Below are positions 1-64,000 of a DNA stretch of 64,000 nt, piece after piece. Under the pieces are notes generated by a model. The model was given only the letters and a program-made list of their open reading frames with translations. It searched no databases and had not been told where the DNA came from. The translations under genes were made by a program, and so were the position numbers. Numbering within the stretch: position 1 is the first letter of the stretch; the number at the start of each line of letters is the position of its first letter. Source of the DNA: Bacteriovorax stolpii (GTDB lineage: Bacteria; Bdellovibrionota; UBA2428); assembly GCA_945881775.1 (NCBI GenBank), contig CAMCVE010000001.1, positions 63,836-127,835 of the forward strand, written 5' to 3'.

Positions 1-1800
1 CTCTACGGCGGCTCTTCACTTTACAGTTTGGGTCGCGTGCAAACTCCTGTGCTCGCCATGATTGTCTCACGAGACCTCGAGATTGAGAACTTTGTGGAGA
101 GCGAGTCGTGGGAAGTTCACGCGCTTGCGAGTGGCGTGCGTTTTCGTTCTGCGCATGGCAAGTTCGAGGCGCTTGCAGACGCTGAGTCTCTCTTAAGAAA
201 AATTTCTTCTCACCCCCTCGAGATCCTTGAGATTTCTTCGAAAGATGAAAAAATTCTTCCACCGCTGCTCTATGACCTTACAGAGCTGCAAAAAGACATG
301 AACAAGCGCCACTCTCTGAGCGCCGACGCCACGCTCAAAGCCGCCCAGAGCCTCTACGAGAAAAAGCACCTGAGCTACCCGCGCACCGATTCCAAGTTCC
401 TCACTCCCGATGTCGCAAAACAGTTGCCCGAACTCCTGGAGAAGCTTCGCCCCTACCGCAAAGACGAGATCGCGCGCCTGAATCTTGAGAATCTGAATCT
501 CGGTCCGCGGATCGTCAATGCGCTCAAAGTCACCGACCACCACGCCATTATCCCCACCACAACTATTCCGCGCTCACGTATGAGCGAGGATGAGACACAT
601 GTCTACCGCGCTGTGCTTACAAGGCTTCTAGCGGCCCTCTATCCTCCAGGCACGAAGAGTGTGATGAGCGTCAAAGCTCGTTGCGCCGATGAAGAATTCA
701 AAGCCACGCATACGCGCACTGTCGACCTCGGGTGGGAGATTCTCTATCCAAAAAAGAAAGATGAATCAGAATCAGAGCCCGACCACTTCGACAGCCTGAA
801 ACAGGGTCAACAATACTCGCACGAGCCCCTCATCAAATCCCAAAAAACGAAAGCTCCCCTCCCCTATAACGAAGCGGGTATCCTGCAAATGATGGAGACC
901 GCCGGCAGGCACGTGACAGGCGACGAGATGAAACTCGCACTCAAAGACAAAGGCCTCGGAACTCCCGCGACACGCGCCTCCATTATTGAAACTCTGATCT
1001 CTAGAAAATACGTCTCTCGTTCAAAAAAAGGAATTTTAAGCACGGCCGAAGGTCGTAAGCTCGTAAGCCTTATCAAAGATCCGCGACTGAAATCCGCCGA
1101 ACTCACCGCGGAATGGGAGTACCAACTCAAGCAGATCGAGAACGACGAATACGACGATCAAAGCTTTATGAAAGACGTCGAGACTTATGTCCGAGACATC
1201 GTGGGTTTCGGGTCGGGACAGGTGGGCCTAGGCCCCTGCCCCCTTTGCTCCTCGACTGTGATCGAAGGAGAGAAGGGCTTTGGGTGCTCGGCCTGGAAAG
1301 AGGGTTGCAAGTTTGTCCTCTGGAAAGACTTCAACGGCTCACCGATTTCGAAACGAATGGCCACGCAGCTTTTGCGTCTAGGCGACGTCCCCGAGGCCTT
1401 CCTCTATTTGGAAGACGGCATCCGACACTACACTCACCTGAGGCTAAACTCCCAAGGAGAGCTCGAATCGGAGGCGTGCGCGCCCACAGATGAACAATCC
1501 CGCCTCGAGCAGAAGGCCGAGAAGAGCACAAAAAACATTGGACCCTGTCCGTGCTGCCAGGCACCCGTTCTGGAATCTTCCAAAGCCTACGGGTGCTCCC
1601 GCTGGAAAGAGGGCTGCCCCTTTGTGATCTGGAAGGTCATCGCGAAGAGAAAGATTTCCGTCGAAGAAGCCAAGACGCTTTTAACTCAAATGAAGACCGC
1701 GCCTCTTGAGGGCTTCAAGACCAAAACGGGCCAGGACTTTAAGGCTTCGCTCATTGTTGCGAACGGCGAGATTCGCTTCGTGCCCAGAGCTGAGCCTTAA
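1..1800 (+). CDS. topB: DNA topoisomerase III, 5'-truncated at window edge, C-terminal part with two tandem C4 zinc ribbons
   Basis: The ORF is open to the window start. It has the GRVQTPVL motif and an active-site-like LSYPRTDSKF motif, where the Y-P-R-T-D form favours topo III over topo I. Two repeated zinc ribbons are present (GPCPLCSS...GCSAWKEGC and GPCPCCQA...GCSRWKEGC). Confidence 0.85.
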   Translation, partial: LYGGSSLYSLGRVQTPVLAMIVSRDLEIENFVESESWEVHALASGVRFRSAHGKFEALADAESLLRKISSHPLEILEISSKDEKILPPLLYDLTELQKDMNKRHSLSADATLKAAQSLYEKKHLSYPRTDSKFLTPDVAKQLPELLEKLRPYRKDEIARLNLENLNLGPRIVNALKVTDHHAIIPTTTIPRSRMSEDETHVYRAVLTRLLAALYPPGTKSVMSVKARCADEEFKATHTRTVDLGWEILYPKKKDESESEPDHFDSLKQGQQYSHEPLIKSQKTKAPLPYNEAGILQMMETAGRHVTGDEMKLALKDKGLGTPATRASIIETLISRKYVSRSKKGILSTAEGRKLVSLIKDPRLKSAELTAEWEYQLKQIENDEYDDQSFMKDVETYVRDIVGFGSGQVGLGPCPLCSSTVIEGEKGFGCSAWKEGCKFVLWKDFNGSPISKRMATQLLRLGDVPEAFLYLEDGIRHYTHLRLNSQGELESEACAPTDEQSRLEQKAEKSTKNIGPCPCCQAPVLESSKAYGCSRWKEGCPFVIWKVIAKRKISVEEAKTLLTQMKTAPLEGFKTKTGQDFKASLIVANGEIRFVPRAEP

Positions 1801-2512
1801 TCGAGCGATCGGTCGAAGCGAGACGGCGCAAGGTTCGCTGCACACGGCGGCTCAGGCGCCTCGGAATGCGACCGCTTTTGACCCACGCACCTCGCACGCG
1901 CGGGCTGGGCAAGAGATTGGCAAGAAGAGCGCATTCGTAGTCGCTCAAACGCGAAACGGGCTTGCGGAAGTAGTAGCGCGCGGCCGCTCCGATGCCGACC
2001 ACCCCAGGCCCCCACTCAGCGATGTTCAGATAAATTTCTAAGATACGTTTTTTCTCGAGCTCGGAGTCCATGTGTCGTGCGACGACGATTTCCTGAAGCT
2101 TACGAAAAAGTGGCGGCCTCGCGCCAAAATAGAGATTCTTTACGATCTGCTGATTCAGGGTGCTGATGCCGTGAGGAAACTCGCGTTTTTGGATGTCGGA
2201 GCGGATTTTCTCAAGAGACTGTTCCCACTCGACTCCCGTGTGTTTGAAAAAACGACCATCTTCAGCAGCGATCACCGCGAGCCATGCCGCGCGCGGCATC
2301 GACGAGAGGCGAACCCAGTCCTTGGGACGTCCCTCTTCCCAGCTCACCTCAGGGCGATAGTCGGGCGCGGGATAGCTGAGCTTGGGATAGAGATCCTTGG
2401 TCTGCGTAAAACGAACGAGCGCCCAGAGAGTCGACGCCCCGAGAAAACCGGCGCACACAAGTCCCAGGAGTCCCCAGCGTAGAATCCACTTGGAAATGCG
2501 GCCGCGCTTCAC
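1751..2512 (-). CDS. mtgA: monofunctional biosynthetic peptidoglycan transglycosylase (GT51)
   Basis: N-terminal TM anchor followed by a transglycosylase domain with conserved segments such as EDGRFFKHTGVEW and ISTLNQQIVKNLYF. The 3' end overlaps the topB 3' end by 50 nt (convergent). Confidence 0.8.
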   Translation of the reverse strand: MKRGRISKWILRWGLLGLVCAGFLGASTLWALVRFTQTKDLYPKLSYPAPDYRPEVSWEEGRPKDWVRLSSMPRAAWLAVIAAEDGRFFKHTGVEWEQSLEKIRSDIQKREFPHGISTLNQQIVKNLYFGARPPLFRKLQEIVVARHMDSELEKKRILEIYLNIAEWGPGVVGIGAAARYYFRKPVSRLSDYECALLANLLPSPRVRGAWVKSGRIPRRLSRRVQRTLRRLASTDRSIKAQLWARSESRRSQQ

Positions 2513-2624
2513 GAGATTCGATTATCACAGCAGCGTCTCAATCTGAACAGTCCTCTAAGGCGCCAAGAAATTTTCGGGAGCTCGCCGCAAAACAGGCAAG
2601 CCTCTGCTAATTTCCGCTAGCAGC

Positions 2625-3272
2625 ATGACTTTAAAGACCAAAGCGCTTCACAAACCCCTCCTCCGGGGGGTCTTTCACCAAGAAGCTTTTTTTGTTGCTC
2701 TCGGTGCCTGCGCCATGCTCGTCGCCAAAGCGTCCACTGGTGACGCCCGCCTCGCCAGCCTCGTCTACTCCTTTGGGCTTCTTTTCCTCTTTGGCGTTAG
2801 CGCCGTCTACCATCGTCCCCACTGGCAACCCAAGCAGCGCGCCCTCTTGAAGCGTCTCGATCATTCTGCAATTTTTATCTTTATTGCAGGCACTGTGACT
2901 CCCATGAGCCTTCTCGCCCTCCCGCCAGAGGACGGCCAAGAACTTTTTGCCATCATCTGGATCGTTGCCGTGGCAGGACTGCTGCAATCGATTTTCTGGG
3001 TCAAAGCTCCGAAGTGGTTTACGGCGATCATCTATGTGGCCATGGGATGGATTGCGGTGCCTTATGTGCGAGGTCTTGGATCGTCCCTGGGATCCTCGAG
3101 CCTCTGGCTGATTTTTGTGGGCGGAGTGGCTTATACGGTCGGTGCGATTTGCTATGCCACCCATAGGCCTCACCTTGTACCAAGAGTCTTCGGCTACCAC
3201 GAAGTTTTTCACCTGCTCACAGTGATCGCTGCCGCCTGCCACTTCGTCGTGATCTACCGTCTCATCCAATAG
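2625..3272 (+). CDS. hemolysin III / PAQR family membrane protein
   Basis: 215 aa with 7 predicted TM segments and His-containing motifs typical of the HlyIII/YqfA family (HRPHWQ..., HLLTVIAAACHF). Confidence 0.7.
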   Translation: MTLKTKALHKPLLRGVFHQEAFFVALGACAMLVAKASTGDARLASLVYSFGLLFLFGVSAVYHRPHWQPKQRALLKRLDHSAIFIFIAGTVTPMSLLALPPEDGQELFAIIWIVAVAGLLQSIFWVKAPKWFTAIIYVAMGWIAVPYVRGLGSSLGSSSLWLIFVGGVAYTVGAICYATHRPHLVPRVFGYHEVFHLLTVIAAACHFVVIYRLIQ

Positions 3273-3341
3273 CTTTCAGTCCCTGCCGCAGTGCCCCTCA
3301 ATCTAAAGGGTGAGATGCCTTAGTATCTAGAGTGAGAACTC

Positions 3342-3887
3342 ATGGATTTCGGCAGAAACGAACGTATTGCGATCCGCCCCTGGCAAATGTCAGATGCCCA
3401 GGCTTGGCAGCAAACAAGCCAAGATGCGGGCCTCAACCAGAATTCGATCAGCGGCTACAAACAAAGAGATCTCACGGGCGCGAAGATATTTATTCGCAAC
3501 GAAATGGCCGATTTTGAGAACAGCCGCCTCGGCCGCTGGCCTATCGTGCGCACGAGTGATCACGCCCTCATTGGCACATGTCTATTGCGCCCCGTCTCCT
3601 TCGACGAAACACCAGAGCGGCGCGAGGTCCAGCTTGGCTATCGTCTGACCCGCGACAACTGGGGCCAAGGGCTCGCAACCGAATGCGGCCGAATGCTACT
3701 GAACTACGGCTTTCGACGTGTGGGTCTCGAGAACATTTGTGCCTTCGCTGTGGCCGACAACAAGGCCTCGTTGCGTGTCATCGAGAAGCTCGGATTTGTG
3801 GCGCGCGGTGAGCGTCGCTTCATGAAACACAAGGTCCTCGTTTTTGACACGACGGCAGCCGATTGGGAAAGGATGCAGCTCGCGTGA
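3342..3887 (+). CDS. GNAT family N-acetyltransferase (RimJ/RimL-like)
   Basis: GNAT acetyl-CoA-binding motif (GYRLTRDNWGQGLATE) and C-terminal VIEKLGFVARGE. Size and N-terminus resemble ribosomal-protein acetyltransferases. Confidence 0.7.
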   Translation: MDFGRNERIAIRPWQMSDAQAWQQTSQDAGLNQNSISGYKQRDLTGAKIFIRNEMADFENSRLGRWPIVRTSDHALIGTCLLRPVSFDETPERREVQLGYRLTRDNWGQGLATECGRMLLNYGFRRVGLENICAFAVADNKASLRVIEKLGFVARGERRFMKHKVLVFDTTAADWERMQLA

Positions 3888-3951
3888 AATCGAAAGTCTT
3901 CATCTTAACTCTTGGAGCCTCGTCGACCCTAAGCCAATCTCAAGTATCTTC

Positions 3952-5016
3952 ATGTACAGCCGCATGAGCCAATTGACAGCCACCGAAACCGCATGGTCCG
4001 TGATCGAACGGCGCCTCGAAGACCTGAGCCTCAATCTCAACCGCAGCTCGCGCGCTTGGGTCGCTCGCCCCGAAGCGAGCCCCGCGCTTTTTCGAGCCCT
4101 CGCCCGCGCGCAACCGGCTCAGGTCGAAGTGCTCCACACCTTTAGGCCGGAGGTCGAGGACCTCGAGGCTGAAGGATTCTTCGCCAAGCCGGAGCTCAGC
4201 ACAGGCCCATTTGATTTGGTGCTCTTTGTGCCCACCAGGCAGCGCATTGAGAGCCTGGCCCTCTTGGCGCATGGACTCCTCAATCTTTCGCCTTCTGGCG
4301 TTTTTGTATTCTCATGCGCTAATGCCCAAGGCGCCGGAGGCTATCTGTCACAGCTTCGTGGCGCGTTTCCTGAACTCGAGGCCGACAGCGAACAGAAGTG
4401 CCGTGTTGTTGTCCTCAAGGCCTCACAGCTCACGAGACGAGAGCTCCTCGAAGCTTGGATTCAGGCCGCCGCTCCGGTGCAAGTTCCGGGCACCGAATTC
4501 CGTAGCCTACCCGGCATTTATGGCTGGAATAAAATCGACGAAGCCTCGACTCTTCTGGCGAGCACCCTGCCCGAGCTTCAAGGCCACGGAGCGGATTTAG
4601 GATCGGGCTATGGTTTTCTCTCGCACGCTGTTCTTAGTCGCTCAACTCAAGTCACTCGCCTCGAAGTCCTCGAGGCCGATTCGCGCGCGCTCGACTGCGC
4701 CCGCTTCAATCTTTCTACGTGGTCCGATCGCACGAGCTTTCACTGGCTCGATGTGACCTCACCCCAGACTCGCTCTAGATTTCAAGGTCTCGACTGGATT
4801 GTCATGAACCCTCCTTTTCACGAAGGCAGCGACGTGAGCGCGGGCCTTGGGAGCGCTTTCATCGAAAGCGCCGCCAAAATGCTCCGCAGTGGCGGAACTC
4901 TTTATATGGTCGCCAACACATTCTTAGCTTATGAAAAGGTCCTCGCCGCGCACTTTAGGAAAGTGTTACGCGTCACCGAGAGAGACGGATTTAAAGTGAT
5001 TCATGCCGAGCGCTAA
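3952..5016 (+). CDS. rRNA (guanine-N2)-methyltransferase, RsmC/RlmG-like
   Basis: Methyltransferase small domain with an NPPFHEG motif and an LGSGYGFLS SAM-binding motif. The track ORF starts at 3844 and overlaps the GNAT gene. The first ATG clear of the GNAT stop is at 3952 (MYSRMSQL). Confidence 0.65.
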   Translation: MYSRMSQLTATETAWSVIERRLEDLSLNLNRSSRAWVARPEASPALFRALARAQPAQVEVLHTFRPEVEDLEAEGFFAKPELSTGPFDLVLFVPTRQRIESLALLAHGLLNLSPSGVFVFSCANAQGAGGYLSQLRGAFPELEADSEQKCRVVVLKASQLTRRELLEAWIQAAAPVQVPGTEFRSLPGIYGWNKIDEASTLLASTLPELQGHGADLGSGYGFLSHAVLSRSTQVTRLEVLEADSRALDCARFNLSTWSDRTSFHWLDVTSPQTRSRFQGLDWIVMNPPFHEGSDVSAGLGSAFIESAAKMLRSGGTLYMVANTFLAYEKVLAAHFRKVLRVTERDGFKVIHAER

Positions 5017-5737
5017 ACGCCATCCCCGCGTCGACCAACTGATCTCTGCCCTGGGTTACGGCAGCCGTCGCGATGTTGATATTTGGATCAATAAGTCAGA
5101 TCGCATTCAAGCCAAAGGCGTGGACAAGCTTCGCTCCGACATGCGCCTAGACCCTAAGCTCCTGAGTTTCGACGGCGAGCCTCTTGATCATCCTGAGGGG
5201 CTGCTGGTTGTGATGAACAAACCCCTGGGTCGCGTTTGCAGCCACGACCCCCGCGAGGGACCTTCTGTTTACGAACTTCTAGAGCCGCGCTGGAACCTGC
5301 GTTCGCCAACAGTTGAGAGCATCGGCAGGCTCGACAAAGACACGAGCGGCCTGCTGCTGCTCACTGACCGACATGATCTTATCCATCGCCTCACATCGCC
5401 AAAGAATCACGTTCCCAAGGTCTACGAAGCCACACTCCAGGCTTCAGTAACCCAAAAGATGATCGATATCCTCGCCTCAGGCACACTCCTTATCCACGGC
5501 GAAACAAAACCCTGTTTGCCTGCCAAACTCGAAAGCCTCGGCGACAAAAAGGCCCGCATCACCCTGAGCGAAGGTCGCTACCATCAGGTTCGCCGCATGC
5601 TGGGGGCCGTTGGAGCTCCGGTCTTTAAGCTTCATCGCAGTCAGTTTGGACCCCTCACTCTCGATGCGCTGCCCGAGGGCGAGCTTCGCAGCATTCCCTT
5701 CCCCGAGAATTGGGTGACTCCCGAGGCCGAGATCTGA
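5003..5737 (+). CDS. pseudouridine synthase, RsuA/RluF family (S4 domain plus catalytic domain)
   Basis: N-terminal S4-like segment and a catalytic-Asp motif (RLDKDTSGLLLLTD). It overlaps the upstream MTase stop by 14 nt, which suggests coupling. Confidence 0.8.
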   Translation: MPSAKRHPRVDQLISALGYGSRRDVDIWINKSDRIQAKGVDKLRSDMRLDPKLLSFDGEPLDHPEGLLVVMNKPLGRVCSHDPREGPSVYELLEPRWNLRSPTVESIGRLDKDTSGLLLLTDRHDLIHRLTSPKNHVPKVYEATLQASVTQKMIDILASGTLLIHGETKPCLPAKLESLGDKKARITLSEGRYHQVRRMLGAVGAPVFKLHRSQFGPLTLDALPEGELRSIPFPENWVTPEAEI

Positions 5738-5752
5738 TAGCTTCGGTCGCGA

Positions 5753-6577
5753 ATGTCGAAGCCCCTCTCAAGTCTCGCGGATCTCTGGCCCACACAATCT
5801 GTGGAGCTCCTTAAGGCCTTGCACATTCTCACGCGTGACGGAGCGCTGAACCAGGACTCTCGCCGCAAACTCAAACAGGTCCAACATCTTGTTCAGCTTG
5901 TGACGCCCCAACTCTCAAACATGAAGACGATCGCCGATCTTGGTGCAGGAAAATCTTACTTAGGGTTCATGCTCTACGATCTCTGGATGCGCGAAAAGTC
6001 AGACACCCATCTTTGGGCGATTGAGCAACGCCCCGAGCTCGTCGCCACCTGCCGTCGCCTGGCTTTGGATTCGGGCTTTAACCGCATTTCTTTTGTCGCG
6101 CAGTCGATCCTTGAGGCAATCAGCTCAAGCGAAGTTCCCAAAGAGATTGATGCCGTGACGGCTCTGCATGCCTGTGACACTGCCACAGACGAAGCGATTG
6201 CGTTTGCGCTTCGCAAGAAGGCCAAAGTCATCGCTCTCGTACCCTGCTGCCAGGCCGAAGTGGCTCGCCTCTTACCGAGCCTCCCGTCCGAGAGCACGCG
6301 CGAACTAAAAAGTCTCTGGAGTCACAATCTGCATCGCCGCGAATTTGGCTCTCACCTCACCAACGTCATTCGCTCGCTGTTCCTCGAGTCACGAGGCTAT
6401 AAAGTGCGAGTGACCGAGCTCATCGGCTGGGAGCACTCCATGAAAAATGAGCTCATCGTTGCCGAGCGTGTTGATCGTCCAAATACCCAAGCGCGTCGCT
6501 ACTTCGATGAGTTCATGGCCCGCTTCCCTCTGCCTATGAAACTCTTTGATCTCGTTCCACCGGCGGATGAGCCCTAA
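5753..6577 (+). CDS. class I SAM-dependent methyltransferase (Methyltransf_32-like)
   Basis: DLGAGKSYLGF glycine-rich SAM motif and an ALHACDTATD acidic motif. Assignment to the family is from memory of the motif style only. Confidence 0.5.
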   Translation: MSKPLSSLADLWPTQSVELLKALHILTRDGALNQDSRRKLKQVQHLVQLVTPQLSNMKTIADLGAGKSYLGFMLYDLWMREKSDTHLWAIEQRPELVATCRRLALDSGFNRISFVAQSILEAISSSEVPKEIDAVTALHACDTATDEAIAFALRKKAKVIALVPCCQAEVARLLPSLPSESTRELKSLWSHNLHRREFGSHLTNVIRSLFLESRGYKVRVTELIGWEHSMKNELIVAERVDRPNTQARRYFDEFMARFPLPMKLFDLVPPADEP

Positions 6578-6585
6578 AGTCGCCG

Positions 6586-8517
6586 ATGTCAAAAACACGA
6601 CTTCTCACAAAATCTGGATTCAAGACGGCCTGCGAATGCCCTTCGAAACTTTTCTTTTCGGGCAAGAGCGACTACGCCTCTACGCGTTCGGACAACAGCT
6701 TCCTCGATGCCTTGGCCGAAGGTGGCTTTCAGGTGGGAGAGCTCGCCAAACTCTTCAATCCGGGTGGTTTGGAAATAGAGACACTCGAGAGCGAGATCGC
6801 CCTAAGCCAGTCGCGCGAGCTTCTCAATCGAGAGACGGTCACGCTTTTTGAGGCGGCCCTGGGTTTTGAAAAGCTTCTTGTGCGTGTGGACATCCTCCGC
6901 AAGGTCGGCCATCGCGTGGACCTTGTCGAAGTCAAAGCCAAAGGTTTTGACTCCACCGAGAGCAATCTTTTTTGGAACAAAAAGAACAAGGGTCTCATGT
7001 CTCGTTGGGAGCCCTACCTTCTTGATGTCGCCTTCCAGACCTACGTCGCTCAAAAAGCTTTTCCCGAGTGGGAAATAAGCCCCTACCTCATGCTCGCAGA
7101 CAAGCACGCCGTCACGAGCGTCGAAGGCCTGAACCAGTTTTTTGAACTCACGAAAGATGCGACGGGTAAATCCCGAGCCTCGCTTTCCCCGGGGCGCAGC
7201 CTCGCCGATGCCGGCGCCCCCATCCTCAAAGAGGTCGATGTCTCGGCTGAAGTGAATTTCATCCACCGTGAGTGGGAATCCCACGGTAAAAGTTTTGAAG
7301 AACTTGTTGAGTGGCTTGCCGAAGCCTATGCCGAGGACCGTTACCTTCCGGTGGGACTTGGCTCGAAATGCAAGAACTGCGAATTCCGCGTCGAGACCCA
7401 GTCCCCTGCGAAGGGACAAAAAATCGGATTTGAAAAATGTTGGTCCGAGCAAGCGAGTCTGAAGCCTGAGGACTTTAGTCGTCCTTTTGTTTTTGACATC
7501 TGGAAGTACCGTTTGGCTGACAAGAAAATTTCCGAAGGGATTTTTTTCCAGGATCAACTTGACCCCGCAGAATTCGGATCTGTGGACGCCGACCAAGCCG
7601 GTATGCAGTCGTGGCAACGGCAGGCCTTGCAAGTGCGCAAGGTGATCGAAAAGGATACGACTCCCTATATCGACAAGCAGGGACTTCTCGATGACTTTTC
7701 AAGATGGATCTATCCTCTGCATTTTATTGATTTCGAAACGAGCCAGGTGGCAATCCCCTTCGGGAAAGGGCGTCATCCCTACGAGCAAGTCGCTTTCCAG
7801 TTTTCGCATCACCGCCTCGAAGCCGACGGGCGCATCTCTCACGCCACCGAGTACATTGACCTCAGCCGCGGTAAGTTCCCAAGTTTTGATTTCGTACGCG
7901 CTCTCCGCCGGGCCCTGAGCGAAGATCGCGGCAGTATCTTCCGCTACTCTCCTCACGAGAACGTTGTGCTCTGCCAGATTCATGAGCAGCTCCTGGCGTC
8001 CGAGGAACCAGATCGCAAAGAACTTTGCCAGTGGATTGAAACTGTAACGACCAAGAAAGATGCGTGGAAGGGACCCCGCAGCATGGTTGATCTTTTAGAG
8101 GTCGTCATGAATCGCTATTACAACCCGCTCACGGACGGATCAAACTCACTTAAGAGCGTTCTTCCCGCTGTGCTCACGAGCTCCAAATATCTTCAGAGGA
8201 AATATTCTCAACCCATCTATGGGGCCGCAGAGAGCCTCACAAGTCACAACTACAAGGACTGGACTTGGATCCAGCGAAACGCGAGCGGCAAGATTCTCGA
8301 CCCGTATTCGCTGCTTGGAGAAAATGAAATCCGCGAAGGGGGCGCCGCCATGACGGCTTACGCCCGCACTCAATTTGCTTCGATGCCCGAGAGTGAGCGC
8401 GCTAAGCTCGCTCGGTCACTTCTGAGATACTGCGAACTCGACACCTTCGCGATGGTGCTCGTCTACGAACACCTAGCCGATGAAATCGGCTGGTGGAACA
8501 GAGCTACTGACACTTAA
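6586..8517 (+). CDS. DUF2779-like protein: N-terminal Cas4/RecB-like PD-(D/E)XK nuclease with 4 Cys, C-terminal DnaQ-like DFET segment
   Basis: N-terminus (LLTKSGFKTACECPS) resembles DUF2779/Cas4 N-termini. A D...EVK nuclease triad candidate is present (RVDIL...VDLVEVKAK), together with a CxC plus CxxC cysteine set. Downstream there is an IDFETSQ motif and a second acidic block. Confidence 0.55.
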   Translation: MSKTRLLTKSGFKTACECPSKLFFSGKSDYASTRSDNSFLDALAEGGFQVGELAKLFNPGGLEIETLESEIALSQSRELLNRETVTLFEAALGFEKLLVRVDILRKVGHRVDLVEVKAKGFDSTESNLFWNKKNKGLMSRWEPYLLDVAFQTYVAQKAFPEWEISPYLMLADKHAVTSVEGLNQFFELTKDATGKSRASLSPGRSLADAGAPILKEVDVSAEVNFIHREWESHGKSFEELVEWLAEAYAEDRYLPVGLGSKCKNCEFRVETQSPAKGQKIGFEKCWSEQASLKPEDFSRPFVFDIWKYRLADKKISEGIFFQDQLDPAEFGSVDADQAGMQSWQRQALQVRKVIEKDTTPYIDKQGLLDDFSRWIYPLHFIDFETSQVAIPFGKGRHPYEQVAFQFSHHRLEADGRISHATEYIDLSRGKFPSFDFVRALRRALSEDRGSIFRYSPHENVVLCQIHEQLLASEEPDRKELCQWIETVTTKKDAWKGPRSMVDLLEVVMNRYYNPLTDGSNSLKSVLPAVLTSSKYLQRKYSQPIYGAAESLTSHNYKDWTWIQRNASGKILDPYSLLGENEIREGGAAMTAYARTQFASMPESERAKLARSLLRYCELDTFAMVLVYEHLADEIGWWNRATDT

Positions 8518-8531
8518 TACGCACCAAAACG

Positions 8532-9029
8532 CTATTCGCGGAAATTGCCGAACTGCATCGGAATGCCCAGCTTGGATTCTTGGCCCTTAAGAAGCGCAAT
8601 CGCGTCCTGGAGCTCATCGCGACTCTTGCTCGTGACGCGGACTTTCTCGTCCTGAATCTGAGCCTGGAGCTTGCCCGCGTTCTGCTTCAAAAACGCGACG
8701 ATCTCTTTGCCCTTTTCCTTCGAAACACCGGCGGCCACCTTGGCGACCATGCGGCCACCAGAACCGCTGGCTTTTTCGACAGGTTGGTAGTCCAGAGCCA
8801 ACAAAGAGATGCCCCGTTTGGTGAGCTTCTGATGGAAGGTCTCTTGGATCGCCTCCATCTTGTACGACTCGGAGCAAGTGATCTTGATGCTCTTCTCTTT
8901 TTGGTCCATGACGATCTCGGCCTGGATACCTTTGAAATCGTAGCGGTTACGAATCTCTTTGAGGGTCTGATTGATGGCGTCATCCATGGACTGCCAGTTA
9001 ATTTCGGAGCTCACGTCAAAAGAAGGCAT
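8532..9029 (-). CDS. yajQ: YajQ family cyclic-di-GMP-binding protein (UPF0234)
   Basis: It starts MPSFDVSSEINWQ, which matches the characteristic YajQ N-terminus. Length is about 165 aa. The track ORF extends 12 codons further upstream. Confidence 0.85.
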   Translation of the reverse strand: MPSFDVSSEINWQSMDDAINQTLKEIRNRYDFKGIQAEIVMDQKEKSIKITCSESYKMEAIQETFHQKLTKRGISLLALDYQPVEKASGSGGRMVAKVAAGVSKEKGKEIVAFLKQNAGKLQAQIQDEKVRVTSKSRDELQDAIALLKGQESKLGIPMQFGNFRE

Positions 9030-9130
9030 GCCTCTGAAATAGAACAAGAGGCTTGGGGGGGTCAAGCGCCCGGAGACTCTTCAAAGATCGGTGGGCAGAC
9101 CCGCAAAAAGAAGATAGAATCTGAAGCAAC

Positions 9131-9670
9131 ATGAGATTTCATCACCTTGCCCTTGCCCTCACGACTCTATTTGCCTCAATCTCACACGCCGCAAACGTCA
9201 AAGTCGGCGACAACGCTCCACTCTTCAAAGTTAAAAAACAAGACGGAAGCGACTTCGACCTCGCCAGCCGAAAAGGCAGCTGGACAGTGCTTTATTTCTA
9301 TCCCAAAGCTGGAACTCCAGGCTGCACCAAACAGGCTTGCGCGTTCCGCGACAACATCAAGAAAGTTCGTGCCGCCGGTGCTGAGGTTTACGGCATCAGC
9401 TCCGATACCGTCGCCGCTCAAGCCGCTTTTCACAAAGAGCATAAGCTGAGCTTCGATTTGCTGGCAGATCCCGATGACAAAGCGCTGAACGCCTACGGAA
9501 CAAAAATTATGGGCCTCAGCTTTTCGAAGCGTTGGACGTTTATCATCGATCCCGAGCTCAAGATTCGCTCGATCGACAAGGACGTCGATCCTGCCTTGGA
9601 CGCTGTCCGCGTCGCAGCCAAAGTGACCGAACTGCGCGCGGCTTCGGTCCCAAACGCTCCAACATTTTGA
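9131..9670 (+). CDS. bcp: periplasmic peroxiredoxin, Bcp-type (AhpC/TSA family)
   Basis: Signal peptide followed by a thioredoxin-fold peroxiredoxin carrying the peroxidatic Cys motif (PKAGTPGCTKQAC). Confidence 0.85.
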   Translation: MRFHHLALALTTLFASISHAANVKVGDNAPLFKVKKQDGSDFDLASRKGSWTVLYFYPKAGTPGCTKQACAFRDNIKKVRAAGAEVYGISSDTVAAQAAFHKEHKLSFDLLADPDDKALNAYGTKIMGLSFSKRWTFIIDPELKIRSIDKDVDPALDAVRVAAKVTELRAASVPNAPTF

Positions 9671-9683
9671 AGCAAAGCTTTTG

Positions 9684-10898
9684 CTAGAACTGAACACTCA
9701 AGCGTGCGGCCACGTCGTACTCTTGATCTCCGAGGCGAAGCTCGCCGTCTAAGTCACCAAAGTGCCAACTGACGCTCGGCTCAAACTGCAGATCCTGCAT
9801 GAGTTCAAACGCAACTCCAAGTTTCGAGAGGCCACTCGAGTCATTTAAATTAACGAGGTTCAGCAGACTGATCGTGGTGTGATTCCACGATCCTGGAGTC
9901 GGAGCAAAAATCGAAAAGAGCGCGTAGTCTCTGGCGAGCTGATAGGGTGTGTAAGCGCCCGCCGCAAGTGCCCAGACGTAGTCCGATTTCGCCTGATAGC
10001 CATCGTCGTTTCGGAAATACTCCACAGCGAAACTCAGGCTGTCATTGTCCGCGTAAGGCAGCTCATAACTAGCCCCGGCGACCCAGTCGAAGTTCGCGCC
10101 TTCAGGCACATAAGCTCCCGTCTGTCCAAAGAGCGTCGAGTTGGAACGGCTCGAATAAGCGAGCTCTGAATAAACATCAAAGTCGCCAAGAGCGGCAGAG
10201 AGATCCATTCCAAAAACAGCTTTTTGCCCTTGGAGTTTGGAGGCCGTGACTGCGAACTCGGCAGAACTCACAGGAATTTCAAGACGCAAAGAATTCCCGA
10301 CTTCGCTCAGCCGATCGGCACCTTCGAAGGAATTGACATAATAGAGATTGGCACTTCCGAGCGGCACATGTGTCTTAAGGATCGACACGCCCGAGCGGCG
10401 ATCATCCGAGTACAAGAGATCGCGAGGCGCAGCATTGACCACATCCGTCGGATTCCAGAACTTGCCACTGCCCCATTTAATCTTCTGCTTTCCGAGTGTG
10501 AAGAAGACGTCCTTGCTGGCATTAAAAAACAACTTCAACTCTTCGACGTCCGACGTCGAAGCCGGAACCGCAAGCTGCCCCGCATCTGACACACCTTCGA
10601 CCACGCCACGAAATTTTGCATAGGCCCGAATGTCGTTTCTCAGCCTGGCATCCAAGTAGACCGAGAGCGTATTGAGATTCCTGAGATAGTCGCGCGCTCC
10701 GACGACCGAATCATAAAAATCTACAGCAAGTGTGCCGCCGAGCTTGAGTCGATCTTCATCGGCGCCCGACTTTTCCTCAGCGCTAATGCCCTGTTCAGCG
10801 CCGAATCCTTTCTCAAATTCGTCGGAGGAGTCCTGCGCATAGAGCGGTAGAGCCATGAAAAGCGAAAAAACCAATGCAAAGTTATCAAATTTTCTCAT
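9684..10898 (-). CDS. outer-membrane beta-barrel protein, unknown family; last gene of the ABC/LolA-like cluster
   Basis: Signal peptide (MRKFDNFALVFSLFMALPLYA-QD). The length of about 400 aa is rich in alternating aromatic and polar residues. The C-terminal sequence ...RLSVQF ends in Phe, the usual BAM recognition signature. The start was chosen at the second Met; the track start is 10928. Confidence 0.5.
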   Translation of the reverse strand: MRKFDNFALVFSLFMALPLYAQDSSDEFEKGFGAEQGISAEEKSGADEDRLKLGGTLAVDFYDSVVGARDYLRNLNTLSVYLDARLRNDIRAYAKFRGVVEGVSDAGQLAVPASTSDVEELKLFFNASKDVFFTLGKQKIKWGSGKFWNPTDVVNAAPRDLLYSDDRRSGVSILKTHVPLGSANLYYVNSFEGADRLSEVGNSLRLEIPVSSAEFAVTASKLQGQKAVFGMDLSAALGDFDVYSELAYSSRSNSTLFGQTGAYVPEGANFDWVAGASYELPYADNDSLSFAVEYFRNDDGYQAKSDYVWALAAGAYTPYQLARDYALFSIFAPTPGSWNHTTISLLNLVNLNDSSGLSKLGVAFELMQDLQFEPSVSWHFGDLDGELRLGDQEYDVAARLSVQF

Positions 10899-10903
10899 AC
10901 ATA

Positions 10904-11680
10904 TCACTTGCTCTTGGATTCGATCCAAGCCTTGCTAAAAATGTTGGTGTCGAGAGATGAGAGATCGGTCTCCTTGATCAAGATGACAGTGGAATTTCCT
11001 TTCTCGATCTCATCAAAAATCCGCATCTCCTCGGGGATCCAGACATTGGCCTTTTTGGAGGGGCTAAATTTCTTGGTCCACTTTGGATAGAACGTCGTGC
11101 GCATCAGCTTGCCCGAGAGTGACGACTCTTCACGCTTAAGCACGTTCTTGTCGAGCTGATCCACCCACAGCGAAATCACGGGGTAGGCCACATCGGATTT
11201 AGGCTTCGCAACAAGTTTCATCTTGTGCGTCTTGAAATTGCCGAGCGTGCCCTCACCCTCGTAAGTGACGTCGTACTCATCGGCAAGCCGAGACTCATCG
11301 AAATCTCCGCGCCGCGAATTGGTGCCACCAATGCGCTCACGCTCAGTCCGACGCTCCCATTTCCCTGTCGAGGGATCGTACATCCACAGGTTCTTGTCGA
11401 TCTTAAGGTACCCTTTGCCCGCCTCTTCTTTGGGCTTCGTAAAAAGAATCATAAACTTGTCGTCGGTGTCACGACGATAGACCACAGCCTGAAAGACTTT
11501 AGGCTCGAGTTTGCGCTCGGTCTCTTTGACATAGCAGAGAGACGTGTAGTCACCCGAATTGCGCTGTCTCTCGTCGACAAGCTTTACAAGATCAAGGGCC
11601 TCTTGGGGTTTAAGAGGTACGGCCTGCACCGCTCCAGCCAGAAATATTGCGATAAGAATGAGTACTTTCATAGACATCAA
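10904..11680 (-). CDS. LolA-like outer-membrane lipoprotein-sorting family protein (periplasmic)
   Basis: Signal peptide (MKVLILIAIFLAGAVQA) and a soluble domain of about 230 aa. Size and composition resemble the LolA-like superfamily proteins that sit next to FtsX ABC transporters. Family assignment is from memory, not a search. Confidence 0.55.
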   Translation of the reverse strand: MMSMKVLILIAIFLAGAVQAVPLKPQEALDLVKLVDERQRNSGDYTSLCYVKETERKLEPKVFQAVVYRRDTDDKFMILFTKPKEEAGKGYLKIDKNLWMYDPSTGKWERRTERERIGGTNSRRGDFDESRLADEYDVTYEGEGTLGNFKTHKMKLVAKPKSDVAYPVISLWVDQLDKNVLKREESSLSGKLMRTTFYPKWTKKFSPSKKANVWIPEEMRIFDEIEKGNSTVILIKETDLSSLDTNIFSKAWIESKSK

Positions 11681-11687
11681 AGATCTC

Positions 11688-13046
11688 CTAGTTCACGTGG
11701 TTGATCGCGGTGATGGGCTTCATTTTGCTGGCTCGGTAGGCAGGAATAAAAGCCCCCAAGATCAATAACACAGACAGCGTCGTAAACGTTATGAGAAGGT
11801 CCGAAGCTTGAAGGTCGAGCCAAAGAGAATTGGACATCAGGAACATCACAAAGGCTTCGGAGCTAATCTGAACATCAATCAGATTCAAAAGGCCCACAAT
11901 TCCCGATCCGATGAGGATTCCTGCACCGACACTCATCACCGCCAAGAGGCACGATTCGATGAGGAACATCACCAAGACCCCGCGTCGTTGCAGACCAAGA
12001 GCCCGCATCGTTCCGATTTCAGGTGTGCGCTCACGAATCGACATCCACATGTTGTTCACGAGACCAACGGTTACAATAAACATCAGCGTGGCCGTAAGCG
12101 CTACGGTGAGCGCATTGAAAATATCGAGGATCCATTTGAGGAACGAGGTCTCGTCCTGCCAGTCTGTCACATCGAGCTTTTGGCCGGACCATGACTCACC
12201 CGCAACGCGCTCGAATTTCATCCAAAAAGGGTTGGCATCCTTCTCCATGAGGGCATAAGAAGCCGCCGAAAGCCCCTTGCGCAATCTGTCATCTACTGCA
12301 GAAACCTGATCGATAGACTTCAAGTAGATCTGGAAAACACCGGTCGTATCCGGATCGAGATCGTAAACCTCTCGTGCATCGAGATGGTTAATAAATGTCG
12401 TGAAACTTGAGATGAGACCGAGATTCTTTAGGATGGCAGCAACCCGAAGATCCTTAGTGTTGTAGATGTTGCGGTAGGTGGGCATCGAAATGGTGACGGT
12501 GTCGCCTACTCGCACCTTGAGCTTCTTAGCCTGCGAAGCAAACATCACAATGCTTCCCTGCTGGGCTAGGTCCATCATGCGACCCGGGAGCTCAGGCTTG
12601 GCATCCGATGCAAGATCACCTTCGATGTAATCACCTCTCTCTGCAAGCGCGAGCCCTCCGAGCAAAGTCTCTTCCTTGGCCATATCGATGCCCGACATCG
12701 GGACCATGATCGAGTTCTCATCCGAAATAATTTTTCCGTAAGCACGCACGCGCTCAACAACAAGCGTTGCCTCAGGAACAGTCTCTGCGATGAGAGTACG
12801 AAGCTTTGAAGCGCGATTGATCACGGGAGCCGCTGAAGACTGACTGATTTTTAGAAAACCACCCACGTTGAGGTGACCTGTCGAAAGCGCTGTCGCATTC
12901 TCGATCATGCGATTGCGAATTCCCGCCGTCAGAGCGAGCATCACCACAACCAAGGTGGTTACGAGCGCGATCGCGCCTCCCAGAACGAGGCTTCGCCCGC
13001 TGTGGCTTGTGAGGTTGCGAAAAGCGATCACAAAAAATTGTCTCAT
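11688..13046 (-). CDS. ABC transporter permease, FtsX/MacB-like (1 TM, periplasmic domain, 3 TM)
   Basis: N-terminus MRQFFVIAFRNLTSH... is typical of FtsX-family permeases, and the C-terminus has three TM helices. There is an SD (AAGAAGGG) upstream of the ATG at 13046. Confidence 0.8.
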   Translation of the reverse strand: MRQFFVIAFRNLTSHSGRSLVLGGAIALVTTLVVVMLALTAGIRNRMIENATALSTGHLNVGGFLKISQSSAAPVINRASKLRTLIAETVPEATLVVERVRAYGKIISDENSIMVPMSGIDMAKEETLLGGLALAERGDYIEGDLASDAKPELPGRMMDLAQQGSIVMFASQAKKLKVRVGDTVTISMPTYRNIYNTKDLRVAAILKNLGLISSFTTFINHLDAREVYDLDPDTTGVFQIYLKSIDQVSAVDDRLRKGLSAASYALMEKDANPFWMKFERVAGESWSGQKLDVTDWQDETSFLKWILDIFNALTVALTATLMFIVTVGLVNNMWMSIRERTPEIGTMRALGLQRRGVLVMFLIESCLLAVMSVGAGILIGSGIVGLLNLIDVQISSEAFVMFLMSNSLWLDLQASDLLITFTTLSVLLILGAFIPAYRASKMKPITAINHVN

Positions 13047-13060
13047 CAGAGAGGCCCTTC

Positions 13061-15148
13061 TTATTCACTGGACTGCATCGCTTCGAGCGGTGAGATTTTC
13101 ATCGCACGCCAAGCGGGGTACTGAGTCGAAACCAAAGCCACAATCGTCATACACAGTGACACAATCGCAATATGCATAATATTGACCTGAAGGTAGAGTC
13201 GATCTCCCGAGAAAAAGAAGGTGGCAACGTCGCCCATCGCGGGAATGCCACGAGCGCCGACGGCCAGCACGATACCAACGCCAATGAGCGTACCCACAAG
13301 ACCAAAAACAAAACTCAAGACAAATGTTTCGCGCAGAAAGAGTCCAAGCAGGAAAGAGCGTTGAGCTCCGATGGCGCGCATCGTCCCGATTTCCCGACGA
13401 CGCTCGAGAGTCGCCATCAGCATCGAATTCATAATGATAAACGTTGCGACGCTAAAGATGACAAAAACAAAGAGATACAAGACTCCGCGTACCATTACAG
13501 TCAGTTGACCCACGATGCCCGCAGAGTCGCGCCAGTCGGCGGCCTGAAGTCCGAGTTTTTTCTCATCATTTTTTGCTCGAATCTCTTCGAGGGTGGCGTC
13601 TAGACGCGAGGGATCTTTTAGCACAACGGAAGCGTTCATAAACACGCCGTCTTCCATGTCTGAGCGTGAGTATTTGGTGTCGAGATCGCGTCGTTCGCTG
13701 TCGACCTGACCGAAGCGACCCTGGGTTAGGCTCTGCAAATTGCTCGTGACTCGAGTTTCTGAGGTCGACTCTGTCGCCGCTCCAAACATCGCCTCAATAT
13801 CGTCACGGCCCACATCACCGAGACCCATCTCCGCATCAAGACTTTCGGTTTCGCTACGACGTTCAGCCGTGAGAATCCCGAAAAGCTTGCGGAATGAGAC
13901 CATATCCATCACGTTCAGAGCACCCGCTAGCGGCGAACTTTCGAAACTTCTGAAGCGGTAAGTGCCGTAAACTTTCATGTTCACTGATGAGGAATATCCG
14001 GACTTCGTGAATCCCGTGATCGCGAAGGTGTCGCCCACTTTTACTTTATAGAGGATGAGCTGAGGAGCGATCTGATCATAAAAAAAGGTGTAACGAGTGG
14101 GGAAATTCGTGTCATCCATTGCAAGGAACTCAGACACAAGCTCGGGAAATTTTGATGACTTTGAACCCAATAGTTGCTGAAGCCTGGGCAGCAAAGTCGC
14201 CGCAGCAGGCGGCTCGATCTGACTGTAGACTTCGGCTGCCTGCGCGATATTGGCCTTTACTTTATCTTGAAGGTCTTTACTGCTTTTAAGAGTGAGCTTC
14301 TCTTTATCAATCTGCTTTTTGATTTGATCGAGACGACGCGCGACTCGGTGCTTGACCTGGTTTTCGTAAACAAAATCACTAAATAAAAAGCCTCGGCCCC
14401 CTTCAGGGATCATCGTCCCTTTGACGACTTCAAACTGCGGAAAGGCTTCCTCAAAAAGCTCTGGAACTGTGCCGAAGTAGCTCAGGTAGAGTTGGTTGTC
14501 ATCGAAGATAAGCGGCGCCATCTTGTTCGCCAGAAATTCGAGACGGGCGTCGCTGTGCCGATCGAAGTCATTCCAGAATGACTGATCCAGGGCCTTAGCG
14601 ATATTCTCACCGGCGTCCTTGAAGAGTTTCTCACCCCCGAAGACACCTCCGAGATTGTCCTGATTCTCGGTCTGACTTCGTTCAATATCGCGCACAATCA
14701 TGCGCACATGTTCTTTTAGGGCAGCGAGGCGCGCGTCATCGCGCGGTGTCTTCTTGTAGGACGCCCGCAATTCTTCGAGCTTGAGGTCCAGGAGATTTCC
14801 GGGATTGAGCATCGCGAAACTAATACCCATTGGAATGACGGCTTTGATATTGGGAATTTCTAAAAGTGCAGTCTTAACTTTTTTGAAATCAGGCAGGTAA
14901 CCAATGTCGGGGAGGTTCCCATCGCTTCCACCAAGGACGGCGATCTTCTCTTTCGCGTCGGCGGCGTAGACCTGGATGTCGCCCGTAAGACTGTTGGTGA
15001 GACTTTTTTGCATGCCACCTGAAATCGCATCGACCACAGAATTGCCGACAATTGCTAGCGTCGTCCCGAAAACAATGATGAGTCCTGTGACGAGAGTCTT
15101 CAAGCGATGAACGAAAAGATTACGAAACGCGAGTTTCCAAAGAAGCAT
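13061..15148 (-). CDS. ABC transporter permease, FtsX/MacB-like with a large (about 450 aa) periplasmic domain
   Basis: N-terminus MLLWKLAFRNLFVHRL plus a TM helix, and a C-terminal FtsX three-helix bundle. At 695 aa it is unusually large for a LolC/E-like permease. Confidence 0.8.
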   Translation of the reverse strand: MLLWKLAFRNLFVHRLKTLVTGLIIVFGTTLAIVGNSVVDAISGGMQKSLTNSLTGDIQVYAADAKEKIAVLGGSDGNLPDIGYLPDFKKVKTALLEIPNIKAVIPMGISFAMLNPGNLLDLKLEELRASYKKTPRDDARLAALKEHVRMIVRDIERSQTENQDNLGGVFGGEKLFKDAGENIAKALDQSFWNDFDRHSDARLEFLANKMAPLIFDDNQLYLSYFGTVPELFEEAFPQFEVVKGTMIPEGGRGFLFSDFVYENQVKHRVARRLDQIKKQIDKEKLTLKSSKDLQDKVKANIAQAAEVYSQIEPPAAATLLPRLQQLLGSKSSKFPELVSEFLAMDDTNFPTRYTFFYDQIAPQLILYKVKVGDTFAITGFTKSGYSSSVNMKVYGTYRFRSFESSPLAGALNVMDMVSFRKLFGILTAERRSETESLDAEMGLGDVGRDDIEAMFGAATESTSETRVTSNLQSLTQGRFGQVDSERRDLDTKYSRSDMEDGVFMNASVVLKDPSRLDATLEEIRAKNDEKKLGLQAADWRDSAGIVGQLTVMVRGVLYLFVFVIFSVATFIIMNSMLMATLERRREIGTMRAIGAQRSFLLGLFLRETFVLSFVFGLVGTLIGVGIVLAVGARGIPAMGDVATFFFSGDRLYLQVNIMHIAIVSLCMTIVALVSTQYPAWRAMKISPLEAMQSSE

Positions 15149-15157
15149 TGGCTGACC

Positions 15158-15838
15158 TCAGGACTCAGCAACAATGACACCATCGCGCAGCTTGATAATG
15201 CGGTTGGCTTGACGGATCACGTTGTCATCATGAGTTGAAAAGAGAAAAGTGGTTTGCTCACTGCGGTTGATTTCTTTCATGAGGTCAATGATGCTTTGTC
15301 CCGTTACGGAATCGAGGTTGGCGGTAGGCTCGTCGGCAAGAACAATCCTTGGCTTGGTGACAAGAGCCCGAGCAATCGCAACGCGCTGACGCTGACCGCC
15401 GGAAAGTTCATTGGGCCGATGCTTCATATGATCTTGTAAGCCAACTTTCTCGATAAAATGCATCACGCGACTGCGGCGCTCCTCTTTACTGAGGTCTTTC
15501 ATCAGCAAAAGGGGAAACTCGACATTGTCATAGACATTCAGGACGGGAATCAAATTGAAAGACTGGAAGATAAATCCGATCTTGTGAAGTCGAAGATCCG
15601 TGAGCTCTCGCTCCGTAAGCTGGGCGGTGTTGGATCCCCCGACGACAACATCTCCAGAAGAGGCCACATCCACGCAACCGATGAGATTGAGAAGAGTCGT
15701 CTTGCCACTGCCCGAAGGACCCGCGATCACCGTAAACTCACCCCGATCGATACTGAGGCTGACATTCTTCAAGGCTGGGACCGTAACTTTTCCAAGATGG
15801 TATTCTTTGACGACGTTCGAAAGTTGAATGTTGTCCAT
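15158..15838 (-). CDS. ABC transporter ATP-binding protein (LolD/MacB-ATPase-like)
   Basis: Walker A (GPSGSGKTTLL), ABC signature (LSGGQRQRVAIARAL), Walker B (LADEPT) and H-loop are all present. Confidence 0.9.
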   Translation of the reverse strand: MDNIQLSNVVKEYHLGKVTVPALKNVSLSIDRGEFTVIAGPSGSGKTTLLNLIGCVDVASSGDVVVGGSNTAQLTERELTDLRLHKIGFIFQSFNLIPVLNVYDNVEFPLLLMKDLSKEERRSRVMHFIEKVGLQDHMKHRPNELSGGQRQRVAIARALVTKPRIVLADEPTANLDSVTGQSIIDLMKEINRSEQTTFLFSTHDDNVIRQANRIIKLRDGVIVAES

Positions 15839-15932
15839 GAGGCCTCATACTCGGTTTTCAGATGGCATTTGTCTATTCACCGTTGCAAGCGCCAGAAGTT
15901 CATCTCGCTACGCGTTGCAGCCATCCCTTCTC

Positions 15933-17831
15933 TTATTTGAGAGGCGCGTCTGGCTTCCAAGGAAGTCGCGCCTCGTACCATTTTCGGGAGCCAATGACCT
16001 TTGTTTGGGTCTCATCGTCAAAAACAGCCAAGCCTAATTCCAAAATTCCATACTCAATGAGAGCGAGGCTTCGTGTGCTTTTGTCGCCAAGCCTCAGATA
16101 CGCACGGAGGTCGACGTCGGAGGACTTGAGATTCAGATCCGTGAACTCGACAAGATTGGGACCCATACGAAAGTCAGTCGTGCCCCGGAGTTTCTTCATG
16201 TCAGCGAATCGCCCCACGTTTCGAGCAATACGGGAAGTGTTGGCAAGGACTGCGAGGACAGGTCTCGCATCATCGACCCCGAGACTCGAATGACCATAAA
16301 AAACGATGGGCGCGCCGAGATCGATATGAGCCTTCTCGAGGATCACCTCACCCGACCAAGGTGGTCTCGATGCCTTCTTGATCTTGTCTTCCTTGAGAAC
16401 ACGAACCCCCGAAAAAGCGAGCCTCGATCCCGAAACCTCAAACTGAGTGGCCCCTTTTGCAGTGTCTTCGATCCGTGCTTGAAACGCGAAGTCGCCTGAG
16501 AGTTGAGTCTCACGGAAGCGAGCCCGAGCCCCAATCGCCTCAACCTTACAAAATCCAACGTCCGATGGGCGCCTTGTGGAGACCTGCAACTTTGCCTCAA
16601 GTGTCGCCGTGCCCCCGAGAACTTCGAACTGCTGTGCGAGCGGGACAAAGTTGTTAATAAACCTCAAATCCGTCAAATCGACACGATCAAGAACAATGCT
16701 CGCGCTAAGATCTGAAAGTTCCGAGAACATTTTACGGATGCTCAAGTCATAGCTGTCTGCCACAATCTTGAGATCGTCGCCCTTGGCGATATCGAGTTTG
16801 TGCGCAAGATCGGACACCACATAGTGATCAATCGCGAGGTTCATACGCATCCGAGGTCGCTCATCCCGCGAATCGAGACTCCACTCCGCTCGTCCCGCGC
16901 CCTGAGCACGAAAATTCTCAGAACCCGCCCCCATCCTCTTCGCGGTGATACTTGCCGTAGAGGGATCCCGAAAAACACCGTCAGAAATATTGGCATCAAT
17001 GGAAAAATCCCCTGTCACGCCCAGAAGCCTCATCCAGGGAATGCTTTGGAAGTAGTGATTCAGGAAATCTGCTTCCTCGAGGCTTCCTTGCAAATCGACG
17101 TGCGCATTGATCTTGTCAAAAATTAGCTCCGCCTCTTCCTCCTGGGGCAGCCACTCAGACAGTTCCGAATCAATGCGACCCGAAAGCTTCGAGCTTAGAG
17201 TCCGTGTGCCGACAACGACTTTTCCGCCACCGAAATCAACGCGAGCTTCCCCGATCTCCAGGTTTCGACCGGGCCACAATCGTAGCTCACCACCGATAAA
17301 TGCCGGCCCCTGATACGAGTAATCAAACACAGAAATCTGCGTAAAATTTTTGAGAGAAATGCCATCTAAATGAATTCGGTAGGGGCCAAGCTCGGAAAGT
17401 GGAGCTTTGGGATCAACGGGAAGTCGCTCCCCGCGACGGAGCCAAAAGAGTCCGCCATCAGCCCGAACTGAGAGAGCGTGGAATCGGCGAGATAGCAGCG
17501 CAAAAAGGTCCAACATCACGTCGACCTTGGCGAGCTCAACACGCCACAAAATGGAGCCATCGTGTCCCTCGAGTTCAACGCCCCTTAGATGAATTAAGCC
17601 TGGAAACAGTGTCCAGGCTTCGGTGTAGTCGAGGCGCAGTTTCTCGGGCTGTGTGTTGATCAAAGCCGGGATCCGGTGCTCCCGGAGAACGATGTTTGCG
17701 ACGCTTACGTAGGCAATCTCAATAACAAGAAAAAGCACCGCAAAGCCTATAAGAAGCTTTTTTGTCTTTTTTGAAGCTTTCAAATGAGTTTCCGCCCGAT
17801 ATCCAGCATAGCCGGAAGCGGCGGCACACAA
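15933..17831 (-). CDS. large membrane-anchored periplasmic protein, possibly AsmA/TamB-like (DUF748-like); first transporter-linked gene of the cluster
   Basis: Basic N-terminus (KASKKTKK) followed by a single TM (LLIGFAVLFLVIEIAYV). The rest, about 600 aa, is beta-rich, repetitive and amphipathic. The track start is a TTG at 17831. An in-frame TTG at 17783 would give a classical short positive N-terminus followed by the TM helix. No clear SD precedes either candidate. Confidence 0.45.
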   Translation of the reverse strand: MCAAASGYAGYRAETHLKASKKTKKLLIGFAVLFLVIEIAYVSVANIVLREHRIPALINTQPEKLRLDYTEAWTLFPGLIHLRGVELEGHDGSILWRVELAKVDVMLDLFALLSRRFHALSVRADGGLFWLRRGERLPVDPKAPLSELGPYRIHLDGISLKNFTQISVFDYSYQGPAFIGGELRLWPGRNLEIGEARVDFGGGKVVVGTRTLSSKLSGRIDSELSEWLPQEEEAELIFDKINAHVDLQGSLEEADFLNHYFQSIPWMRLLGVTGDFSIDANISDGVFRDPSTASITAKRMGAGSENFRAQGAGRAEWSLDSRDERPRMRMNLAIDHYVVSDLAHKLDIAKGDDLKIVADSYDLSIRKMFSELSDLSASIVLDRVDLTDLRFINNFVPLAQQFEVLGGTATLEAKLQVSTRRPSDVGFCKVEAIGARARFRETQLSGDFAFQARIEDTAKGATQFEVSGSRLAFSGVRVLKEDKIKKASRPPWSGEVILEKAHIDLGAPIVFYGHSSLGVDDARPVLAVLANTSRIARNVGRFADMKKLRGTTDFRMGPNLVEFTDLNLKSSDVDLRAYLRLGDKSTRSLALIEYGILELGLAVFDDETQTKVIGSRKWYEARLPWKPDAPLK

Positions 17832-17851
17832 AAGTCTGCAAGGCTTAAGTT

Positions 17852-18724
17852 CTAATAATAGAGCTCAGGCAACTGCACGTCATCGAGATACTCGGCGGGT
17901 TTTTCACCAAAGACACGTTTGAGAACTTGGCGATCTTGGAGGCTCCACTTGAGCTTGCCGTCGAAATGCTCAAGGACATGGTCGTGAGACTTCTCCACAT
18001 CGCCATTCTTCAGAGCCATCGCATCGAGGAAATAGTCAGGATAGAAAAAATTCCAATTGAGCCCCTCGTACGCAATCACCGATTGAAATCCCGCGTCGAG
18101 AAAGTCTGGCGAGAGCGAGTTTCCAAAACAGGCCTGGAGATAAAGTCCGTCGGAATAGCGAAGCTTGCCCTTGAGGGCGCCAATATCTCGGAACGAAATC
18201 ACGCCCTGGCCGGGCGAAGAGATCAAGTGATTGGGGATGCCGTGCGCAAGAAGCATGACGTCGTAGTCTTGCTTGAGGGATTCCATTTGGCGCAAAGCCT
18301 TGAGGAAACTGTCTTTATTGAAACCGTTCCATTGAATTCGAAGGACGTAGTTGTAGGTCTTCTGAATTTTTGGGGCATAAAGCCACCAGAGGACGTTCTC
18401 GAGACGAATGTCTGATCGATTGTAGATCTTAGCGAACTCGGGCTGCAGTCTTTTTCCAACGACATCATCTGCAGCGATGAAAAGTAGATTCTTCGTGCGC
18501 TTTTGAATGATCGAAACGGTCTGACCGCGCGGACCCACCGTCGTGGTCTTGCGATAGGGTGCCATCTGAATCCATTCGGTCTTTCCGCCGGGGAGAGTTT
18601 GAATCGAAGAGACGGTCAGGGAGCTGGGCGCTTTCGGGTAGATGCAACCTTGAGCAGCTACGAGTGAAACAAGGAGAAGGGACTTAGCGAGAGCATTCTG
18701 AAGATTGAATATTTGCTCTAACAT
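17852..18724 (-). CDS. hypothetical secreted protein, probable lipoprotein
   Basis: Strong SD (AAGGAG) 7 nt upstream of the ATG at 18724. The signal peptide ends in ...LVAAQGC, which is lipobox-like. I recognise no known domain. Confidence 0.55.
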   Translation of the reverse strand: MLEQIFNLQNALAKSLLLVSLVAAQGCIYPKAPSSLTVSSIQTLPGGKTEWIQMAPYRKTTTVGPRGQTVSIIQKRTKNLLFIAADDVVGKRLQPEFAKIYNRSDIRLENVLWWLYAPKIQKTYNYVLRIQWNGFNKDSFLKALRQMESLKQDYDVMLLAHGIPNHLISSPGQGVISFRDIGALKGKLRYSDGLYLQACFGNSLSPDFLDAGFQSVIAYEGLNWNFFYPDYFLDAMALKNGDVEKSHDHVLEHFDGKLKWSLQDRQVLKRVFGEKPAEYLDDVQLPELYY

Positions 18725-18752
18725 AAATCCCTTCTCCTTATTGTTGGGACGA

Positions 18753-19334
18753 TCAGTTGTTCAGGTTGTTCAAGAGGTTCTTGCTCAGGGCATTCACAAG
18801 CGTATTGGCCTGTTCTGCGGTGAGACTGAGATTGTCTTGAGCGCGAGCGACGTAGGGAGCCAGATCACGGGCACCGATGAACTCTGCAATTTCTGAGGGT
18901 TCACGAGCGTCCACGCCAACAAGCGCGAGGTACGAAGCGATGCGGGCTTCGAGTTCCTTTTGCGAGTTGATGACTTGAAGAGCTTCCTTGAGCACGGGAG
19001 CTGCTCCGAATTGAGGGCTGACGAGAAGTTCGTTCACAGTGCCCTCGAGCACGTTGACGTTCTTCTGTTTCACTTCAGGCGAGCAAGACACTTCACCGTA
19101 GTAAGTGCCCGAGCTGTATCTGGGATCGTAGGGATAGACGGGATAAACTGGGTAAGGGTAGCCAGGACGGTAGTCGGGGTGACGGTGGTGTGGTCCGCGA
19201 TGTCCGCCGCGATGTCCGCCGCGATCACCGCCGCGTCCACCATGATCGTGCCTGTTGCCGTTGTTGTGAGCCATCGTCGTCGTGCTCAGCAACGCCGTCA
19301 GGGCCATCGTAGCCAAAACGTTAAATATTTTCAT
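18753..19334 (-). CDS. secreted low-complexity protein with a His/Gly/Arg repeat and a Pro/Tyr repeat
   Basis: Strong SD (AAGGAG) upstream of the ATG at 19334. Signal peptide is MKIFNVLATMALTALLSTTTMA. The mature N-terminus is HNNGNRHDHGGRGGDRGGHRGGHRGPHHRHPDYRPGYPYPVYPVYPYDPRY, and the C-terminal half is alpha-like. Confidence 0.6.
   Translation of the reverse strand: MKIFNVLATMALTALLSTTTMAHNNGNRHDHGGRGGDRGGHRGGHRGPHHRHPDYRPGYPYPVYPVYPYDPRYSSGTYYGEVSCSPEVKQKNVNVLEGTVNELLVSPQFGAAPVLKEALQVINSQKELEARIASYLALVGVDAREPSEIAEFIGARDLAPYVARAQDNLSLTAEQANTLVNALSKNLLNNLNN
19195..19242. repeat. 12-nt imperfect tandem repeat (about 4 units) inside the His-rich secreted protein gene
   Basis: CCGCGATGTCCG occurs twice, followed by CCGCGATCACCG and CCGCGTCCACCA. 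On the minus strand these encode the HRGG/DRGG repeats. Confidence 0.5.
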
Positions 19335-19401
19335 AGGATCTCCTTTTCCTTCGCAGGCTAATAGATTGTCCTGCGGACCTTGGTCAATTAGATTCCCAGT
19401 T

Positions 19402-20136
19402 GTGACAACAACTTCATGGGCTCCCTCAGTGGTCTATACGTTCTTTCAAACACTTGGAGCTCTCACCTTCGCTCTTGGACTGCTGTACTTTCTGCGACAT
19501 TATTTTTCGCTGAAAGCACGTATTGGACTTCTGCTCACCTCAAGTGTGCTGGTGAACCTCTTTGCTGAAACCGTTTCTTCATTCGCTGGGGGCTTCGAGG
19601 GAAAAAGTTATTTCGGTGCCCTGGGCGCGCAGATCCTTGGACTTGCGGTCTTCTTGCGTCTCAATAAAACAGACCCCGTAGCGCGTGCGCGCGTATGGTC
19701 GCTCTTTGGAGTTCTATCTGGACTCGTCTACGCCCTCCTACGAATCGGTTGTCATTTCCGCGGTTGCTGCTGGGGACGCATCTGCCCGTACCCGTGGGCC
19801 ACATTTTATAAGAGCACCGAAGTGGTGACTCCCTGGCTCTTTTTGCCTCTGCATCCCGCACAGCTCTACTCGGCCTTCCACGGGATTATCGTGGCAGTTT
19901 TTGTCGCGTTGGAGATGCGCCGCTCGGGTTATCGCTATAGTTCCCAAAATCCAGAATACGCCTTGGGTCTTTTTCTCGTGCTGATGGGCATGGGACGCCT
20001 CATCACAGATTATTTCCGAGCAGACGCAGCCTTCTACAAACAGTCCTGGCTCGGCTTGGACCCAAATACAATTCTTGCCAGTCTCGCCGCCTTCGGAGGT
20101 GCTGTAATTCTGTCTCGTTCGCGACACAGAATCTAA
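19402..20136 (+). CDS. lgt: prolipoprotein diacylglyceryl transferase, divergent (Cys-rich signature region)
   Basis: From memory it aligns to E. coli Lgt over its whole length: HPAQLYSAFHGIIVAVFVAL versus HPSQLYELLLEGVVLF, GLFLVLMGMGRLITDYFRAD versus [21 protein letters not shown], and RIGCHFRGCCWGRI in place of RLGNFINGELWGRV. I chose an in-frame GTG start at 19402. The track start at 19282 would overlap the divergent neighbour. Confidence 0.65.
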   Translation: MTTTSWAPSVVYTFFQTLGALTFALGLLYFLRHYFSLKARIGLLLTSSVLVNLFAETVSSFAGGFEGKSYFGALGAQILGLAVFLRLNKTDPVARARVWSLFGVLSGLVYALLRIGCHFRGCCWGRICPYPWATFYKSTEVVTPWLFLPLHPAQLYSAFHGIIVAVFVALEMRRSGYRYSSQNPEYALGLFLVLMGMGRLITDYFRADAAFYKQSWLGLDPNTILASLAAFGGAVILSRSRHRI

Positions 20137-20609
20137 GGAACTCTCGCCGCACTCGTGTGCAGCAACCCTTCCCACATGTCGAAGGTTTCTGGACTCAGCT
20201 CGATCACGACAAGGTCTGGGTCCGATGGCCCTTGTGGAAACCATGGGAGCAAGTCGTCTCCCCAGAGGGACCCAAGCAACTCAGTGTTGCGACGCAAACA
20301 GGCCGAAGCTCTCAGAGCCGAGAAGTGAAGTCTGTTTGGGAAGTGAAAACTTAGAGTCACATTTAAATGCTCCCTGTCTCCGAAGGACTTCCGAATGGGA
20401 TCGTTGCTCAAAAAGTAGATTCGTCCCTCTTCATCCACCTCGCGCACCGACATCGGACGGGTGTGCAATTGACCTTCAGGGTCGAACACAGTCAGCATCC
20501 CGACGTCGCCCCGCTGTATCTCAAAACGAAGCGCAGAACCGATATCGACTGGGAGCGCCTCCGAACGTTCTCGGATACCTTCTTGAGTTGTTTCACAAAT
20601 CTTTGTCAT
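20133..20609 (-). CDS. pyridoxamine 5'-phosphate oxidase-like FMN-binding split-barrel protein (general stress protein 26-like)
   Basis: About 158 aa with the pattern typical of the Pyridox_oxidase_2 family. A strong SD (AGGAGG) lies upstream of the ATG at 20609. Confidence 0.65.
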   Translation of the reverse strand: MTKICETTQEGIRERSEALPVDIGSALRFEIQRGDVGMLTVFDPEGQLHTRPMSVREVDEEGRIYFLSNDPIRKSFGDREHLNVTLSFHFPNRLHFSALRASACLRRNTELLGSLWGDDLLPWFPQGPSDPDLVVIELSPETFDMWEGLLHTSAARVP

Positions 20610-20764
20610 GCGACCCTCCTAACCCCATCAAGGGCTGCGAAAGCTGTGCCACTTGAGGCGGGGGCCCCTTACCCCAAACCCAGTCGCAGTGTGCGCTTTG
20701 AGTAAAAAAACCCCATCTGTAATCAACAGCTCCCAGAAGGGCCGATAAATTTAAATTTCATGAA

Positions 20765-20788
20765 AACAAAGTTCCTTAAAACTTTGTT
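20765..20788. promoter_or_regulatory. 9-bp perfect inverted repeat AACAAAGTT-N6-AACTTTGTT in the xdhC-downstream / PNPOx-upstream intergenic region
   Basis: Perfect IR with a 6-nt spacer, next to an AT-rich palindrome AAATTTAAATTT (20747-20758). It is the only AT-rich patch in the 260-bp GC-rich gap. It could be a terminator of the xdh operon or an operator. Confidence 0.3.
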
Positions 20789-20870
20789 CTTGGACTGACC
20801 GTCTCCGGAGCGGCTGCGAGTCGCCCTCACCGACGACTCCCTCTCCTAATCTGGTCGCGCTTTCTCGCAT

Positions 20871-21680
20871 TTATTCCCACTTAGTTTCGCCCAAAACGCG
20901 AGCCCGCACCTCGAGGAGCTGGGCCGCGATTGAAATGGCGATTTCAGCGGGCTCATTGGTCCCAAGAGCGAGACCCATAGGACATTTAAGAGCTTCGATA
21001 CGATCTGAGGAAATACCCTCGGCTTTGAGCTCGTTTCTAATTTTAATGGCTTTGACGTTGCTGCCGATCACACCCACATAAGAGGGGTGAAAACTTTGAA
21101 GAAGCTTTTTTAAAATCGGGAGATCGGTGGCGTGCCCCTGAGTCATGAGCGTGTAGAAAGCCTGGGCAGGCAGCGATGCCTTCTCGATGAGCGAAGGCAT
21201 ATCGTCACTGCAGAGCTTGATGAGACGCGCGGACTGCGCGGGCAAACGATCCAGCCACTCCATGCGCGAATCGATACAAGTCACCCGGCAATCAAGAGTG
21301 AGGAGCAAGGGCACGAGAGCTTGAGCAATGTGCCCAGCTCCAAAAACCACAACTTGCCACTTGCTTGCCTGAGTGGCCTCAAAGAGAAAGGTCACTTCAC
21401 CACCACAGGTCATGCCGACGTCGTGCTGAAGATTCCAGGTCACCGAAAATACGCGTTCACTCTCGCTCAGCTCTGTTCTCGCAAGAAGCTCCTGAGCAAC
21501 GACGAGCGCCTTGGCCTCGACCTTGCCGCCACCAATCGTGCCACTTTCAAGACCTCGCTGACTAAAGATGGCTTTGGCACCCGGATCTTGTGGCGCATGC
21601 CCTCTCGTCGACAGAAGAGTGACAACGACAAAGGCAATACCCTGAGATTCAAGCTCGCTGGCCTTCTGGAAAAAACTCAT
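20871..21680 (-). CDS. xdhC: xanthine dehydrogenase accessory factor XdhC/CoxI family
   Basis: XdhC N-terminal domain plus a Rossmann-like C-terminal domain (VVFGAGHIAQALVPLL). There is a 4-nt overlap with xdhB. Confidence 0.8.
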   Translation of the reverse strand: MSFFQKASELESQGIAFVVVTLLSTRGHAPQDPGAKAIFSQRGLESGTIGGGKVEAKALVVAQELLARTELSESERVFSVTWNLQHDVGMTCGGEVTFLFEATQASKWQVVVFGAGHIAQALVPLLLTLDCRVTCIDSRMEWLDRLPAQSARLIKLCSDDMPSLIEKASLPAQAFYTLMTQGHATDLPILKKLLQSFHPSYVGVIGSNVKAIKIRNELKAEGISSDRIEALKCPMGLALGTNEPAEIAISIAAQLLEVRARVLGETKWE

Positions 21681-24121
21681 CCGATCTCCTTAAAACGAGT
21701 TGGGTCCAGTGCTTCAAGCACGCGCTCGGAAGTTGCTGGAACTTTGATTTGAGGGAAGTTCTCTGGCGCTGTGTAACTCGGCACACATCGAAGAGCATCG
21801 AGCACCGCCGTCCAGACACTAATGGCGAGCAGGAGCGGCGGCTCGCCTACGGCCTTGGTGCCGCGCACGTTCACGAGGTTACCGGAATTGGCGAGAAGGT
21901 CGATTCGAAAGTCTCTCGGAATGTCGTGAATGCTGGGAATCTTGTAGGTCGAAGGACTGTGAGAAAGAAGTTTTCCTCCGGGAGAGTAAAATAGATTCTC
22001 AGTGGTCATCCACCCAAGTCCCTGCACGAATCCCCCACACACCTGACCTCTATCGAGCGCCTCATTGACGGGACGTCCAAGGTCCATGAGAACATCTGAG
22101 CGCAAGACTTTGACTTCGCCACTCTGACGACTCACAGAAACCTCTGAAACCGCGACTCCTTGGGTAAAGTAGAGAAAAGCTCCGCCTAAAATTCCGGGAG
22201 CGGTCTCGCCGACCTGGCCTTTGAGTTTGTCGAAGGCGAGATTGGGGATTTTGTAGTGGGCGTATTCGCTCAGGGAAATCCGATTGAGATAGGCCTCGTT
22301 GCAAAGATCAGAAAACGAAATTCGACGCTTGGGATCTGACTTCAAAGATGCAAATCCTTCGTCGAAGACCACGTCGTGAAAACTTGAAACATTGAAGAGA
22401 TCTTGGGGCTGCGTCTGCGAGCGCACTTCGATTTCGAGCTCTGTTCCAAGACCCGCTGTCTTGACGGCCCAGAGAGAAGGGTCTTTGCGAAACAACTTTG
22501 TGACAAGTTCCGAGAGGCGCGCTTTGATCTGCTGACAAGCCAGAGCAGCTGCGGCTCCATTGATGTCGGTGCCGCTCGAAGCCGCCGTAGGCGACGTGTT
22601 GGCATTTTTCTCGGTTGATGTTGCCATCACTCGGATGCGATCGAGCGGGAGGCCCAGCTCGTCAGCCACGATACGTGCGATGCGCGCATAGACCCCTTGC
22701 CCCATCTCCGTGGCACCCGTCGAAACCTGGACGCTCCCGTCTCGGTAGATATTCACAAGCGCGTTGCCTTGATTAAGGAAGCGAGTCGTAAAGGAAATCC
22801 CAAATTTCACAGCGGTCATTGAGAGGCCTCGCAAAACTTCGCCCCCTTCAACGAGAGCGCGCTGATTGGCGCGAGTGATGTCGGAGCGGCGCCTCTGGTA
22901 ATCCGAGGAAGCCTCGCAGCGAGAAAATAGCTCTGGCAGCGTGTTGTTCTCGACGCGCTGGCCATACGGCGTAACGTCAAAACCGTCTCGGTAGCAATTG
23001 AGTTTGCGAATCTCGAGAGCATCGCGCCCCAAACGATGAGCGATCTCTTCGATCACTTTCTCGATCATGAGCACACCCTTAGGCCCACCAAAACCACGGA
23101 AGGCTGTGTGGGGATGCATGTGGGTCTTACAGACCTGTCCGCGAACGCGGAAATTCTCGATAAAGTACGCATTGTCGCTGTGGAGCATGGCTCGCTCCAT
23201 GATGGACGTGGACAAGTCCGCATAAGCACCGCCGTCCGAGAAAAGAGCGGCATCAAGGGCAAGAATACGGCCCGACTGGTCAAATCCCACCTGGTACTCA
23301 ATCTCAAAAGGATTTCGCTTACCGGTGATGATCATGTCGTCGTCTTTAGACAAGACAATGCGAGCGGGGCGCCCAAGTTTGCGCGCAACGAGCGCAGCGT
23401 AGGCGGCAATCGGCGCTGCTTGCGACTCTTTGCCGCCGAAGGCGCCACCCATACGTTTTACGACAACAACGACATCTTTGCTCTCAAGACCCAGCCCGTG
23501 CGAGACCACGTGCTGAACCTCGGTGGGATGTTGAGCTGACGTGTGCACTTCGAGTGAGCCGTTCTCCTGGGGGTAAACCACAGCGGCCTGACTCTCGAGA
23601 TAGAAATGCTCCGCCCCCTGAATCTCAATGCGACCTTCGATGCGATGAGGAGCAACTTTGAGCGACTTCTCCGCGTTACCGCGCGCGATAAACCGCTCAC
23701 TGCCAATGAAACTTTTAGCTTTTCGAGCTTCGGATACCGAAAGAATGGCTGGAAGATCTTCGTACTCGATACGGATCAACTTGCGCGCCTCATCGAGTAC
23801 GGTCTGAGACGTGGCAGCTAACACAAGAATCGGCTCGCCAACAAATTGAACTTCTTTATCTGCGAGCAGCGGCTGATCCTGAAAGATTGTACCCCACAGG
23901 TTGTGTGGAAAATCTGTGGCGCCGTAAATGGCGATCATGCCTGGCAACGACAAGGCCTCGCGCGTATCAACTTTCAAGATGCGGGCGTGCGCTTTTTCGC
24001 TAAAATGCAAACCGACAATGACTTCATTCGCCAAGCGAGGGCGGTCATCAATAAACTCGCTGAGCCCTTGGACGTGCAAAACAGCAGAATCGTGCGGCGT
24101 GAACTTACCCTTCTCACTCAT
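21677..24121 (-). CDS. xdhB: xanthine dehydrogenase molybdopterin-binding subunit
   Basis: 814 aa aldehyde oxidase/xanthine dehydrogenase a/b hammerhead plus MoCo-binding domains. A GGAFGGKESQ motif is present. It overlaps xdhA by 4 nt. Confidence 0.85.
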   Translation of the reverse strand: MSEKGKFTPHDSAVLHVQGLSEFIDDRPRLANEVIVGLHFSEKAHARILKVDTREALSLPGMIAIYGATDFPHNLWGTIFQDQPLLADKEVQFVGEPILVLAATSQTVLDEARKLIRIEYEDLPAILSVSEARKAKSFIGSERFIARGNAEKSLKVAPHRIEGRIEIQGAEHFYLESQAAVVYPQENGSLEVHTSAQHPTEVQHVVSHGLGLESKDVVVVVKRMGGAFGGKESQAAPIAAYAALVARKLGRPARIVLSKDDDMIITGKRNPFEIEYQVGFDQSGRILALDAALFSDGGAYADLSTSIMERAMLHSDNAYFIENFRVRGQVCKTHMHPHTAFRGFGGPKGVLMIEKVIEEIAHRLGRDALEIRKLNCYRDGFDVTPYGQRVENNTLPELFSRCEASSDYQRRRSDITRANQRALVEGGEVLRGLSMTAVKFGISFTTRFLNQGNALVNIYRDGSVQVSTGATEMGQGVYARIARIVADELGLPLDRIRVMATSTEKNANTSPTAASSGTDINGAAAALACQQIKARLSELVTKLFRKDPSLWAVKTAGLGTELEIEVRSQTQPQDLFNVSSFHDVVFDEGFASLKSDPKRRISFSDLCNEAYLNRISLSEYAHYKIPNLAFDKLKGQVGETAPGILGGAFLYFTQGVAVSEVSVSRQSGEVKVLRSDVLMDLGRPVNEALDRGQVCGGFVQGLGWMTTENLFYSPGGKLLSHSPSTYKIPSIHDIPRDFRIDLLANSGNLVNVRGTKAVGEPPLLLAISVWTAVLDALRCVPSYTAPENFPQIKVPATSERVLEALDPTRFKEIG

Positions 24122-25635
24122 AACTGGCCTGCTCCCAAACTTTCTTCTTGGGGCAGAGACCTGAGAAACTTTTCGAGCAAGTTCTGGGTCACGAGTCGCC
24201 GGTAAGCCGAAGATCCACGCAGATCCGAGAGTGGTTTGATTTCGGCCTGGGCCCGGCTGAGGGCCTCTTTGCAGGTCCGAGCATTCAAGCCTTCTTTCAT
24301 CAAAAAGGCTTCCGTCTGTAGCAAACGCAGCGGCGTCGGACCGACACCCCCAACAGCCAAACGCAAGGCCGAAGGCCGAGAAGCATTCTTTGCAGACGGC
24401 CTAAAGAAAAACCCAACATTCACGCAAGAAATGTCGAGGTCACGTCGTTGGGAGATTTTCGCAAAAGAAAATCGTTCACTCGGAGTAGGGAGTTTCAATG
24501 AAATCGCCCAAATCAACTCGCCTTCGCGCAAGTCGGTTTCTTTGTAGGCAAGGTAGAAATCCTTGATTGGAATTTTGCGAAGACTCGCCTTGCGTGGCGA
24601 AAAAATCTCTAGCTCGGCATCGAGTGCAAGTAGAAAAGGTGGCGCATCTGCAATGGGCGATGCATTGGCCACATTGCCCGCCACGGTTGCAAAATTCTTG
24701 ATCTGGGGTGATGCAAAAACATTGAAGAACTCCCCGAGACTTGGCGTGCCTTCGAGAGCTTGGCGGAACTCACTGAGAGTCACACGCGCCCCAAAATGGA
24801 GAGCACGACCAGAAGCTTTGATCTTATAGAGTGGCGCGAGCAGGTGCAGGCTCAAAAAATGTCGGGCCGCGAAGCGCCCCTTGTTAGCTGCAACCCCAAG
24901 GTCTGTTCCCGCAGCCAGCAAAGTGGCCTTGGGAAACTTCTTGCGCAAACGCCGCAGCTCAGCCTGTGTCGCAGGCGCCTCAAAACGCACTTCTTTCGTG
25001 CCACCATAGACTCCAAGTTTTTGAACTTTACGAAGCATGGCGAGCATCGGAGAAGTGAGATAGACGGACGCCGCTCGGGAAGCCTTGCTAGCGTCGACAC
25101 TCAAAGCCGCGTCGATAATGGGCTGATACCCCGTACAGCGACAGAGATTTCCGGTGAGCTTATTTTTGACAGATTGGGCTTCTAGCAGAGGACCTTTTTC
25201 CAATGCAGCAGCTAGCGACATCACAAAACCCGGAGTGCAGAAGCCACACTGCGCCCCATGGCAGCGGACCATTGCCTCTTGAATGGGATGCAACTCCGAT
25301 ACGGGTGCCAGTCGGCGAAGACCCTCGATCGTCACTAGGGAGGAAGCGTCCATCTGAGCGACACGCACGATGCAAGCGTTGATCGCCTCAAAGCTAGGCT
25401 GGCGCCTGTCTCCAGGTTTTGGAAACGCGCGAAGCACCGTGCAGGCCCCGCAATCCCCTTCGGCACAAACAACTTTGGTGCCACTAAGACCTTTTCGAAG
25501 ACGCAAAAAGTCCGTCAAATTGAGGAAAAGTTCTTCACCACTCGCGTGAATGGCTTCGCCGTTCAAATAGAAAAAGACATAATCGCGATGAGGCATCGGA
25601 CCCTCAGTATAAGCATGCCCGTCGAGGCCTCGCAA
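24118..25635 (-). CDS. xdhA: xanthine dehydrogenase small subunit (2Fe-2S plus FAD-binding)
   Basis: Two [2Fe-2S] Cys clusters (CAEGDCGACTV and CHGAQCGFCTPG) followed by an FAD-binding/CO-dehydrogenase flavoprotein domain. The architecture matches Rhodobacter-type XdhA. Confidence 0.85.
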   Translation of the reverse strand: MRGLDGHAYTEGPMPHRDYVFFYLNGEAIHASGEELFLNLTDFLRLRKGLSGTKVVCAEGDCGACTVLRAFPKPGDRRQPSFEAINACIVRVAQMDASSLVTIEGLRRLAPVSELHPIQEAMVRCHGAQCGFCTPGFVMSLAAALEKGPLLEAQSVKNKLTGNLCRCTGYQPIIDAALSVDASKASRAASVYLTSPMLAMLRKVQKLGVYGGTKEVRFEAPATQAELRRLRKKFPKATLLAAGTDLGVAANKGRFAARHFLSLHLLAPLYKIKASGRALHFGARVTLSEFRQALEGTPSLGEFFNVFASPQIKNFATVAGNVANASPIADAPPFLLALDAELEIFSPRKASLRKIPIKDFYLAYKETDLREGELIWAISLKLPTPSERFSFAKISQRRDLDISCVNVGFFFRPSAKNASRPSALRLAVGGVGPTPLRLLQTEAFLMKEGLNARTCKEALSRAQAEIKPLSDLRGSSAYRRLVTQNLLEKFLRSLPQEESLGAGQL

Positions 25636-25645
25636 GAAGCCGAAC

Positions 25646-26656
25646 TTAGGACTCAGAACGGGAATCAGAGATCTTTTCCAGAGAGAATTTAGCCCGTCGG
25701 ATTAGCTCGGCGCGCGCAGGGTTACGCCGAGCGAGCACAGCCACAATTTTCTCCGTGGGCACCGCACGCAAGATATAGAAACTCACAAGCGCGAGACTCA
25801 GAGGCCGCAAAACGGCCCATACAAGCTTCACGGAGTCACCCCCATCGAAATAGGCAAACAGGATACTCAAGCCGAGTGAAATCCCCACCAAAGGCGAGGC
25901 GAGGTCACCGATTGCTGCTCGCAAACTATTCTTGCGCAGACCCGCATCTTTGGGAACGGACCGAGCGCGAAGCAAAACGGATCCACGCGTCGCCAAGCGC
26001 TCGCTCAGCCGGGAGCCAACCCTTTCGGAGACCCACACAAGAGCGACAGCCACGCTAGCTTTTAAGGCCACACAAACAAGAAGCATCGCAACCGGGGAAA
26101 GACCACTGAGTCCCAGAGGCTCGGCAATCTTCTTCCAGACGGCTTCCAAAGCATCCCAGAAATGGGCCCCAACAAAAAGCCACGCCAGAAGAAGTGGCTG
26201 AGCAAAGGCCCAAACGCTCGAAAAGAGCATACCCAGAGAAAGCCCGAGCTGCCCGGCACCCGCGATCACCACACCGAGCGCAAAAAGAAGTCCTTGCACT
26301 GAGATCGCGAGCATTGGAGTAAGTCGCTTACCTGCGGGGGAGAGCGACTTGAGCATCGCCGAGACAAGCGCAATGTTAGAAGCAGAACGCGCAACCCGCC
26401 CGCGACTCACTTGGCCTGCGTCATTCGGAGGAATTGTTCTTGAGGCTTGCACGAGCACAAGTCCCTGATTGAGCGAGAGCAAATGCCCGCCCAGCGGAAT
26501 CCGAAACGCGTGCACGAGACTGCCAACGCCAATTTCCGTCAGAGACAAAAGCGTAATGTGGCTTACTTCGTGGCGAGCCAGGCACCCGCTAGGGCTAGAC
26601 TCGCCCCCAGAATGCGTGTCCATGAGAGATCCACTCCTTGCACAAATTTGTCCCAA
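25646..26656 (-). CDS. hypothetical polytopic membrane protein, 10 nt upstream of xdhA (same strand)
   Basis: Multiple hydrophobic helices and no family recognised. The start is uncertain because the track start overlaps the upstream DMT gene by 94 nt. Confidence 0.4.
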   Translation of the reverse strand: MGQICARSGSLMDTHSGGESSPSGCLARHEVSHITLLSLTEIGVGSLVHAFRIPLGGHLLSLNQGLVLVQASRTIPPNDAGQVSRGRVARSASNIALVSAMLKSLSPAGKRLTPMLAISVQGLLFALGVVIAGAGQLGLSLGMLFSSVWAFAQPLLLAWLFVGAHFWDALEAVWKKIAEPLGLSGLSPVAMLLVCVALKASVAVALVWVSERVGSRLSERLATRGSVLLRARSVPKDAGLRKNSLRAAIGDLASPLVGISLGLSILFAYFDGGDSVKLVWAVLRPLSLALVSFYILRAVPTEKIVAVLARRNPARAELIRRAKFSLEKISDSRSES

Positions 26657-26979
26657 GCTCCGCTCACGAGAATCTGGCTTGAAATGATAATGAGAAAGCT
26701 ACTGAGCGCACCGATGCGGGAAATTGAGAGCGGAATGCACAAGACAATCACAAACCCAAAAAGCCCGGGCAAAAAGTGCCACCACTTGAGCTGCCCCCAT
26801 TGAATCTTCCCGGGATAGAGTCCCATGGCGATGACGACGGCAGTCAGCACCAGCACGATCAAGGTGTTCCACATCACCACCCAGCCGAGGCCCCATTCGG
26901 CTGCCATACGACGGTTGAGAACGCCCTGTAGGACGCCGCAAATGCCAACCACAAACGGGAGCAAATAGAACAGGTTCAC
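26563..26979 (-). CDS. small DMT-superfamily membrane protein (YdcZ/DUF606-like)
   Basis: 138 aa with 4 TM helices, matching the size and hydropathy of the YdcZ family. Its start overlaps the stop of the upstream DEAD-box helicase, which indicates coupling. Confidence 0.55.
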   Translation of the reverse strand: MNLFYLLPFVVGICGVLQGVLNRRMAAEWGLGWVVMWNTLIVLVLTAVVIAMGLYPGKIQWGQLKWWHFLPGLFGFVIVLCIPLSISRIGALSSFLIIISSQILVSGAWDKFVQGVDLSWTRILGASLALAGAWLATK

Positions 26980-28592
26980 TTCTTAGCGTAAGCCTTCTTC
27001 TTGGAGTAGGTGGTTTTCTTTTTGAAAGGGGCGTTGCCACCTTCCACGCGAGGTTTATGGTCACGATCGCCTTTAGGACGCGACGACGGAGCCGCACCTG
27101 CTGCTGCTGCAACATAAGGGCGCTTCTCGGCATAGGGGCGCTTTTCTTGGTAAGGACGCGAAGGACCTTGATCACGACGAGGTCCGCGCTCATCACGCTG
27201 AGGGCGATCGCCGTAGTCGTTACGAGGGCGCGAAGGAGGACCCGAGCGTTCGGAACGATCGGGAGTCATCACTTCACTGAAATCTTTAGGAGGTGCACTG
27301 CTAAAGAAATCAGGCATTGCGAGACATAGGAAGCGACCCGCAATTTCCTCAGGCAGCATGTCCGTAATTTGAGCGAGCCAGTCGTCGTTCATCAACTCTG
27401 TGGCCTTGAGGTGCGACGAGGCGGCGAGGAAGCGTGTCAGAAGCTGCGACACGCGTTTTTGACCCACATCACGACGCGAAGGAACCATCGCTTCGATGAT
27501 GCGAGACTTCGTGAGGCGCTCGATGCGCTGGAGCAATCCCTTGTGACTCGCAGTCACGAGACTGATGGCGTAGCCCTTCTTTCCGCTACGAGCTGTGCGG
27601 CCGATGCGGTGGACGTAGCTGTCGAGTTCGCGTGGAAGCGAGTAGTTGATCACGTGCGTGATATCTTTGACGTCGAGGCCGCGCGAAGCGACGTCGGTGC
27701 AGATCAGCACGTTCACGCTGCGATCGCGGTAGGCTTGCATGGTTCGCTCGCGTGAGCGCTGATCCTTGTCGCCATGGAGACAGTCGGCCTTGTAACCCTT
27801 GTCGATCAGGTAATCCGTAAGGTCGGTCACAAGCGCTTTGGTCTGACAGAAGATGATCCCGTAGAAATCGTCGGCCATGTCGATGATCTTGCAGATGATC
27901 TCGGGCTTGTTGGATTCTTTGGTGAAGTAATAAATCTGCTCAACTGTTTGGGAGAGCATCTCGGTGCGGTTGACCTGCACTTGTGCGGGCTTGGTGAGAT
28001 AAGTGTCGGCGACGCGGCGAACATCGGGACTCATGGTGGCCGAGAAGAGCCACACATTGGACGACTCACGCGGAGTTTTCGACAAAATCGCGTCGAGCTC
28101 GTCGCGGAAACCCATGGAGATCATTTCGTCGGCTTCGTCGAGAATGACCGTCGAGAGCTCGCCCAGTTGGAGCGTGCCCTTTTCGATGTGATCGATGAGT
28201 CGACCGGGGGTACCAACGACCACGGGAGCGCCATGTCGAAGGCCGTCGATTTGATCGCGATAGCCAGAGCCTCCGTAGATCGGGAGAGCTTTGACGCCTT
28301 TGTGCTTGCCGAGGAGATTGATCTGACCGCTCACCTGAAGAGCAAGTTCACGCGTGGGGCAGAGCACGAGCGCCTGAACGTTTTTGTTCTTCGGGTCGAT
28401 GCGCTCGAGCATGGGAATGGAGTATGCGGCGGTTTTGCCGGTTCCTGTTGCTGCAAGTCCGATAAAATCGGTCGCATCTCCGAGTAGGATCGGCAAGGCC
28501 TGCGCCTGGATAGGACTTGGTTTTTCGTAACCAAGTTCTTCGATGGATTTTGCGAGGGCCGGACTGAGATTGAGTTCTTTGAATGATTCCAT
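26976..28592 (-). CDS. DEAD-box ATP-dependent RNA helicase with an RG/basic-rich C-terminal tail
   Basis: Q motif, AxTGTGKT, DEAD, SAT and HRIGRTAR motifs are present. The C-terminal 110 aa or so are low-complexity (RPRNDYGDRPQRDERGPRRDQG...KKKAYAKK). Confidence 0.85.
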   Translation of the reverse strand: MESFKELNLSPALAKSIEELGYEKPSPIQAQALPILLGDATDFIGLAATGTGKTAAYSIPMLERIDPKNKNVQALVLCPTRELALQVSGQINLLGKHKGVKALPIYGGSGYRDQIDGLRHGAPVVVGTPGRLIDHIEKGTLQLGELSTVILDEADEMISMGFRDELDAILSKTPRESSNVWLFSATMSPDVRRVADTYLTKPAQVQVNRTEMLSQTVEQIYYFTKESNKPEIICKIIDMADDFYGIIFCQTKALVTDLTDYLIDKGYKADCLHGDKDQRSRERTMQAYRDRSVNVLICTDVASRGLDVKDITHVINYSLPRELDSYVHRIGRTARSGKKGYAISLVTASHKGLLQRIERLTKSRIIEAMVPSRRDVGQKRVSQLLTRFLAASSHLKATELMNDDWLAQITDMLPEEIAGRFLCLAMPDFFSSAPPKDFSEVMTPDRSERSGPPSRPRNDYGDRPQRDERGPRRDQGPSRPYQEKRPYAEKRPYVAAAAGAAPSSRPKGDRDHKPRVEGGNAPFKKKTTYSKKKAYAKK

Positions 28593-28719
28593 ATCGGGGG
28601 TGCTACTTTCGGGGTTGGATTGCGGGAGTGTCTAGCACAGATCGGGGTTCGGGCGCCCGACTTTTATGCATGAATTGAGGCCCCCACCCTGTTTACGGGA
28701 GGGGGTCGGATGAAAATTC

Positions 28720-28737
28720 AAGTCTTAGGTAAGACTT
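28720..28737 (-). terminator. possible weak intrinsic terminator after the rhlE-like gene
   Basis: Perfect 18-bp palindrome AAGTCTTA-GG-TAAGACTT lies 10 nt past the stop. On the minus transcript it is followed by GAAUUUUC. The stem is short and AT-rich. Confidence 0.3.
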
Positions 28738-28747
28738 TAGAACGCGT

Positions 28748-30436
28748 TTACTTGTCGTTAGAGCCGGTGAGGCGTTTCCACCAGGACTTCTTTTCGGGCA
28801 CGGAAGCCTGACTCGAATCAGAGCGTGTGGACCCCTCGGAACGAGATCCGCCCCCACCGCGACCGCGTCCGCCGCGGCGACCACGTGACTTAGCCCCTGC
28901 AGAGGAAGAGGCCTGTTGGCCCGAAGAACGCGAGGAATTGGAAGACGGGCCCCCGGCGCTGCGGGCACCCTCGGGACGCGAGCCACGGCCCGAATTCGCG
29001 GGCCTAGCAGAGTTCGAACGGGCTTGAGTCGGGCGAGCCTCTGAACTCGGGCGCTCAGAACCGGAGCGCTCGGGACGGCGATTCTCAGAACTCCGGGCGT
29101 TGCCGGCAAAGGCACTGGGACGAGGGGCCGCACTGCGCTCACCCGAAGGGCGAGACTCGCCGCGATCAGAGCGGGGAGCCCCCCTGCCCTGAGGGCGAGA
29201 TTGAGGGCGACCACGGCCACCGCCTCCTTGGCGAGGGGGACGAGCTTCTTCTTTTTCGGGCTTTGTGGGCACATAGGTGCCTGAAGCATAAGGATTGTTC
29301 GTCTCAACTCGGATCTTCTGACGGATCAGGCGCTCGATATCACGAAGGTATTCGCGCTCTTCTTGGTCGCAGAACGAGAAACTTTTACCTTCTGCTCCTG
29401 CACGAGCCGTACGACCGATGCGGTGGACGTAGGTCTCTGGGATATTGGGGAGTTCATAGTTAATCACGTGGGTCACGCCATCGATGTCGATCCCGCGGGC
29501 TGCGATGTCTGTGGCCACAAGCACGCGCGTGTCTCCGCGTTTGAAATTATCGAGAGCGCGCACGCGATTGTTTTGGGATTTGTTTCCGTGGATCGCTTCG
29601 GCGGTGATACCTGCAGCATTGAGGTAGCGGGTCACGCGGTCGGCACCGTGCTTGGTGCGCGTGAACACGAGCGCCATTTTAACGGCCGCGTCCTGCATGA
29701 GATGCTGCAAGAGGAAGCGTTTGCCTTCTTTGCTGTCGACCATGTACACGGACTGGTCAATTTTCTCCGCGGTTGTGGCCACAGGGGTGACCTCGACCTT
29801 GACGGGGTTCGAGAGAATCTCGTTCGCGAGGCGCTGGATGTCGGGCGGCATCGTCGCCGAGAAAAAGAGCGACTGACGCTGTTTGGGGATGAGCTTCAAG
29901 ACGCGCTTCACGTCGTGGATGAATCCCATGTCGAGCATGCGGTCTGCTTCATCGAGAACGAAAATTTTAAGGTCCGAGAAAGAGACGTGCCCCTGGTCGA
30001 TGAGATCGAGGAGACGACCAGGAGTGGCGACAAGAATATCGACGCCTTTGCGGAGCGCGCTCACTTGGGCACCTTGGCCGACGCCACCAAAAATCACGGT
30101 CGTGGAAAGCCCCAGGTTGGCGCCGTAGCGTGCGAAACTTTCTTCGATCTGCGCAGCGAGTTCACGCGTGGGCGTGAGCACAAGGCAGCGGATTTTGCGA
30201 CGGGCGGTGGCCTGAGAGTCAGCAGAGAGTCGTTGCAAGATCGGCAAAGCGAAAGCGGCGGTCTTGCCGGTTCCGGTTTGAGCACACCCGAGAAGATCGC
30301 GACCTTCGAGAACATGCGGGATGGCCTGCCGCTGAATCGGCGTGGGCTGGGTGTAACCTTCTTGGTGCAGAGCTTTCAGGAGGGGCTCGATCAGAGCGAG
30401 GGATTCAAAACGAGGAGAAGTATCAGTGCTATTCAT
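28748..30436 (-). CDS. rhlE: DEAD-box ATP-dependent RNA helicase RhlE-like with a roughly 190 aa RGG/SR-rich disordered tail
   Basis: The core is close to E. coli RhlE over its whole length, from memory ([13 protein letters not shown]..., [24 protein letters not shown]). The tail is [16 protein letters not shown]...[19 protein letters not shown]. Confidence 0.8.
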
Positions 30437-30512
30437 TGCGGGGGACCCTAGTGTGGAACGTCCTCGGAGTCGACTTGATAACGCGGATGAGGGGTTCTAG
30501 GACCTAATTTCC

Positions 30513-33500
30513 ATGATTCCCGCTCCTTTGATCGCTGAATTCTTCAAGGCCGTACAAGAAGAGGCCTTGCCTGCGATCTGGTCACAGGGGGTGACCCTCA
30601 CGAGGGGGAATTCTAGTTTTGTGGCTTCCAAGCTCGATGCGGATGAATGCGTGGTCCACGTGCGCACCCCCGGCCATCCCGTAAGCCCTAAGGTCAGCCT
30701 TTGGCCTCGTGGCATGGAATGGGACTGCGACTGCTCAAGTTCGGAGAGCCCCTGCCCGCACGTCGCAGCCTCTGTGATCATGATGAAACGCGGAGAGCTC
30801 AAAGTATTGTCGGGGGAGAGTCCGGCTGCAGATTCGCAAGCAGACGCTGCGGCATCGAACCTGGCACAACTTCGCTACGTCTTTCGGCGTAGCCCCGAAG
30901 GCCTTCGTCTCGAAAGGCAACTAGCGGCCCACGGCAAAGGGCAGCTGCTAACTCAGTCACTACTCGCCTACAAATCTGGGATCGACTCCAAAAGAATCGC
31001 AGGCCCTGATGTGATGGCTTCAAAAGCCGATTTCGCTGTAGACCAAGTCCTGAAGAACTACTTGGGCGGGCCCTTAGAGCGGCTACGCCTTGAGGCTCTC
31101 TTCCGCGCTTTCGAGTCGGATCAGAGTTTCTTGCTCGATGATCGCCCCATCCAAATTTCGAGCTCCCGCCTCCTCGCTCAATACGAATGCGTCGACGAAG
31201 CTGATGGCTATCGTCTGCGTCGCGTGGTGAACCCGCTCATCACCGAAACGTTTCGTCATGGAGTCGCGCTCTGCACAGACACTTTGCGCCTCATGAACTC
31301 GACCCAGCTCGCACCCGATGAGCAAAAACTTGCTGAGGGTGCAGGCACTTTCTGGGGAGCGGATAAAGAAAAAGTTCTTTTTGGCGACGTGATTCCTCGT
31401 CTTCAAAAAAAGGTGTCGATCGAGATTTCGAGCCTCAAGCGCCCCCAAACTCTAGAGATCCCCCCACGTGTCGAACTCCGACTCGAGAAGCAGCTAGTCC
31501 CTACGGGAGAAACCGCACTTTCGGTGCTCGCCAATATCGTCTACGGCGATCCCGCGATCGCACAACTCAACTACGCAAACCTCGAGCTTGTACCCGTTCA
31601 GGATTTCCGCTCTCAGCGCGTCGCCCAGGTGATACGTCGCAACGTCGAAGAAGAGCGCCGTCTCATGCAGCGTCTTGCGCGCGAGCTCGACCTTCAACCC
31701 GGTCGACGCATCGAAATTCGTGGAGCCGAGGCAATCGCCTTTGTCCGAAAAACCAAGGAATGGTCGCCTGTCGGCGACGGAGCAGAGCTCTTCAAGGTCG
31801 AAGGACGCAGCCTGGTCCCTCGCCTTCAGGTCGTTGAGAAGAGCGGCTACGCGGTCTCAATGAGTTTTGTTTCCGAGGGGAGCGCAGACGGCGCCGAGGC
31901 TAGCTTCGAGACGGTTTTCAAAGCTTGGCAGCGAGGCGAAGAACACGTTCCACTTCTCGATGGAACTTGGGCGAAGCTCCCTCGCGACTGGCTCATGCGC
32001 CATGGTCGCCGGATCGCGGAGTTCCTCGCAGCTCGCGAGGCCCAAGACAAAGTCCCACCCACGCGACTGCCGGAACTCGCCAGGCTCTGCGACGACATGG
32101 GTGCAAGCTACCCCGACTCCCTGAAGAAGCTGCGAGATCTCCTCCAGAACTTCGAATCGATCGGAGATTTCCCTCTACCCACAGATCTCACCGCCGAGCT
32201 GCGTGGTTATCAGAGAAAGGGCGTCAACTGGCTGAGTTTCCTAAGGGAAGCCGAGCTCGGCGCCATGCTTGCCGATGACATGGGCCTCGGTAAGACGCTT
32301 CAAGCCCTCTGCGCTCTCCAAGGCAAGTGTCTGGTTGTCGCCCCTACGAGTGTGCTCTTTAACTGGGCGGCTGAAATCGCGAAGTTCCGCCCAGGGCTGA
32401 GAGTGTCGCTTTTCTACGGAACCAAGCGCTCGCTCGATGAAACGTCAGATGTCGTCCTCACCAGTTACGGGGTCCTTCGAATGGAGCAAGAGCGACTCGC
32501 AACGAGGCTTTGGGATACGATTGTGCTCGACGAGGCCCAGACTATCAAGAATCCCGAAAGCCAAGTGGCGCGCGCCGCACATTCACTCCAAGGAAAGTTT
32601 CGAGTCACTCTAAGCGGTACGCCTGTCGAGAACCGCCTCGACGATTTGTGGAGCCAGTTCCATTTTATCAATCCCGGTCTTCTTGGGCGTCGCGAAGAAT
32701 TCCTCGAAAAATTCGCCAGGCCTATTGGTGGCGGCGATCTTGAGGCCGCCGCAAGACTCAAGGCGCGCATCAAACCCTTCATTTTGCGTCGCTTGAAGCG
32801 CGAGGTGGCCCCTGAACTTCCTGCACGTACCGAAACGGTCCTGCACTGCGAACTGAGTCCGGAGGAGCGCTCGGTTTATGAAATGATTCTGGCTTCGACT
32901 CGTAAAGAGGTCCTTGCGACTCTCGAAGGGGGCGGGAGCATCTTGAAAGCCCTCGAGGTGATTTTACGCCTGCGCCAAGCGTGTTGTCATCGGGGGCTTA
33001 TCCCTGGAGAAGAAGCTTCAGAATCGTCGAAAACTACTTTGCTCATGGAGACTCTCGAGGAATCACTTTCCGAAGGCCACAAAAGCCTCGTGTTCTCACA
33101 GTGGACCTCTTACCTAGACAAAATAGGCGACGAGCTTGAGGTGCGCGGCATCCGCTTCTCTCGCATCGATGGCTCCACTCGCGACAGGCAAGGACTCGTC
33201 AATGAGTTCCAAACTGCGGGCGGACCTCCGATCATGCTCATTTCACTCAAAGCCGGCGGCGTGGGACTCACGCTGACTGCGGCCGATCACGTGTTCATCA
33301 TGGACCCTTGGTGGAACCCGGCCGTCGAAGATCAAGCTGCGGACCGCGCGCATCGCATCGGTCAGCAAAACCCCGTAATGATTCATCGACTCGTTGCCCG
33401 GGAAAGTATCGAAGAAAAAATCCTAGTTCTGCAGGAATCCAAGAAAGACCTCGCTCGCGCCGTGCTCGACGAGGGAGCTGCAGCCCTCAGCCTTACGCGC

Positions 33501-33527
33501 CAAGATATCCTCAACCTCTTGAACTAA
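30513..33527 (+). CDS. SNF2-family DNA-dependent ATPase/helicase with an N-terminal SWIM zinc finger
   Basis: SWIM CxC...CxH motif (CDCSSSESPCPHVAAS). SNF2_N motifs (LADDMGLGKTLQAL, DEAQTIKN) and helicase-C motifs (VFSQWT, ADHVFIMDPWWNPAVEDQAADRAHRIGQ) are present. Confidence 0.8.
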   Translation: MIPAPLIAEFFKAVQEEALPAIWSQGVTLTRGNSSFVASKLDADECVVHVRTPGHPVSPKVSLWPRGMEWDCDCSSSESPCPHVAASVIMMKRGELKVLSGESPAADSQADAAASNLAQLRYVFRRSPEGLRLERQLAAHGKGQLLTQSLLAYKSGIDSKRIAGPDVMASKADFAVDQVLKNYLGGPLERLRLEALFRAFESDQSFLLDDRPIQISSSRLLAQYECVDEADGYRLRRVVNPLITETFRHGVALCTDTLRLMNSTQLAPDEQKLAEGAGTFWGADKEKVLFGDVIPRLQKKVSIEISSLKRPQTLEIPPRVELRLEKQLVPTGETALSVLANIVYGDPAIAQLNYANLELVPVQDFRSQRVAQVIRRNVEEERRLMQRLARELDLQPGRRIEIRGAEAIAFVRKTKEWSPVGDGAELFKVEGRSLVPRLQVVEKSGYAVSMSFVSEGSADGAEASFETVFKAWQRGEEHVPLLDGTWAKLPRDWLMRHGRRIAEFLAAREAQDKVPPTRLPELARLCDDMGASYPDSLKKLRDLLQNFESIGDFPLPTDLTAELRGYQRKGVNWLSFLREAELGAMLADDMGLGKTLQALCALQGKCLVVAPTSVLFNWAAEIAKFRPGLRVSLFYGTKRSLDETSDVVLTSYGVLRMEQERLATRLWDTIVLDEAQTIKNPESQVARAAHSLQGKFRVTLSGTPVENRLDDLWSQFHFINPGLLGRREEFLEKFARPIGGGDLEAAARLKARIKPFILRRLKREVAPELPARTETVLHCELSPEERSVYEMILASTRKEVLATLEGGGSILKALEVILRLRQACCHRGLIPGEEASESSKTTLLMETLEESLSEGHKSLVFSQWTSYLDKIGDELEVRGIRFSRIDGSTRDRQGLVNEFQTAGGPPIMLISLKAGGVGLTLTAADHVFIMDPWWNPAVEDQAADRAHRIGQQNPVMIHRLVARESIEEKILVLQESKKDLARAVLDEGAAALSLTRQDILNLLN

Positions 33528-33838
33528 ACTTCGCAGCTGATCGCCGCGTCGCATAGAATTTAAATTCAAGGACGCCGCCACGGGGTAAAAGTTTTCCGAG
33601 TGGCAAGTGCGGGCGTACGCGAAACTCAACTCGCTAGAGGCCCTGGGTTTCCTGAGTCGAAGATTTACATAAGTCCTTCCCTCGCAAGCCATTCTCAACC
33701 GCGTGCTTGCCGACATGAGTACGGCGCTCTCAGGCCGTATCCCAATTCCCTCACCGGCGAGGTGTTAATAATTAAAGCCACCCATCAAATAAGCGTCCCT
33801 CTAGGATGCCTCCCAAAAATTTGCTAGGTTTTGGCAAG

Positions 33839-35404
33839 ATGTCCGACCAAAAAAACAATCCCGCCAAACAGGCCCTTCCTCAGAACGCCATCAGCCCCCG
33901 TAGAGCGGAAGATTTCCCCGAATGGTTCCAGCAGGTCATTAAGGCCGCAGACATGGCCGAAAACTCCGAAGTGCGCGGCTGCATGGTCATCAAGCCCTGG
34001 GGTTACGGCGTCTGGGAACAGATCCAGTCTCAAATGGACAAGCTCTTCAAGAAGACCGGACACAAGAACGCCTACTTTCCCCTCCTGATTCCTGTGAGCT
34101 ACATGGAGCGCGAAGCCTCGCACGTCGACGGCTTTGCCACCGAGTGTGCCGTCGTAACCCACCATCGTCTCGAAGCCGTAAAGCAACCCGACGGTTCCGT
34201 GAAAATGAAACCCGCAGGCGAACTCGCCGAGCCCTACATCATCCGCCCAACCTCGGAGACCATCATCGGTGCCGCCTTCGCGCGTTGGGTGTCGAGTTAC
34301 CGTGATCTTCCGCTGCTCATTAACCAGTGGTGCAACGTCATGCGCTGGGAGATGCGCCCTCGCCTTTTCCTAAGAACGGCTGAGTTTCTGTGGCAAGAAG
34401 GTCACACGGCTCACGAGACCTCTGATGAGGCCGTGAAGGAAACTCTCCTTATGCTCGACGTCTATGAATCTTTCATGCGGGACCAACTCGCGCTGCCCGT
34501 CATTAAAGGCGAGAAAACTGAGTCTGAGCGTTTCCCCGGAGCCTTGAGCACTTATTGCGTTGAGACTATGGTTCAAGACCGAAAGGCCATTCAGGCCGGA
34601 ACGAGCCACTTCCTCGGACAGAATTTCGCCAAGGCGTGCGGCATTCAGTTCCAAGGACGCAGTGGCTCACAGGAGCATGCGTGGACAACAAGTTGGGGCG
34701 TCAGCACGCGCATGATCGGAACGATGATCATGACTCACGCAGACGACGACGGGATGATTATGCCCCCACGAATTGCACCCACCCACGTGGTCATTGTCCC
34801 GATCACTCCCAAAGAAGACACCCGCGATGCCGTCCTTGCGATGGCACAAGACTTTGCCAAGCGCCTCGGCGAGCGGAGTTTTGCAGGTCGCCAGATCGAA
34901 GTGGAAGTCGACGCTCGCGACAAAAACGGCGGCGAGAAAAGCTGGGAGTGGATCAAAAAAGGGGTGCCTGTTCGAATTGAAATTGGCCCTCGCGACATGC
35001 AAGAGGGCAAGGTTGCACTTGCTCGTCGTGACCGAGCCCACAAACAAAAGGACTTCCTTCTTGTGGAGGAGGCTCTCGAGAAACTTCCAAGTATTCTGCA
35101 AGAGATTCAGGACTCACTCCTCGCAAGAGCCCGAGAGCACCAGAACGCCCACATGAAAAAAATCGATTCACTTGAAGAGTTTAAAAAATTCTTCACACCC
35201 ACCAACGAAGACAAGCCTGAAATTCATGGGGGTTTTGCGCTTTGCCACTGGGCAGGCTCCAAAGACGACGAAGCCAAGATCAAAGCCGATCTCAAGGTCA
35301 CCATCCGCTGCGTGCCGTTTGCCGATTCCTTCAAAGAAAGTGGAACTTGCTTTGTGAGCGGCAAGCCCTCAAAGCAACGCGTGATTTTCGCAAAATCCTA
35401 CTGA
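33839..35404 (+). CDS. proS: proline--tRNA ligase, archaeal/eukaryotic-like type
   Basis: FPEWFQQVIKAADMAENSEVRGCMVIKPWGYGVWE is typical of the archaeal-type ProRS N-terminus. There is no bacterial INS editing domain. A C-terminal Zn-binding-like segment ends in ...KSY with a terminal Tyr. An alternative ATG exists at 33806. Confidence 0.9.
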   Translation: MSDQKNNPAKQALPQNAISPRRAEDFPEWFQQVIKAADMAENSEVRGCMVIKPWGYGVWEQIQSQMDKLFKKTGHKNAYFPLLIPVSYMEREASHVDGFATECAVVTHHRLEAVKQPDGSVKMKPAGELAEPYIIRPTSETIIGAAFARWVSSYRDLPLLINQWCNVMRWEMRPRLFLRTAEFLWQEGHTAHETSDEAVKETLLMLDVYESFMRDQLALPVIKGEKTESERFPGALSTYCVETMVQDRKAIQAGTSHFLGQNFAKACGIQFQGRSGSQEHAWTTSWGVSTRMIGTMIMTHADDDGMIMPPRIAPTHVVIVPITPKEDTRDAVLAMAQDFAKRLGERSFAGRQIEVEVDARDKNGGEKSWEWIKKGVPVRIEIGPRDMQEGKVALARRDRAHKQKDFLLVEEALEKLPSILQEIQDSLLARAREHQNAHMKKIDSLEEFKKFFTPTNEDKPEIHGGFALCHWAGSKDDEAKIKADLKVTIRCVPFADSFKESGTCFVSGKPSKQRVIFAKSY

Positions 35405-35528
35405 CTCGCGTCGGGCGAGACAATGTCTCGTACCGTTGCTACTTGTAGGTAGATGCGATCACCAGACTGAGCATTTCACAAGACAGGGTGAAAGCTTCTT
35501 CGCCAAAAGAAGAACGTTAACCTTGCTA

Positions 35529-36041
35529 TCAGTCTAAATTTTCGGCGAGTTTTTTTTGCGCCAAAAGAACGATCCGAGCGCTGGCGCGGGCATCTGACAA
35601 GGCCTCGTGGTGATTCAGCTCGATACCCAGGACCTGACAAACGTTAGAAAGTTTCGTTGGGTAAATGCCAAAAACCCGTCTCGCGATCTGAACGGTGCAG
35701 TGGAAGGGATTTGAAGGCACGCGATAGCCCGCCGCTAAACAGCACGCATGCAAAACCTTGCGGTCGAAGGGGGCGTTGTGCGCCACAAAGTCCTCGATTC
35801 CGCGGGAAAAATTCTGAAGCTCGGGCCAGAGCTCAGAAAAACTTGGCGCTGTGGCCACATCCCTCAGAGTGAGTCCGTGGATGTGCGTGAAGAGCATGCG
35901 ATCACGCGGCGGCTTAATCAGGCGGACCATCTCATCAACAATTTGACCCGCTTCAACGCGCACCAACCCGACCGAGCAGGCACTGTCGGCTTCGTTGTCG
36001 GCGGTTTCGAAGTCAATGGCGACAAAACGTTGAAGATCCAT
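35529..36041 (-). CDS. DnaQ-like 3'-5' exonuclease domain protein (DEDDh)
   Basis: Exo I motif (AIDFETAD), Exo II (FVAHNAPFD) and Exo III (HEALSDARASARI). The start was chosen at the internal Met (MDLQRF...). Confidence 0.7.
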   Translation of the reverse strand: MDLQRFVAIDFETADNEADSACSVGLVRVEAGQIVDEMVRLIKPPRDRMLFTHIHGLTLRDVATAPSFSELWPELQNFSRGIEDFVAHNAPFDRKVLHACCLAAGYRVPSNPFHCTVQIARRVFGIYPTKLSNVCQVLGIELNHHEALSDARASARIVLLAQKKLAENLD

Positions 36042-36192
36042 AGAGCTCAGTGTTCTACCAGATCCTTCGCCACACAAAACAGTCCGGCGTTAAGAAAGTC
36101 TCGGGACAAGACCGTGGTCGAGAACTTTTTGGATCGCTCGCACGTGGTGTGCGCTTCTTGCGTTTTGAACATCTGTGCCTTAAAGCTTCGCT

Positions 36193-36816
36193 ATGAGCCG
36201 TCGCCGCAAACCGGAAGCTCGTTGTCCGACCTGCCGCATGCGCCAGGAACTGTGCCTGTGCTCGGAAATCGCAGCATTTCGCGCACTGAAGCTCAGCTCA
36301 CCACGGGTCACAGTGCTCATGCATCACCGCGAAGCCCAGCTCACAACGAACACAGCTCATCTGGCAGCGCTTCTGCTACCTCGCTGCGAGATCCATGTCC
36401 GAGGCGAAGTGGGTCGAACGCTCGACGCCTCCGCGATCCTCAACCCCAACGAGTCTCCTCTGCTTCTTTATCCAAGCGAACAGGCACGACCCCTCACCGC
36501 AGCTCTTGTCTCCGAGCTCGACAAACCGGTGTGTCTCATTGTGCCCGACGGGAGCTGGAGACAGGCCTCGAAGGTGGCCAAGCGAGAGAGTTTCCTGGCC
36601 CACGTGCCGCATGTGACTTTGAATGCGGATGCGCCCACACGCTACCTTCTCAGACGAGAGCCCAAGGCCGATGGACTCGCAACTTTCGAAGCGATCGCTC
36701 GAGCCTTGGGTGTGATCGAAGGACCCCGTTTGAGATTGGAAATGGAAAAGGTCTTTACCCTTATGGTCGATCGAACTCTGCGCAGCCGTGAGGGCCGCCA
36801 GCCGATCGACGATTGA
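36193..36816 (+). CDS. DTW-domain tRNA-uridine aminocarboxypropyltransferase-like protein (TapT/YfiP family)
   Basis: N-terminal Cys cluster (CPTCRMRQELCLC) and a DGSW variant of the DTW motif (LIVPDGSWRQA). Size is about 200 aa. Confidence 0.6.
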   Translation: MSRRRKPEARCPTCRMRQELCLCSEIAAFRALKLSSPRVTVLMHHREAQLTTNTAHLAALLLPRCEIHVRGEVGRTLDASAILNPNESPLLLYPSEQARPLTAALVSELDKPVCLIVPDGSWRQASKVAKRESFLAHVPHVTLNADAPTRYLLRREPKADGLATFEAIARALGVIEGPRLRLEMEKVFTLMVDRTLRSREGRQPIDD

Positions 36817-36830
36817 TGAGGGCACTCACT

Positions 36831-37847
36831 TTAGAGGGCGGCGGCAAAGTCTCGTACGATATCGGAGGCCTTGTCGATCGAATGGATTCCATCCACACTG
36901 CGTCCAGCCTGCCAATAGTCGTCGTAGCCCTTGGGCTTGACGATACTCCGACGAAACCCGTAAACGGACTTCACTTGATAGAACAGACGCATCCAGTGTT
37001 TGAACTTTCGATGCTGGAGTAGATAGCGCGCCAGCGGACCCGCATGCACACCGATACGTTTCACATAGGGCGTGTTGATCACGGCGACAGGCACTCCCGT
37101 GAGACGCTCGGTGAGCACAATATCGTCTGCCTGAGCGTCAAGAATGGCCTGTTTGTATTCAGGCGAAGCTTTGCACTCCTCGGTCGCGATAAAGCGGGTT
37201 CCCATCTGAACAGCTGCGTAACCGAGATCAATCATTTTTCGGAAAGTCTCAGGGTCGCCGACACCACCTGCGCAGACAAGTGGGAGCCCTAAATCCTTCA
37301 AGGACGCAAAAAGCTCTTCGGGATTGCGACTACCCGCATGGCCTCCCGCGCGTCCGTTCACGCAAATAAGTCCGTCCACGCCGGCAGCCTTGGCTTTCTC
37401 GGCCCACTTGCGCTCTGTGACGTCATGAAAAACGAGGCCGCCACGAGCATGAACTTTCTCCACCACCCAAGCTGGATTTCCGAGTGCCGTTACAAAAAAC
37501 CGAACCCCAAAATCAAGAGCTTCATCGACCCAGCGACGCATACGCTCGAGATAAACCTCGGAGGAGGCTTCAATCAGTACGTTCATCCCAATGGGTTTCG
37601 AAGTGAGCTCGCGAATGCGTGCGAGACCTTTCTTGAAATCATATCCATAGACATAGGTCAGCGAGAGAGGCTGAACGATACCAAGGCCCCCGGCATCTGA
37701 GACAGCGGCAACGAGCTCGGGATTGCTGCAAGGATACATCGCCCCACAAATAACGGGGTTCTGAATACCCACGCTGGTCACGAAACGGCGAGCCGCTTCG
37801 TTCACGATGCAGCTCCTTCGGCTTTCTTCTCCGGACCAACGACCCAC
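36831..37847 (-). CDS. nitronate monooxygenase / FabK-like NAD(P)H-dependent flavin oxidoreductase (NMO family)
   Basis: TIM-barrel FMN protein with GIQNPVICGAM near the N-terminus and GGIGD-like GGVGDPE near the C-terminus. An in-frame GTG near 37781 would remove the 46-nt overlap with the upstream thioesterase gene. Confidence 0.7.
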   Translation of the reverse strand: MGRWSGEESRRSCIVNEAARRFVTSVGIQNPVICGAMYPCSNPELVAAVSDAGGLGIVQPLSLTYVYGYDFKKGLARIRELTSKPIGMNVLIEASSEVYLERMRRWVDEALDFGVRFFVTALGNPAWVVEKVHARGGLVFHDVTERKWAEKAKAAGVDGLICVNGRAGGHAGSRNPEELFASLKDLGLPLVCAGGVGDPETFRKMIDLGYAAVQMGTRFIATEECKASPEYKQAILDAQADDIVLTERLTGVPVAVINTPYVKRIGVHAGPLARYLLQHRKFKHWMRLFYQVKSVYGFRRSIVKPKGYDDYWQAGRSVDGIHSIDKASDIVRDFAAAL

Positions 37848-38314
37848 TTGGCTTCGACACGTGCGACAAGATTGCCCTGCCCATCAGAAATTTCTCCAAT
37901 AAGAATATGGTCGACTTTTTGGCCCGGCACGATTTCTCCGCAGCGAGCTTCGGCCTTGAGGCGCCCCCTAGCCTTCTTGAGATAGTCGATCTTCAGCGAA
38001 CCCAAAATGGCTCGCATGCCATCGGGCATCTGGCTCGTTAGAGCGAGTCCGGTTGAAAATTCTCCAATGTTGGCGAGTGCGATGGCGTGCACCGAGGCCA
38101 AATGATTGCGCACCGCTCGAGTGTCTTCGAGTCGCACCACAGCGTGTCCGCGCTCGAGAACTTCGATGCGAGGTGAGACGGAAGAGGTGTAGGGAATTGC
38201 CCAACCGAGAAAGCGTGAGAAGAGATTATCCCCAAAAGGAAGTTTCGCAGAGCGTTCCCAGAGTCCCAGGAGAGATTCTCCAGTCAAAGACAATTTTGAA
38301 GTTTTCAAGAGCAT
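37802..38314 (-). CDS. hotdog-fold thioesterase-like protein (DUF4442-like)
   Basis: About 170 aa with a hotdog-like pattern. The start was chosen at the second Met (MLLKTSKL...). Confidence 0.5.
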   Translation of the reverse strand: MLLKTSKLSLTGESLLGLWERSAKLPFGDNLFSRFLGWAIPYTSSVSPRIEVLERGHAVVRLEDTRAVRNHLASVHAIALANIGEFSTGLALTSQMPDGMRAILGSLKIDYLKKARGRLKAEARCGEIVPGQKVDHILIGEISDGQGNLVARVEAKWVVGPEKKAEGAAS

Positions 38315-38374
38315 CTCCTTCACCCACAAAAATTGTATCACTGTTTGTGATTATCGGCAGGCGCCAACGAGACA

Positions 38375-39412
38375 TTAACCGCGCAGTTGGGTGTGCGACT
38401 GCATCGACAGGGGCTGCAAAAAGAATTGCTCCGTGCAATCTAAGAAAGCCTGCTTTTCCTTGAGTCCACTCATGGCCGCGTAAAATGCGTGACCGAAATC
38501 AAGCCAGCGGTGCCCATGGTACACAAAAAAGCGAAGGCGGCGAGCCACATCCTCGGGCCGGTAGGTGTCATAAGAAATCTCAATCACACGTCTCACAAAT
38601 CGCCCATACTCGCGTGCCTCCTGCTGGGCACTGAGCCGCTCACTCGAATCGAGACTGAGCTGCCCGGTCATGGGATCCCGCCTGAGCTCACGAAGAATCC
38701 AGGGGCGCGCAACAAAAGCCCGCCCCACCATGACCCGCGCACAGGCTGTTTGGCCCATAAGATCGAAGGCATCTTGGGCTGTTTGCACATCTCCATTGGC
38801 AATCACTGGGATGCGAAGCTCCGAGACTACGCGACGCACCTGAGAGTGATCGGCACGGCCACGGCGTTTTTGTTCGGCGCTGCGAGGATGCAACGTGATC
38901 CACGAAGCGCCCGCATCCTCGATCGCCTTCACAAAACGCACGAGAAACTCTTCGTCTTTCTGGAGCCCCGCCCGCATCTTCACAGAGACTGGCACCTTCG
39001 CGTGGCGAACGGCGAACTCCGTCACGCGCGCGGCGTAGTCGATGTCACCCATGAGCGCGACCCCGTAATTGTGACTGAGCGCCTTCTGCACTGGGCACCC
39101 CATGTTGATGTCGATCGCGCACGCACCCCAAGATTCGAGTTTGGCAATTGAATCGCGAATTGGAAGCTCTTCGTTGCCGAGCAGCTGGGGGCAAAGTCCG
39201 TGTCGAGCGTCGAGCATGAAGGTCTCAGGACGATCGTTCATTTCTTCGCGAGGTACTCTGCGGCTGTTGAGCATTTCTGTGGGCCAAAGAGTCGTCACTC
39301 CTTCGGGCAAATACTCCTGGATAGCGCTCCGAACAGCAAAGTGCGTCAGTCCCACCATCGGGGCTAGGCACAAGGGCGCCGGCATCAATCTATCCAGGAC
39401 AGAGTTCACCAT
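38375..39412 (-). CDS. dus: tRNA-dihydrouridine synthase
   Basis: Dus motifs: LAPMVGLTHFAVR, DINMGCPVQK (catalytic Cys), and ANGDV. The start was chosen at the ATG at 39412 (MVNSVLDRL), giving 346 aa. The track ORF extends 69 codons further. Confidence 0.8.
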   Translation of the reverse strand: MVNSVLDRLMPAPLCLAPMVGLTHFAVRSAIQEYLPEGVTTLWPTEMLNSRRVPREEMNDRPETFMLDARHGLCPQLLGNEELPIRDSIAKLESWGACAIDINMGCPVQKALSHNYGVALMGDIDYAARVTEFAVRHAKVPVSVKMRAGLQKDEEFLVRFVKAIEDAGASWITLHPRSAEQKRRGRADHSQVRRVVSELRIPVIANGDVQTAQDAFDLMGQTACARVMVGRAFVARPWILRELRRDPMTGQLSLDSSERLSAQQEAREYGRFVRRVIEISYDTYRPEDVARRLRFFVYHGHRWLDFGHAFYAAMSGLKEKQAFLDCTEQFFLQPLSMQSHTQLRG

Positions 39413-39472
39413 CGAGACTCTTTTTAAGCGATTTGGCGGACAACGACCAGCTCTGATAATCTCTCCCACAGC

Positions 39473-39943
39473 ATGGACACGCGAGATTCCCTCACTCAAC
39501 AACTCGAATCCAAGATTCTCGCTGATATTCCGATCGCAAAGCTCATGGGATTTGCGGTGCTCGCCGTAAACGAGGCCGGCGCGGATTGCAGACTTCCTCT
39601 CGCCCCCAACACCAACCACCTCGGCACCCAGTTTGGCGGAAGTCTCTACGCCGCGGGTGCCCTCAGTTGCTATACGGCGCTTATGGGACTGCTCGCGCGA
39701 CGCGGTCTCTCCTCAAACAATATCGTGATCACAGACGGACACATTGAGTACCTCTCACCCGGGACGGGCGACGTGCGACTTGAAGCTCGCTTGCCTTATG
39801 AAGGGCAAGACGCATTCTCCCTGCAACTTCAACAAAAGGGTCGTGCACGCTTGAAACTAGAAACCTCAATTCTAGACGCCGCTAACAAAATGGTAGCCCG
39901 CGTGAAAGGTGAGTATCTGGTACGAGTGGAGACACGTCCATGA
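39473..39943 (+). CDS. hotdog-fold putative thioesterase (YiiD C-terminal domain-like)
   Basis: About 156 aa with the NHLGTQFGGSLYAAGALSCY segment typical of the YiiD_C hotdog family. Its stop overlaps the next gene's start (ATGA). Confidence 0.55.
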   Translation: MDTRDSLTQQLESKILADIPIAKLMGFAVLAVNEAGADCRLPLAPNTNHLGTQFGGSLYAAGALSCYTALMGLLARRGLSSNNIVITDGHIEYLSPGTGDVRLEARLPYEGQDAFSLQLQQKGRARLKLETSILDAANKMVARVKGEYLVRVETRP

Positions 39944-40557
39944 CCGAGCCGCTCGTGATCTACGCCTTCCGTCATGGACAAACCGACTGGAACATCGTGA
40001 AGCGCTTTCAAGGACACACAGATATTCCCCTCAACGCCGAAGGCGAACGCCAAGCCGAGGCTCTTGCGCCCCTTTTGAAGGAGCTTCCGCTCGAAATGAT
40101 TCTCTCGTCGGATTTGCGACGAGCCGCTCGAACGGCAGAGATCATAGCCCGACATCACGGACTTCCTCTTCTCACGGACAGGCGTTTGCGCGAAGCTCAC
40201 TTCGGCCATGTCGAAGGACTCACGAAAGACGAAGTTGTGGCTTCCCTTGGTGACGAAGCCTGGCAGAGATGGATGTCGATGACACAAGAAAACATGGATT
40301 TCTCCTTTCCCGGTGGCGAAACAAAACGCCAGTTCATTAAGCGTGTGCAAGACTGTCTTGAAGAATTTGGAGCTCGGAGTCCGCGCCCGCGCGTGGTCGC
40401 ACTGTCGACCCACGGGGCGGTGCTCAAACGACTGATTCAACTTTGCAAAAACGCACCTTCAGAGGATTTCTGGATTTCTAACTGCGATGTGCACAAACTC
40501 AAATTCGAGACTCACTCACGAAGCTGGACCTACGAGGCCAAGGTCTTTGAAATCTGA
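39940..40557 (+). CDS. histidine phosphatase family protein (phosphoglycerate mutase-like)
   Basis: The catalytic RHGQTDWN motif sits at the N-terminus, and a second His motif (STHGAVLK) is present. Confidence 0.8.
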   Translation: MTEPLVIYAFRHGQTDWNIVKRFQGHTDIPLNAEGERQAEALAPLLKELPLEMILSSDLRRAARTAEIIARHHGLPLLTDRRLREAHFGHVEGLTKDEVVASLGDEAWQRWMSMTQENMDFSFPGGETKRQFIKRVQDCLEEFGARSPRPRVVALSTHGAVLKRLIQLCKNAPSEDFWISNCDVHKLKFETHSRSWTYEAKVFEI

Positions 40558-41424
40558 AACCAGCTCGAGCTCCTCAAAAACAAGCGGGTGCATGAGCTTA
40601 AACCTAAGACTCCAATCATAACGTCCGCGGTAAACCCGAATCTCGCCTCCGATAAGGCAATCCACTAAGGCTTCGTGAGAGCCTGAAATGTGTCCGCGGT
40701 CACCAGTCCCTACGACATCGGTCGCGCCCCAGGAGGGTCGCTTGAGCGCTACTTGCCGAGTTTCACCACCCAAACCCTCGCACGGCTTTGCTGCCCACGC
40801 CGAGGTGTAGAGGTCAAACCCGGCGTGTGCTGTCAGCACTTGCCCTTGATCCATAGCAAGAGTGTCGGGATTCTCGAGCGACAGAAGTCGAAGTCCCTCG
40901 AGACCTTCAAGCGGCAAGCGACGGTCGTAGAGTTGGAGACTATTGAGCTCCACCAAGCGCGTGCTCAGATCTGAGAGGGTCCCTTCGTCGAGGGGTGTGG
41001 CTTTGAGCAAAGCGGTTTCGGTCATTTCCAAAAGCGCCACATCAGAACTCCAAAGCGGATCTCCCGAAACTGAGTCATACAGTCGAGGCTCACAGACGTG
41101 CACGGGAGCAGACCAAATTCTCTCAGTCCCATAGACATCACGGCTGCGCTGACAAAACTCCGATGCGCTGTCGGAATGGAAAATAAAAGGTGGGCTCTTG
41201 TCGATCTGCACATGGAAAAGCCCGAGCACATTCTCAAGAAGCCTTCGATCGGACCCTGTGCAGTCTGAGGAGCGCAGACAACTCTGAAGAAGCCGAGGAA
41301 CCGCATTCCAACCAAACAGCAGGTTCTGCCGAGCTCGGGTGTCGGAGCCCTCAAGACCCGAGGCCATAAGCGTCGCCGGCAAGAGCCAGCCCCAAAGCCT
41401 GAGTAGAGTGTTTGCCCCGGACAT
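40516..41424 (-). CDS. hypothetical protein with a hydrophobic N-terminus
   Basis: Long ORF with coding-like composition and no recognised domain. It overlaps the convergent phosphatase 3' end by 42 nt. Confidence 0.4.
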   Translation of the reverse strand: MSGANTLLRLWGWLLPATLMASGLEGSDTRARQNLLFGWNAVPRLLQSCLRSSDCTGSDRRLLENVLGLFHVQIDKSPPFIFHSDSASEFCQRSRDVYGTERIWSAPVHVCEPRLYDSVSGDPLWSSDVALLEMTETALLKATPLDEGTLSDLSTRLVELNSLQLYDRRLPLEGLEGLRLLSLENPDTLAMDQGQVLTAHAGFDLYTSAWAAKPCEGLGGETRQVALKRPSWGATDVVGTGDRGHISGSHEALVDCLIGGEIRVYRGRYDWSLRFKLMHPLVFEELELVSDFKDLGLVGPAS

Positions 41425-41491
41425 GAGCCGGGTTGTAATGGCTTCAAGCTATTTTGGCAAATTTTCCTGAAATCCTGGTATCTTAGAAAAT

Positions 41492-42085
41492 GTGATCGCA
41501 GATTTCCTCAAGTCTTTCCTATCGTTATTCGTGGCGATCGATCTTCTAGGCGCCGTGCCGATTTTCATCGCGCTCACGCGCAGTATGGAGAACGAGGTGC
41601 GCCGCTCACTCATCACCAAATCTACCTGGACGGCTCTCGGAGTGGGAGTGGCGTTTATCCTCGCAGGTCAGGCCATCTTCGCTTTTCTGGGGATCACGGA
41701 GTCTGATTTTAGAATCGCGGGCGGACTCCTGCTTCTCGTGTTTTCGATTCGCGATCTTATGAGCGAGACCGGTCACCAGGTCGAAGCAGGGCAAGGATCC
41801 ACCTTGGGCATCGTTCCCATCGGCATTCCTCTTGTGATGGGTCCGGCCGCACTGGCAACGCTCCTGCTCTCCACGCGGGAGTACGGACTCGCCACGACGC
41901 TCTTCTCTCTCTTTGCAAACCTCAGCCTCGTGTGGCTCGCCTTCCGCAACTCCAACTTGATTCTTCGAGTTCTCGGCGATGGCCTCAGTCAGGCGCTCGC
42001 CAAGATCTTTTCGCTGCTTCTTGCGGCGATTGCCGTGATGCTCATCCGCCTTGGCATCGAGGGGCTGCTGAAGAGCGCTTCTTGA
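41492..42085 (+). CDS. MarC family integral membrane protein (UPF0056)
   Basis: 197 aa with 6 TM helices. The N-terminus FLKSFLSLFVAIDLLGAVPIFIALT is typical of MarC. GTG start. Confidence 0.75.
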   Translation: MIADFLKSFLSLFVAIDLLGAVPIFIALTRSMENEVRRSLITKSTWTALGVGVAFILAGQAIFAFLGITESDFRIAGGLLLLVFSIRDLMSETGHQVEAGQGSTLGIVPIGIPLVMGPAALATLLLSTREYGLATTLFSLFANLSLVWLAFRNSNLILRVLGDGLSQALAKIFSLLLAAIAVMLIRLGIEGLLKSAS

Positions 42086-42221
42086 AGATTGCGTTAAGAC
42101 GCTCCGATTGGAACGGTCCGTGCTACCTTTAGAGCAGGGAACAAGGTCTGACTGCGGTCTCGGAGCGGGTCTCGTTAAGAGGCCGAAAGCTTAGAGAAAG
42201 TGGAGCGACTTTGGGGGATTT

Positions 42222-44861
42222 ATGTTGAAGGACTTCTTAATTTTGAGAAAGCGTCTTCTCTTTGGACAGCTCGCTGTCCTCGGACTTGTCGGATCCGCCG
42301 GCTTAAACGCGCGAGCCGCCGGACTCCTGGACCGAGCCTTTGCGGCCGCTTCGCAAGGCGAATTCTCGATTGACGCCCCCCCAGCCTTCAACCCCAGCCA
42401 GTTCCGTGAACTTTTTGAACAGCAAGCTCGAGTCTCATCTCTAGACTACGAGAAAATCGCCCTAAGCCGTGGAATGAACATGAGCTTTGCTCAGAGCCTT
42501 CGCAGGCTTCCCCCTTCGCAACTGATGTCACTGGGATTTGTCGCAAACCCTGAGGAACTTGCAAGCGACGAAGTCGCGAGCTCCTTTGGTATCGCTTCAC
42601 CCGGTAAGACTCAGCAATTCCGCACCATGCTTGGAGCCCTGCAAGCGCAATGGGCCAAACAAGGCAAAAAGCTCGCGCTGAGCGAAGCGGATATGCAGAA
42701 GCTTCTGGACCTTCTCGCGAAAGGACAAAGCCTCGAGGGGCAGTCTGAGATTGATCCCAAACTTCTCGCCGCAGTCCAGGCGAGTGCCGACAACTTCGGC
42801 AAAGCGGGCTCTGACCAAGAGCGCCAGCAGATCGTTTCTCAGTTCAATGATTCCCTCGGAGAGATTGCTTCGCATGTCGGTGGAGACGCCGGTGCGCTGC
42901 TTGGGTCCGTGCACGGAGCCGTCACAGATTCGCTCGCCTCGGGCGAACCTATTGCAGCTCCCGACATGGTCGCCGCTAGCGACTCGCAAAGCGGCGACAC
43001 AAGTCGCACTGCAACCGAGGAGGTCTTCAGGGGACTCGATCTCACTGACGCACCTTCGTTCTCCGAGCAATATATTAATGAAGACAAGCTTTCCAACACC
43101 GGCACTAAGATGGCGTCTAACAGCTGGCTCAAGCCTGGCGACGTTGATCGTTTAACAGCACCTCAGGCCGATGATTCCAGCAGCGGCACGCGCAACTTCA
43201 CGGGCTATCGCCCCCAGGCTAAAGTCGAGGGTGCAGCTCCGAGCGACACGACTCAAGCGCCCACCGGTGGAACCACAACCGACGCCAAGGCGAGCGCACA
43301 CGAAGCCAGCATCAAGAGTCGCCTCGACTCGCTCACGACCGAGATGAAACAAAAACGCCCCTCGACAAGTCCCGGTGGCACGACTCCATCTTCGTCGTCG
43401 AGAGGAACCGAAGTCGCAAGCAACACGCCGACACCTTCGCCAGTCACACCGAGCAACTCCGGCTCCACAGACAGCGTTAAGACCCCAAGCGCGACCCAGC
43501 CAACAACACCCACACCGAAGCCCAATGCAACTGAGGTGGCTTCGGCCAAATCAGGTCTCGCAAACTTAGCGCGCATTGAGGCGGCCAACCTCGGTATCAC
43601 CGACAAGACTAAGATCGATCAGTTCGTAAATGATTACGTGAAACAAAACACTGTCGCCGACAACTTCACACCCGTTGTGGTGAAGCAAGACCCTGCCGCA
43701 GCGGGTGGCAACGGCCCAGGAACCCTCAACGCTTTTGGAGCGAGTGGAGGATCGCCTGCCGCGCACAACTCTGCCGGATCTGGAGGAGGCACGGGTGCCA
43801 TCTCAGGCGGCGGCGCTGGAAGCGGCTACGGCACCGTGTGTGAGGTGGCCAGTCGCGACCCACTCATTCAAGGACTCACTACGGCTTTCATCACGCGCTA
43901 CCGTGTCGGATTAGAAGCAAAATCAACAATCGATAACTCGATGAAAGTTGTTGCCAAGAATCCCGGCGCTGAATCCAGGATTGCGGATGCCGGATCGAGC
44001 GTACTCAACGAGTCCGGTAAGACCTGCACACTTTACGACCCCATGTGCAATGCAGCAGAAGGAGTTGGTTCCGCGACATCACAAAATATCGACAAGGAGA
44101 AAGCCGTAGATATCGTGAAAGATGGCAAATCCTCAACCGTCGATATTTCAGGCATCGCTGAAAGCCTCATCGCGACTCGCCTTGCCGCCAAAAAAACCAA
44201 CCGTGGCGCACTTCCTGATGTGGCTGAGGCGATGATGGGTCGACTCCGCCAACTCATGCAGCAAAAAGGATTTTGCCCCTCCAGTGCCGACATCGCTGTG
44301 CTCGACAAAACGGGTGAGCTCAAAAAATTCTCAGACATCTACACGCAAGCCCTCTATGAAGAATTGTCTCAGCATGGAGATCTCGCCCTCGACAGCAAGG
44401 GCTGCCCTGCGATTCAAAGTGTGAACGGCACAGCCAACACCGCAAATCTCGACACATTTGTTAAATTCGTAACCCAAGTTTCTTCACAAGAACGCGACGT
44501 TCATAACATTCTTATGGGAAGCGGACAGGGCGAAGAAACTTGGTGTTCGCATGGAACACTCGAACCCGAGCCCTTCAGTATGAAGCCAATCGCGGGAACT
44601 TTCTTCGGGTCACTGAAAGACAAATGCAGTGTCAGCCTGCAAATGGCCACGGATAGAATATATGAAGGTTGGCAGAGCGCGAAATTTGCCAATTTGAGAC
44701 CGCAGCAAGCAGCGATCAAAGAACCTAAAGAGCTCCGCGCTAACTGCCTCACGCAAAAGACCGCTTATCTCGCAATGCGCACTATGGGCTTCTCGCGTCA
44801 AAGCAAAACCTCTCCTATGAAATTCGTAGGAGATGATGGAGCAGGAACGGTACATGAATGA
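42222..44861 (+). CDS. large secreted protein with a central Ser/Thr/Pro/Gly-rich low-complexity region
   Basis: Good SD (GGGGGA) upstream of the ATG. An N-terminal signal-like hydrophobic segment is present. Low complexity spans roughly aa 300-520 (TPSSSSRGTEVASNTPTPSPVTPSNSGSTDSVKTPSATQPTTPTPKPN...GSGGGTGAISGGGAGSGYG). A structured, Cys-containing domain lies C-terminal. Confidence 0.6.
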   Translation: MLKDFLILRKRLLFGQLAVLGLVGSAGLNARAAGLLDRAFAAASQGEFSIDAPPAFNPSQFRELFEQQARVSSLDYEKIALSRGMNMSFAQSLRRLPPSQLMSLGFVANPEELASDEVASSFGIASPGKTQQFRTMLGALQAQWAKQGKKLALSEADMQKLLDLLAKGQSLEGQSEIDPKLLAAVQASADNFGKAGSDQERQQIVSQFNDSLGEIASHVGGDAGALLGSVHGAVTDSLASGEPIAAPDMVAASDSQSGDTSRTATEEVFRGLDLTDAPSFSEQYINEDKLSNTGTKMASNSWLKPGDVDRLTAPQADDSSSGTRNFTGYRPQAKVEGAAPSDTTQAPTGGTTTDAKASAHEASIKSRLDSLTTEMKQKRPSTSPGGTTPSSSSRGTEVASNTPTPSPVTPSNSGSTDSVKTPSATQPTTPTPKPNATEVASAKSGLANLARIEAANLGITDKTKIDQFVNDYVKQNTVADNFTPVVVKQDPAAAGGNGPGTLNAFGASGGSPAAHNSAGSGGGTGAISGGGAGSGYGTVCEVASRDPLIQGLTTAFITRYRVGLEAKSTIDNSMKVVAKNPGAESRIADAGSSVLNESGKTCTLYDPMCNAAEGVGSATSQNIDKEKAVDIVKDGKSSTVDISGIAESLIATRLAAKKTNRGALPDVAEAMMGRLRQLMQQKGFCPSSADIAVLDKTGELKKFSDIYTQALYEELSQHGDLALDSKGCPAIQSVNGTANTANLDTFVKFVTQVSSQERDVHNILMGSGQGEETWCSHGTLEPEPFSMKPIAGTFFGSLKDKCSVSLQMATDRIYEGWQSAKFANLRPQQAAIKEPKELRANCLTQKTAYLAMRTMGFSRQSKTSPMKFVGDDGAGTVHE

Positions 44862-44881
44862 GAAACGGGAGGACGCTATCC

Positions 44882-45430
44882 ATGAAACAGCAACTTAGTT
44901 TCCTAGCAATCTTCCTTATCTCGACTGCCGCTAGGGCTGATCTTCCTACAAAAAGCGGTCAGAGCTTCCTTGGCAAGAAGGCAATTCCTGGTTGTGGGAA
45001 AGACGAGTCGGGCAAAGTCCATCCCATCTTCGGAGTAATTGGCTCGAACGAAGTCGAAATCAAAAAAGCTACTGGCGAACTCTTTCCTAATGCCAGAGAT
45101 ACTCTGAGCGATGCCTTCATCTCAACCAACAGCATCGGAGACTTCTTCGTCATGCCAGAAGTAGAAATCAAGCGACTTCTGAGCAAGCCTGAGTTCGCCG
45201 AGTACCAAAAATGGAAGGGCGACAGCGCTGGCAAGATGCTTTACTTCAAGGTTGTTCCCGACGCCAAAAACAAGCCCACACTACTTCCGGTCTATGAGAA
45301 AAATGATCCCGGACTCGCGGATGCCATCATGGATGAACAATCTATCTGGCAATACGTGCTGTCGCGCATGAAGGGCATCAGTCAGACCAAGTTCTATCAG
45401 AGCATTTTCCAAGGCCACATCACCGAATAG
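44882..45430 (+). CDS. hypothetical secreted protein, coupled to the upstream large secreted protein
   Basis: SD (GGGAGG) 9 nt upstream of the ATG at 44882. Signal peptide is MKQQLSFLAIFLISTAARA. The track ORF start at 44858 overlaps the upstream stop. Confidence 0.5.
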   Translation: MKQQLSFLAIFLISTAARADLPTKSGQSFLGKKAIPGCGKDESGKVHPIFGVIGSNEVEIKKATGELFPNARDTLSDAFISTNSIGDFFVMPEVEIKRLLSKPEFAEYQKWKGDSAGKMLYFKVVPDAKNKPTLLPVYEKNDPGLADAIMDEQSIWQYVLSRMKGISQTKFYQSIFQGHITE

Positions 45431-45453
45431 ACTTTGGTCTAGCGCGACAAAAG

Positions 45454-46461
45454 CTATTCGGGCTTCACAGCCCGACGAACAGCATCCTGCATCACGGCGC
45501 CGGCCAAGGTTCCAATTCGCGTGACACTCACCTCTTTATCAGGAGCCGTCGAACCCTTAGCATAAGTGCTCACCACAAAAAGCGTGTCGCCGTCGCTCGC
45601 CGTGTGGAAGGGCTCAATCGAGCGCGCCATGCCGGTGTGAACCATGATCGCAAGGCGCTTCAAATCGCCACGGTCGAGTTTGGCGTTGGTGATGAGAATC
45701 GAGATCGTGGTGTTTCCTAGTGTCACATCGCCAAACGAGGCGCCAGGCTTTTTGAGAAGTGTTTGAGGGATCGAGAGTCGCACTCCGGTCTTGGGGTCTT
45801 TGGAGCCAGCGAGCACCGTGCCGTCATCGTTCATGACGTTGCCCACAGCGTTCACCACACTGAGTGCAAAAATCTTCACGCCTTCAGATTCGTAGAAAGC
45901 CGCGCCCTGGCCGGATTTCTCGCCGTATTCGCGACCAAAGAACTTGCCGACGGTCACATTGGCACCGCCACCAAAGGCGCCGATTTTTACGGAGTTCTTA
46001 ATGGCGTTGCGAAAAGCTTCGGCGCCGAGATCTGCGTCGGGGAAGAGCGCATTGCTGCGCCCTGAGAAGTCATAAACAATAGCCGCCGGAACAGAAGGGA
46101 TACTATCGAAGTCGACCTTGTTAGCTCTTTGTTTAAGAATTTCGCGCATCACGCCCGAGGCGGCGTCGAGGCCATAAGTGGAACCTCCGGCCAGCACGAC
46201 CGCATCGATAGAACCCCAGGAGTTGCCCTCTTCGATCGAAGATTGTTCGCGAACAGCCGCAGCCCCACCCCGCACATCAATCGCCGCGAGAGCTCCCCGC
46301 GGAAATACAAAAACCGTAGCCCCTGTGGGACCCTTTGGATTTTCAGCCGTTCCCACAAGAAAGTCTTCAAAATTGTAATTCAAAGCCGCCGCCTCCGCTT
46401 TGAGATTCACACCCAACCCAATCAATAAAAGGGCACAAATCATCGAGGTTTGAGCGTTCAT
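45454..46461 (-). CDS. P1 family peptidase (DmpA/S58 L-aminopeptidase-like), secreted
   Basis: Signal peptide followed by the S58/DmpA-like pattern (GGSTYGLDAASGV..., autoproteolytic-like motif region). The start was chosen at MNAQTSMICALLLIG. Confidence 0.7.
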   Translation of the reverse strand: MNAQTSMICALLLIGLGVNLKAEAAALNYNFEDFLVGTAENPKGPTGATVFVFPRGALAAIDVRGGAAAVREQSSIEEGNSWGSIDAVVLAGGSTYGLDAASGVMREILKQRANKVDFDSIPSVPAAIVYDFSGRSNALFPDADLGAEAFRNAIKNSVKIGAFGGGANVTVGKFFGREYGEKSGQGAAFYESEGVKIFALSVVNAVGNVMNDDGTVLAGSKDPKTGVRLSIPQTLLKKPGASFGDVTLGNTTISILITNAKLDRGDLKRLAIMVHTGMARSIEPFHTASDGDTLFVVSTYAKGSTAPDKEVSVTRIGTLAGAVMQDAVRRAVKPE

Positions 46462-46580
46462 GGGTCTCATGGATGCCCTAGTAAACCCCGAGAAGCCCTC
46501 AGACAAACAAAAATCACTCTTCGGACTTGATTGAAGGCTTATCGCTTATAGGGTGTCCCTATCAATAAGGAGACCTTTCT

Positions 46581-47069
46581 GTGACGATCCAAAAAGACAG
46601 TGTCGTAGGCATCAGCTACATCCTCACGAACAACGCCGGCGAGCAACTCGACCAGGCCGATCGCAATGATCCCTTTTTCTACCTCCACGGTGCGAGCAAC
46701 ATCGTCCCTGGCCTCGAAGATCAACTCGAAGGCCTCAAGGTCGGCGACAAACGCAAAGTTCTTGTGAAGCCCGAAGAAGGCTACGGCGAGATCAACCCCA
46801 ACCTCAAGATCAAAGTGGGCCGCAACGCTTTCCCTGAGGGCACCGAGATCGAAGTCGGCATGCAGTTCGCTGCGGACGTCGGAAACGGCCAGCCTCTTCC
46901 GTTCACCGTCGAAACAGTCGAAGGCGATGAGATCGCTCTCGATGGCAACCACCCGCTCGCAGGCGTCACCCTAAACTTCGACGTGGAAGTGCTGTCGGTT
47001 CGTCAGGCGACCGACGACGAACTCAGCCACGGACATGCGCACGGCCCCGACGGCCACGCGACGCACTGA
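46581..47069 (+). CDS. slyD: FKBP-type peptidyl-prolyl cis-trans isomerase SlyD with a His-rich C-terminal tail
   Basis: FKBP domain with an inserted IF domain. The C-terminus is HGHAHGPDGHATH, a metal-binding-like tail. GTG start. Confidence 0.85.
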   Translation: MTIQKDSVVGISYILTNNAGEQLDQADRNDPFFYLHGASNIVPGLEDQLEGLKVGDKRKVLVKPEEGYGEINPNLKIKVGRNAFPEGTEIEVGMQFAADVGNGQPLPFTVETVEGDEIALDGNHPLAGVTLNFDVEVLSVRQATDDELSHGHAHGPDGHATH

Positions 47070-47076
47070 TCTCTGA

Positions 47077-47871
47077 TTAGTCTTCTGAATCCAAAAACGA
47101 AAGCGCGTCTTCCACTTCGGGAGGCGCGCTTTTTTTGTGAGGCGTCCGCGGAGTGTTTCCCGCCTTGATGTCGAGTTGAGAGAGGAGCTTTGTTTCTTCC
47201 TCGGGCGTCAAATAGCGCCACTGACCCCGCGCAAGATCGCCAAGCTCCACGTTCATCACGCGAATGCGCTTCAAGCGTACCACCCTAAGTCCCACGGCCT
47301 CTGCCATACGGCGAATCTGTCTGTTGCGACCTTCTGTGAGAATGATCTTCACGCGATTGCCGCCGAGTCGCTCGACACGGCAAGGCTTGGTGAGCCCGCG
47401 ATCGTCACCAATATCAACACCCATCGAGAGGTCGTGAATCTGGGAGTCCGAGACGGACTTGTCATAGACCACGATATATTCTTTTTCGTGGTTGAATTGG
47501 CTTCTAAGAATAGGATTCACCAAATCGCCGTCGTTGGTGAGCAGCAGGAGCCCCTCAGAGCCAATGTCGAGGCGGCCGATGAGAAACACACGACCGCCGC
47601 TGAATTTGAGATGCGCGTCGATGTTGCGGGGATTGCGAGCGTCTTGAGTGGATTCCACTCCCTCAGGCTTGTTGTAGGCAATGAGGATGCGCTTTGGAGG
47701 CGTGGCCACCTGAGTTTCTTTGCCATCTACAAGAAGGAGGTCCCCCTCCTTAAAAACATCACCCAGTTTGGCGACGTTTCCGTTCAACAAAATTCTGCCC
47801 GATTCGATCCACCGGTCCGCTTCCCGACGAGAGCAAAGCCCGAGACTGGCGAGATATTTGTTGAGGCGCAT
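47077..47871 (-). CDS. rluB: 23S rRNA pseudouridine synthase, RluB-like (S4 domain plus basic C-terminal tail)
   Basis: S4 N-terminus (MRLNKYLASLGLCSRREADRWIESGRI). Catalytic motif is GRLDIGSEGLLLLTNDGDL. A basic tail lies at the C-terminus. Confidence 0.75.
   Translation of the reverse strand: MRLNKYLASLGLCSRREADRWIESGRILLNGNVAKLGDVFKEGDLLLVDGKETQVATPPKRILIAYNKPEGVESTQDARNPRNIDAHLKFSGGRVFLIGRLDIGSEGLLLLTNDGDLVNPILRSQFNHEKEYIVVYDKSVSDSQIHDLSMGVDIGDDRGLTKPCRVERLGGNRVKIILTEGRNRQIRRMAEAVGLRVVRLKRIRVMNVELGDLARGQWRYLTPEEETKLLSQLDIKAGNTPRTPHKKSAPPEVEDALSFLDSED
47102..47136. terminator. bidirectional rho-independent terminator between convergent slyD and rluB-like genes
   Basis: Stem AGCGCGTCTTCC / GGGAGGCGCGCT (12 bp with 2 G-U pairs) and loop ACTTC, followed by a T7 tract on the plus strand. 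The preceding AAAAACG gives a U-tract for the minus-strand transcript. It lies inside the last about 20 codons of the rluB-like ORF. Confidence 0.6.
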
Positions 47872-47890
47872 CCTAAATTCTTCTTAACAG

Positions 47891-48010
47891 AGAGGCCGCA
47901 AAAGGGCCTCTAAATTCATTTAAATATATAATTTTTAAGTGTAAATCGACGCTTGACCCAGCCCTGCGATACTTTTGTTTTTTTTATTGATTACTAAAGA
48001 AATATTTATG
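47891..48010. promoter_or_regulatory. AT-rich divergent promoter island between the rluB-like and EEP genes, with a 7-bp stem hairpin
   Basis: The hairpin is AGAGGCC-gcaaaag-GGCCTCT (47891-47911). It is followed by about 100 nt of unusually AT-rich DNA (TTTAAATATATAATTTTTAAG...TTGACC...TTTTGTTTTTTTTATTGATTACTAAAG) ahead of the EEP gene RBS. Confidence 0.3.
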
Positions 48011-48053
48011 AGTGTGGCAACAGCTTACGCGTTCGAAGAAGGGGTCTCTTATC

Positions 48054-49166
48054 ATGATTCATCGCTCTCTCAATTTCTTCAAACATCTTGGGTTTTTCGC
48101 TGTCGCTACTGTCGCTTTGGGGTCTCACGCAAGTGAGGTCGACTCGCAGGCTCGCAAAGTCAAAGTGATGGCCTACAACGTTGAGAACCTCTTCGACACC
48201 GTCCACGACAAGAACAAAGACGACTGGGCTTACCTTCCTCTAAGCCAAAAGAAATCCGACCCCGCCGTCAAAGCGGCCTGTGCCAAGATCTCCAACCCCT
48301 TCTACAAGCGCGAATGCATGGAACTTGACTGGAGCCCGAAGACTCTTCAGACCAAGATCACAAACATCGCTTCCATGATCACGAGCTCGTTTGAGGGCCA
48401 AGGCCCCGACATCATCATCTTCTCCGAAGTCGAGAACTTCGCCGCCCTTCAGGAGCTTCAACGAAGCGGTCTTCGTAACAAAGGTTACAAAGAGATCGTT
48501 TTGATCGAAGGTCCCGATAGCCGCGGAATCGACAACGCGATTCTCTCAAAGATCCCCCTTGTTGCTACTCAAAGCCACTTCGTTGAACTCCCCGAGCGCG
48601 ACGGCAAACCTGCTCACCCCACCCGCGATATCCTCGAAGCCACTTTCCAAGTCGGCTCGAAGAAACTCACTGTTTTCGCTAACCACTGGCCCTCGCAAGG
48701 CAACCCCACGGAGAACCGCCTCGCAGCTGCAAAGACCCTTGCTAAAGCCGCCCTCGCTGCTGATGCGCGCGGCGAAGCGGTGCTCGCGATGGGCGACTTC
48801 AACTGCCTCAAGCCCGAGCTCGACGGTCCCATTGGCGACGTTCTTAACAAAAACTTTGTCGATGGCGTTGAAGAGCGTCTGGCGAACGACAATGTCAAAA
48901 CTCAAGTTCCCGGCACCCACTGGTACAAAGGACATTGGAGCTTCCTGGACCGAGTCTACGTCCTTAAGAACTCGTTTTCTGAACGTGGCATGAAGCTCGA
49001 CTGGATGACTCTTGATGTCCACGCTCCTGACTTCGCCCTCCGCGTGAACGAATACCGTCGCCGCGACGGAACGATCGAGAAAACTTACGTTCCGTACCGC
49101 TTCGATACCAAACAAACGGCGGGCTACTCGGACCACCTGCCCCTCACGCTGACTGTTGGTTTCTAA
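48054..49166 (+). CDS. secreted endonuclease/exonuclease/phosphatase (EEP) family protein
   Basis: SD (AAGAAGGGG) upstream of the ATG at 48054. Signal peptide is MIHRSLNFFKHLGFFAVATVALGSHA. EEP motifs are present (MAYNVENLFD, ...SDHLPL near the C-terminus). Confidence 0.75.
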   Translation: MIHRSLNFFKHLGFFAVATVALGSHASEVDSQARKVKVMAYNVENLFDTVHDKNKDDWAYLPLSQKKSDPAVKAACAKISNPFYKRECMELDWSPKTLQTKITNIASMITSSFEGQGPDIIIFSEVENFAALQELQRSGLRNKGYKEIVLIEGPDSRGIDNAILSKIPLVATQSHFVELPERDGKPAHPTRDILEATFQVGSKKLTVFANHWPSQGNPTENRLAAAKTLAKAALAADARGEAVLAMGDFNCLKPELDGPIGDVLNKNFVDGVEERLANDNVKTQVPGTHWYKGHWSFLDRVYVLKNSFSERGMKLDWMTLDVHAPDFALRVNEYRRRDGTIEKTYVPYRFDTKQTAGYSDHLPLTLTVGF

Positions 49167-49201
49167 GTCCACGTTTTAGAAATTTAAGAAAAGCTTTGCC
49201 T

Positions 49202-49235
49202 AAGGCCTCCCTCGTCGACCACGATGGGAGGCCTT
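49202..49235 (+). promoter_or_regulatory. perfect 10-bp stem hairpin sequestering the Shine-Dalgarno of the gene starting at 49239
   Basis: AAGGCCTCCC (49202-49211) pairs with GGGAGGCCTT (49226-49235) across a 14-nt loop. The right arm contains the GGGAGG SD 7 nt before the ATG at 49239. Confidence 0.4.
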
Positions 49236-49238
49236 TCC

Positions 49239-49715
49239 ATGCGCACTTCTAAAAACTTTCCCCCCTCCCTGAAACGTTGGCTTCTCGCTGCAGCTGCGTA
49301 CAACGCTGTGTTTGGCCTCTACACACTCATCTGGCCTCGTCACTATTTCCAGTGGGCTGGCCTTGGTCCTGATGCGCCCTATCCTGAAGCTCTCTGGCCC
49401 TGCATCGGCATGATCGTCGCCGTCTACGGGCTCGGATACGCAATCGCCGCACTCGATCCTCTTCGACATTGGCCCATCATCCTCGTAGGATTTCTTGGTA
49501 AAGTTCTTGGTCCGATTGGGTTCCTGGATGCCGTATTGCGAGACCTTCTCCCAGCAAAGTTCGGCTGGATCCTTCTTACAAATGATCTTATCTGGTGGCC
49601 CTCTTTCATCGCAATCCTCGTGCTTGCAGCTCGCCATCACGACTTTAGCCTGGCTCGAGTGAAAGACGCTCTTCGCGAGACTGCAGTGCTGGTGGGTTTG
49701 AGGAACACGCGATGA
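49239..49715 (+). CDS. hypothetical small membrane protein (4 TM)
   Basis: Coding-like and hydrophobic. The start was chosen at the ATG at 49239, which has a perfect SD (GGGAGG) 7 nt upstream. The track start at 49224 lacks an SD. Confidence 0.45.
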   Translation: MRTSKNFPPSLKRWLLAAAAYNAVFGLYTLIWPRHYFQWAGLGPDAPYPEALWPCIGMIVAVYGLGYAIAALDPLRHWPIILVGFLGKVLGPIGFLDAVLRDLLPAKFGWILLTNDLIWWPSFIAILVLAARHHDFSLARVKDALRETAVLVGLRNTR

Positions 49716-50146
49716 GCGGCGAGCTACTTCAGCTTCATCTCTTCGCTTCAATTTGGATGACCGCCATTATCTGGTACGTGCAACTCGTGCACTACCCGTC
49801 CTTTAATGCGATCGATTCAGAAAGTTTTTGTGAATTCCATGCGCAGCACAGCCGCCGAACCACCCTCCTTGTCCTCGTGCCGATGCTTGTGGAACTCCTC
49901 AGCGCAACGAGTCTCGTGTGGATATCGGCCTCTGGGGCTTCGCTCGCTCTTGGCGCACTGACACTCCTGACCTGGACACTCACCTTTCTGATTTCAGTGC
50001 CACTCCACAATCGCCTCGCCGGCGGCAAAGACCAAGAGGCGATTAGGCGCCTCATCCAAAGCAACTGGCCGAGAACTCTGACATGGACCCTGAAACTGTT
50101 CCTCGTTTACGCACTCCAGTCAGGGCGCGCGGGGATTGCTCCGTGA
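49712..50146 (+). CDS. DUF1772-like small membrane protein
   Basis: 144 aa with 4 TM helices and a HYPSF-type motif of the kind seen in the DUF1772/anthrone-oxygenase-like family (from memory). ATGA overlap with the upstream gene. Confidence 0.4.
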   Translation: MSGELLQLHLFASIWMTAIIWYVQLVHYPSFNAIDSESFCEFHAQHSRRTTLLVLVPMLVELLSATSLVWISASGASLALGALTLLTWTLTFLISVPLHNRLAGGKDQEAIRRLIQSNWPRTLTWTLKLFLVYALQSGRAGIAP

Positions 50147-50847
50147 CCAATGGCTCGTGGATCACACGACAGCGCTGGGAGAAGATTCACTTTCTGCATT
50201 TCCGCGGAGCCGCAGAGGTCGTTCGGGCTGCACTGCCGCCAGAACTGGAACTAGATCTCTGGGAGAATGAAGCCGTGCTTTCGGTGGTTCCGTTTCGAAT
50301 GACCCGAGTTCGTTTTCCCTACCTCCCTCCGTTTCCTGGGATCGGAAGCCTGTGGGAACTCAACCTGCGAACTTATGTGCGCTACGCTTCGAAGCCGGGC
50401 GTTTACTTTTTTACGCTCGAGAGCAACAACCCGGTCGCCACCTGGATTGCGCAAAAGGGATTTGGACTTCCTTATGCCAACGCAAAGTTCCGGGTTCAAG
50501 CCCACGAGAACCACTTCGCGATGGAACATCAGCGCGCAGACATTCGAACAAAGATACAGATGCACACACTCGTCGACGACTCCTCCCCGCAAGAAGACCC
50601 GTTTGCGATATGGGCAACAGAGCGCTACGCGCTTCTAAATGTTCGCGCCGGCCGCGTGTTCCGAGGCGCTCTCCGTCATGAACGCTGGCCGCTTAAGAGT
50701 GCGAAAGTCGACATCTTCGAAGGCAACTTCCTATCCCTTGTTCCTGGAGCCGAGAATTTTCGATTCTGTGGCGCCGGGTCCTGCGAAAGACTCGACGTGA
50801 GCTTTCGTCCTTTCGAAGAGCTTTCCACGAAGCTCGGGATGAACTAG
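50143..50847 (+). CDS. DUF2071 (YqjF-like) family protein
   Basis: Motif pattern W...HFLHF...LPPFPG is typical of DUF2071. GTG start at 50143 overlaps the upstream TGA (GTGA coupling). The track ORF starts at 50083 inside the upstream gene. Confidence 0.55.
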   Translation: MTNGSWITRQRWEKIHFLHFRGAAEVVRAALPPELELDLWENEAVLSVVPFRMTRVRFPYLPPFPGIGSLWELNLRTYVRYASKPGVYFFTLESNNPVATWIAQKGFGLPYANAKFRVQAHENHFAMEHQRADIRTKIQMHTLVDDSSPQEDPFAIWATERYALLNVRAGRVFRGALRHERWPLKSAKVDIFEGNFLSLVPGAENFRFCGAGSCERLDVSFRPFEELSTKLGMN

Positions 50848-50856
50848 AATTCTCAT

Positions 50857-52221
50857 ATGAAAATCGTGATCGCCGGTGCTTCGGGCTTTGTGGGTTCACA
50901 TCTGATCTCGGCACTCGCAGCTCGGCACGAGATCAAGGCCCTCTCGCGGCGCGCTCGTCCCTCAAAAGATAATGTCGAATGGCTTCAATGTGATCTCTTC
51001 AGTCAACTGGACATTGAAAAGGCCCTGAGTGGAGCAGATGTAGCGATTTATCTCATCCATTCGATGTTGCCCTCAGCGCGCCTCACGCAGGGGAGCTTCC
51101 GCGACTTTGACATGATTCTTGCTGACAACTTTTCGCGTGCCTGCGTGGCCTCGAAAGTTCAGAAAATCATTTATCTCAGCGGCATCATTCCTCCTGATGC
51201 GCTTCTAAGTGAACATCTTCAAAGTCGCCTTGAAGTCGAGAACATCCTCAAGGCCTCAGGTATCCCCATCTCTTGTCTACGCGCGGGTCTCATTATCGGC
51301 CCGGGTGGCTCGTCGTTTGAAATGATGCTGCGCCTGGTTCAGAGGCTTCCGATGATGGTTTGCCCCTATTGGACTTCGACACTCTCCTACCCTGTGTCGA
51401 TCTGGGATGTGGTTGAGATCATCAAACATCGCATCGAGAACTTCACGGGTTCAGAACAAGAGACTCTCGACCTTTGTGGACCGGACGCACTTTCGTATGA
51501 GGAAATGATGCGGCACCTTTCGCGCATCCTCAATAAGAACCACTTCTTTTTTCATGTGCCATTCGTCTCCCCAAGCCTCTCAAAGCTTTGGGTGTGCCTC
51601 ATCACCGGCGCTCCCAAGGATCTTGTTTATCCACTTGTCGACAGCCTCAAAACCCACATGATTCCTCTTGTGCAAAAAGCTCCTGCTCTGGACTTTATCA
51701 AACCGATGAGCTTCGACGCTGCCCTGGAAAGATCCCTGAAAGAGACCCCCCTAGGACAAAAGCCCAACGCCTTTAGCTACACGGGAGCCCAGCAGGATTC
51801 CAATGTCCGCTCCGTCCAAAGAATAACAACTCTGTTTCGCTCGGATGTCGCGAAAGTAGCAAGATCTTATTTCCTTTGGCTCGGCAAAGCGCTCAGCCCA
51901 CTCGTTCAGCTAGGAGTGAGTGGTGAGATTTACACTCTTTCTTTGAGATTTTTTGGCACGCCGCTACTCATCATGGAGCGCTCTCTGGAGAGAAGCACCT
52001 TTGAGCGGCAGCTTTTTTATATTCGCGGCGGCGTGCTGGCTCGCCCGAGCGCGAGGGCCAGGCTCGAATTTCGTGACATCTACCAAGGACTCTACAAGAT
52101 CATCGCAATTCATGACTACAGGCCAAGACTTCCGTGGTTCTTTTACAAATACACCCAGGCTCTTGTGCACCTCTGGGTGATGAAAGCCTTCGGGGCTTAC
52201 CTCATCAGAGAAAAGCTCTAG
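50857..52221 (+). CDS. NAD(P)-binding SDR/NmrA-like domain fused to a C-terminal DUF2867-like domain
   Basis: N-terminus MKIVIAGASGFVGSHLI is a Rossmann GxxGxxG motif. The domain of about 200 aa is followed by a conserved C-terminal half (ending ...YLIREKL). Confidence 0.7.
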   Translation: MKIVIAGASGFVGSHLISALAARHEIKALSRRARPSKDNVEWLQCDLFSQLDIEKALSGADVAIYLIHSMLPSARLTQGSFRDFDMILADNFSRACVASKVQKIIYLSGIIPPDALLSEHLQSRLEVENILKASGIPISCLRAGLIIGPGGSSFEMMLRLVQRLPMMVCPYWTSTLSYPVSIWDVVEIIKHRIENFTGSEQETLDLCGPDALSYEEMMRHLSRILNKNHFFFHVPFVSPSLSKLWVCLITGAPKDLVYPLVDSLKTHMIPLVQKAPALDFIKPMSFDAALERSLKETPLGQKPNAFSYTGAQQDSNVRSVQRITTLFRSDVAKVARSYFLWLGKALSPLVQLGVSGEIYTLSLRFFGTPLLIMERSLERSTFERQLFYIRGGVLARPSARARLEFRDIYQGLYKIIAIHDYRPRLPWFFYKYTQALVHLWVMKAFGAYLIREKL

Positions 52222-52229
52222 AGCTCAGA

Positions 52230-52988
52230 ATGTTTAAGCTTAGCCAGACCCAAAAAGACATCCTCAAGCTCCTACCCCAAAAAGCTGCGAAGCTTGTGCC
52301 CTTCACCGAACTCATTAAGATGGGGAGCAAGGTCGCCACGACAGCCATCGGCGGCGAATCGTACAAACAAGACCTGACTCAACTCAGTGAATCAGACCTG
52401 CCTGAGGGAGTTGTTGTTGTCCCTAGCGAAGAGGGACTCAACCCGAGTATGCCACTACTGGCTCTTCACGGTGAAAAGGTTCTCGAGATCTATTTTGCAC
52501 AACTCTTTCGTCAAGACGCCTCCGTGCACCTGGATCTGAGAGCCAACCACTTCTCGGCCCAGGGTGAGACCCTGCTGTGGCGACCCTCAACGCTTCGCTA
52601 CAAGTTTTCAGCTGCGTTCTTAAATTCAATTCGCGAACTCTACCAAGGATTTTACGATGACAAGCCCGATGTCTTCGACAAAGGACTCGAGGGCCTCGGC
52701 ATGATCCGCTCTTCGATGTCCCCTGAGGAACGTCAAGAGATCCGCCAGCTTCTGTTTTCGCATTTTGGTGAAGGGCGGACCTCGCCTGTCATTTTTTCAG
52801 TTTCGAAGTTTCAAAAGTCATTTGACGAGATTTTTTCGTATTTTCTTAAGAATGAAGTTCCTCTGCATCCAGAATTTGCCCTGCTCGGAGCCAATCTCGC
52901 CACTCTTTACGCAAACCTCCAAAACATAAAGGCGCCCCTCGATGTGAGAGGCGCCTTTATGAAGGCCGATTCTGTTTTGGCTCGGTGA
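52230..52988 (+). CDS. hypothetical protein
   Basis: 253 aa with coding-like periodicity, no signal peptide and no recognised domain. Confidence 0.4.
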   Translation: MFKLSQTQKDILKLLPQKAAKLVPFTELIKMGSKVATTAIGGESYKQDLTQLSESDLPEGVVVVPSEEGLNPSMPLLALHGEKVLEIYFAQLFRQDASVHLDLRANHFSAQGETLLWRPSTLRYKFSAAFLNSIRELYQGFYDDKPDVFDKGLEGLGMIRSSMSPEERQEIRQLLFSHFGEGRTSPVIFSVSKFQKSFDEIFSYFLKNEVPLHPEFALLGANLATLYANLQNIKAPLDVRGAFMKADSVLAR

Positions 52989-54218
52989 TCAGGGCTGAGG
53001 TTCGCGGACGTCGGAGTTTGCTAGCTCCCAAGTAAAAGCGAGTGCGATTTTTGTAAAGAGCGCCGAGTGCTCGAAGTTGCTTGCGCTTGATACCACGTCT
53101 CGAACAGTGTGGATTTCACGATTCATCTTGTCGAAGCTCGCCTCGAACGGCATCAAGGTGGGATAGCCTTGCTGATACCATGAAGCATGGTCGCTACATC
53201 CATAGCCGCATTTGTCGGCAAGAATCTGCGCACCCAGCGCGTAGGTCGTATTGATTTCAACCAATATCTGGCGCAGCCAGGGACTCGTAAAATCTTCCAT
53301 CGAAGCGAGAGTGAACGGACCGTTTCCGGGAAAGAGAGTCATGTCGAGCTGAAGTGCTCCGATCACGTCTTTGCGTGCTTCTTTGGCAAGGCGAGCGATC
53401 TCGGCAGATCCCACAAGCCCCACCTCTTCGGCAGCATACCAGTAGAACTCAATCGTGCGCTCGGGTTGGGCCATCTGTGAGAGAATGCGGAAGGACTCGA
53501 TAATGTTGGCTGATCCCGAGGCGTTGTCGTCGGCTCCGGGAGCGCGACCACGAGAGAACCATCCGACGGTTGAGTCCAAATGCCCGCCAAGCACAACGAA
53601 CTCAGTCGGGCGCTTCGATCCTAGAATTCGCGCGCGAATTGATTTTTGGGAGGTGCGTGTGTGCGAGATGAGCTCGATTGAAATCGGAAGCTTCGAGGTC
53701 TTAGCTAGCTCTTCGAGTTTGGCTTGAACCGCGCGGACGTGAATATTGGGATCTGCATTATTGTGATAGCGAGTTTCAAATGAGGAAAGGTAATCCACCC
53801 AGCGTTTCTGGTTGTCTCCACTGACTTGATCAAAGGCCGCACGGAGCTCGGGACGGACCGCGATTGGCTCGGCTGAAAAGCGCAAGATTCGTGTGGCCAT
53901 CACGGCACGTGTTGCCTCGGCATCGTTCAGCGGCTTGAGCTCTGCTACAAAAGCCTCTTGCGAGAGAATCGGCTCAGGCAAGACCTGAAAACCTCCGCAG
54001 CGGTTCTTGGAATGCATGTAGTTTACGAGAGCGCTGGCATGCTCAGGCTTCAGCTCCACATACGAGAGACCACTTCTCTTATCGCTTCTGATGGCGGGAA
54101 TTTCTAGTTTTTCGAGGGTTGCAGTTTCGGCGAGAGCAGGAAGCCGCGCTGGAGATGCGGCCGTCGCTTGCGCGCACACGAGACCCAGACCCACTAGACA
54201 CATCGTAGATTGTTTCAT
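52989..54218 (-). CDS. M28 family zinc aminopeptidase, secreted
   Basis: SD (GGAGGG) upstream of the ATG at 54218. Signal peptide present. Zn ligand motifs are HLDSTVGW..., DDNASGSA and ...AAEEVGLVGS. Confidence 0.8.
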   Translation of the reverse strand: MKQSTMCLVGLGLVCAQATAASPARLPALAETATLEKLEIPAIRSDKRSGLSYVELKPEHASALVNYMHSKNRCGGFQVLPEPILSQEAFVAELKPLNDAEATRAVMATRILRFSAEPIAVRPELRAAFDQVSGDNQKRWVDYLSSFETRYHNNADPNIHVRAVQAKLEELAKTSKLPISIELISHTRTSQKSIRARILGSKRPTEFVVLGGHLDSTVGWFSRGRAPGADDNASGSANIIESFRILSQMAQPERTIEFYWYAAEEVGLVGSAEIARLAKEARKDVIGALQLDMTLFPGNGPFTLASMEDFTSPWLRQILVEINTTYALGAQILADKCGYGCSDHASWYQQGYPTLMPFEASFDKMNREIHTVRDVVSSASNFEHSALFTKIALAFTWELANSDVREPQP

Positions 54219-54274
54219 ATTCCCTCCCCAGGGAGCCCGGACAAACCAGGCCGTGTTCGCTCAGTTGTGAACTT

Positions 54275-54700
54275 TCAGTTCACTTTTAAAAGTTCGACTT
54301 CAAAAACCAAGGTCGCGTTCGGCGGGATCACACCGCCAGCGCCGCGTGCGCCGTACCCAAGCGCCGAAGGAATTGTAAGCTTTCTCTTGCCGCCGACCTT
54401 CATTCCCGCCACACCATCGTCCCAGCCCTTGATCACGCGACCGGCTCCGAGTTGAAATTCAAAAGGCTCGTTGCGATCCACTGAGGAATCGAATTTGGTT
54501 CCATCCATCAGCCAGCCCGTGTAGTGCACTGTTACAGTTTTTCCGCTCACGGCCTCAACACCCGTGCCCGTTTTAAGATCTTCTTTTACAAGTTCGCTCA
54601 CTGTTTCTCCTCCTGAAGCGCTCGCGGCAGAGTCTTTCTTTTCGCAAGCTCCGAAGCCAAGCAAACATCCTAACAACCCAACGAGTGCCAATTTTCTCAT
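54275..54700 (-). CDS. FKBP-type peptidyl-prolyl isomerase, probable lipoprotein
   Basis: Signal and lipobox-like [23 protein letters not shown] domain with [18 protein letters not shown]...[20 protein letters not shown]. The start was chosen at the internal Met. Confidence 0.8.
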
Positions 54701-54795
54701 GCCCAAAACACTAACATGGAAGGTGGAAATGAAACTGCCGCGCCGCAACGCAATCGGAGTCCCGAGGTTTCCTATTCTCAAAGTGCCTTTAAACT

Positions 54796-55389
54796 GTGGA
54801 GGTGACCGGCGAAGACAAACAAAAGAAACTAGATCGTGTCGCCAAAAGCATCTTGAGTATCGTGGTGCGCTTTGGGTTCGAGAATCTTTCGCCTTCTCGT
54901 CTTGCGAGGGCCGCACAAGTTTCCAGGCCCTGGGTCTACAAATACATCGGCGGATCTAAGGAAGTTCTCTCGGGATTTGCAGTCGAATATTTCGGAAAGC
55001 TTCTCGCGCAACTCGACGCAAGTCCCAAACCTGCAACTCCTGGATTCTTTCGCGACGACGAAATCTTTCGTCTCGAGAATGCCCTGATCTACGCCGAGCA
55101 GCACCCAGAAATTATCCAGATCTACTACCGCTACAAAGGGACCCCCACGAGCCTGGGTCGCGCGATCCAAAAAGTCGAGAACGAGTACCGGCAGGCCAAA
55201 ATCTTCCAAATCAAAGAGACATTCAAGACCACACAGTCTGAAGCCGAAATCTACACCGAGATCTTGGTGTCGCTCAAAATGGGTCTCTGCCACAAATGGA
55301 TCTCAGGCGACCTCAAGGGCAAAGTGACTCGCGAGAACTACCTGAAAGTGGTTGGAGCAACTTTCAAAAATTTCTTCGCCAATCTCTAA
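54796..55389 (+). CDS. TetR/AcrR family transcriptional regulator
   Basis: N-terminal HTH ([26 protein letters not shown]) followed by an alpha-helical ligand domain. GTG start. Confidence 0.65.
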
Positions 55390-55406
55390 GAGCTCCGCCG
55401 AACTGC

Positions 55407-57776
55407 TTACTTTTTGATAAGTCCCGCAAGCTTTGCGAAGGGGTTATTGGCAAAATCATCGCTTTGACGGGATTTGCTGCCTGGTCCTTGTGAACGCGCG
55501 GCGCTTGGAGCGCTCGAGCGCTCCATCGGAGCCTGTCGTGGCGCAGAAGCTCCGGTTTTCATCGTCAGCGCAATTTGATTTTTGCTCAGGTCCACCGAGA
55601 GAACTTTTACGGTGACACGACTCCCGGGCTGCACAACATCCTTCGGGTCCTTCACAAAGGTGTCCGAGAGTTGAGAAATGTGCACGAGCCCGTCCTGATG
55701 AACGCCGATATCAACAAAGGCTCCAAAGTTCGTGACGTTCGTGACGATTCCAGGACAAACCATATCGGGCTTGATATCGGCCAGTTCCATAATATCGTCG
55801 CGAAACTCAACGGCATCGAAAGACTCCCGGGGATCGCGTCCAGGCTTTTCGAGCTCTAGCACAATGTCCTGGAACGAAAACTCTCCCACCTCTTCCTTAA
55901 ATTGTTTGGCCACGGCCTTGAGCTTTGTAACACCCGAAACTCCGACAAGATCACTGAGCCCCACACCGAGCTGTGTGGCATATTTTTCGAGCACCGAGTA
56001 GCGCTCCGGATGCACGCCCGTGTTGTCGAGTGGGTTCGTGGAGATCGGCACCCGCAAAAAGCCCGCCGCCTGTTCGAAAATTTTGTCACTGAGCCTGGGA
56101 ACACTGAGCAAGTCTTTGCGGGACTTAAAGAGACCCTTGTCTTCGCGGAATTTGACGATTCCCTTGGCAAGCGCGGGACCGATGCCCGAAACACGCGCAA
56201 GAAGATATTCAGAGGCCGTGTTGAGATTGACGCCGACCTGGTTCACGCAAGAATCCACGACAGCTTCGATCGACTTCTTTAGTGCAGGCTGAGAAACATC
56301 ATGCTGATACTGACCCACGCCGATGGACTTAGGGTCGATCTTAACGAGTTCGGCGAGAGGATCTTGTAAACGGCGGCCGATAGAAATGGCACCACGAACC
56401 GTGACGTCGAGATCAGGAAACTCTTTTCGAGCAACTTCAGAAGCACTGTAGATACTCGCTCCCGATTCGTTGACCATCACGACTTGGACTTTCGAAAATT
56501 CAGAACCTTTCAGCGCCTGACGCACAAATATTTCGGTCTCGCGCCCTGCAGTCCCGTTGCCCACTGCAATGACAGCCGCGTTGAATTTTTTGATGAGCGA
56601 GAGAAGGATCACCAATGACTGCGCCTTCTGTGTCTCGTTTTGAAGGAACATCACGCCGTGATCTTTGAATCCACCAGTTGCGTCGACAATCGCGACCTTC
56701 ACGCCGGTGCGAATTCCTGGGTCCAGAGCGATAACTGTCTTGGAGCCAAGCGGCGGCGACATGAGAACCTGGCGCACGTTGTTCGAAAAGACCTTGATCG
56801 CCTCGGCGTCAGAGGAGTCTTTGAGGTTCTTGTGGATCTCGTTGGAAAGGCTCGTGAGAATGTAGCCACGATAAGCCAGGCGCACGACTTTTTGGAGAAG
56901 GGTGGTCTCAAGAGCCGACGTCTTAGGAGCCACGCGACTTTGAATGTGTTCGAGGATCTTGGCGTCCAGCGCCTCCTCAGTACCTGGCGCGCCGGCTAGA
57001 CTGAGGCTGAGCTCCTCTTCCATCCAACCCCGGCGCATGGCCAAGTAGCGGTGAGAGGCTTCGGTTCGCATCAAACTCTGCAAAGGTTCAGAATATTCGA
57101 AGTACTTGTCGAACTTGCTAGGTGTCTTAGCTTTAGCGCCCTTAGCGCTTTTGAGATAAGCGCCCTTCCAGAGAGCGTCACGGCAGTAGGAACGAAGTTC
57201 GAGATCTTCCGATATTTTCTCGATCAAAATATCGCTCACGCCCTGGATGACCGCCGCCACGTCGGGAAGTTTCTTTGCGGCATCCACGAACGAGGACGCA
57301 CGAACTTCGAGAGTGCCCGCAGGTGCTGGGGCCTCGCCTTTCCAAGCGTTCCAGACTTCGAGAGCCAAGGGCTCGAGTCCCGCTTCCTTGGCGATCATCG
57401 CTTTCGTCTTGCGCTTGAGCTTGAAGGGCAAATAAATTTCCTCAAGCAGATCCAGATCGAAGCAGGACATGATGCGCTTCTGGAGCTCTTCTGTGAGCTT
57501 TTCTTGCTTCTCGATTTCCTTGCAGATGTGATCCTGCCTTTTGAGGACTTCTTTCCAGAGATCCACAGAGTCGATCACGGCTTGGATCTGGACCTCATCA
57601 AGATTGCCGGTTTGCTCTTTGCGGTAGCGCGCCATGAAGGGAATCGTGGCTCCCTCACTGGAAAGCGCCGAGACGACTTCGACCGAACGGGAGTTGATCC
57701 CAGGGTGCTTCTTAGTGAACCAGGCAAAAAAGAAGGGAGGCAGAGGGGTCGACTGTGAAGGCGTGCTTGTTGTCAT
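55407..57776 (-). CDS. tex: Tex-like transcription accessory protein (YqgF/RNase H-like, HhH, S1 domains)
   Basis: 789 aa. The N-terminus aligns to Tex (TIPFMARYRKEQTGNLDE) and a C-terminal S1 domain is present (GIVTNVTNFGAFVDIGVHQDGLVHISQL). Confidence 0.85.
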   Translation of the reverse strand: MTTSTPSQSTPLPPFFFAWFTKKHPGINSRSVEVVSALSSEGATIPFMARYRKEQTGNLDEVQIQAVIDSVDLWKEVLKRQDHICKEIEKQEKLTEELQKRIMSCFDLDLLEEIYLPFKLKRKTKAMIAKEAGLEPLALEVWNAWKGEAPAPAGTLEVRASSFVDAAKKLPDVAAVIQGVSDILIEKISEDLELRSYCRDALWKGAYLKSAKGAKAKTPSKFDKYFEYSEPLQSLMRTEASHRYLAMRRGWMEEELSLSLAGAPGTEEALDAKILEHIQSRVAPKTSALETTLLQKVVRLAYRGYILTSLSNEIHKNLKDSSDAEAIKVFSNNVRQVLMSPPLGSKTVIALDPGIRTGVKVAIVDATGGFKDHGVMFLQNETQKAQSLVILLSLIKKFNAAVIAVGNGTAGRETEIFVRQALKGSEFSKVQVVMVNESGASIYSASEVARKEFPDLDVTVRGAISIGRRLQDPLAELVKIDPKSIGVGQYQHDVSQPALKKSIEAVVDSCVNQVGVNLNTASEYLLARVSGIGPALAKGIVKFREDKGLFKSRKDLLSVPRLSDKIFEQAAGFLRVPISTNPLDNTGVHPERYSVLEKYATQLGVGLSDLVGVSGVTKLKAVAKQFKEEVGEFSFQDIVLELEKPGRDPRESFDAVEFRDDIMELADIKPDMVCPGIVTNVTNFGAFVDIGVHQDGLVHISQLSDTFVKDPKDVVQPGSRVTVKVLSVDLSKNQIALTMKTGASAPRQAPMERSSAPSAARSQGPGSKSRQSDDFANNPFAKLAGLIKK

Positions 57777-57881
57777 AAAGAGGGGACATCATGTTCAGGG
57801 TCGCGGCGGAAATCAAGTCGAGAAGTGGAAGCTCCGCGTTCAACGCTTGCTGACTTCGAAAAGCAGGCCTAAATTGAATCC

Positions 57882-58514
57882 ATGATCCAAGAATTCTGGA
57901 CTTTCGTGACAGATGTTGTTTTGGCGCTTGTCTCGTGGTCCTTTGCTTGGCGGCTTGCGCCTCGCAGCCGAAGCGCTGCAAGTGCCACCACAATGAGACT
58001 CTGGGTGATTGTTTTTATCGCGATTGGCCTCGCAGCAATTCAAGGCGCTCTCTATCATGGTTTTAAAGATTCTCTTCCCCCTTCCCTTTACTTCGGGTTT
58101 CGTGTCGGCACACTTTGGAGTCTGAGCCTCACGGCCTATGCCCTGGGCTTGGCTCTGCTAAGCTTTGGGGTGCCTCGTCGGCACGCACTCTACAAGACCA
58201 TCCAAGGGCTCTTGCTACTCAAGGCCATCGTGTTTCTAGTCCTCGCCGTTCTCAGAACAGAGTTTGTTCTAGGAATCATGGACTATGGGAGCTCCTTTAT
58301 TCTGGCTTTTGTGGTGCATCTCGGGAAAATCCGCCATCCCGCGTCTCGGTGGATTCTTTCAGGGGTGGCGGTGTCGATCGTCGCTGCCATCATTCAGCAA
58401 GCTAAAATTTCACCCAGTCCTGAGTTCAACTCCAACGACCTTTATCACGTCGTGCAACTGATAGGACTTTACTTGTTTTATAAAGGTGCCTGCCGCGTCT
58501 CCGACGCGGCTTGA
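57882..58514 (+). CDS. hypothetical membrane protein (about 6 TM)
   Basis: Hydrophobic helices with coding-like composition. No family recognised. Confidence 0.4.
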   Translation: MIQEFWTFVTDVVLALVSWSFAWRLAPRSRSAASATTMRLWVIVFIAIGLAAIQGALYHGFKDSLPPSLYFGFRVGTLWSLSLTAYALGLALLSFGVPRRHALYKTIQGLLLLKAIVFLVLAVLRTEFVLGIMDYGSSFILAFVVHLGKIRHPASRWILSGVAVSIVAAIIQQAKISPSPEFNSNDLYHVVQLIGLYLFYKGACRVSDAA

Positions 58515-58777
58515 GACTCTCGAACGGCCTCGACTTTTGGCAGACAAAAATGGGTAAGACCCTGCGGTAAAACTGGGGATCGTCGGGACCCCCGTTACGC
58601 CCCCGATACACCAGCACAACTAATTGAATTCTAAAGAAAAATATAGCAAAACTGACTAAACATCGATCGCTTGCTGGCAAAATTGGGAAACTCCGTCTTG
58701 GACCAAGGCTCAGAACCTCTCCGAATGGGCTCCCGTCTGGCCTCGGCCTTGCTCCATTGCACCTAGAGGTCATTTTT

Positions 58778-59830
58778 ATGCGCGACTCGAGACTGAGACT
58801 TTTTTTAGCGATCTGCAGTCTGCTCTCAAGCCAGCCGCGCGTAGCTCAAGCCGCTGCCGATCAGAAGTCTTGCAGCACTTCGCTCGTCGCCCTCACCAAA
58901 AGCAGTCTCGATGACGCCGCCCAGCCTCTTCACTCTGAGCTCTCAACGATGCACCGAGATGCCGAGACGTTGATCGCGAAGCAATCCGAGGCCTGCGGCG
59001 GTTTAGAGAATCCCGAATGCACGAAGAAAGTCATCGCCGAGGCCCTTGAGCCCTCACACACTCAGCGGCTTGCAAAATTTTTCGACGACAAAAAAGAAAT
59101 GACCTGCATCCTTTCTAGGCAACGCTCCACTCGAGACAGTTTCGTAGCCAATTCGAATATGGTCCTCAATCTCTCAGCTTCGATTGGCACCATGGCTCTT
59201 TTCCATCAAAGCGCCAAAAACCAAGCTGAGGTCACCCAGTCACAAGCCCCTAAGTTCAATTATGCGCTAGCGGCCTCGATGGTGATTTTCACCATCTACC
59301 GCAGCATCGTGCAGTGTAAGAACGAGCTGGATTCAAATGTCTCGGGTGCTCTTCCCAACGCGCGCTCAGACTTCAAACAAAAATTTCTGCGATACACTCA
59401 GCTTAATCTTATCGGCAATGGCCTTTATGTAGGTCTTATCGCCGGTCAAGATGTTTTCGAAGGCAAGAATCCCTTCGAAAAAGACAATCTCGAGAGATAC
59501 TTCCACGAGTTTGCGGTGTCTTTCGCTTGGGACACAGGCTTCAGCGTCCTGAATATCAAACTCCTCGATAAACTCTTCCTAAAATCTTTGCCCGCCGTGC
59601 GCGAAGGACTTGCACAGAAAATTCGCGAAGGGGTGATCCGCCCCGTCTTTGCGCGGGTCGGCGGCAAGCCAACAATTGTTCTGAAGGTCAACAATTTGGC
59701 CCAAATTCCCGGTTTCCTCCTCGACGCATTTATACGTGCCGCCTGGACGGCCGAGCGCACCATCGGATTCATGGAAACACGAGAGACCTACTTGGACTGG
59801 GCTATCGACGGCACCGCTCGCCCGAAGTAG
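58778..59830 (+). CDS. hypothetical secreted protein
   Basis: Signal peptide MRDSRLRLFLAICSLLSSQPRVAQA. No family recognised. Confidence 0.45.
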   Translation: MRDSRLRLFLAICSLLSSQPRVAQAAADQKSCSTSLVALTKSSLDDAAQPLHSELSTMHRDAETLIAKQSEACGGLENPECTKKVIAEALEPSHTQRLAKFFDDKKEMTCILSRQRSTRDSFVANSNMVLNLSASIGTMALFHQSAKNQAEVTQSQAPKFNYALAASMVIFTIYRSIVQCKNELDSNVSGALPNARSDFKQKFLRYTQLNLIGNGLYVGLIAGQDVFEGKNPFEKDNLERYFHEFAVSFAWDTGFSVLNIKLLDKLFLKSLPAVREGLAQKIREGVIRPVFARVGGKPTIVLKVNNLAQIPGFLLDAFIRAAWTAERTIGFMETRETYLDWAIDGTARPK

Positions 59831-59840
59831 CCTCTGGGAC

Positions 59841-61031
59841 ATGTCTAAGAAACTCCAGCGTATCCGCGATCTCCAACACTTCGGCGAAGAGGGCGGCGTT
59901 GTCCCCGTAATCGACGTGGCCTCCACATCAACTTTCCTCGATCCAGAGGACATGTCGCGCACTTTCCGCGGCGAACTCCAGGGATGTTACCTCTACAGCC
60001 GCCATTCGAACCCCACGGTCCAAATGTTCGGTCGCAAGATGGCTGCCCTCGAGGGCACCGAGGCCGCACTCGGAGTTGCGAGCGGGATGGCTGCGATCTC
60101 GTGTGCACTTGAAAAATGTGTTGAAGCGGGGGACCACATTATCTGCCACAGCGTGGTCTACGGTGGCACCTATGCGCTCCTTCAAAACCTCTTCCCGCGT
60201 CGAGGGGTTCAAGTGAGCTTCGTGAATTTCGACACTCTCGCAGATCTAGAGGCCCACGTGAAACCGAGTACGCGCGTTGTCTATATCGAAACAATGAGCA
60301 ATCCGATGCTCAACGTGGCGCCCTTCGAAACGCTTCAGCAGTTCAAAGTGAAGCATCCTAAGATCAAGATTATCGTCGACAACACCTTCGCGCCGCTTCT
60401 GGCCTCGCCCGTAGACTTTGGAGCCGATGTCATCGTGCACTCTTGCACGAAGTTCATTTCGGGCTCTTCCGATCTTATTGCCGGTGCGATCTGCTCCTCG
60501 AGCGACTTCATCGAGAGTCTCATCGATGTGAACCATGGTCCCGTCATGCTTACGGGACCCGTGATGGATCCCCGTGTGGCCCATGAGCTTTACCTGCGCC
60601 TGGACCATCTCCATATTCGGATGCGGGCGCACTCAGAGCGCGCCCTTGAACTCGCGCGAGCCCTTGAAAAGCAACACATCCACGTGATCTATCCTGGCCT
60701 CGAGTCGCACCCTCATCACGCGCGCGCAAGACGTTACTTTGGAGACGACTTCGGTTTTGGAGGCATGCTGGCTATTGAACTGGGAACTCCTGAGCGCGCT
60801 CTCAAACTCGCGCGTGCACTCCAGGACAATAAATTTGGACTCTACGCCGTCTCATTGGGCTTCTCGCGCACGCTCATCAGCTGCCCTGCCGTGAGCACTT
60901 CCAGCGAGATCCCCGAGGTAGATCAAAGGAAGATTTCTCTCACACCGGGACTCCTGCGTATCAGCGTGGGTTACACCGGTGACGCATCGATTCAGGTCGA
61001 AAGATTCCTTGAGGCCTTCCGATCTCTTTAA
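59841..61031 (+). CDS. Cys/Met-metabolism PLP-dependent enzyme (methionine gamma-lyase / cystathionine gamma-synthase family)
   Basis: PLP-lysine region (HSCTKFISGSSD) and YSRHSNPT motif. The start was chosen at the ATG at 59841. The track ORF overlaps the upstream gene. Confidence 0.8.
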   Translation: MSKKLQRIRDLQHFGEEGGVVPVIDVASTSTFLDPEDMSRTFRGELQGCYLYSRHSNPTVQMFGRKMAALEGTEAALGVASGMAAISCALEKCVEAGDHIICHSVVYGGTYALLQNLFPRRGVQVSFVNFDTLADLEAHVKPSTRVVYIETMSNPMLNVAPFETLQQFKVKHPKIKIIVDNTFAPLLASPVDFGADVIVHSCTKFISGSSDLIAGAICSSSDFIESLIDVNHGPVMLTGPVMDPRVAHELYLRLDHLHIRMRAHSERALELARALEKQHIHVIYPGLESHPHHARARRYFGDDFGFGGMLAIELGTPERALKLARALQDNKFGLYAVSLGFSRTLISCPAVSTSSEIPEVDQRKISLTPGLLRISVGYTGDASIQVERFLEAFRSL

Positions 61032-61051
61032 GGCCAGGGCACAATAGTGAG

Positions 61052-62089
61052 ATGACCAAAAAACGTATCGCGCTTCTCACGGGTGGCGGAGACGCACCCG
61101 GCCTCAATGGAATCATTGAAGCCGTCAGCCTTACCCTTCTGAAACAAAACTACGAAATCGTAGGCATTCTTGATGGCTTCGAAGGCATCTTCGCAGAAAA
61201 ATTCCTTGATGTGACAGAAGAGCGCGTCCGTAACATCCACTGTGAGGCGGGTACACTGCTTGGCACCTCAAACAAAATGGGCACCGACGGCCGCGAAGAA
61301 GAATTCCTCGCAAAGTTCGCGAAGCTCGGCGTCGAGGGCCTGATCGCTGCGGGCGGCGACGGCACTTTTGCAGGCCTTTCCAAATTCCGCGACAAAGTGC
61401 CGCTCATAGGTGTCCCCAAAACAATCGACAACGACCTCTCCGGAACGGAGATCACTTTCGGCTATGACACGGCCTGCTCCGTGGTGGCCGAAGCCGTGGA
61501 CGCTTTGCGCGCAACGGCCCATGCCCACAAGCGCGTGATTCTTGTCGAGGTGATGGGGCGCACAGCAGGTTGGATCGCGCTTGGAGGCGGCCTGGCATCC
61601 TTCTCTGACGTGATCCTGCTGCCCGAGAAGCCTTTTTCCAAACCAAAGCTCCTCGAGTTCCTCAAAGAAAAACAGAAAACTCAGCGCGGACTTGTGCTTG
61701 TTGTCTCAGAAGGAGCGCACGCGAGTGGCGAAGAGGTGCTCGTCGCCCATAGAGTCAAAGGCAGTCCGCAAGAAGAACGTTACGGCGGCATTGCTGAAAG
61801 ACTCGCACGCTGGATCGAATCCGAGATGGGCTGGGAGTCGAGACATGTTGTGCTCGGGCATTTGCAGCGCGCCCGCACACCAACAACCACGGATCGCTTC
61901 CTCACGCTCGGCATGGGTGTCACCGCTGCCAAGCTCGCCATGGCGGGCCAGTGGTATAAAGCCGTTGTCTACCGCGAAGGCCGCATCACATCAGCGCCTA
62001 TTGCCGATGTCATGGGCCCTGCAAGGCGCGTGAACCTCGACCACCGTTGGCTTGACTTCGCCTCGACGCTTGGAATCTTCACGGGTTGA
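61052..62089 (+). CDS. pfkA: 6-phosphofructokinase
   Basis: N-terminal RIALLTGGGDAPGLNG, plus GGDGT and MGR motifs typical of PFK-A family enzymes. Confidence 0.85.
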   Translation: MTKKRIALLTGGGDAPGLNGIIEAVSLTLLKQNYEIVGILDGFEGIFAEKFLDVTEERVRNIHCEAGTLLGTSNKMGTDGREEEFLAKFAKLGVEGLIAAGGDGTFAGLSKFRDKVPLIGVPKTIDNDLSGTEITFGYDTACSVVAEAVDALRATAHAHKRVILVEVMGRTAGWIALGGGLASFSDVILLPEKPFSKPKLLEFLKEKQKTQRGLVLVVSEGAHASGEEVLVAHRVKGSPQEERYGGIAERLARWIESEMGWESRHVVLGHLQRARTPTTTDRFLTLGMGVTAAKLAMAGQWYKAVVYREGRITSAPIADVMGPARRVNLDHRWLDFASTLGIFTG

Positions 62090-62099
62090 GGAGCCTTCG

Positions 62100-62396
62100 A
62101 TGCAAACTCGCGATAAAGAAATCGTCGCTCAATTTTTTATGTGCACGCACGAGCGAGAGGCTGGCGAGTCCTGCGCTGCCGCTGGCTCCCTCGACGTTTT
62201 CAAAAAACTGAAGAACCGCTCCAAAACAGGTCCCAAATGGCAAGGACGCGTATCAGTCACTAAAAGTGGGTGTCTTGGATTTTGTCACGAAGGCATCGCC
62301 GGAGTGCTTTATCCTCAGCGCAAATGGCTCACGGGCATCAGGCCCGGAGACGAGGATAACGTCTTCACTTGGATCGAAGAACAGCTCAAATCTTAG
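62100..62396 (+). CDS. thioredoxin-like [2Fe-2S] ferredoxin domain protein
   Basis: SD (GAGGAG) upstream of the ATG at 62100. Four Cys (C..C...C...C spaced as CTHEREAGESC and GCLGFC) in a 2Fe-2S_thioredx-like arrangement. Confidence 0.6.
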   Translation: MQTRDKEIVAQFFMCTHEREAGESCAAAGSLDVFKKLKNRSKTGPKWQGRVSVTKSGCLGFCHEGIAGVLYPQRKWLTGIRPGDEDNVFTWIEEQLKS

Positions 62397-63855
62397 CGTA
62401 AGATTTCATTTTCGAGAACGCCGCAAGTGCCGCATCGCGAGCTTGCTTGTGATCTACGATGGGATGTGGATAGTCTTTGCCGAGCTGCACACCCGCCGCA
62501 GAAAGCACCAAAGGAGGTGCGTCCCAGGGTTTGTGAATCCATTTATCGGGAAGGTTTTTTAATTCGGGTATCCAGCGTTTCACGTAATCGCCATCGGTAT
62601 CAAATTTTTCGCCCTGGAGCGTGGGATTGAAAACTCTAAAATACGGAGCCGCATCGGCCCCACAACCCCCAGCCCATTGCCATCCGAGGGTGTTGCTAGC
62701 GAGATCGGCATCGACAAGAGTGTCCCAGAACCATTTGGCCCCTTCGAGCCAGGAGATGCGCAAGTCCTTAACAAGAAATGAAGCCACAATCATGCGCACC
62801 CGGTTGTGCATATAACCCGTCGTCCAGAGTTCGCGAAGGCCAGCGTCTACGATGGGATACCCCGTGCGGCCTTGTTGCCAGGCACGAAGCTGTTCAGGCG
62901 ACTCTTCCCAAGGGAAATTTCGGAAAGCATCGCGCAAAGGCTGGTTGCTCGTCTGAGGGAAATGGAAGAGCAGGTGGTAGGCAAACTCCCGCCACGCGAT
63001 TTCTTTGAGGTAGGTTTTCAAACTCTCACGCACTTTGGTCTCGCGAGTCTTTGAGAGCAGCTCCTGGACTTCGTGCCATACGCGCCGCACACTGATCTCC
63101 CCGAAATGCAGGTGGGGAGACAGGCGCGAGGTTCCGGCCTGTGCAGGAATATCTCGAGCGCTTTGGTAGCTCGCAGCCGCTACGGCTACAAATTTGTCGA
63201 GCGATTCGCGCGCCCCCTCTTCGCCGGGCCGAAAATGATCAGGGAAGGACCGAGCCCACGGAAGCTCCGGCAAAAGTTTGAGCTCTGTCATGTCGCAAGA
63301 AGCCGTGAGTGGCGCCAGCCATTTTACTTTCTTGTCAGGACTCCGAGCTAAGGGCGGAGCATCAAATGACGAAACCTTGTTCCAGAACGGCGTGAAAACC
63401 TGATAGGGCTTTGATTCTCCAGTTGAAACCTCCCAGGGCTCCCAGAGGAGATGGGAATTGAAGCTTTTGACTTCCAAGCCGAGTGCAGTCAAAGACTTCT
63501 TGATCTCCTCATCGCGTTCTCGGAAGCTCAGTTCATAGCGACGATTCCAAAAAACTGCAGAAATCTGGTGGACTTCGATCAATTCGCGAAGCTCGTGGAG
63601 AGTTGACTCTGACTTGCGCACGAGAAGCTTGCCCCCTGAAGACTCTATTGAAGTGGCCAAGCTATCGAGCGAATGATGAAGCCACCACCGAGAGGCGCCT
63701 CCGGGAGCCCACTCACCCTCCTCGTGGGGAGCATGCACGTAGACTGGAAGCAACTCGTAGCCGATATCGTTCGCGAAATTCAGTGCCGGATTGTCATCGA
63801 GACGAAGATCTCCACGAAACCAAATCAAGGCGCGACGAGAGCTGCTTTTGGTCAT
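62386..63855 (-). CDS. phr: deoxyribodipyrimidine photolyase / cryptochrome family
   Basis: N-terminal LIWFRGDLRLDDNPAL and FAD-binding domain motifs (TGYPIVDAGLRELWTTGYMHNRVRMIVASFL). The start was chosen at the internal Met (MTKSSSRR...). Confidence 0.85.
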   Translation of the reverse strand: MTKSSSRRALIWFRGDLRLDDNPALNFANDIGYELLPVYVHAPHEEGEWAPGGASRWWLHHSLDSLATSIESSGGKLLVRKSESTLHELRELIEVHQISAVFWNRRYELSFRERDEEIKKSLTALGLEVKSFNSHLLWEPWEVSTGESKPYQVFTPFWNKVSSFDAPPLARSPDKKVKWLAPLTASCDMTELKLLPELPWARSFPDHFRPGEEGARESLDKFVAVAAASYQSARDIPAQAGTSRLSPHLHFGEISVRRVWHEVQELLSKTRETKVRESLKTYLKEIAWREFAYHLLFHFPQTSNQPLRDAFRNFPWEESPEQLRAWQQGRTGYPIVDAGLRELWTTGYMHNRVRMIVASFLVKDLRISWLEGAKWFWDTLVDADLASNTLGWQWAGGCGADAAPYFRVFNPTLQGEKFDTDGDYVKRWIPELKNLPDKWIHKPWDAPPLVLSAAGVQLGKDYPHPIVDHKQARDAALAAFSKMKSYAKI

Positions 63856-63930
63856 CAGCGAATCATCGAAGTCTTCGCGACTTCTTGCAAGTGGGTTTCC
63901 AAAACTCCTCAAGAGACCTAGAACAAGAAC

Positions 63931-64000
63931 GTGAAGAAAGTCTCGTCTCTACCGGTCGCTGTTCTAGGTGCAGGCGCTGCTGGCCTCGGGGCCTCGCTCG
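63931..64000 (+). CDS. N-terminal fragment of a probable FAD/NAD(P)-binding oxidoreductase (runs off window end)
   Basis: From a GTG it reads VKKVSSLPVAVLGAGAAGLGASL, a Rossmann GxGxxG dinucleotide-binding signature. Only 23 codons are visible. Confidence 0.3.
   Translation, partial: MKKVSSLPVAVLGAGAAGLGASL

Follow-up and report, generated by a model that had tools for sequence, protein, structure and literature searches.

The DUF2779-like gene examined here lies at the 3′ end of a run of rRNA-modification genes in a 64,000-nucleotide stretch of Bacteriovorax stolpii DNA (the window), and the questions are what kind of nuclease it encodes and whether the neighboring genes say anything about its function. 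A preliminary description had read the protein as a Cas4-like nuclease joined to a DnaQ-like segment and had proposed from the operon that it acts on RNA or the ribosome. The open reading frame and all the motifs quoted for it are present in the translation, including LLTKSGFKTACECP at aa 6–19 and YEQVAFQFSHH at aa 399–409. The gene is real and constrained, because comparison with orthologs gave a dN/dS of about 0.04–0.06, as under purifying selection.

Membership of DUF2779 was clear from the Pfam match (PF11074), which reached 70.7 bits where the cut-off is 23.3 (E 1.8e-19) and covered profile positions 1–126 of 126, with the isolated C-terminal half alone scoring 73 bits; the tail of the protein also weakly matched the model of the mollicute UU173 subfamily. 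Full-length homologs number more than 5000 and align over 98–100% of the query. With a profile and a limit of E ≤ 1e-3, the search returned 8451 clusters (50% identity), the matches spanning positions of about 3–660 in proteins of about 650–680 aa that are collinear, with the N-terminal nuclease followed by the C-terminal DUF2779 domain. The family occurs in at least 561 species genomes from more than 10 phyla. Conservation was counted in 39 close homologs and in 141 50%-identity cluster representatives (36–48% identity to the window protein), and all candidate catalytic residues and the four cysteines were found to be conserved in at least 137 of the 141. The AF2 models are confident (pLDDT 89.5 for the window protein and 85.3 for the C-terminal domain model; pTM 0.87) and Foldseek matches were obtained for both halves, so that the RecB-like and RNase H-like folds anticipated for the protein were both recovered.

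The window protein is a typical DUF2779 member, and its two-nuclease architecture was already known in silico, having been published as family F.17, a 3′-5′ exonuclease clade with a DUF83-like PD-(D/E)XK domain (Majorek et al. 2014, PMC3985635). A PF11074 protein with Cas4-like and DEDD halves, MMSYN1_0389, has also been described in JCVI-syn3.0, and HHpred matched a family member to Cas4 7MID (E 2e-6) and MrfB 8UN9 (E 5e-7) (mSphere 2026, PMC13621843). Literature searches found no published biochemical assay of any family member. Searches with the window protein gave no meaningful sequence match among PDB chains (phmmer, profile search), no helicase, NTPase or P-loop Pfam domain, and nothing in PADLOC except a marginal Cas4 match. 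No phage relatives were found by PHROGs or by tblastn against 50,697 phage genomes, and the sole viral link of the fold consists of BFVD structure matches. Full-length structural look-alikes are encoded by giant viruses.

Table 1. Features of the DUF2779 locus, in positions of the window. Fractions out of 39 refer to close homologs and fractions out of 141 to cluster representatives.
Feature	Position	Strand	Basis or remark
GNAT gene	3342-3887	+	Upstream of the DUF2779 gene
RsmC-like MTS methyltransferase gene	~3952-5016	+	Upstream of the DUF2779 gene
RsuA-like pseudouridine synthase gene	5003-5737	+	Upstream of the DUF2779 gene
Methyltransf_32 (MT32) gene	5753-6577	+	Directly upstream of the DUF2779 gene
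Upstream co-directional genes, whole block	3342-6577	+	Context, not a functional part
Intergenic gap, MT32 stop to DUF2779 start	6578-6585	+	8 nt, agtcgccg
DUF2779-family gene, complete	6586-8517	+	ATG start, 643 aa, two-nuclease protein; ORF and Pfam PF11074 match
Predicted PD-(D/E)XK (Cas4/AddB/MGME1-like) nuclease domain	6586-7485	+	aa 1 to about 300; AF2 model, Foldseek
C18, first invariant Cys, putative Fe-S ligand	6637-6639	+	39/39 and 137/141
E89, invariant acidic residue preceding the D...ExK core	6850-6852	+	39/39 and 139/141
D102 (RVDIL), PD-(D/E)XK aspartate	6889-6891	+	39/39 and 140/141
E115-V116-K117, (D/E)xK motif (VDLVEVKAK)	6928-6936	+	E115 140/141, K117 141/141
Y144...D147...Q151 helix, RecB/Cas4-type Q/Y motif region	7015-7038	+	Q151 141/141, D147 140/141, Y144 136/141
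C262-K-N-C265, CxxC pair of the Cys quartet	7369-7380	+	C262 141/141, C265 140/141
C285 (FEKCW), fourth invariant Cys	7438-7440	+	141/141
Helical linker with invariant R345, Q346 and Q349	7486-7701	+	aa about 301-372; model secondary structure, invariant columns
Predicted DnaQ-like (RNase H-fold) DEDDy 3′-5′ exonuclease domain	7702-8514	+	aa 373-643; Pfam, domain model, Foldseek
Pfam DUF2779 model span	7720-8148	+	aa 379-521, inside the C-terminal domain
D382-F-E384, Exo I DxE motif (HFIDFET)	7729-7737	+	141/141 each; strand β1, 378-388 of the model
E458 (HEN), candidate Exo II carboxylate	7957-7959	+	141/141; first turn of the helix after β4 by predicted topology
D502, alternative or additional Exo II candidate	8089-8091	+	140/141
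Y615-C-E-L-D619, Exo III Yx3D motif, DEDDy subtype	8428-8442	+	Y615 and D619 140/141 each; last long helix, 602-633
YajQ/DUF520 gene, convergent	8532-9065	-	14 nt past the DUF2779 stop; closes the transcription unit

The N-terminal half is supported by its model as a predicted PD-(D/E)XK nuclease with E89, D102, E115-x-K117 and Q151. Among its closest solved folds in the PDB by Foldseek are Cas4 7MI4 (prob 0.99, E 0.018), 3L0A, MGME1 (prob up to 0.91), ACE1 and SSO0001 (4IC1), and against BFVD it matched phage PD-(D/E)XK/ExoV-like proteins with E-values of 7e-7 to 1e-3 (prob 1.0); the E-values against solved structures are weak for both halves of the protein, at 0.003–0.2. Pfam models run on aa 1–300 at E ≤ 10 returned noise only, with no Cas4 or PDDEXK match, and the PADLOC Cas4 match is confined to 37 residues (aa 232–268, E 0.005–0.02). 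The Cas4 likeness proposed for this half is one of fold and of the conserved D102/E115/K117 triad and does not extend to a sequence-level match with Cas4 or PDDEXK Pfam models. The proposed four-cysteine, Cas4/AddB-like arrangement holds for a quartet made up of C18, C262, C265 and C285, from which C16 of “ACECP” drops out, being a cysteine in 20 of the 39 close homologs and in 11 of the 141 representatives. By analogy with Cas4 and AddB, the quartet probably holds an Fe-S cluster that would clamp the N-domain fold.

Across the helical linker, the C-terminal half is supported, again on the model, as a predicted DnaQ-like DEDDy exonuclease carrying D382, E384, E458 and/or D502, and Y615-x3-D619. 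The DFET segment, which the preliminary description had likened to Exo I of the DEDD exonucleases, lies on the first strand of the modeled sheet with both acidic residues invariant, and that assignment stands. RNase T is the best Foldseek match of the domain (prob 0.84–0.93, E 6e-3 to 3e-2), followed by the exonuclease domains of RB69 gp43, Pol delta and Sso PolB1 and by 3′hExo; these fold matches are weak but consistent (TM 0.3–0.44, E about 1e-2). Alignment of the C-terminal profile with an approximate E. coli DnaQ sequence by hhalign gave a probability of 0.2 and was discarded, which leaves both E458 and D502 as candidates for Exo II.

The reading that we favor, and consider rather likely, is of a cytoplasmic stand-alone nuclease with two active sites, which processes or degrades DNA ends from both polarities independently of a helicase. 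With the Fe-S binding, polarity, DNA substrate and biological role that we infer for it, the window protein would most probably act on DNA that has free ends, with the 5′-ended strand entering the PD-(D/E)XK site and the 3′-ended strand the DEDDy site, where two-metal-ion catalysis would take place. Linear, gapped or flapped DNA could in this way be trimmed or destroyed from both polarities without a helicase, in DNA-end processing during repair or recombination and/or in the removal of foreign linear DNA. This reading is favored by the horizontal transfer of the family and by the DNA-centered neighborhoods and plasmid copies counted below for other loci, and also by a M. bovis DUF2779 mutant that was recovered together with DnaB, HolA and RecD mutants.

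Pfam domains confirm the GNAT, RsmC-like, RsuA-like and methyltransferase genes upstream. The 8-nt gap, on which the gene had been called translationally linked, is exact; in L004 the gap measures 7 nt, and in L005 the two genes overlap by 4 nt. This is tight spacing, not strict translational coupling. A promoter and terminator scan of 2400–9300 gave site counts at or below shuffle expectation, so that the operon inference for this block is drawn from spacing alone; the gene is probably co-transcribed with the rRNA-modification operon. GC and GC3 match those of the neighbors, and a recent insertion of the gene is unsupported.

The RNA- or ribosome-related role that had been proposed from this operon did not hold up when other loci were compared. 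On that reading, rRNA would be trimmed or surveyed together with the upstream RsmC-like, RsuA-like and Methyltransf_32 enzymes. It draws on the close, co-directional arrangement of MT32 and DUF2779 and on L005 (69% identity), in which the MTS-PseudoU-MT32-DUF2779 block is intact despite rearranged flanks. DEDD enzymes, moreover, include many RNases, among them the rRNA/tRNA 3′-processing RNases T and D, and with RNase T as the best match of the C-domain model, RNA may be a substrate of the window protein. The block of RsmC-like, RsuA-like, MT32 and DUF2779 genes, however, occurs only in L001–L005, relatives of at least 69% identity, where the RNA-modification genes are the only conserved neighbors of DUF2779; none of the RsmC-like, RsuA-like or MT32 genes was found in the fetched flanks of the 85 other DUF2779 loci (0/85), and outside the immediate lineage this comes close to a complete lack of co-localization with rRNA-modification genes. 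In L091, a sister lineage, the RsmC-like, RsuA-like and MT32 genes stand together with no DUF2779 gene, and in GCA_041391385.1 MT32 and DUF2779 lie on different contigs. MT32 is vertically conserved, with 65–75% identity across Bdellovibrionota, whereas DUF2779 is horizontally mobile, and domains of the Cas4/AddB/MGME1 type are DNA enzymes. The position of DUF2779 behind the rRNA-modification genes is a lineage-specific gene order, not functional coupling. Because the linkage is confined to a narrow lineage, a ribosome role for DUF2779 is unsupported, and we regard it as quite improbable for the window protein. We hold the same doubt about a variant in which a horizontally acquired Cas4-like/DEDDy nuclease, captured into the operon in this Bdellovibrionota lineage, has taken RNA as its substrate, as in the trimming or quality control of rRNA ends. 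If true, this would mean that a Cas4-family Fe-S nuclease had been repurposed for ribosome biogenesis. An R-M-like pair of MT32 and DUF2779 was considered because MT32 matches PADLOC mad2 (E 3e-6), and was rejected as a feature of the family, MT32 being absent from 85/85 loci outside the clade and vertically conserved on its own.

The remaining alternatives turn on the neighborhoods elsewhere in the family. DUF2779 proteins compared within phyla have a median identity of 0.49 and those compared across phyla one of 0.48, individual cross-phylum pairs reaching 0.68, and sequence comparison indicates a horizontally mobile accessory gene that, outside the window lineage, sits in variable regions or on plasmids. 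Such extensive transfer would suit dedicated defense against phages or plasmids, in which DUF2779 would be an effector or accessory working, for example, with an MmeI/PglX-like methyltransferase-restriction enzyme and a radical-SAM trio, or a WYL-regulated stand-alone DNA degrader. In raw counts over the 85 out-clade loci, MmeI-like R-M genes were found in 10, McrB/McrC in 7, WYL in 16 and dGTPase in 3, with at least one of these in 31/85. In its 16 loci the WYL-WCX regulator is no more than 8 kb away, and in 8 of them it directly adjoins DUF2779. All four of the nearest out-clade homologs (52–55% identity) have an MmeI-like gene alongside, and in L088 DUF2779 starts 4 nt after the MmeI-like stop. 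A conserved island of radical SAM, p128 and MmeI-like genes adjoins DUF2779 at seven loci, in six of which p69 was also detected; McrBC directly follows DUF2779 in L090 and L013; SNF2 (DrmD/ZorD-like) and AAA/STAND genes are further neighbors; and plasmid copies lie beside SRAP, H-NS, integrase and type I R-M genes. A fixed partner is nevertheless missing, the commonest immediate-neighbor family accounting for only 7 of 132 neighbor proteins in these raw neighborhood counts, and PADLOC identifies no defense system in the protein beyond its marginal Cas4 match. No defense genes were found flanking the window gene. The family gene is, moreover, quasi-essential in JCVI-syn3.0, a phage-free, salvage-dependent minimal mollicute (mSphere 2026, PMC13621843), which points to a housekeeping DNA role in some lineages at least. 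A dedicated defense function seems to us unlikely. Quasi-essentiality in that salvage-dependent mollicute has also been counted toward a nucleotide-salvage nuclease, which would break down pieces of nucleic acid from either end and feed the resulting mononucleotides into the nucleotide pools. Pointing the same way, NT5C 5′-deoxynucleotidase genes lie near DUF2779 in six loci and dGTPase genes in three, and the M. bovis DUF2779 mutant, a transposon mutant, has a growth defect in host-cell co-culture that is common to NrnA nanoRNase and GdpP mutants. In many cases, however, NT5C and dGTPase genes are defense-associated in their own right, their association with DUF2779 holds in fewer than 10% of loci and no salvage genes adjoin the window gene, and a 643-aa, putatively Fe-S-stapled, two-domain enzyme would be elaborate for bulk degradation; we consider salvage improbable. 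The presence of Cas4 and ACE1 among the closest solved folds also brings to mind CRISPR-adaptation-like or Argonaute-guide-like processing, with the Cas4-type domain and the DEDD trimmer making defined DNA fragments for another system, since Cas4 and DnaQ-like DEDDh domains both trim prespacers in CRISPR adaptation. No Cas1, Cas2 or Argonaute family was found among those most often represented in the 132 immediate neighbors, the window contains no CRISPR-like repeats and no Rfam CRISPR match, and the distribution of DUF2779 is much wider than that of any single system of this kind; we regard this proposal as extremely improbable. On the favored reading, of a stand-alone nuclease acting on DNA ends, the window copy would be a mobile gene that in one Bdellovibrionota lineage has become lodged downstream of housekeeping rRNA-modification genes, as the last gene of their operon.

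DUF2779 is a large and widespread nuclease family that lacks a published assay, and since one member is quasi-essential in JCVI-syn3.0, knowledge of its function would close a real gap. Little is added on this point by the window copy itself, its sole distinctive feature, the operon context, being limited to one lineage. The additions at the family level are modest, among them the high mobility between phyla and the recurrence beside WYL, MmeI-like R-M and McrBC genes and, in Bdellovibrionota, beside the conserved radical-SAM island. The non-mollicute branch, to which the window protein belongs, has an intact four-cysteine set, and its proteins lend themselves better to Fe-S biochemistry than that of Mycoplasma.

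Among known systems, the combination of a PD-(D/E)XK domain with a DEDD-clade exonuclease is shared with COG2251/PF13482 family F.13 (Majorek 2014, PMC3985635), which is classed under another Pfam entry and in many cases has tandem AAA domains. An NTPase or helicase domain is absent from the window protein, which likewise differs from AddAB and RecBCD in having no helicase/ATPase motor. The nuclease domains of MGME1, Exo5 and Dna2, eukaryotic and mitochondrial enzymes of DNA ends and flaps, have the same Cas4-like PD-(D/E)XK fold and act on ssDNA ends, although MGME1 is without an Fe-S cluster or a fused DEDD domain and has no detectable sequence similarity to the window protein. With RNase T, the proofreading domains of B-family polymerases and MrfB/YprB (PF13482), the C-terminal half shares the RNase H-like fold, a DxE on β1 and a last helix of the Yx3D type; it departs from them in its candidate Exo II position, HEN (E458) instead of NxxFD, in an extra invariant D502, in large insertions (aa ~541–584) and in a Tyr where RNase T and MrfB have His. 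The N-terminal half resembles Cas4 (SSO0001, 4IC1; Geobacter Cas4-Cas1, 7MI4/7MID) and AddB in its D...ExK core and Q/Y helix and in the order of one N-terminal and three C-terminal cysteines found in their Fe-S “staple,” with a spacing of CX2CX19C as opposed to the canonical CX2CX5C. It differs further from Cas4 in an insertion of ~85 residues (aa ~175–260), in the fused second nuclease and in its lack of cas or CRISPR context. MMSYN1_0389, of the same family, has the same D...ExK N-terminal half and a DEDD C-terminal half with a Tyr at the general-base position, as Y615 in the window protein. The window copy differs in standing behind rRNA-modification genes, and where the mollicute protein keeps two of the four cysteines, the window protein and the 141 representatives of its branch have all four.

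The DUF2779 gene is a real, intact open reading frame in whose translation every motif quoted in the preliminary description can be read, and its product matches Pfam DUF2779 (PF11074) across residues 379–521, scoring 70.7 bits where the gathering score is 23.3. The genes reported upstream are also present, on the same strand and with short or overlapping spacing, in the order GNAT acetyltransferase, RsmC-like methyltransferase (MTS), RsuA-like pseudouridine synthase (PseudoU) and Methyltransf_32 (MT32), the last separated from DUF2779 by 8 nt; the observation itself is thus confirmed. A convergent YajQ gene lies 14 nt past the DUF2779 stop codon, and promoter-like and terminator-like sites around the region do not exceed the number expected by chance. 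GC and GC3 of the DUF2779 gene are the same as in neighboring genes and its dN/dS is ∼0.04–0.06 (with dS saturated), indicating that it has long been resident and constrained in this lineage.

A TTG at 3844 opens the longest reading frame of the RsmC-like gene, and this frame overlaps GNAT; on the identical contig L001 the gene was called from the equivalent of window position 3952 (354 aa). As its product scores 93 bits against a 295-bit cut-off for the RsmC equivalog, the rRNA target is putative. MT32 matches PADLOC mad2 (MADS system; E 3e-6) across the methyltransferase region only. The export-like cluster, with two FtsX-family permeases of 452 and 695 aa, resembles a MacB/Lol-type export system and is also conserved in L004, a relative of the window contig. 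Neither tRNA, tmRNA or Rfam-family RNA genes nor CRISPR-like direct repeats were found in the whole 64-kb window. All nine window genes compared have 100% identical counterparts on a 256-kb metagenome contig in ENA (ERZ27280300 k141_1294838), and Bdellovibrionota MAGs supply the closest named relatives of the DUF2779 and MT32 proteins.

Features of the window and of comparison loci carrying DUF2779
Feature	Position	Strand	Remarks
RsmC-like gene	3844-5016	+	start ambiguous
MT32 gene	5753-6577	+	Methyltransf_32; without NCBIfam assignment
DUF2779 gene	6586-8517	+	ATG start, 643 aa ORF
Export-like gene cluster	9684-15838	-	404-414 aa protein without Pfam match, TP_0789-like protein, FtsX-family permeases, ABC ATPase
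Island next to DUF2779	L089:1372-6946		also L088, L090, L006, L008, L013, L054
DUF2779 plasmid cluster	L094 (NC_011061.1 pPAES01) 3697-11065		conjugative Prosthecochloris plasmid
WYL-WCX genes near DUF2779	L017:9941-10969, L058:7012-7989, L076:6784-7914, L080:6951-7844, L085:4452-5471		examples; others present

The architecture, conservation and folds of the window protein are established by this analysis. The full-length AlphaFold2 model is a confident two-domain structure (pLDDT 89.5, pTM 0.87) comprised of an α/β domain (residues 1–∼300), a helical linker, and, from residue 378, a C-terminal domain with β1-β2-β3-αA-β4-αB order and a long terminal helix carrying a Yx3D motif. The RecB-like and RNase H-like folds anticipated in the preliminary description are borne out by these models: the N-terminal half of the full model matches Cas4 (7MI4, probability 0.99), the exonuclease 3L0A, MGME1, ACE1 and SSO0001, matches that are weak by E-value (0.015–0.2), and the C-terminal half, modeled separately (pLDDT 85.3), matches RNase T (probability ≤0.93), 3′hExo and the exonuclease domains of RB69 gp43, Pol δ and Sso PolB1. 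Phage proteins of the PD-(D/E)XK/Exonuclease V-like type are matched in a viral structure library, with E-values from 7e-7 to 1e-3 and a probability of 1.0. At the sequence level, the N-terminal half has no Pfam match at E ≤ 10, PADLOC returns marginal Cas4 matches only, and searches of PDB sequences give no match; this half is a remote lineage of the PD-(D/E)XK superfamily and not a member of the Cas4 family in the HMM sense. Structural alignment across the whole two-domain model was also obtained with two giant-virus proteins in BFVD, A0A3G4ZWN9 of Faunusvirus and A0A5K0U8I2 of Yasminevirus (846 and 892 aa; 735–814 columns, E 2e-11 and 1e-10, TM ∼0.5); the Cas4-like plus DEDD architecture is thus present in nucleocytoplasmic large DNA viruses too.

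Conservation was assessed in 39 homologs of 48–87% identity and in 141 representatives of 50%-identity clusters (36–48% identity to the window protein). Near-invariant in both alignments are Glu89, Asp102, Glu115-Val-Lys117, Tyr144, Asp147 and Gln151 in the N-terminal half and Asp382-Phe-Glu384, Glu458, Asp502 and Tyr615-x3-Asp619 in the C-terminal half, in keeping with the acidic and lysine residues originally singled out (Asp102, Glu115, Lys117, Asp382 and Glu384). The four-cysteine arrangement holds for Cys18, Cys262 and Cys265; Cys16 of "ACECP", counted in the preliminary description, is cysteine in just 11 of 141 sequences, and the fourth near-invariant cysteine is instead Cys285 (FEKCW). 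The best-supported reading is of a helicase-independent nuclease with two active sites working on DNA ends. Judging by the properties of Cas4, AddB, MGME1 and the DEDD enzymes, together with the DNA-centered neighborhoods of the family, the Cas4/AddB-type PD-(D/E)XK site, probably stapled by an Fe-S cluster, would take 5′-ended strands and the DEDDy site 3′-ended strands, in repair or recombination and/or the clearance of foreign linear DNA.

With each species represented by one genome, at least 561 relatives came up. The best 80 of these span more than 10 phyla at a flat 42–49% identity to the query, with a median pairwise identity of 0.49 within and 0.48 between phyla, cross-phylum pairs reaching 0.62–0.68, and a nearest neighbor in a different phylum for 27 of 79 sequences. 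DUF2779 therefore behaves as a horizontally moving accessory gene. No homolog was found in phage genomes (PHROGs; tblastn against 50,697 phage genomes), and 31 plasmid records carry one. The pPAES01 cluster includes genes for an SOS-response-associated peptidase (SRAP), a zincin-like (ArdC-type) peptidase, H-NS, an "RNA-binding domain" protein and a thermonuclease, and on a Comamonas plasmid DUF2779 adjoins an integrase, an IS5 element and a type I restriction gene. An SRAP gene likewise lies near DUF2779 in L007.

The RNA- or ribosome-related role drawn from the placement of DUF2779 behind rRNA-modification genes is unsupported and, in our judgment, highly improbable. The window contig has the MTS-PseudoU-MT32-DUF2779 block, as do relatives at 87 and 69% identity, and in L005 the block is intact despite rearranged flanks, with the DUF2779 start overlapping MT32 by 4 nt. 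However, the window RsmC-like, RsuA-like and MT32 proteins had no tblastn match in the fetched flanks of any of the 85 other DUF2779 loci. MT32 evolves slowly among Bdellovibrionota and has hundreds of homologs (65–75% identity); the L091 lineage (MT32 at 74%) keeps MTS-PseudoU-MT32 without DUF2779 after it, MT32 directly follows a DinG-like helicase gene in L092, and in GCA_041391385.1 MT32 and DUF2779 are on separate contigs (L093 and L006). The linkage is thus the property of one narrow lineage.

Elsewhere the neighbors include restriction genes, and a dedicated defense component is an unlikely, though the least unlikely, alternative. The four closest out-clade homologs (52–55% identity) all adjoin an MmeI/PglX-like methyltransferase-restriction gene, with a radical-SAM gene nearby in three (L088–L090), and McrB/McrC lie downstream in L090 and L013. 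By tblastn, radical-SAM (∼441–448 aa, 45–76% identity among loci), p128-type (∼128–146 aa) and MmeI/PglX-like (N6_Mtase+Eco57I, ∼1060–1100 aa) genes recur jointly beside DUF2779 in seven Bdellovibrionota-type loci, six of them (not L054) with p69 (∼69–72 aa). Neither small protein has a Pfam match, and the island may be an undescribed defense module. In 16 of the 85 loci (raw count) a WYL-WCX regulator is encoded no more than 8 kb from DUF2779, directly adjacent in 8; it is mostly co-directional, may be upstream or downstream and occurs in several phyla, which suggests that DUF2779 is often controlled by a WYL-type switch sensing nucleic acid or DNA damage. As a raw count, 31 of the 85 loci contain MmeI-like, McrBC, dGTPase or WYL genes, one kind or more. 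Further recurrent neighbors are NT5C, UPF0227, ADP-ribosylglycohydrolase and AAA/STAND ATPases. NT5C and dGTPase would fit a nuclease of nucleotide salvage, as would an M. bovis transposon mutant in the DUF2779 gene that grew poorly with host cells and was isolated alongside DnaB, HolA, RecD, GdpP and NrnA mutants; we consider this role quite improbable. Fragment processing of the CRISPR or pAgo type has a next to negligible probability; cas or CRISPR context was looked for in the window and among the commonest families of 132 immediate neighbor proteins of homologs, and none was found.

A literature search found no biochemical study of the family. PF11074 was placed as family F.17 in the 3′-5′ exonuclease clade of the RNase H-like superfamily by Majorek et al. 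2014 (PMC3985635), who already remarked on a co-occurring DUF83-like PD-(D/E)XK domain. HHpred analysis of MMSYN1_0389, quasi-essential in JCVI-syn3.0, gave Cas4 (7MID, E 2e-6) and MrfB (8UN9, E 5e-7), and the same fusion was reported, with conserved D/E/K, four acidic residues and Tyr replacing His (mSphere 2026, PMC13621843). The structural interpretation in the preliminary description is consequently correct but not new, and its novel part is unsupported: the window protein is intact and ordinary for its family, which is known but biochemically uncharacterized. The family merits experiments, to which the window copy contributes only through its branch: whereas the mollicute MMSYN1_0389 retains only two of the four cysteines (PMC13621843), the window protein belongs to the four-cysteine branch.

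Follow-up and report, generated by a model that had tools for sequence, protein, structure and literature searches.

A conserved five-gene module of an ABC transporter, a LolA-like carrier, and an outer-membrane barrel: a candidate exporter of hydrophobic substrates

The window, a 64,000-nucleotide stretch of Bacteriovorax stolpii DNA, contains a cluster of eight ORFs that all lie on the minus strand. The cluster begins with a 193-aa secreted protein that has a His/Gly/Arg-rich stretch and Pro/Tyr repeats (18753–19334), a 290-aa lipoprotein-like protein (17852–18724), and a 632-aa N-terminally anchored protein (15933–17831). These are followed by a 226-aa ABC ATPase (15158–15838), a long FtsX-type permease of 695 aa (13061–15148), a short FtsX-type permease of 452 aa (11688–13046), a LolA-like protein of 258 aa (10904–11680, likely start ATG 11677), and an outer-membrane β-barrel. 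An lgt-like gene lies divergently on the plus strand (19282–20136), with its real start probably near 19429. The gaps from the 193-aa gene to the LolA-like gene are 28, 20, 94, 9, 14, and 7 nt, and a Shine–Dalgarno sequence (AAGGAG or TAGGAG) precedes the 193-aa, 290-aa, and LolA-like genes. The barrel ORF, called by the ORF finder as 414 aa from TTG 10928 (9684–10928), overlaps the LolA-like gene by 25 nt; from the likely ATG at 10898 (MRKFDN..., 9684–10898), the gap is 5 nt. The coordinates, spacing, Shine–Dalgarno sites, and gross features of the original prediction were all verified. Its proposal that the eight genes form a single unit did not hold, as the conserved unit consists of the five genes at 9684–15838.

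The ATPase matches Pfam ABC_tran (2e-33). It scores 235.7 bits against the NCBIfam LolD model, under the cut-off of 307.75, and the DevA, DarD, FtsE, and MacB models score about the same. The nearest solved chains are MJ0796, YtrE, and LolD. The long permease has one transmembrane helix, a periplasmic domain of ~500 aa, and three further transmembrane helices, with hydrophobic segments at residues 16–34, 555–573, 600–631, and 655–673. Its Pfam match is FtsX only (residues 559–687), and MacB_PCD is not matched in Pfam. The closest solved chain is LolC, but the alignments with LolC, LolF, LolE, or MacB cover only the C-terminal ~160 aa. The short permease matches both FtsX (2e-16) and MacB_PCD (5.3e-6) in Pfam. 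Its nearest solved chains, aligned over the C-terminal domain only, are Spr0695 (5xu1), YtrF, and MacB, all ranking above LolE. Against the NCBIfam lolCE model, with a cut-off of 362 bits, the long and short permeases score 77.8 and 56 bits, respectively. These family matches place the anticipated Lol-like transporter and its permease pair in the type VII/MacB superfamily.

The LolA-like protein belongs to PF17131 ("TP_0789-like"; 3.8e-37, 128 bits vs. a cut-off of 30) and does not match the LolA family proper in Pfam. In the PDB, it matches 3buu (NE2245), a member of the LolA superfamily (2e-8). It carries a signal peptide without a cysteine, in agreement with the predicted periplasmic location, and a lipobox is missing in 117 of 119 full-length orthologues, indicating that the carrier is soluble. 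The domains expected from the sequence (ABC_tran, FtsX, MacB_PCD, and LolA_like) were thus all recovered by Pfam. The last protein of the cluster has a signal peptide, the expected C-terminal Phe, and a predicted 18-stranded outer-membrane β-barrel fold, and its family has no Pfam model. The best structural matches are the uptake channels ChiP and Occ/OprD. A conserved internal loop with the motif KWGSGKFWNPTD is probably a substrate or partner site.

The order ATPase, long FtsX (~700 aa), short FtsX (~450 aa), PF17131 protein, and barrel is strictly conserved. Of 60 related loci in Bdellovibrionota, Oligoflexia/Silvanigrellales, and Myxococcota whose upstream DNA is long enough for the test, 59 keep it, and it is identical in metagenome contigs. 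Such conservation of gene neighbourhood is far beyond chance. The long permease retains its full length in all module loci, and the ATPase (62–87% identity across related loci) and the LolA-like protein (50–79%) are among the best-conserved module proteins. A four-gene variant is carried on plasmids of Vibrio, Plesiomonas, Aliiroseovarius, and Burkholderia/Paraburkholderia. It is composed of an ATPase, a single FtsX/MacB_PCD permease, a PF17131 protein, and a 404–480-aa protein without a Pfam match. In hhalign comparisons of the Vibrio, Plesiomonas, Aliiroseovarius, and Burkholderia variants, the last protein is remotely homologous to the barrel (80–94% probability, E 1e-5 to 1e-7), and the alignments span the conserved motif. 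As had been predicted, neither a membrane-fusion protein (HlyD) nor a TolC/OEP gene is present among the scanned ORFs of the window (roughly 1–51 kb). The genes conserved in the module flanks of other loci include neither.

The other genes are neighbours of the module by local genome history. In tblastn searches of 80 genome loci, no homologue of the 632-aa, 290-aa, 193-aa, or lgt-like genes was found near the module, while the arrangement is kept in one close relative (L088), whose 632-aa protein is 85% identical. The 632-aa family is very small, with eight homologues found, and those with 52–54% identity in relatives stand apart from the module. In another relative (L007), the 632-aa homologue directly adjoins bcp–yajQ, the genes that flank the module here. 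The module is absent, so it represents an insertion or a deletion at that junction. L007 also lacks the 290-aa/193-aa/lgt-like block and the PNPOx/xdh block beyond.

The predicted structure of the 632-aa protein (pLDDT 76.9, a moderate confidence) is composed of one N-terminal transmembrane helix and unbroken long β-strands, and LPD-3/BLTP1 is its sole significant Foldseek match. The proposed AsmA/TamB-like character is therefore plausible as a fold, an anchored β-groove of the AsmA/TamB/BLTP type. The sequence, however, matches no Pfam family, including the AsmA clan, and the protein has no part in the module. AsmA-like, TamB, and BLTP proteins share the N-terminal anchor followed by a long continuous β-sheet, although TamB and YhdP are much longer. 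With just 94 nt between it and the ATPase gene and a shared orientation, the 632-aa gene may be co-transcribed with the module in this lineage. The 290-aa protein has the N-terminal sequence ...LVSLVAAQGC and no Pfam or NCBIfam match; among related loci, tblastn matched it only in L088, where a gene comparable in size and location is present. The 193-aa protein likewise has no family match in Pfam or NCBIfam, and its gene was not found beside the module elsewhere.

The divergent neighbour predicted to be lgt matches Pfam LGT (1.7e-19) but reaches only 30 bits against the lgt equivalog TIGR00544 (cut-off 118.9), and no solved Lgt was matched in the PDB at E ≤ 1. It is a highly divergent Lgt-family paralogue. 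A 235-aa homologue is present in L088, and the gene is missing from all other module loci. The low score and the lack of a match to solved Lgt make it poor evidence for the lipoprotein theme that it had been taken to support.

The module is frequently accompanied by regulators in other lineages. In 21 of 55 loci, the gene immediately upstream encodes a MarR-family regulator, PadR or XRE regulators are upstream in other carriers, and plasmid variants are followed by a histidine kinase and LytTR or by OmpR-type two-component genes. The Burkholderia and Paraburkholderia copies end type I PKS/aminotransferase or P450/PPTase/lipase clusters. Such regulators and biosynthetic neighbours speak for an accessory exporter that is inducible and handles hydrophobic compounds, and less for core lipoprotein sorting, the theme first proposed. 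No regulator adjoins the module in the Bdellovibrionota loci, including this window, so inducibility would be an extrapolation from other lineages. The absence of the module from the syntenic site in L007, together with the regulators elsewhere, makes the system look accessory and inducible, not housekeeping.

We consider it somewhat more probable than the converse (about 0.55) that the five-gene operon at 9684–15838 works as a unit, in which an ABC pump, a LolA-like carrier, and a dedicated barrel export a hydrophobic substrate. Judged from sequence and predicted folds, the module probably carries a greasy compound to the surface of the cell. Type VII ABC transporters work from the periplasmic side, by mechanotransmission. 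Two ATPases and a heterodimer of the 695-aa and 452-aa permeases would form such a transporter of the MacB/LolCDE superfamily. Motion of the large periplasmic domains, powered by ATP, would pull the substrate, which may be hydrophobic or amphipathic, off the inner membrane's outer face or out of the periplasm. The substrate would be passed to the soluble PF17131 carrier and brought to the 18-stranded barrel, which would insert it into the outer membrane or release it across. We infer the direction and the substrate from the behaviour of type VII ABC transporters and LolA-fold proteins elsewhere, and the carrier hand-off is likewise putative. The PKS/P450 placement in Burkholderia/Paraburkholderia and the pairing of LolA-superfamily proteins with apolar-compound exporters, as in AmeABCD (PMC6394551) and the MMPL operons of Porphyromonas and Prevotella (PMC10434189), suggest a hydrophobic substrate, with a lipid or a lipophilic metabolite as the likeliest kind.

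An alternative or housekeeping lipoprotein-sorting route is unlikely. A LolCDE-like transporter would deliver lipoproteins to the LolA-like chaperone and on to the barrel, which would stand in for the missing LolB as an outer-membrane insertase or surface flippase. In NCBIfam, the ATPase indeed scores best against LolD and both permeases against lolCE, the permease pair resembles LolC/LolE, LolC is the nearest solved chain of the long permease (LolE ranks lower for the short one), and the carrier is in the LolA superfamily. A comparable in silico model has been published for Borrelia BBJ23–29 (PMC13078400). However, the Lol equivalog scores are far under their cut-offs (56–78 vs. 362 and 236 vs. 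308 bits), the LolC/E similarity is confined to the generic C-terminal FtsX domain, and the carrier is of PF17131, not the LolA family. The frequent MarR/two-component control or placement in PKS/P450 clusters is unlike an essential pathway, the module is absent from the L007 site, and the lgt-like paralogue is unlinked elsewhere.

Uptake is less probable still. Since the barrel most resembles uptake channels, import is conceivable: the porin-like barrel would admit a hydrophobic nutrient or prey lipid, the LolA-like protein would bind it, and the ABC transporter would take it into or through the inner membrane. To our knowledge, however, the type VII transporters MacB, LolCDE, FtsEX, and BceAB have no transmembrane substrate path, and a position at the end of biosynthetic clusters suits export. 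The carrier lineages in Bdellovibrionota and Myxococcota are mostly predatory or scavenging, and DUF1302/DUF1329 genes affect the fitness of Pseudomonas putida on fatty esters (bioRxiv 10.1101/2020.07.04.188060), both in line with uptake. That all eight genes and lgt form one envelope-spanning lipid or lipoprotein machine, with the 632-aa protein as periplasmic bridge, is highly improbable: the tight same-strand spacing, the L088 arrangement, and a fold like that of lipid-bridge proteins speak for it, but the 80 module loci without these neighbours, the 632-aa homologues without the module, and the blocks missing from L007 speak against it.

The five-gene exporter can be compared with several known systems. 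Like MacAB–TolC, it has a MacB-like ATPase and an FtsX-type permease whose periplasmic core domain resembles that of MacB. The two are unfused in the module, where the LolA-like carrier and the porin-like barrel stand in for the MacA/HlyD adaptor and TolC. With LolCDE–LolA(–LolB), it has in common a type VII transporter whose ATPase is a separate protein and whose FtsX-type permeases come as a heterodimeric pair. Both systems also use a soluble carrier of LolA-superfamily fold in the periplasm and lack a membrane-fusion protein. As originally suggested, it is distinct from the canonical system: all three transporter proteins fall far short of the Lol equivalog cut-offs, one permease has the ~500-aa periplasmic domain, the carrier is of PF17131, and the outer-membrane acceptor is an integral barrel instead of the lipoprotein LolB. 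The carrier and barrel genes also share an operon with those of the transporter, and the module is accessory and often under MarR or two-component systems.

Operons of Porphyromonas/Prevotella place an MMPL exporter beside hypothetical proteins and an "outer membrane lipoprotein-sorting protein" (PMC10434189), a name also given to PF17131 members. Their engine is an MMPL/RND transporter with two ABC ATPases, and the operon is strongly inducible under a dedicated TetR repressor (PMC10434189).

The closest analogues are the Borrelia BBJ23–BBJ29 cluster and AmeABCD. The former, described computationally in 2026 (PMC13078400), has by that description a homodimeric permease where the module has a heterodimer, an Omp85-type (BamA/TamA-like) barrel, and two TPR chaperones. 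AmeABCD of Castellaniella defragrans pairs a LolA-superfamily protein with an exporter of apolar compounds, the monoterpenes (PMC6394551). Its engine and that of the Pseudomonas DUF1302/DUF1329/BNR/RND clusters is RND (HAE3) instead of ABC, and their DUF1302 barrel and DUF1329 carrier families matched none of the proteins here in Pfam. Nevertheless, these systems, linked to monoterpenes and fatty esters, combine an inner-membrane transporter, a LolA-superfamily protein, and a dedicated outer-membrane barrel without a membrane-fusion protein or TolC, as does the module.

The conserved core of the cluster consists of five minus-strand genes at 9684–15838. In order of transcription, they encode a 226-residue ATPase (15158–15838), a long FtsX-type permease of 695 residues (13061–15148), a short permease of 452 residues (11688–13046), a LolA-like carrier of 258 residues (10904–11680), and an outer-membrane β-barrel (414-residue ORF, 9684–10928). 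Together, the products make up a type VII ABC transporter whose two permeases differ, along with a soluble LolA-superfamily protein and an integral 18-stranded barrel. Three further minus-strand genes, for proteins of 632 (15933–17831), 290 (17852–18724), and 193 residues (18753–19334), lie upstream, and an lgt-like gene (19282–20136, plus strand) diverges from them.

All eight minus-strand ORFs are located where the original prediction placed them. From the 193-residue protein to the carrier, they are separated by 28, 20, 94, 9, 14, and 7 nt; the final gap is 5 nt with the barrel starting at ATG 10898, whereas the mechanical ORF start, TTG 10928, overlaps the carrier gene. The three Shine-Dalgarno sites, AAGGAG or TAGGAG, precede the genes for the 193-residue, 290-residue, and LolA-like proteins. 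The flanks are unrelated; one contains yajQ/DUF520 and bcp, and the other a PNPOx-like gene, xdhC, and xanthine dehydrogenase. The ORFs scanned over the remaining window, to ~51 kb, are housekeeping genes, and no gene for a membrane-fusion protein (MFP), TolC, LolA, or an additional FtsX protein was found among them. ORFs of 879, 190, 302, 347, and 336 residues have no Pfam match at 1e-4; sizeable ORFs of this kind lie in 42222–45430 (+), 40516–41424 (−), 35748–36791 (+), and 25646–26656 (−). A promoter scan of 9000–20800 did not exceed shuffled expectation, and promoter and terminator scans of this range gave no useful site at the module boundaries. The GC content is 0.512 in the module and 0.544 in the window. 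Neither base composition nor GC3 shows a sign of recent horizontal transfer, and visual inspection revealed no repeats at the module insertion junction.

The ATPase matches ABC_tran, and the long and short permeases match FtsX at 1.6e-19 and 2e-16, respectively, with MacB_PCD present in the short permease only. Together with the LolA_like match of the carrier, these are among the Pfam families that had been expected. Both permeases display a 1+3 transmembrane pattern, in which TM1 and a periplasmic domain are combined with the three-TM C-terminal domain of FtsX, and their PDB matches are LolC/E/F, MacB, YtrF, and Spr0695. These features, with the cognate MacB/LolD-type ATPase, define a transporter of the type VII (MacB/FtsX) superfamily. 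Identity with canonical LolCDE is ruled out by NCBIfam/TIGRFAM equivalog scores far under the cut-offs, and also by the carrier family. The permeases score 77.8 and 56.2 bits on lolCE (TIGR02212; cut-off 362.45), and the ATPase scores 235.7 on LolD (TIGR02211; cut-off 307.75), with the DevA, DarD, FtsE, and MacB models scoring nearly as high. The HlyD and OEP families of a MacAB-TolC type tripartite pump are absent from the 39 ORFs scanned between the start of the window and about 51 kb, and MarR is the only conserved flanking family in 55 loci. This upholds the predicted absence of MFP and TolC from the locus, although a TolC may be encoded elsewhere in the genome. The long permease contains a periplasmic domain of ~500 residues (~45–545; 13061–15148, minus strand) that lacks a MacB_PCD match in Pfam and apparently contains charged, helix-rich inserts. 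Its length is kept in all module loci. This insert might replace an adaptor.

The carrier belongs to PF17131, named LolA_like, or TP_0789-like in the newer Pfam release. The match (3.8e-37; 128.1 bits against a gathering threshold of 30) spans profile positions 2–183 of 184 and is the only one in Pfam; the LolA family proper (PF03548) is not matched at E ≤ 0.1. The sole PDB relative is NE2245 (3buu) rather than E. coli LolA. Like 117 of 119 orthologues, the carrier bears a signal peptide but lacks a lipobox.

The barrel was modeled with AF2 from an alignment of 49 homologues, and the model is confident (pLDDT 88.5, pTM 0.81). It contains 18 transmembrane strands, a disordered acidic stretch at the N terminus, and a C-terminal Phe. 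The signal peptide, the closed antiparallel barrel, and the aromatic C-terminal residue place the protein among 18-stranded porin-like outer-membrane barrels of the Occ/OprD, ChiP, AlgE, and Wzi class. Neither the barrel nor the 632-, 290-, and 193-residue proteins match any Pfam or NCBIfam family, even at E ≤ 10, and the barrel family profile finds only noise among PDB sequences, with no solved chain matched. An exhaustive profile search at E ≤ 1e-3 yielded 4349 clusters (50% identity), 827 of them with E ≤ 1e-30; the family is thus large, and it lacks a Pfam model.

The most conserved element of the barrel is TxGKQKIKWGSGKFWNPTD, with invariant G146, W152, G153, P160, and D162; the conserved loop carries KWGSGKFWNPTD. 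A segment of 32 residues without a strand joins strands 5 and 6; it holds the motif and is modeled with a pLDDT of about 89–94. By barrel topology, this segment would be the third extracellular loop. In porins, the third extracellular loop folds into the lumen. Residues ~33–60 of the 414-residue ORF form an acidic disordered periplasmic stretch with an FEKGFG motif conserved in the family consensus. This stretch is a candidate docking peptide for either the carrier or a permease. Barrel relatives also occur without ABC and carrier genes, at 10001–12163 of locus L005 and 10001–11191 of locus L025, so the family is not exclusive to the module. Many relatives bear N-terminal extensions of 100–270 residues without a Pfam domain, or with SH3_3 in one case. 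No fusion to a LolA-like domain was found in the long relatives (615–720 residues), one of which carries an SH3_3 domain.

Scanning one genome for each GTDB species identified 260 loci with a barrel relative, of which 80 were retrieved and searched by tblastn with all window proteins. The order ATPase, long FtsX, short FtsX, PF17131 protein, and barrel, on the same strand, is found in 59 of the 60 loci whose sequence reaches 5.4 kb or further upstream of the barrel, L025 being the single exception. Truncated loci contain matching partial gene sets. The ABC, carrier, and barrel parts co-occur obligately in module loci. The carriers of the module include members of Bdellovibrionota, Oligoflexia/Silvanigrellales, and Myxococcota, the last including Anaeromyxobacter oryzae, Archangium minus, and a Myxococcaceae isolate. 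The order is also present in loci L002, L004, and L088, and three metagenome contexts agree. Identities are 62–87% for the ATPase, 50–79% for the carrier, 32–75% for the permeases, and 30–57% for the barrel. No homologue of the 632-, 290-, or 193-residue proteins or of the lgt-like gene was found within 10 kb in the tblastn-searched loci. The original prediction was right about a core of Lol-like ABC transporter, LolA-like protein, and outer-membrane barrel, but its eight-gene operon is rejected on synteny; the conserved unit comprises five genes.

Two observations concern individual loci. L004 is a long-read metagenome contig in which the genes for the ATPase and the two permeases (4978–9211) are split into many short called genes and the carrier and barrel are intact; this may reflect assembly frameshifts or a decaying copy. 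Five metagenome-assembled genomes titled Klebsiella pneumoniae, Klebsiella sp., or Enterobacterales (L028, L029, L046, L059, and L068) contain the module with a MarR gene ahead. These group with 'Proteobacteria' and Myxococcota-type metagenomic loci, and their labels look unreliable.

A MarR-family regulator lies immediately upstream of the module in 21 of 55 loci, and PadR or XRE regulators are found upstream in two more. The best 120 of 3912 matches in the carrier homologue search are all close orthologues, so distant contexts came instead from a plasmid collection. A tblastn search of PLSDB with the carrier gave 16 records, of which four intact annotated cases were examined, with one more in Paraburkholderia. 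All five have a four-gene variant in the order ATPase, one FtsX/MacB_PCD permease, PF17131 protein, and a Pfam-less hypothetical protein of 404–480 residues. The variant is followed by a histidine kinase and LytTR or OmpR-type pair in Vibrio sp. HDW18, Plesiomonas shigelloides, and Aliiroseovarius crassostreae. On plasmid p1 of Burkholderia sp. FERM BP-3421, it stands at the end of a type I PKS/aminotransferase/dehydrogenase cluster, and in Paraburkholderia ginsengisoli at the end of a P450/PPTase/lipase cluster. The hypothetical proteins of the first four strains are remote barrel homologues (hhalign probability 80–94%, E 1e-5 to 1e-7), and their alignments cross the GKxxxxWGxGxxxxPxD region. 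The trio of type VII ABC transporter, PF17131 protein, and barrel thus recurs well beyond the phylum of the window, with one or two permease genes.

The 632-residue protein has only eight detectable homologues. One, in locus L006 (52% identity), lies amid unrelated genes. Another, in locus L007 (52% identity), directly adjoins bcp and yajQ, which flank the module in the window, and has upstream of it SNF2, DEAD, DEAD, and ydcZ, the genes found at 26.7–33.5 kb of the window. Positions 8532–33527 of the window thus run collinear with L007, apart from two blocks. The first is the five-gene module, between bcp and the 632-residue gene; the second, of ~9 kb, holds the 290-residue, 193-residue, lgt-like, and PNPOx-like genes, xdhC, and xanthine dehydrogenase. 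Among the loci examined, the full arrangement is common only to the close relative L088, whose 632-residue homologue is 85% identical. Judged from gene order, the 632-, 290-, 193-residue, and lgt-like genes appear to be neighbours by local history.

The AF2 model of the 632-residue protein, from a 9-sequence alignment (pLDDT 76.9), contains a transmembrane helix at residues 21–50 followed by about 30 long strands. In PDB libraries, Foldseek gave a single significant match to it, LPD-3/BLTP1, a bridge-like lipid transfer protein (E 3.5e-5, probability 0.97). The match makes the proposed AsmA/TamB-like nature plausible at the level of the predicted fold, but neither the protein nor five homologues match the AsmA clan (AsmA, TamB, YhdP, DUF748) in Pfam at E ≤ 10, and the protein is not tied to the module.

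The lgt-like protein scores 70.6 bits on Pfam LGT, only 30 on TIGR00544 (cut-off 118.9), and 37.9 on PRK00052 (cut-off 334), and solved Lgt is not matched in the PDB at E ≤ 1. It is a divergent Lgt-family member or paralogue, not a demonstrable lgt orthologue, and gives little footing to the lipoprotein theme earlier drawn from it. The protein has a Cys-rich stretch, RIGCHFRGCCWGR, at a position where canonical Lgt carries the conserved R-x-G-N-F-x-N-x-E-x-x-G motif; it is perhaps a paralogue whose activity differs. The gene probably starts near 19429, since the L088 homologue has 235 residues. The secreted 193-residue protein (18753–19334, minus strand) contains a His/Gly/Arg-rich stretch, HDHGGRGGDRGGHRGGHRGPHHRH, which might bind metal, followed by PYPVYPVYPY repeats. 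Neither this protein nor the lipoprotein-like 290-residue protein has a family match, or a homologue in the fetched loci except the close relative.

By analogy with MacB/LolCDE-type transporters, the ABC transporter would extract a hydrophobic substrate at the periplasmic face. As in systems with LolA-fold proteins, it would then load the carrier, which would unload the substrate at the barrel. A bolder reading, to which we assign a probability of about 45%, is a distinct and widespread envelope route from an ABC extractor through a PF17131 shuttle to its own 18-stranded barrel, acting as insertase or exit pore, without MFP/TolC, LolB, or a periplasmic bridge. The module would then be a portable cassette reused across lineages for stress-induced or biosynthetic-cluster-linked export of a lipid or lipophilic metabolite. 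In our main reading, which is slightly more likely than not, the transporter, carrier, and barrel handle a lipid, lipophilic metabolite, or xenobiotic and are not a bulk lipoprotein-sorting device, because the module is accessory and regulated, with biosynthetic neighbours. The same features make a LolB-independent lipoprotein pathway unlikely, though the Lol-like transporter and LolA-like carrier would suit one. Uptake via a porin-like channel, which would agree with the class of the barrel, is highly doubtful. An eight-gene machine, for which the tight spacing in the window speaks, is very improbable given the synteny.

To our knowledge, hydrophobic passage over the periplasm and outer membrane is understood for few systems, namely Lol, Lpt, Mla, AsmA-like bridges, and tripartite pumps. 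The core described here belongs to type VII ABC-based envelope trafficking, and it defines a large family of barrels for which Pfam has no model. The module, in which an ABC engine is combined with a LolA-like shuttle and a dedicated integral barrel, is strictly conserved and occurs in Bdellovibrionota, Myxococcota, and Alpha-, Beta-, and Gammaproteobacteria, including cultured, genetically tractable strains. Among the cultured carriers are Anaeromyxobacter oryzae Red232, Archangium minus Cbm 6, Hyalangium minutum, Vibrio sp. HDW18, and Plesiomonas shigelloides. No experimental work on it was found in the literature. The module is a testable candidate for LolB-independent delivery to the outer membrane and for export of lipidic natural products, for instance by the Burkholderia sp. 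FERM BP-3421 copy that is linked to a PKS.

Related parts appear in other systems. AmeABCD and the DUF1302/DUF1329/RND clusters each have an RND transporter for apolar compounds that is served by a dedicated barrel together with a LolA-superfamily protein (PMC6394551; bioRxiv 10.1101/2020.07.04.188060). In Bacteroidota, an 'outer membrane lipoprotein-sorting protein', the label of PF17131 members, accompanies MMPL exporters (PMC10434189). Treponema pallidum TP0789, the source of the newer PF17131 name, is an abundant predicted lipoprotein, and TP0786, three locus numbers away, is an ABC transporter (PMC5015957). The module differs from canonical LolCDE/LolA in its low equivalog scores and carrier family, and from MacAB-TolC in having no adaptor and no TolC gene at the locus. 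Its closest published analogue is Borrelia BBJ23-29, described computationally only, in which a MacB-like ABC transporter is combined with a LolA-like protein and an Omp85-type barrel (PMC13078400).
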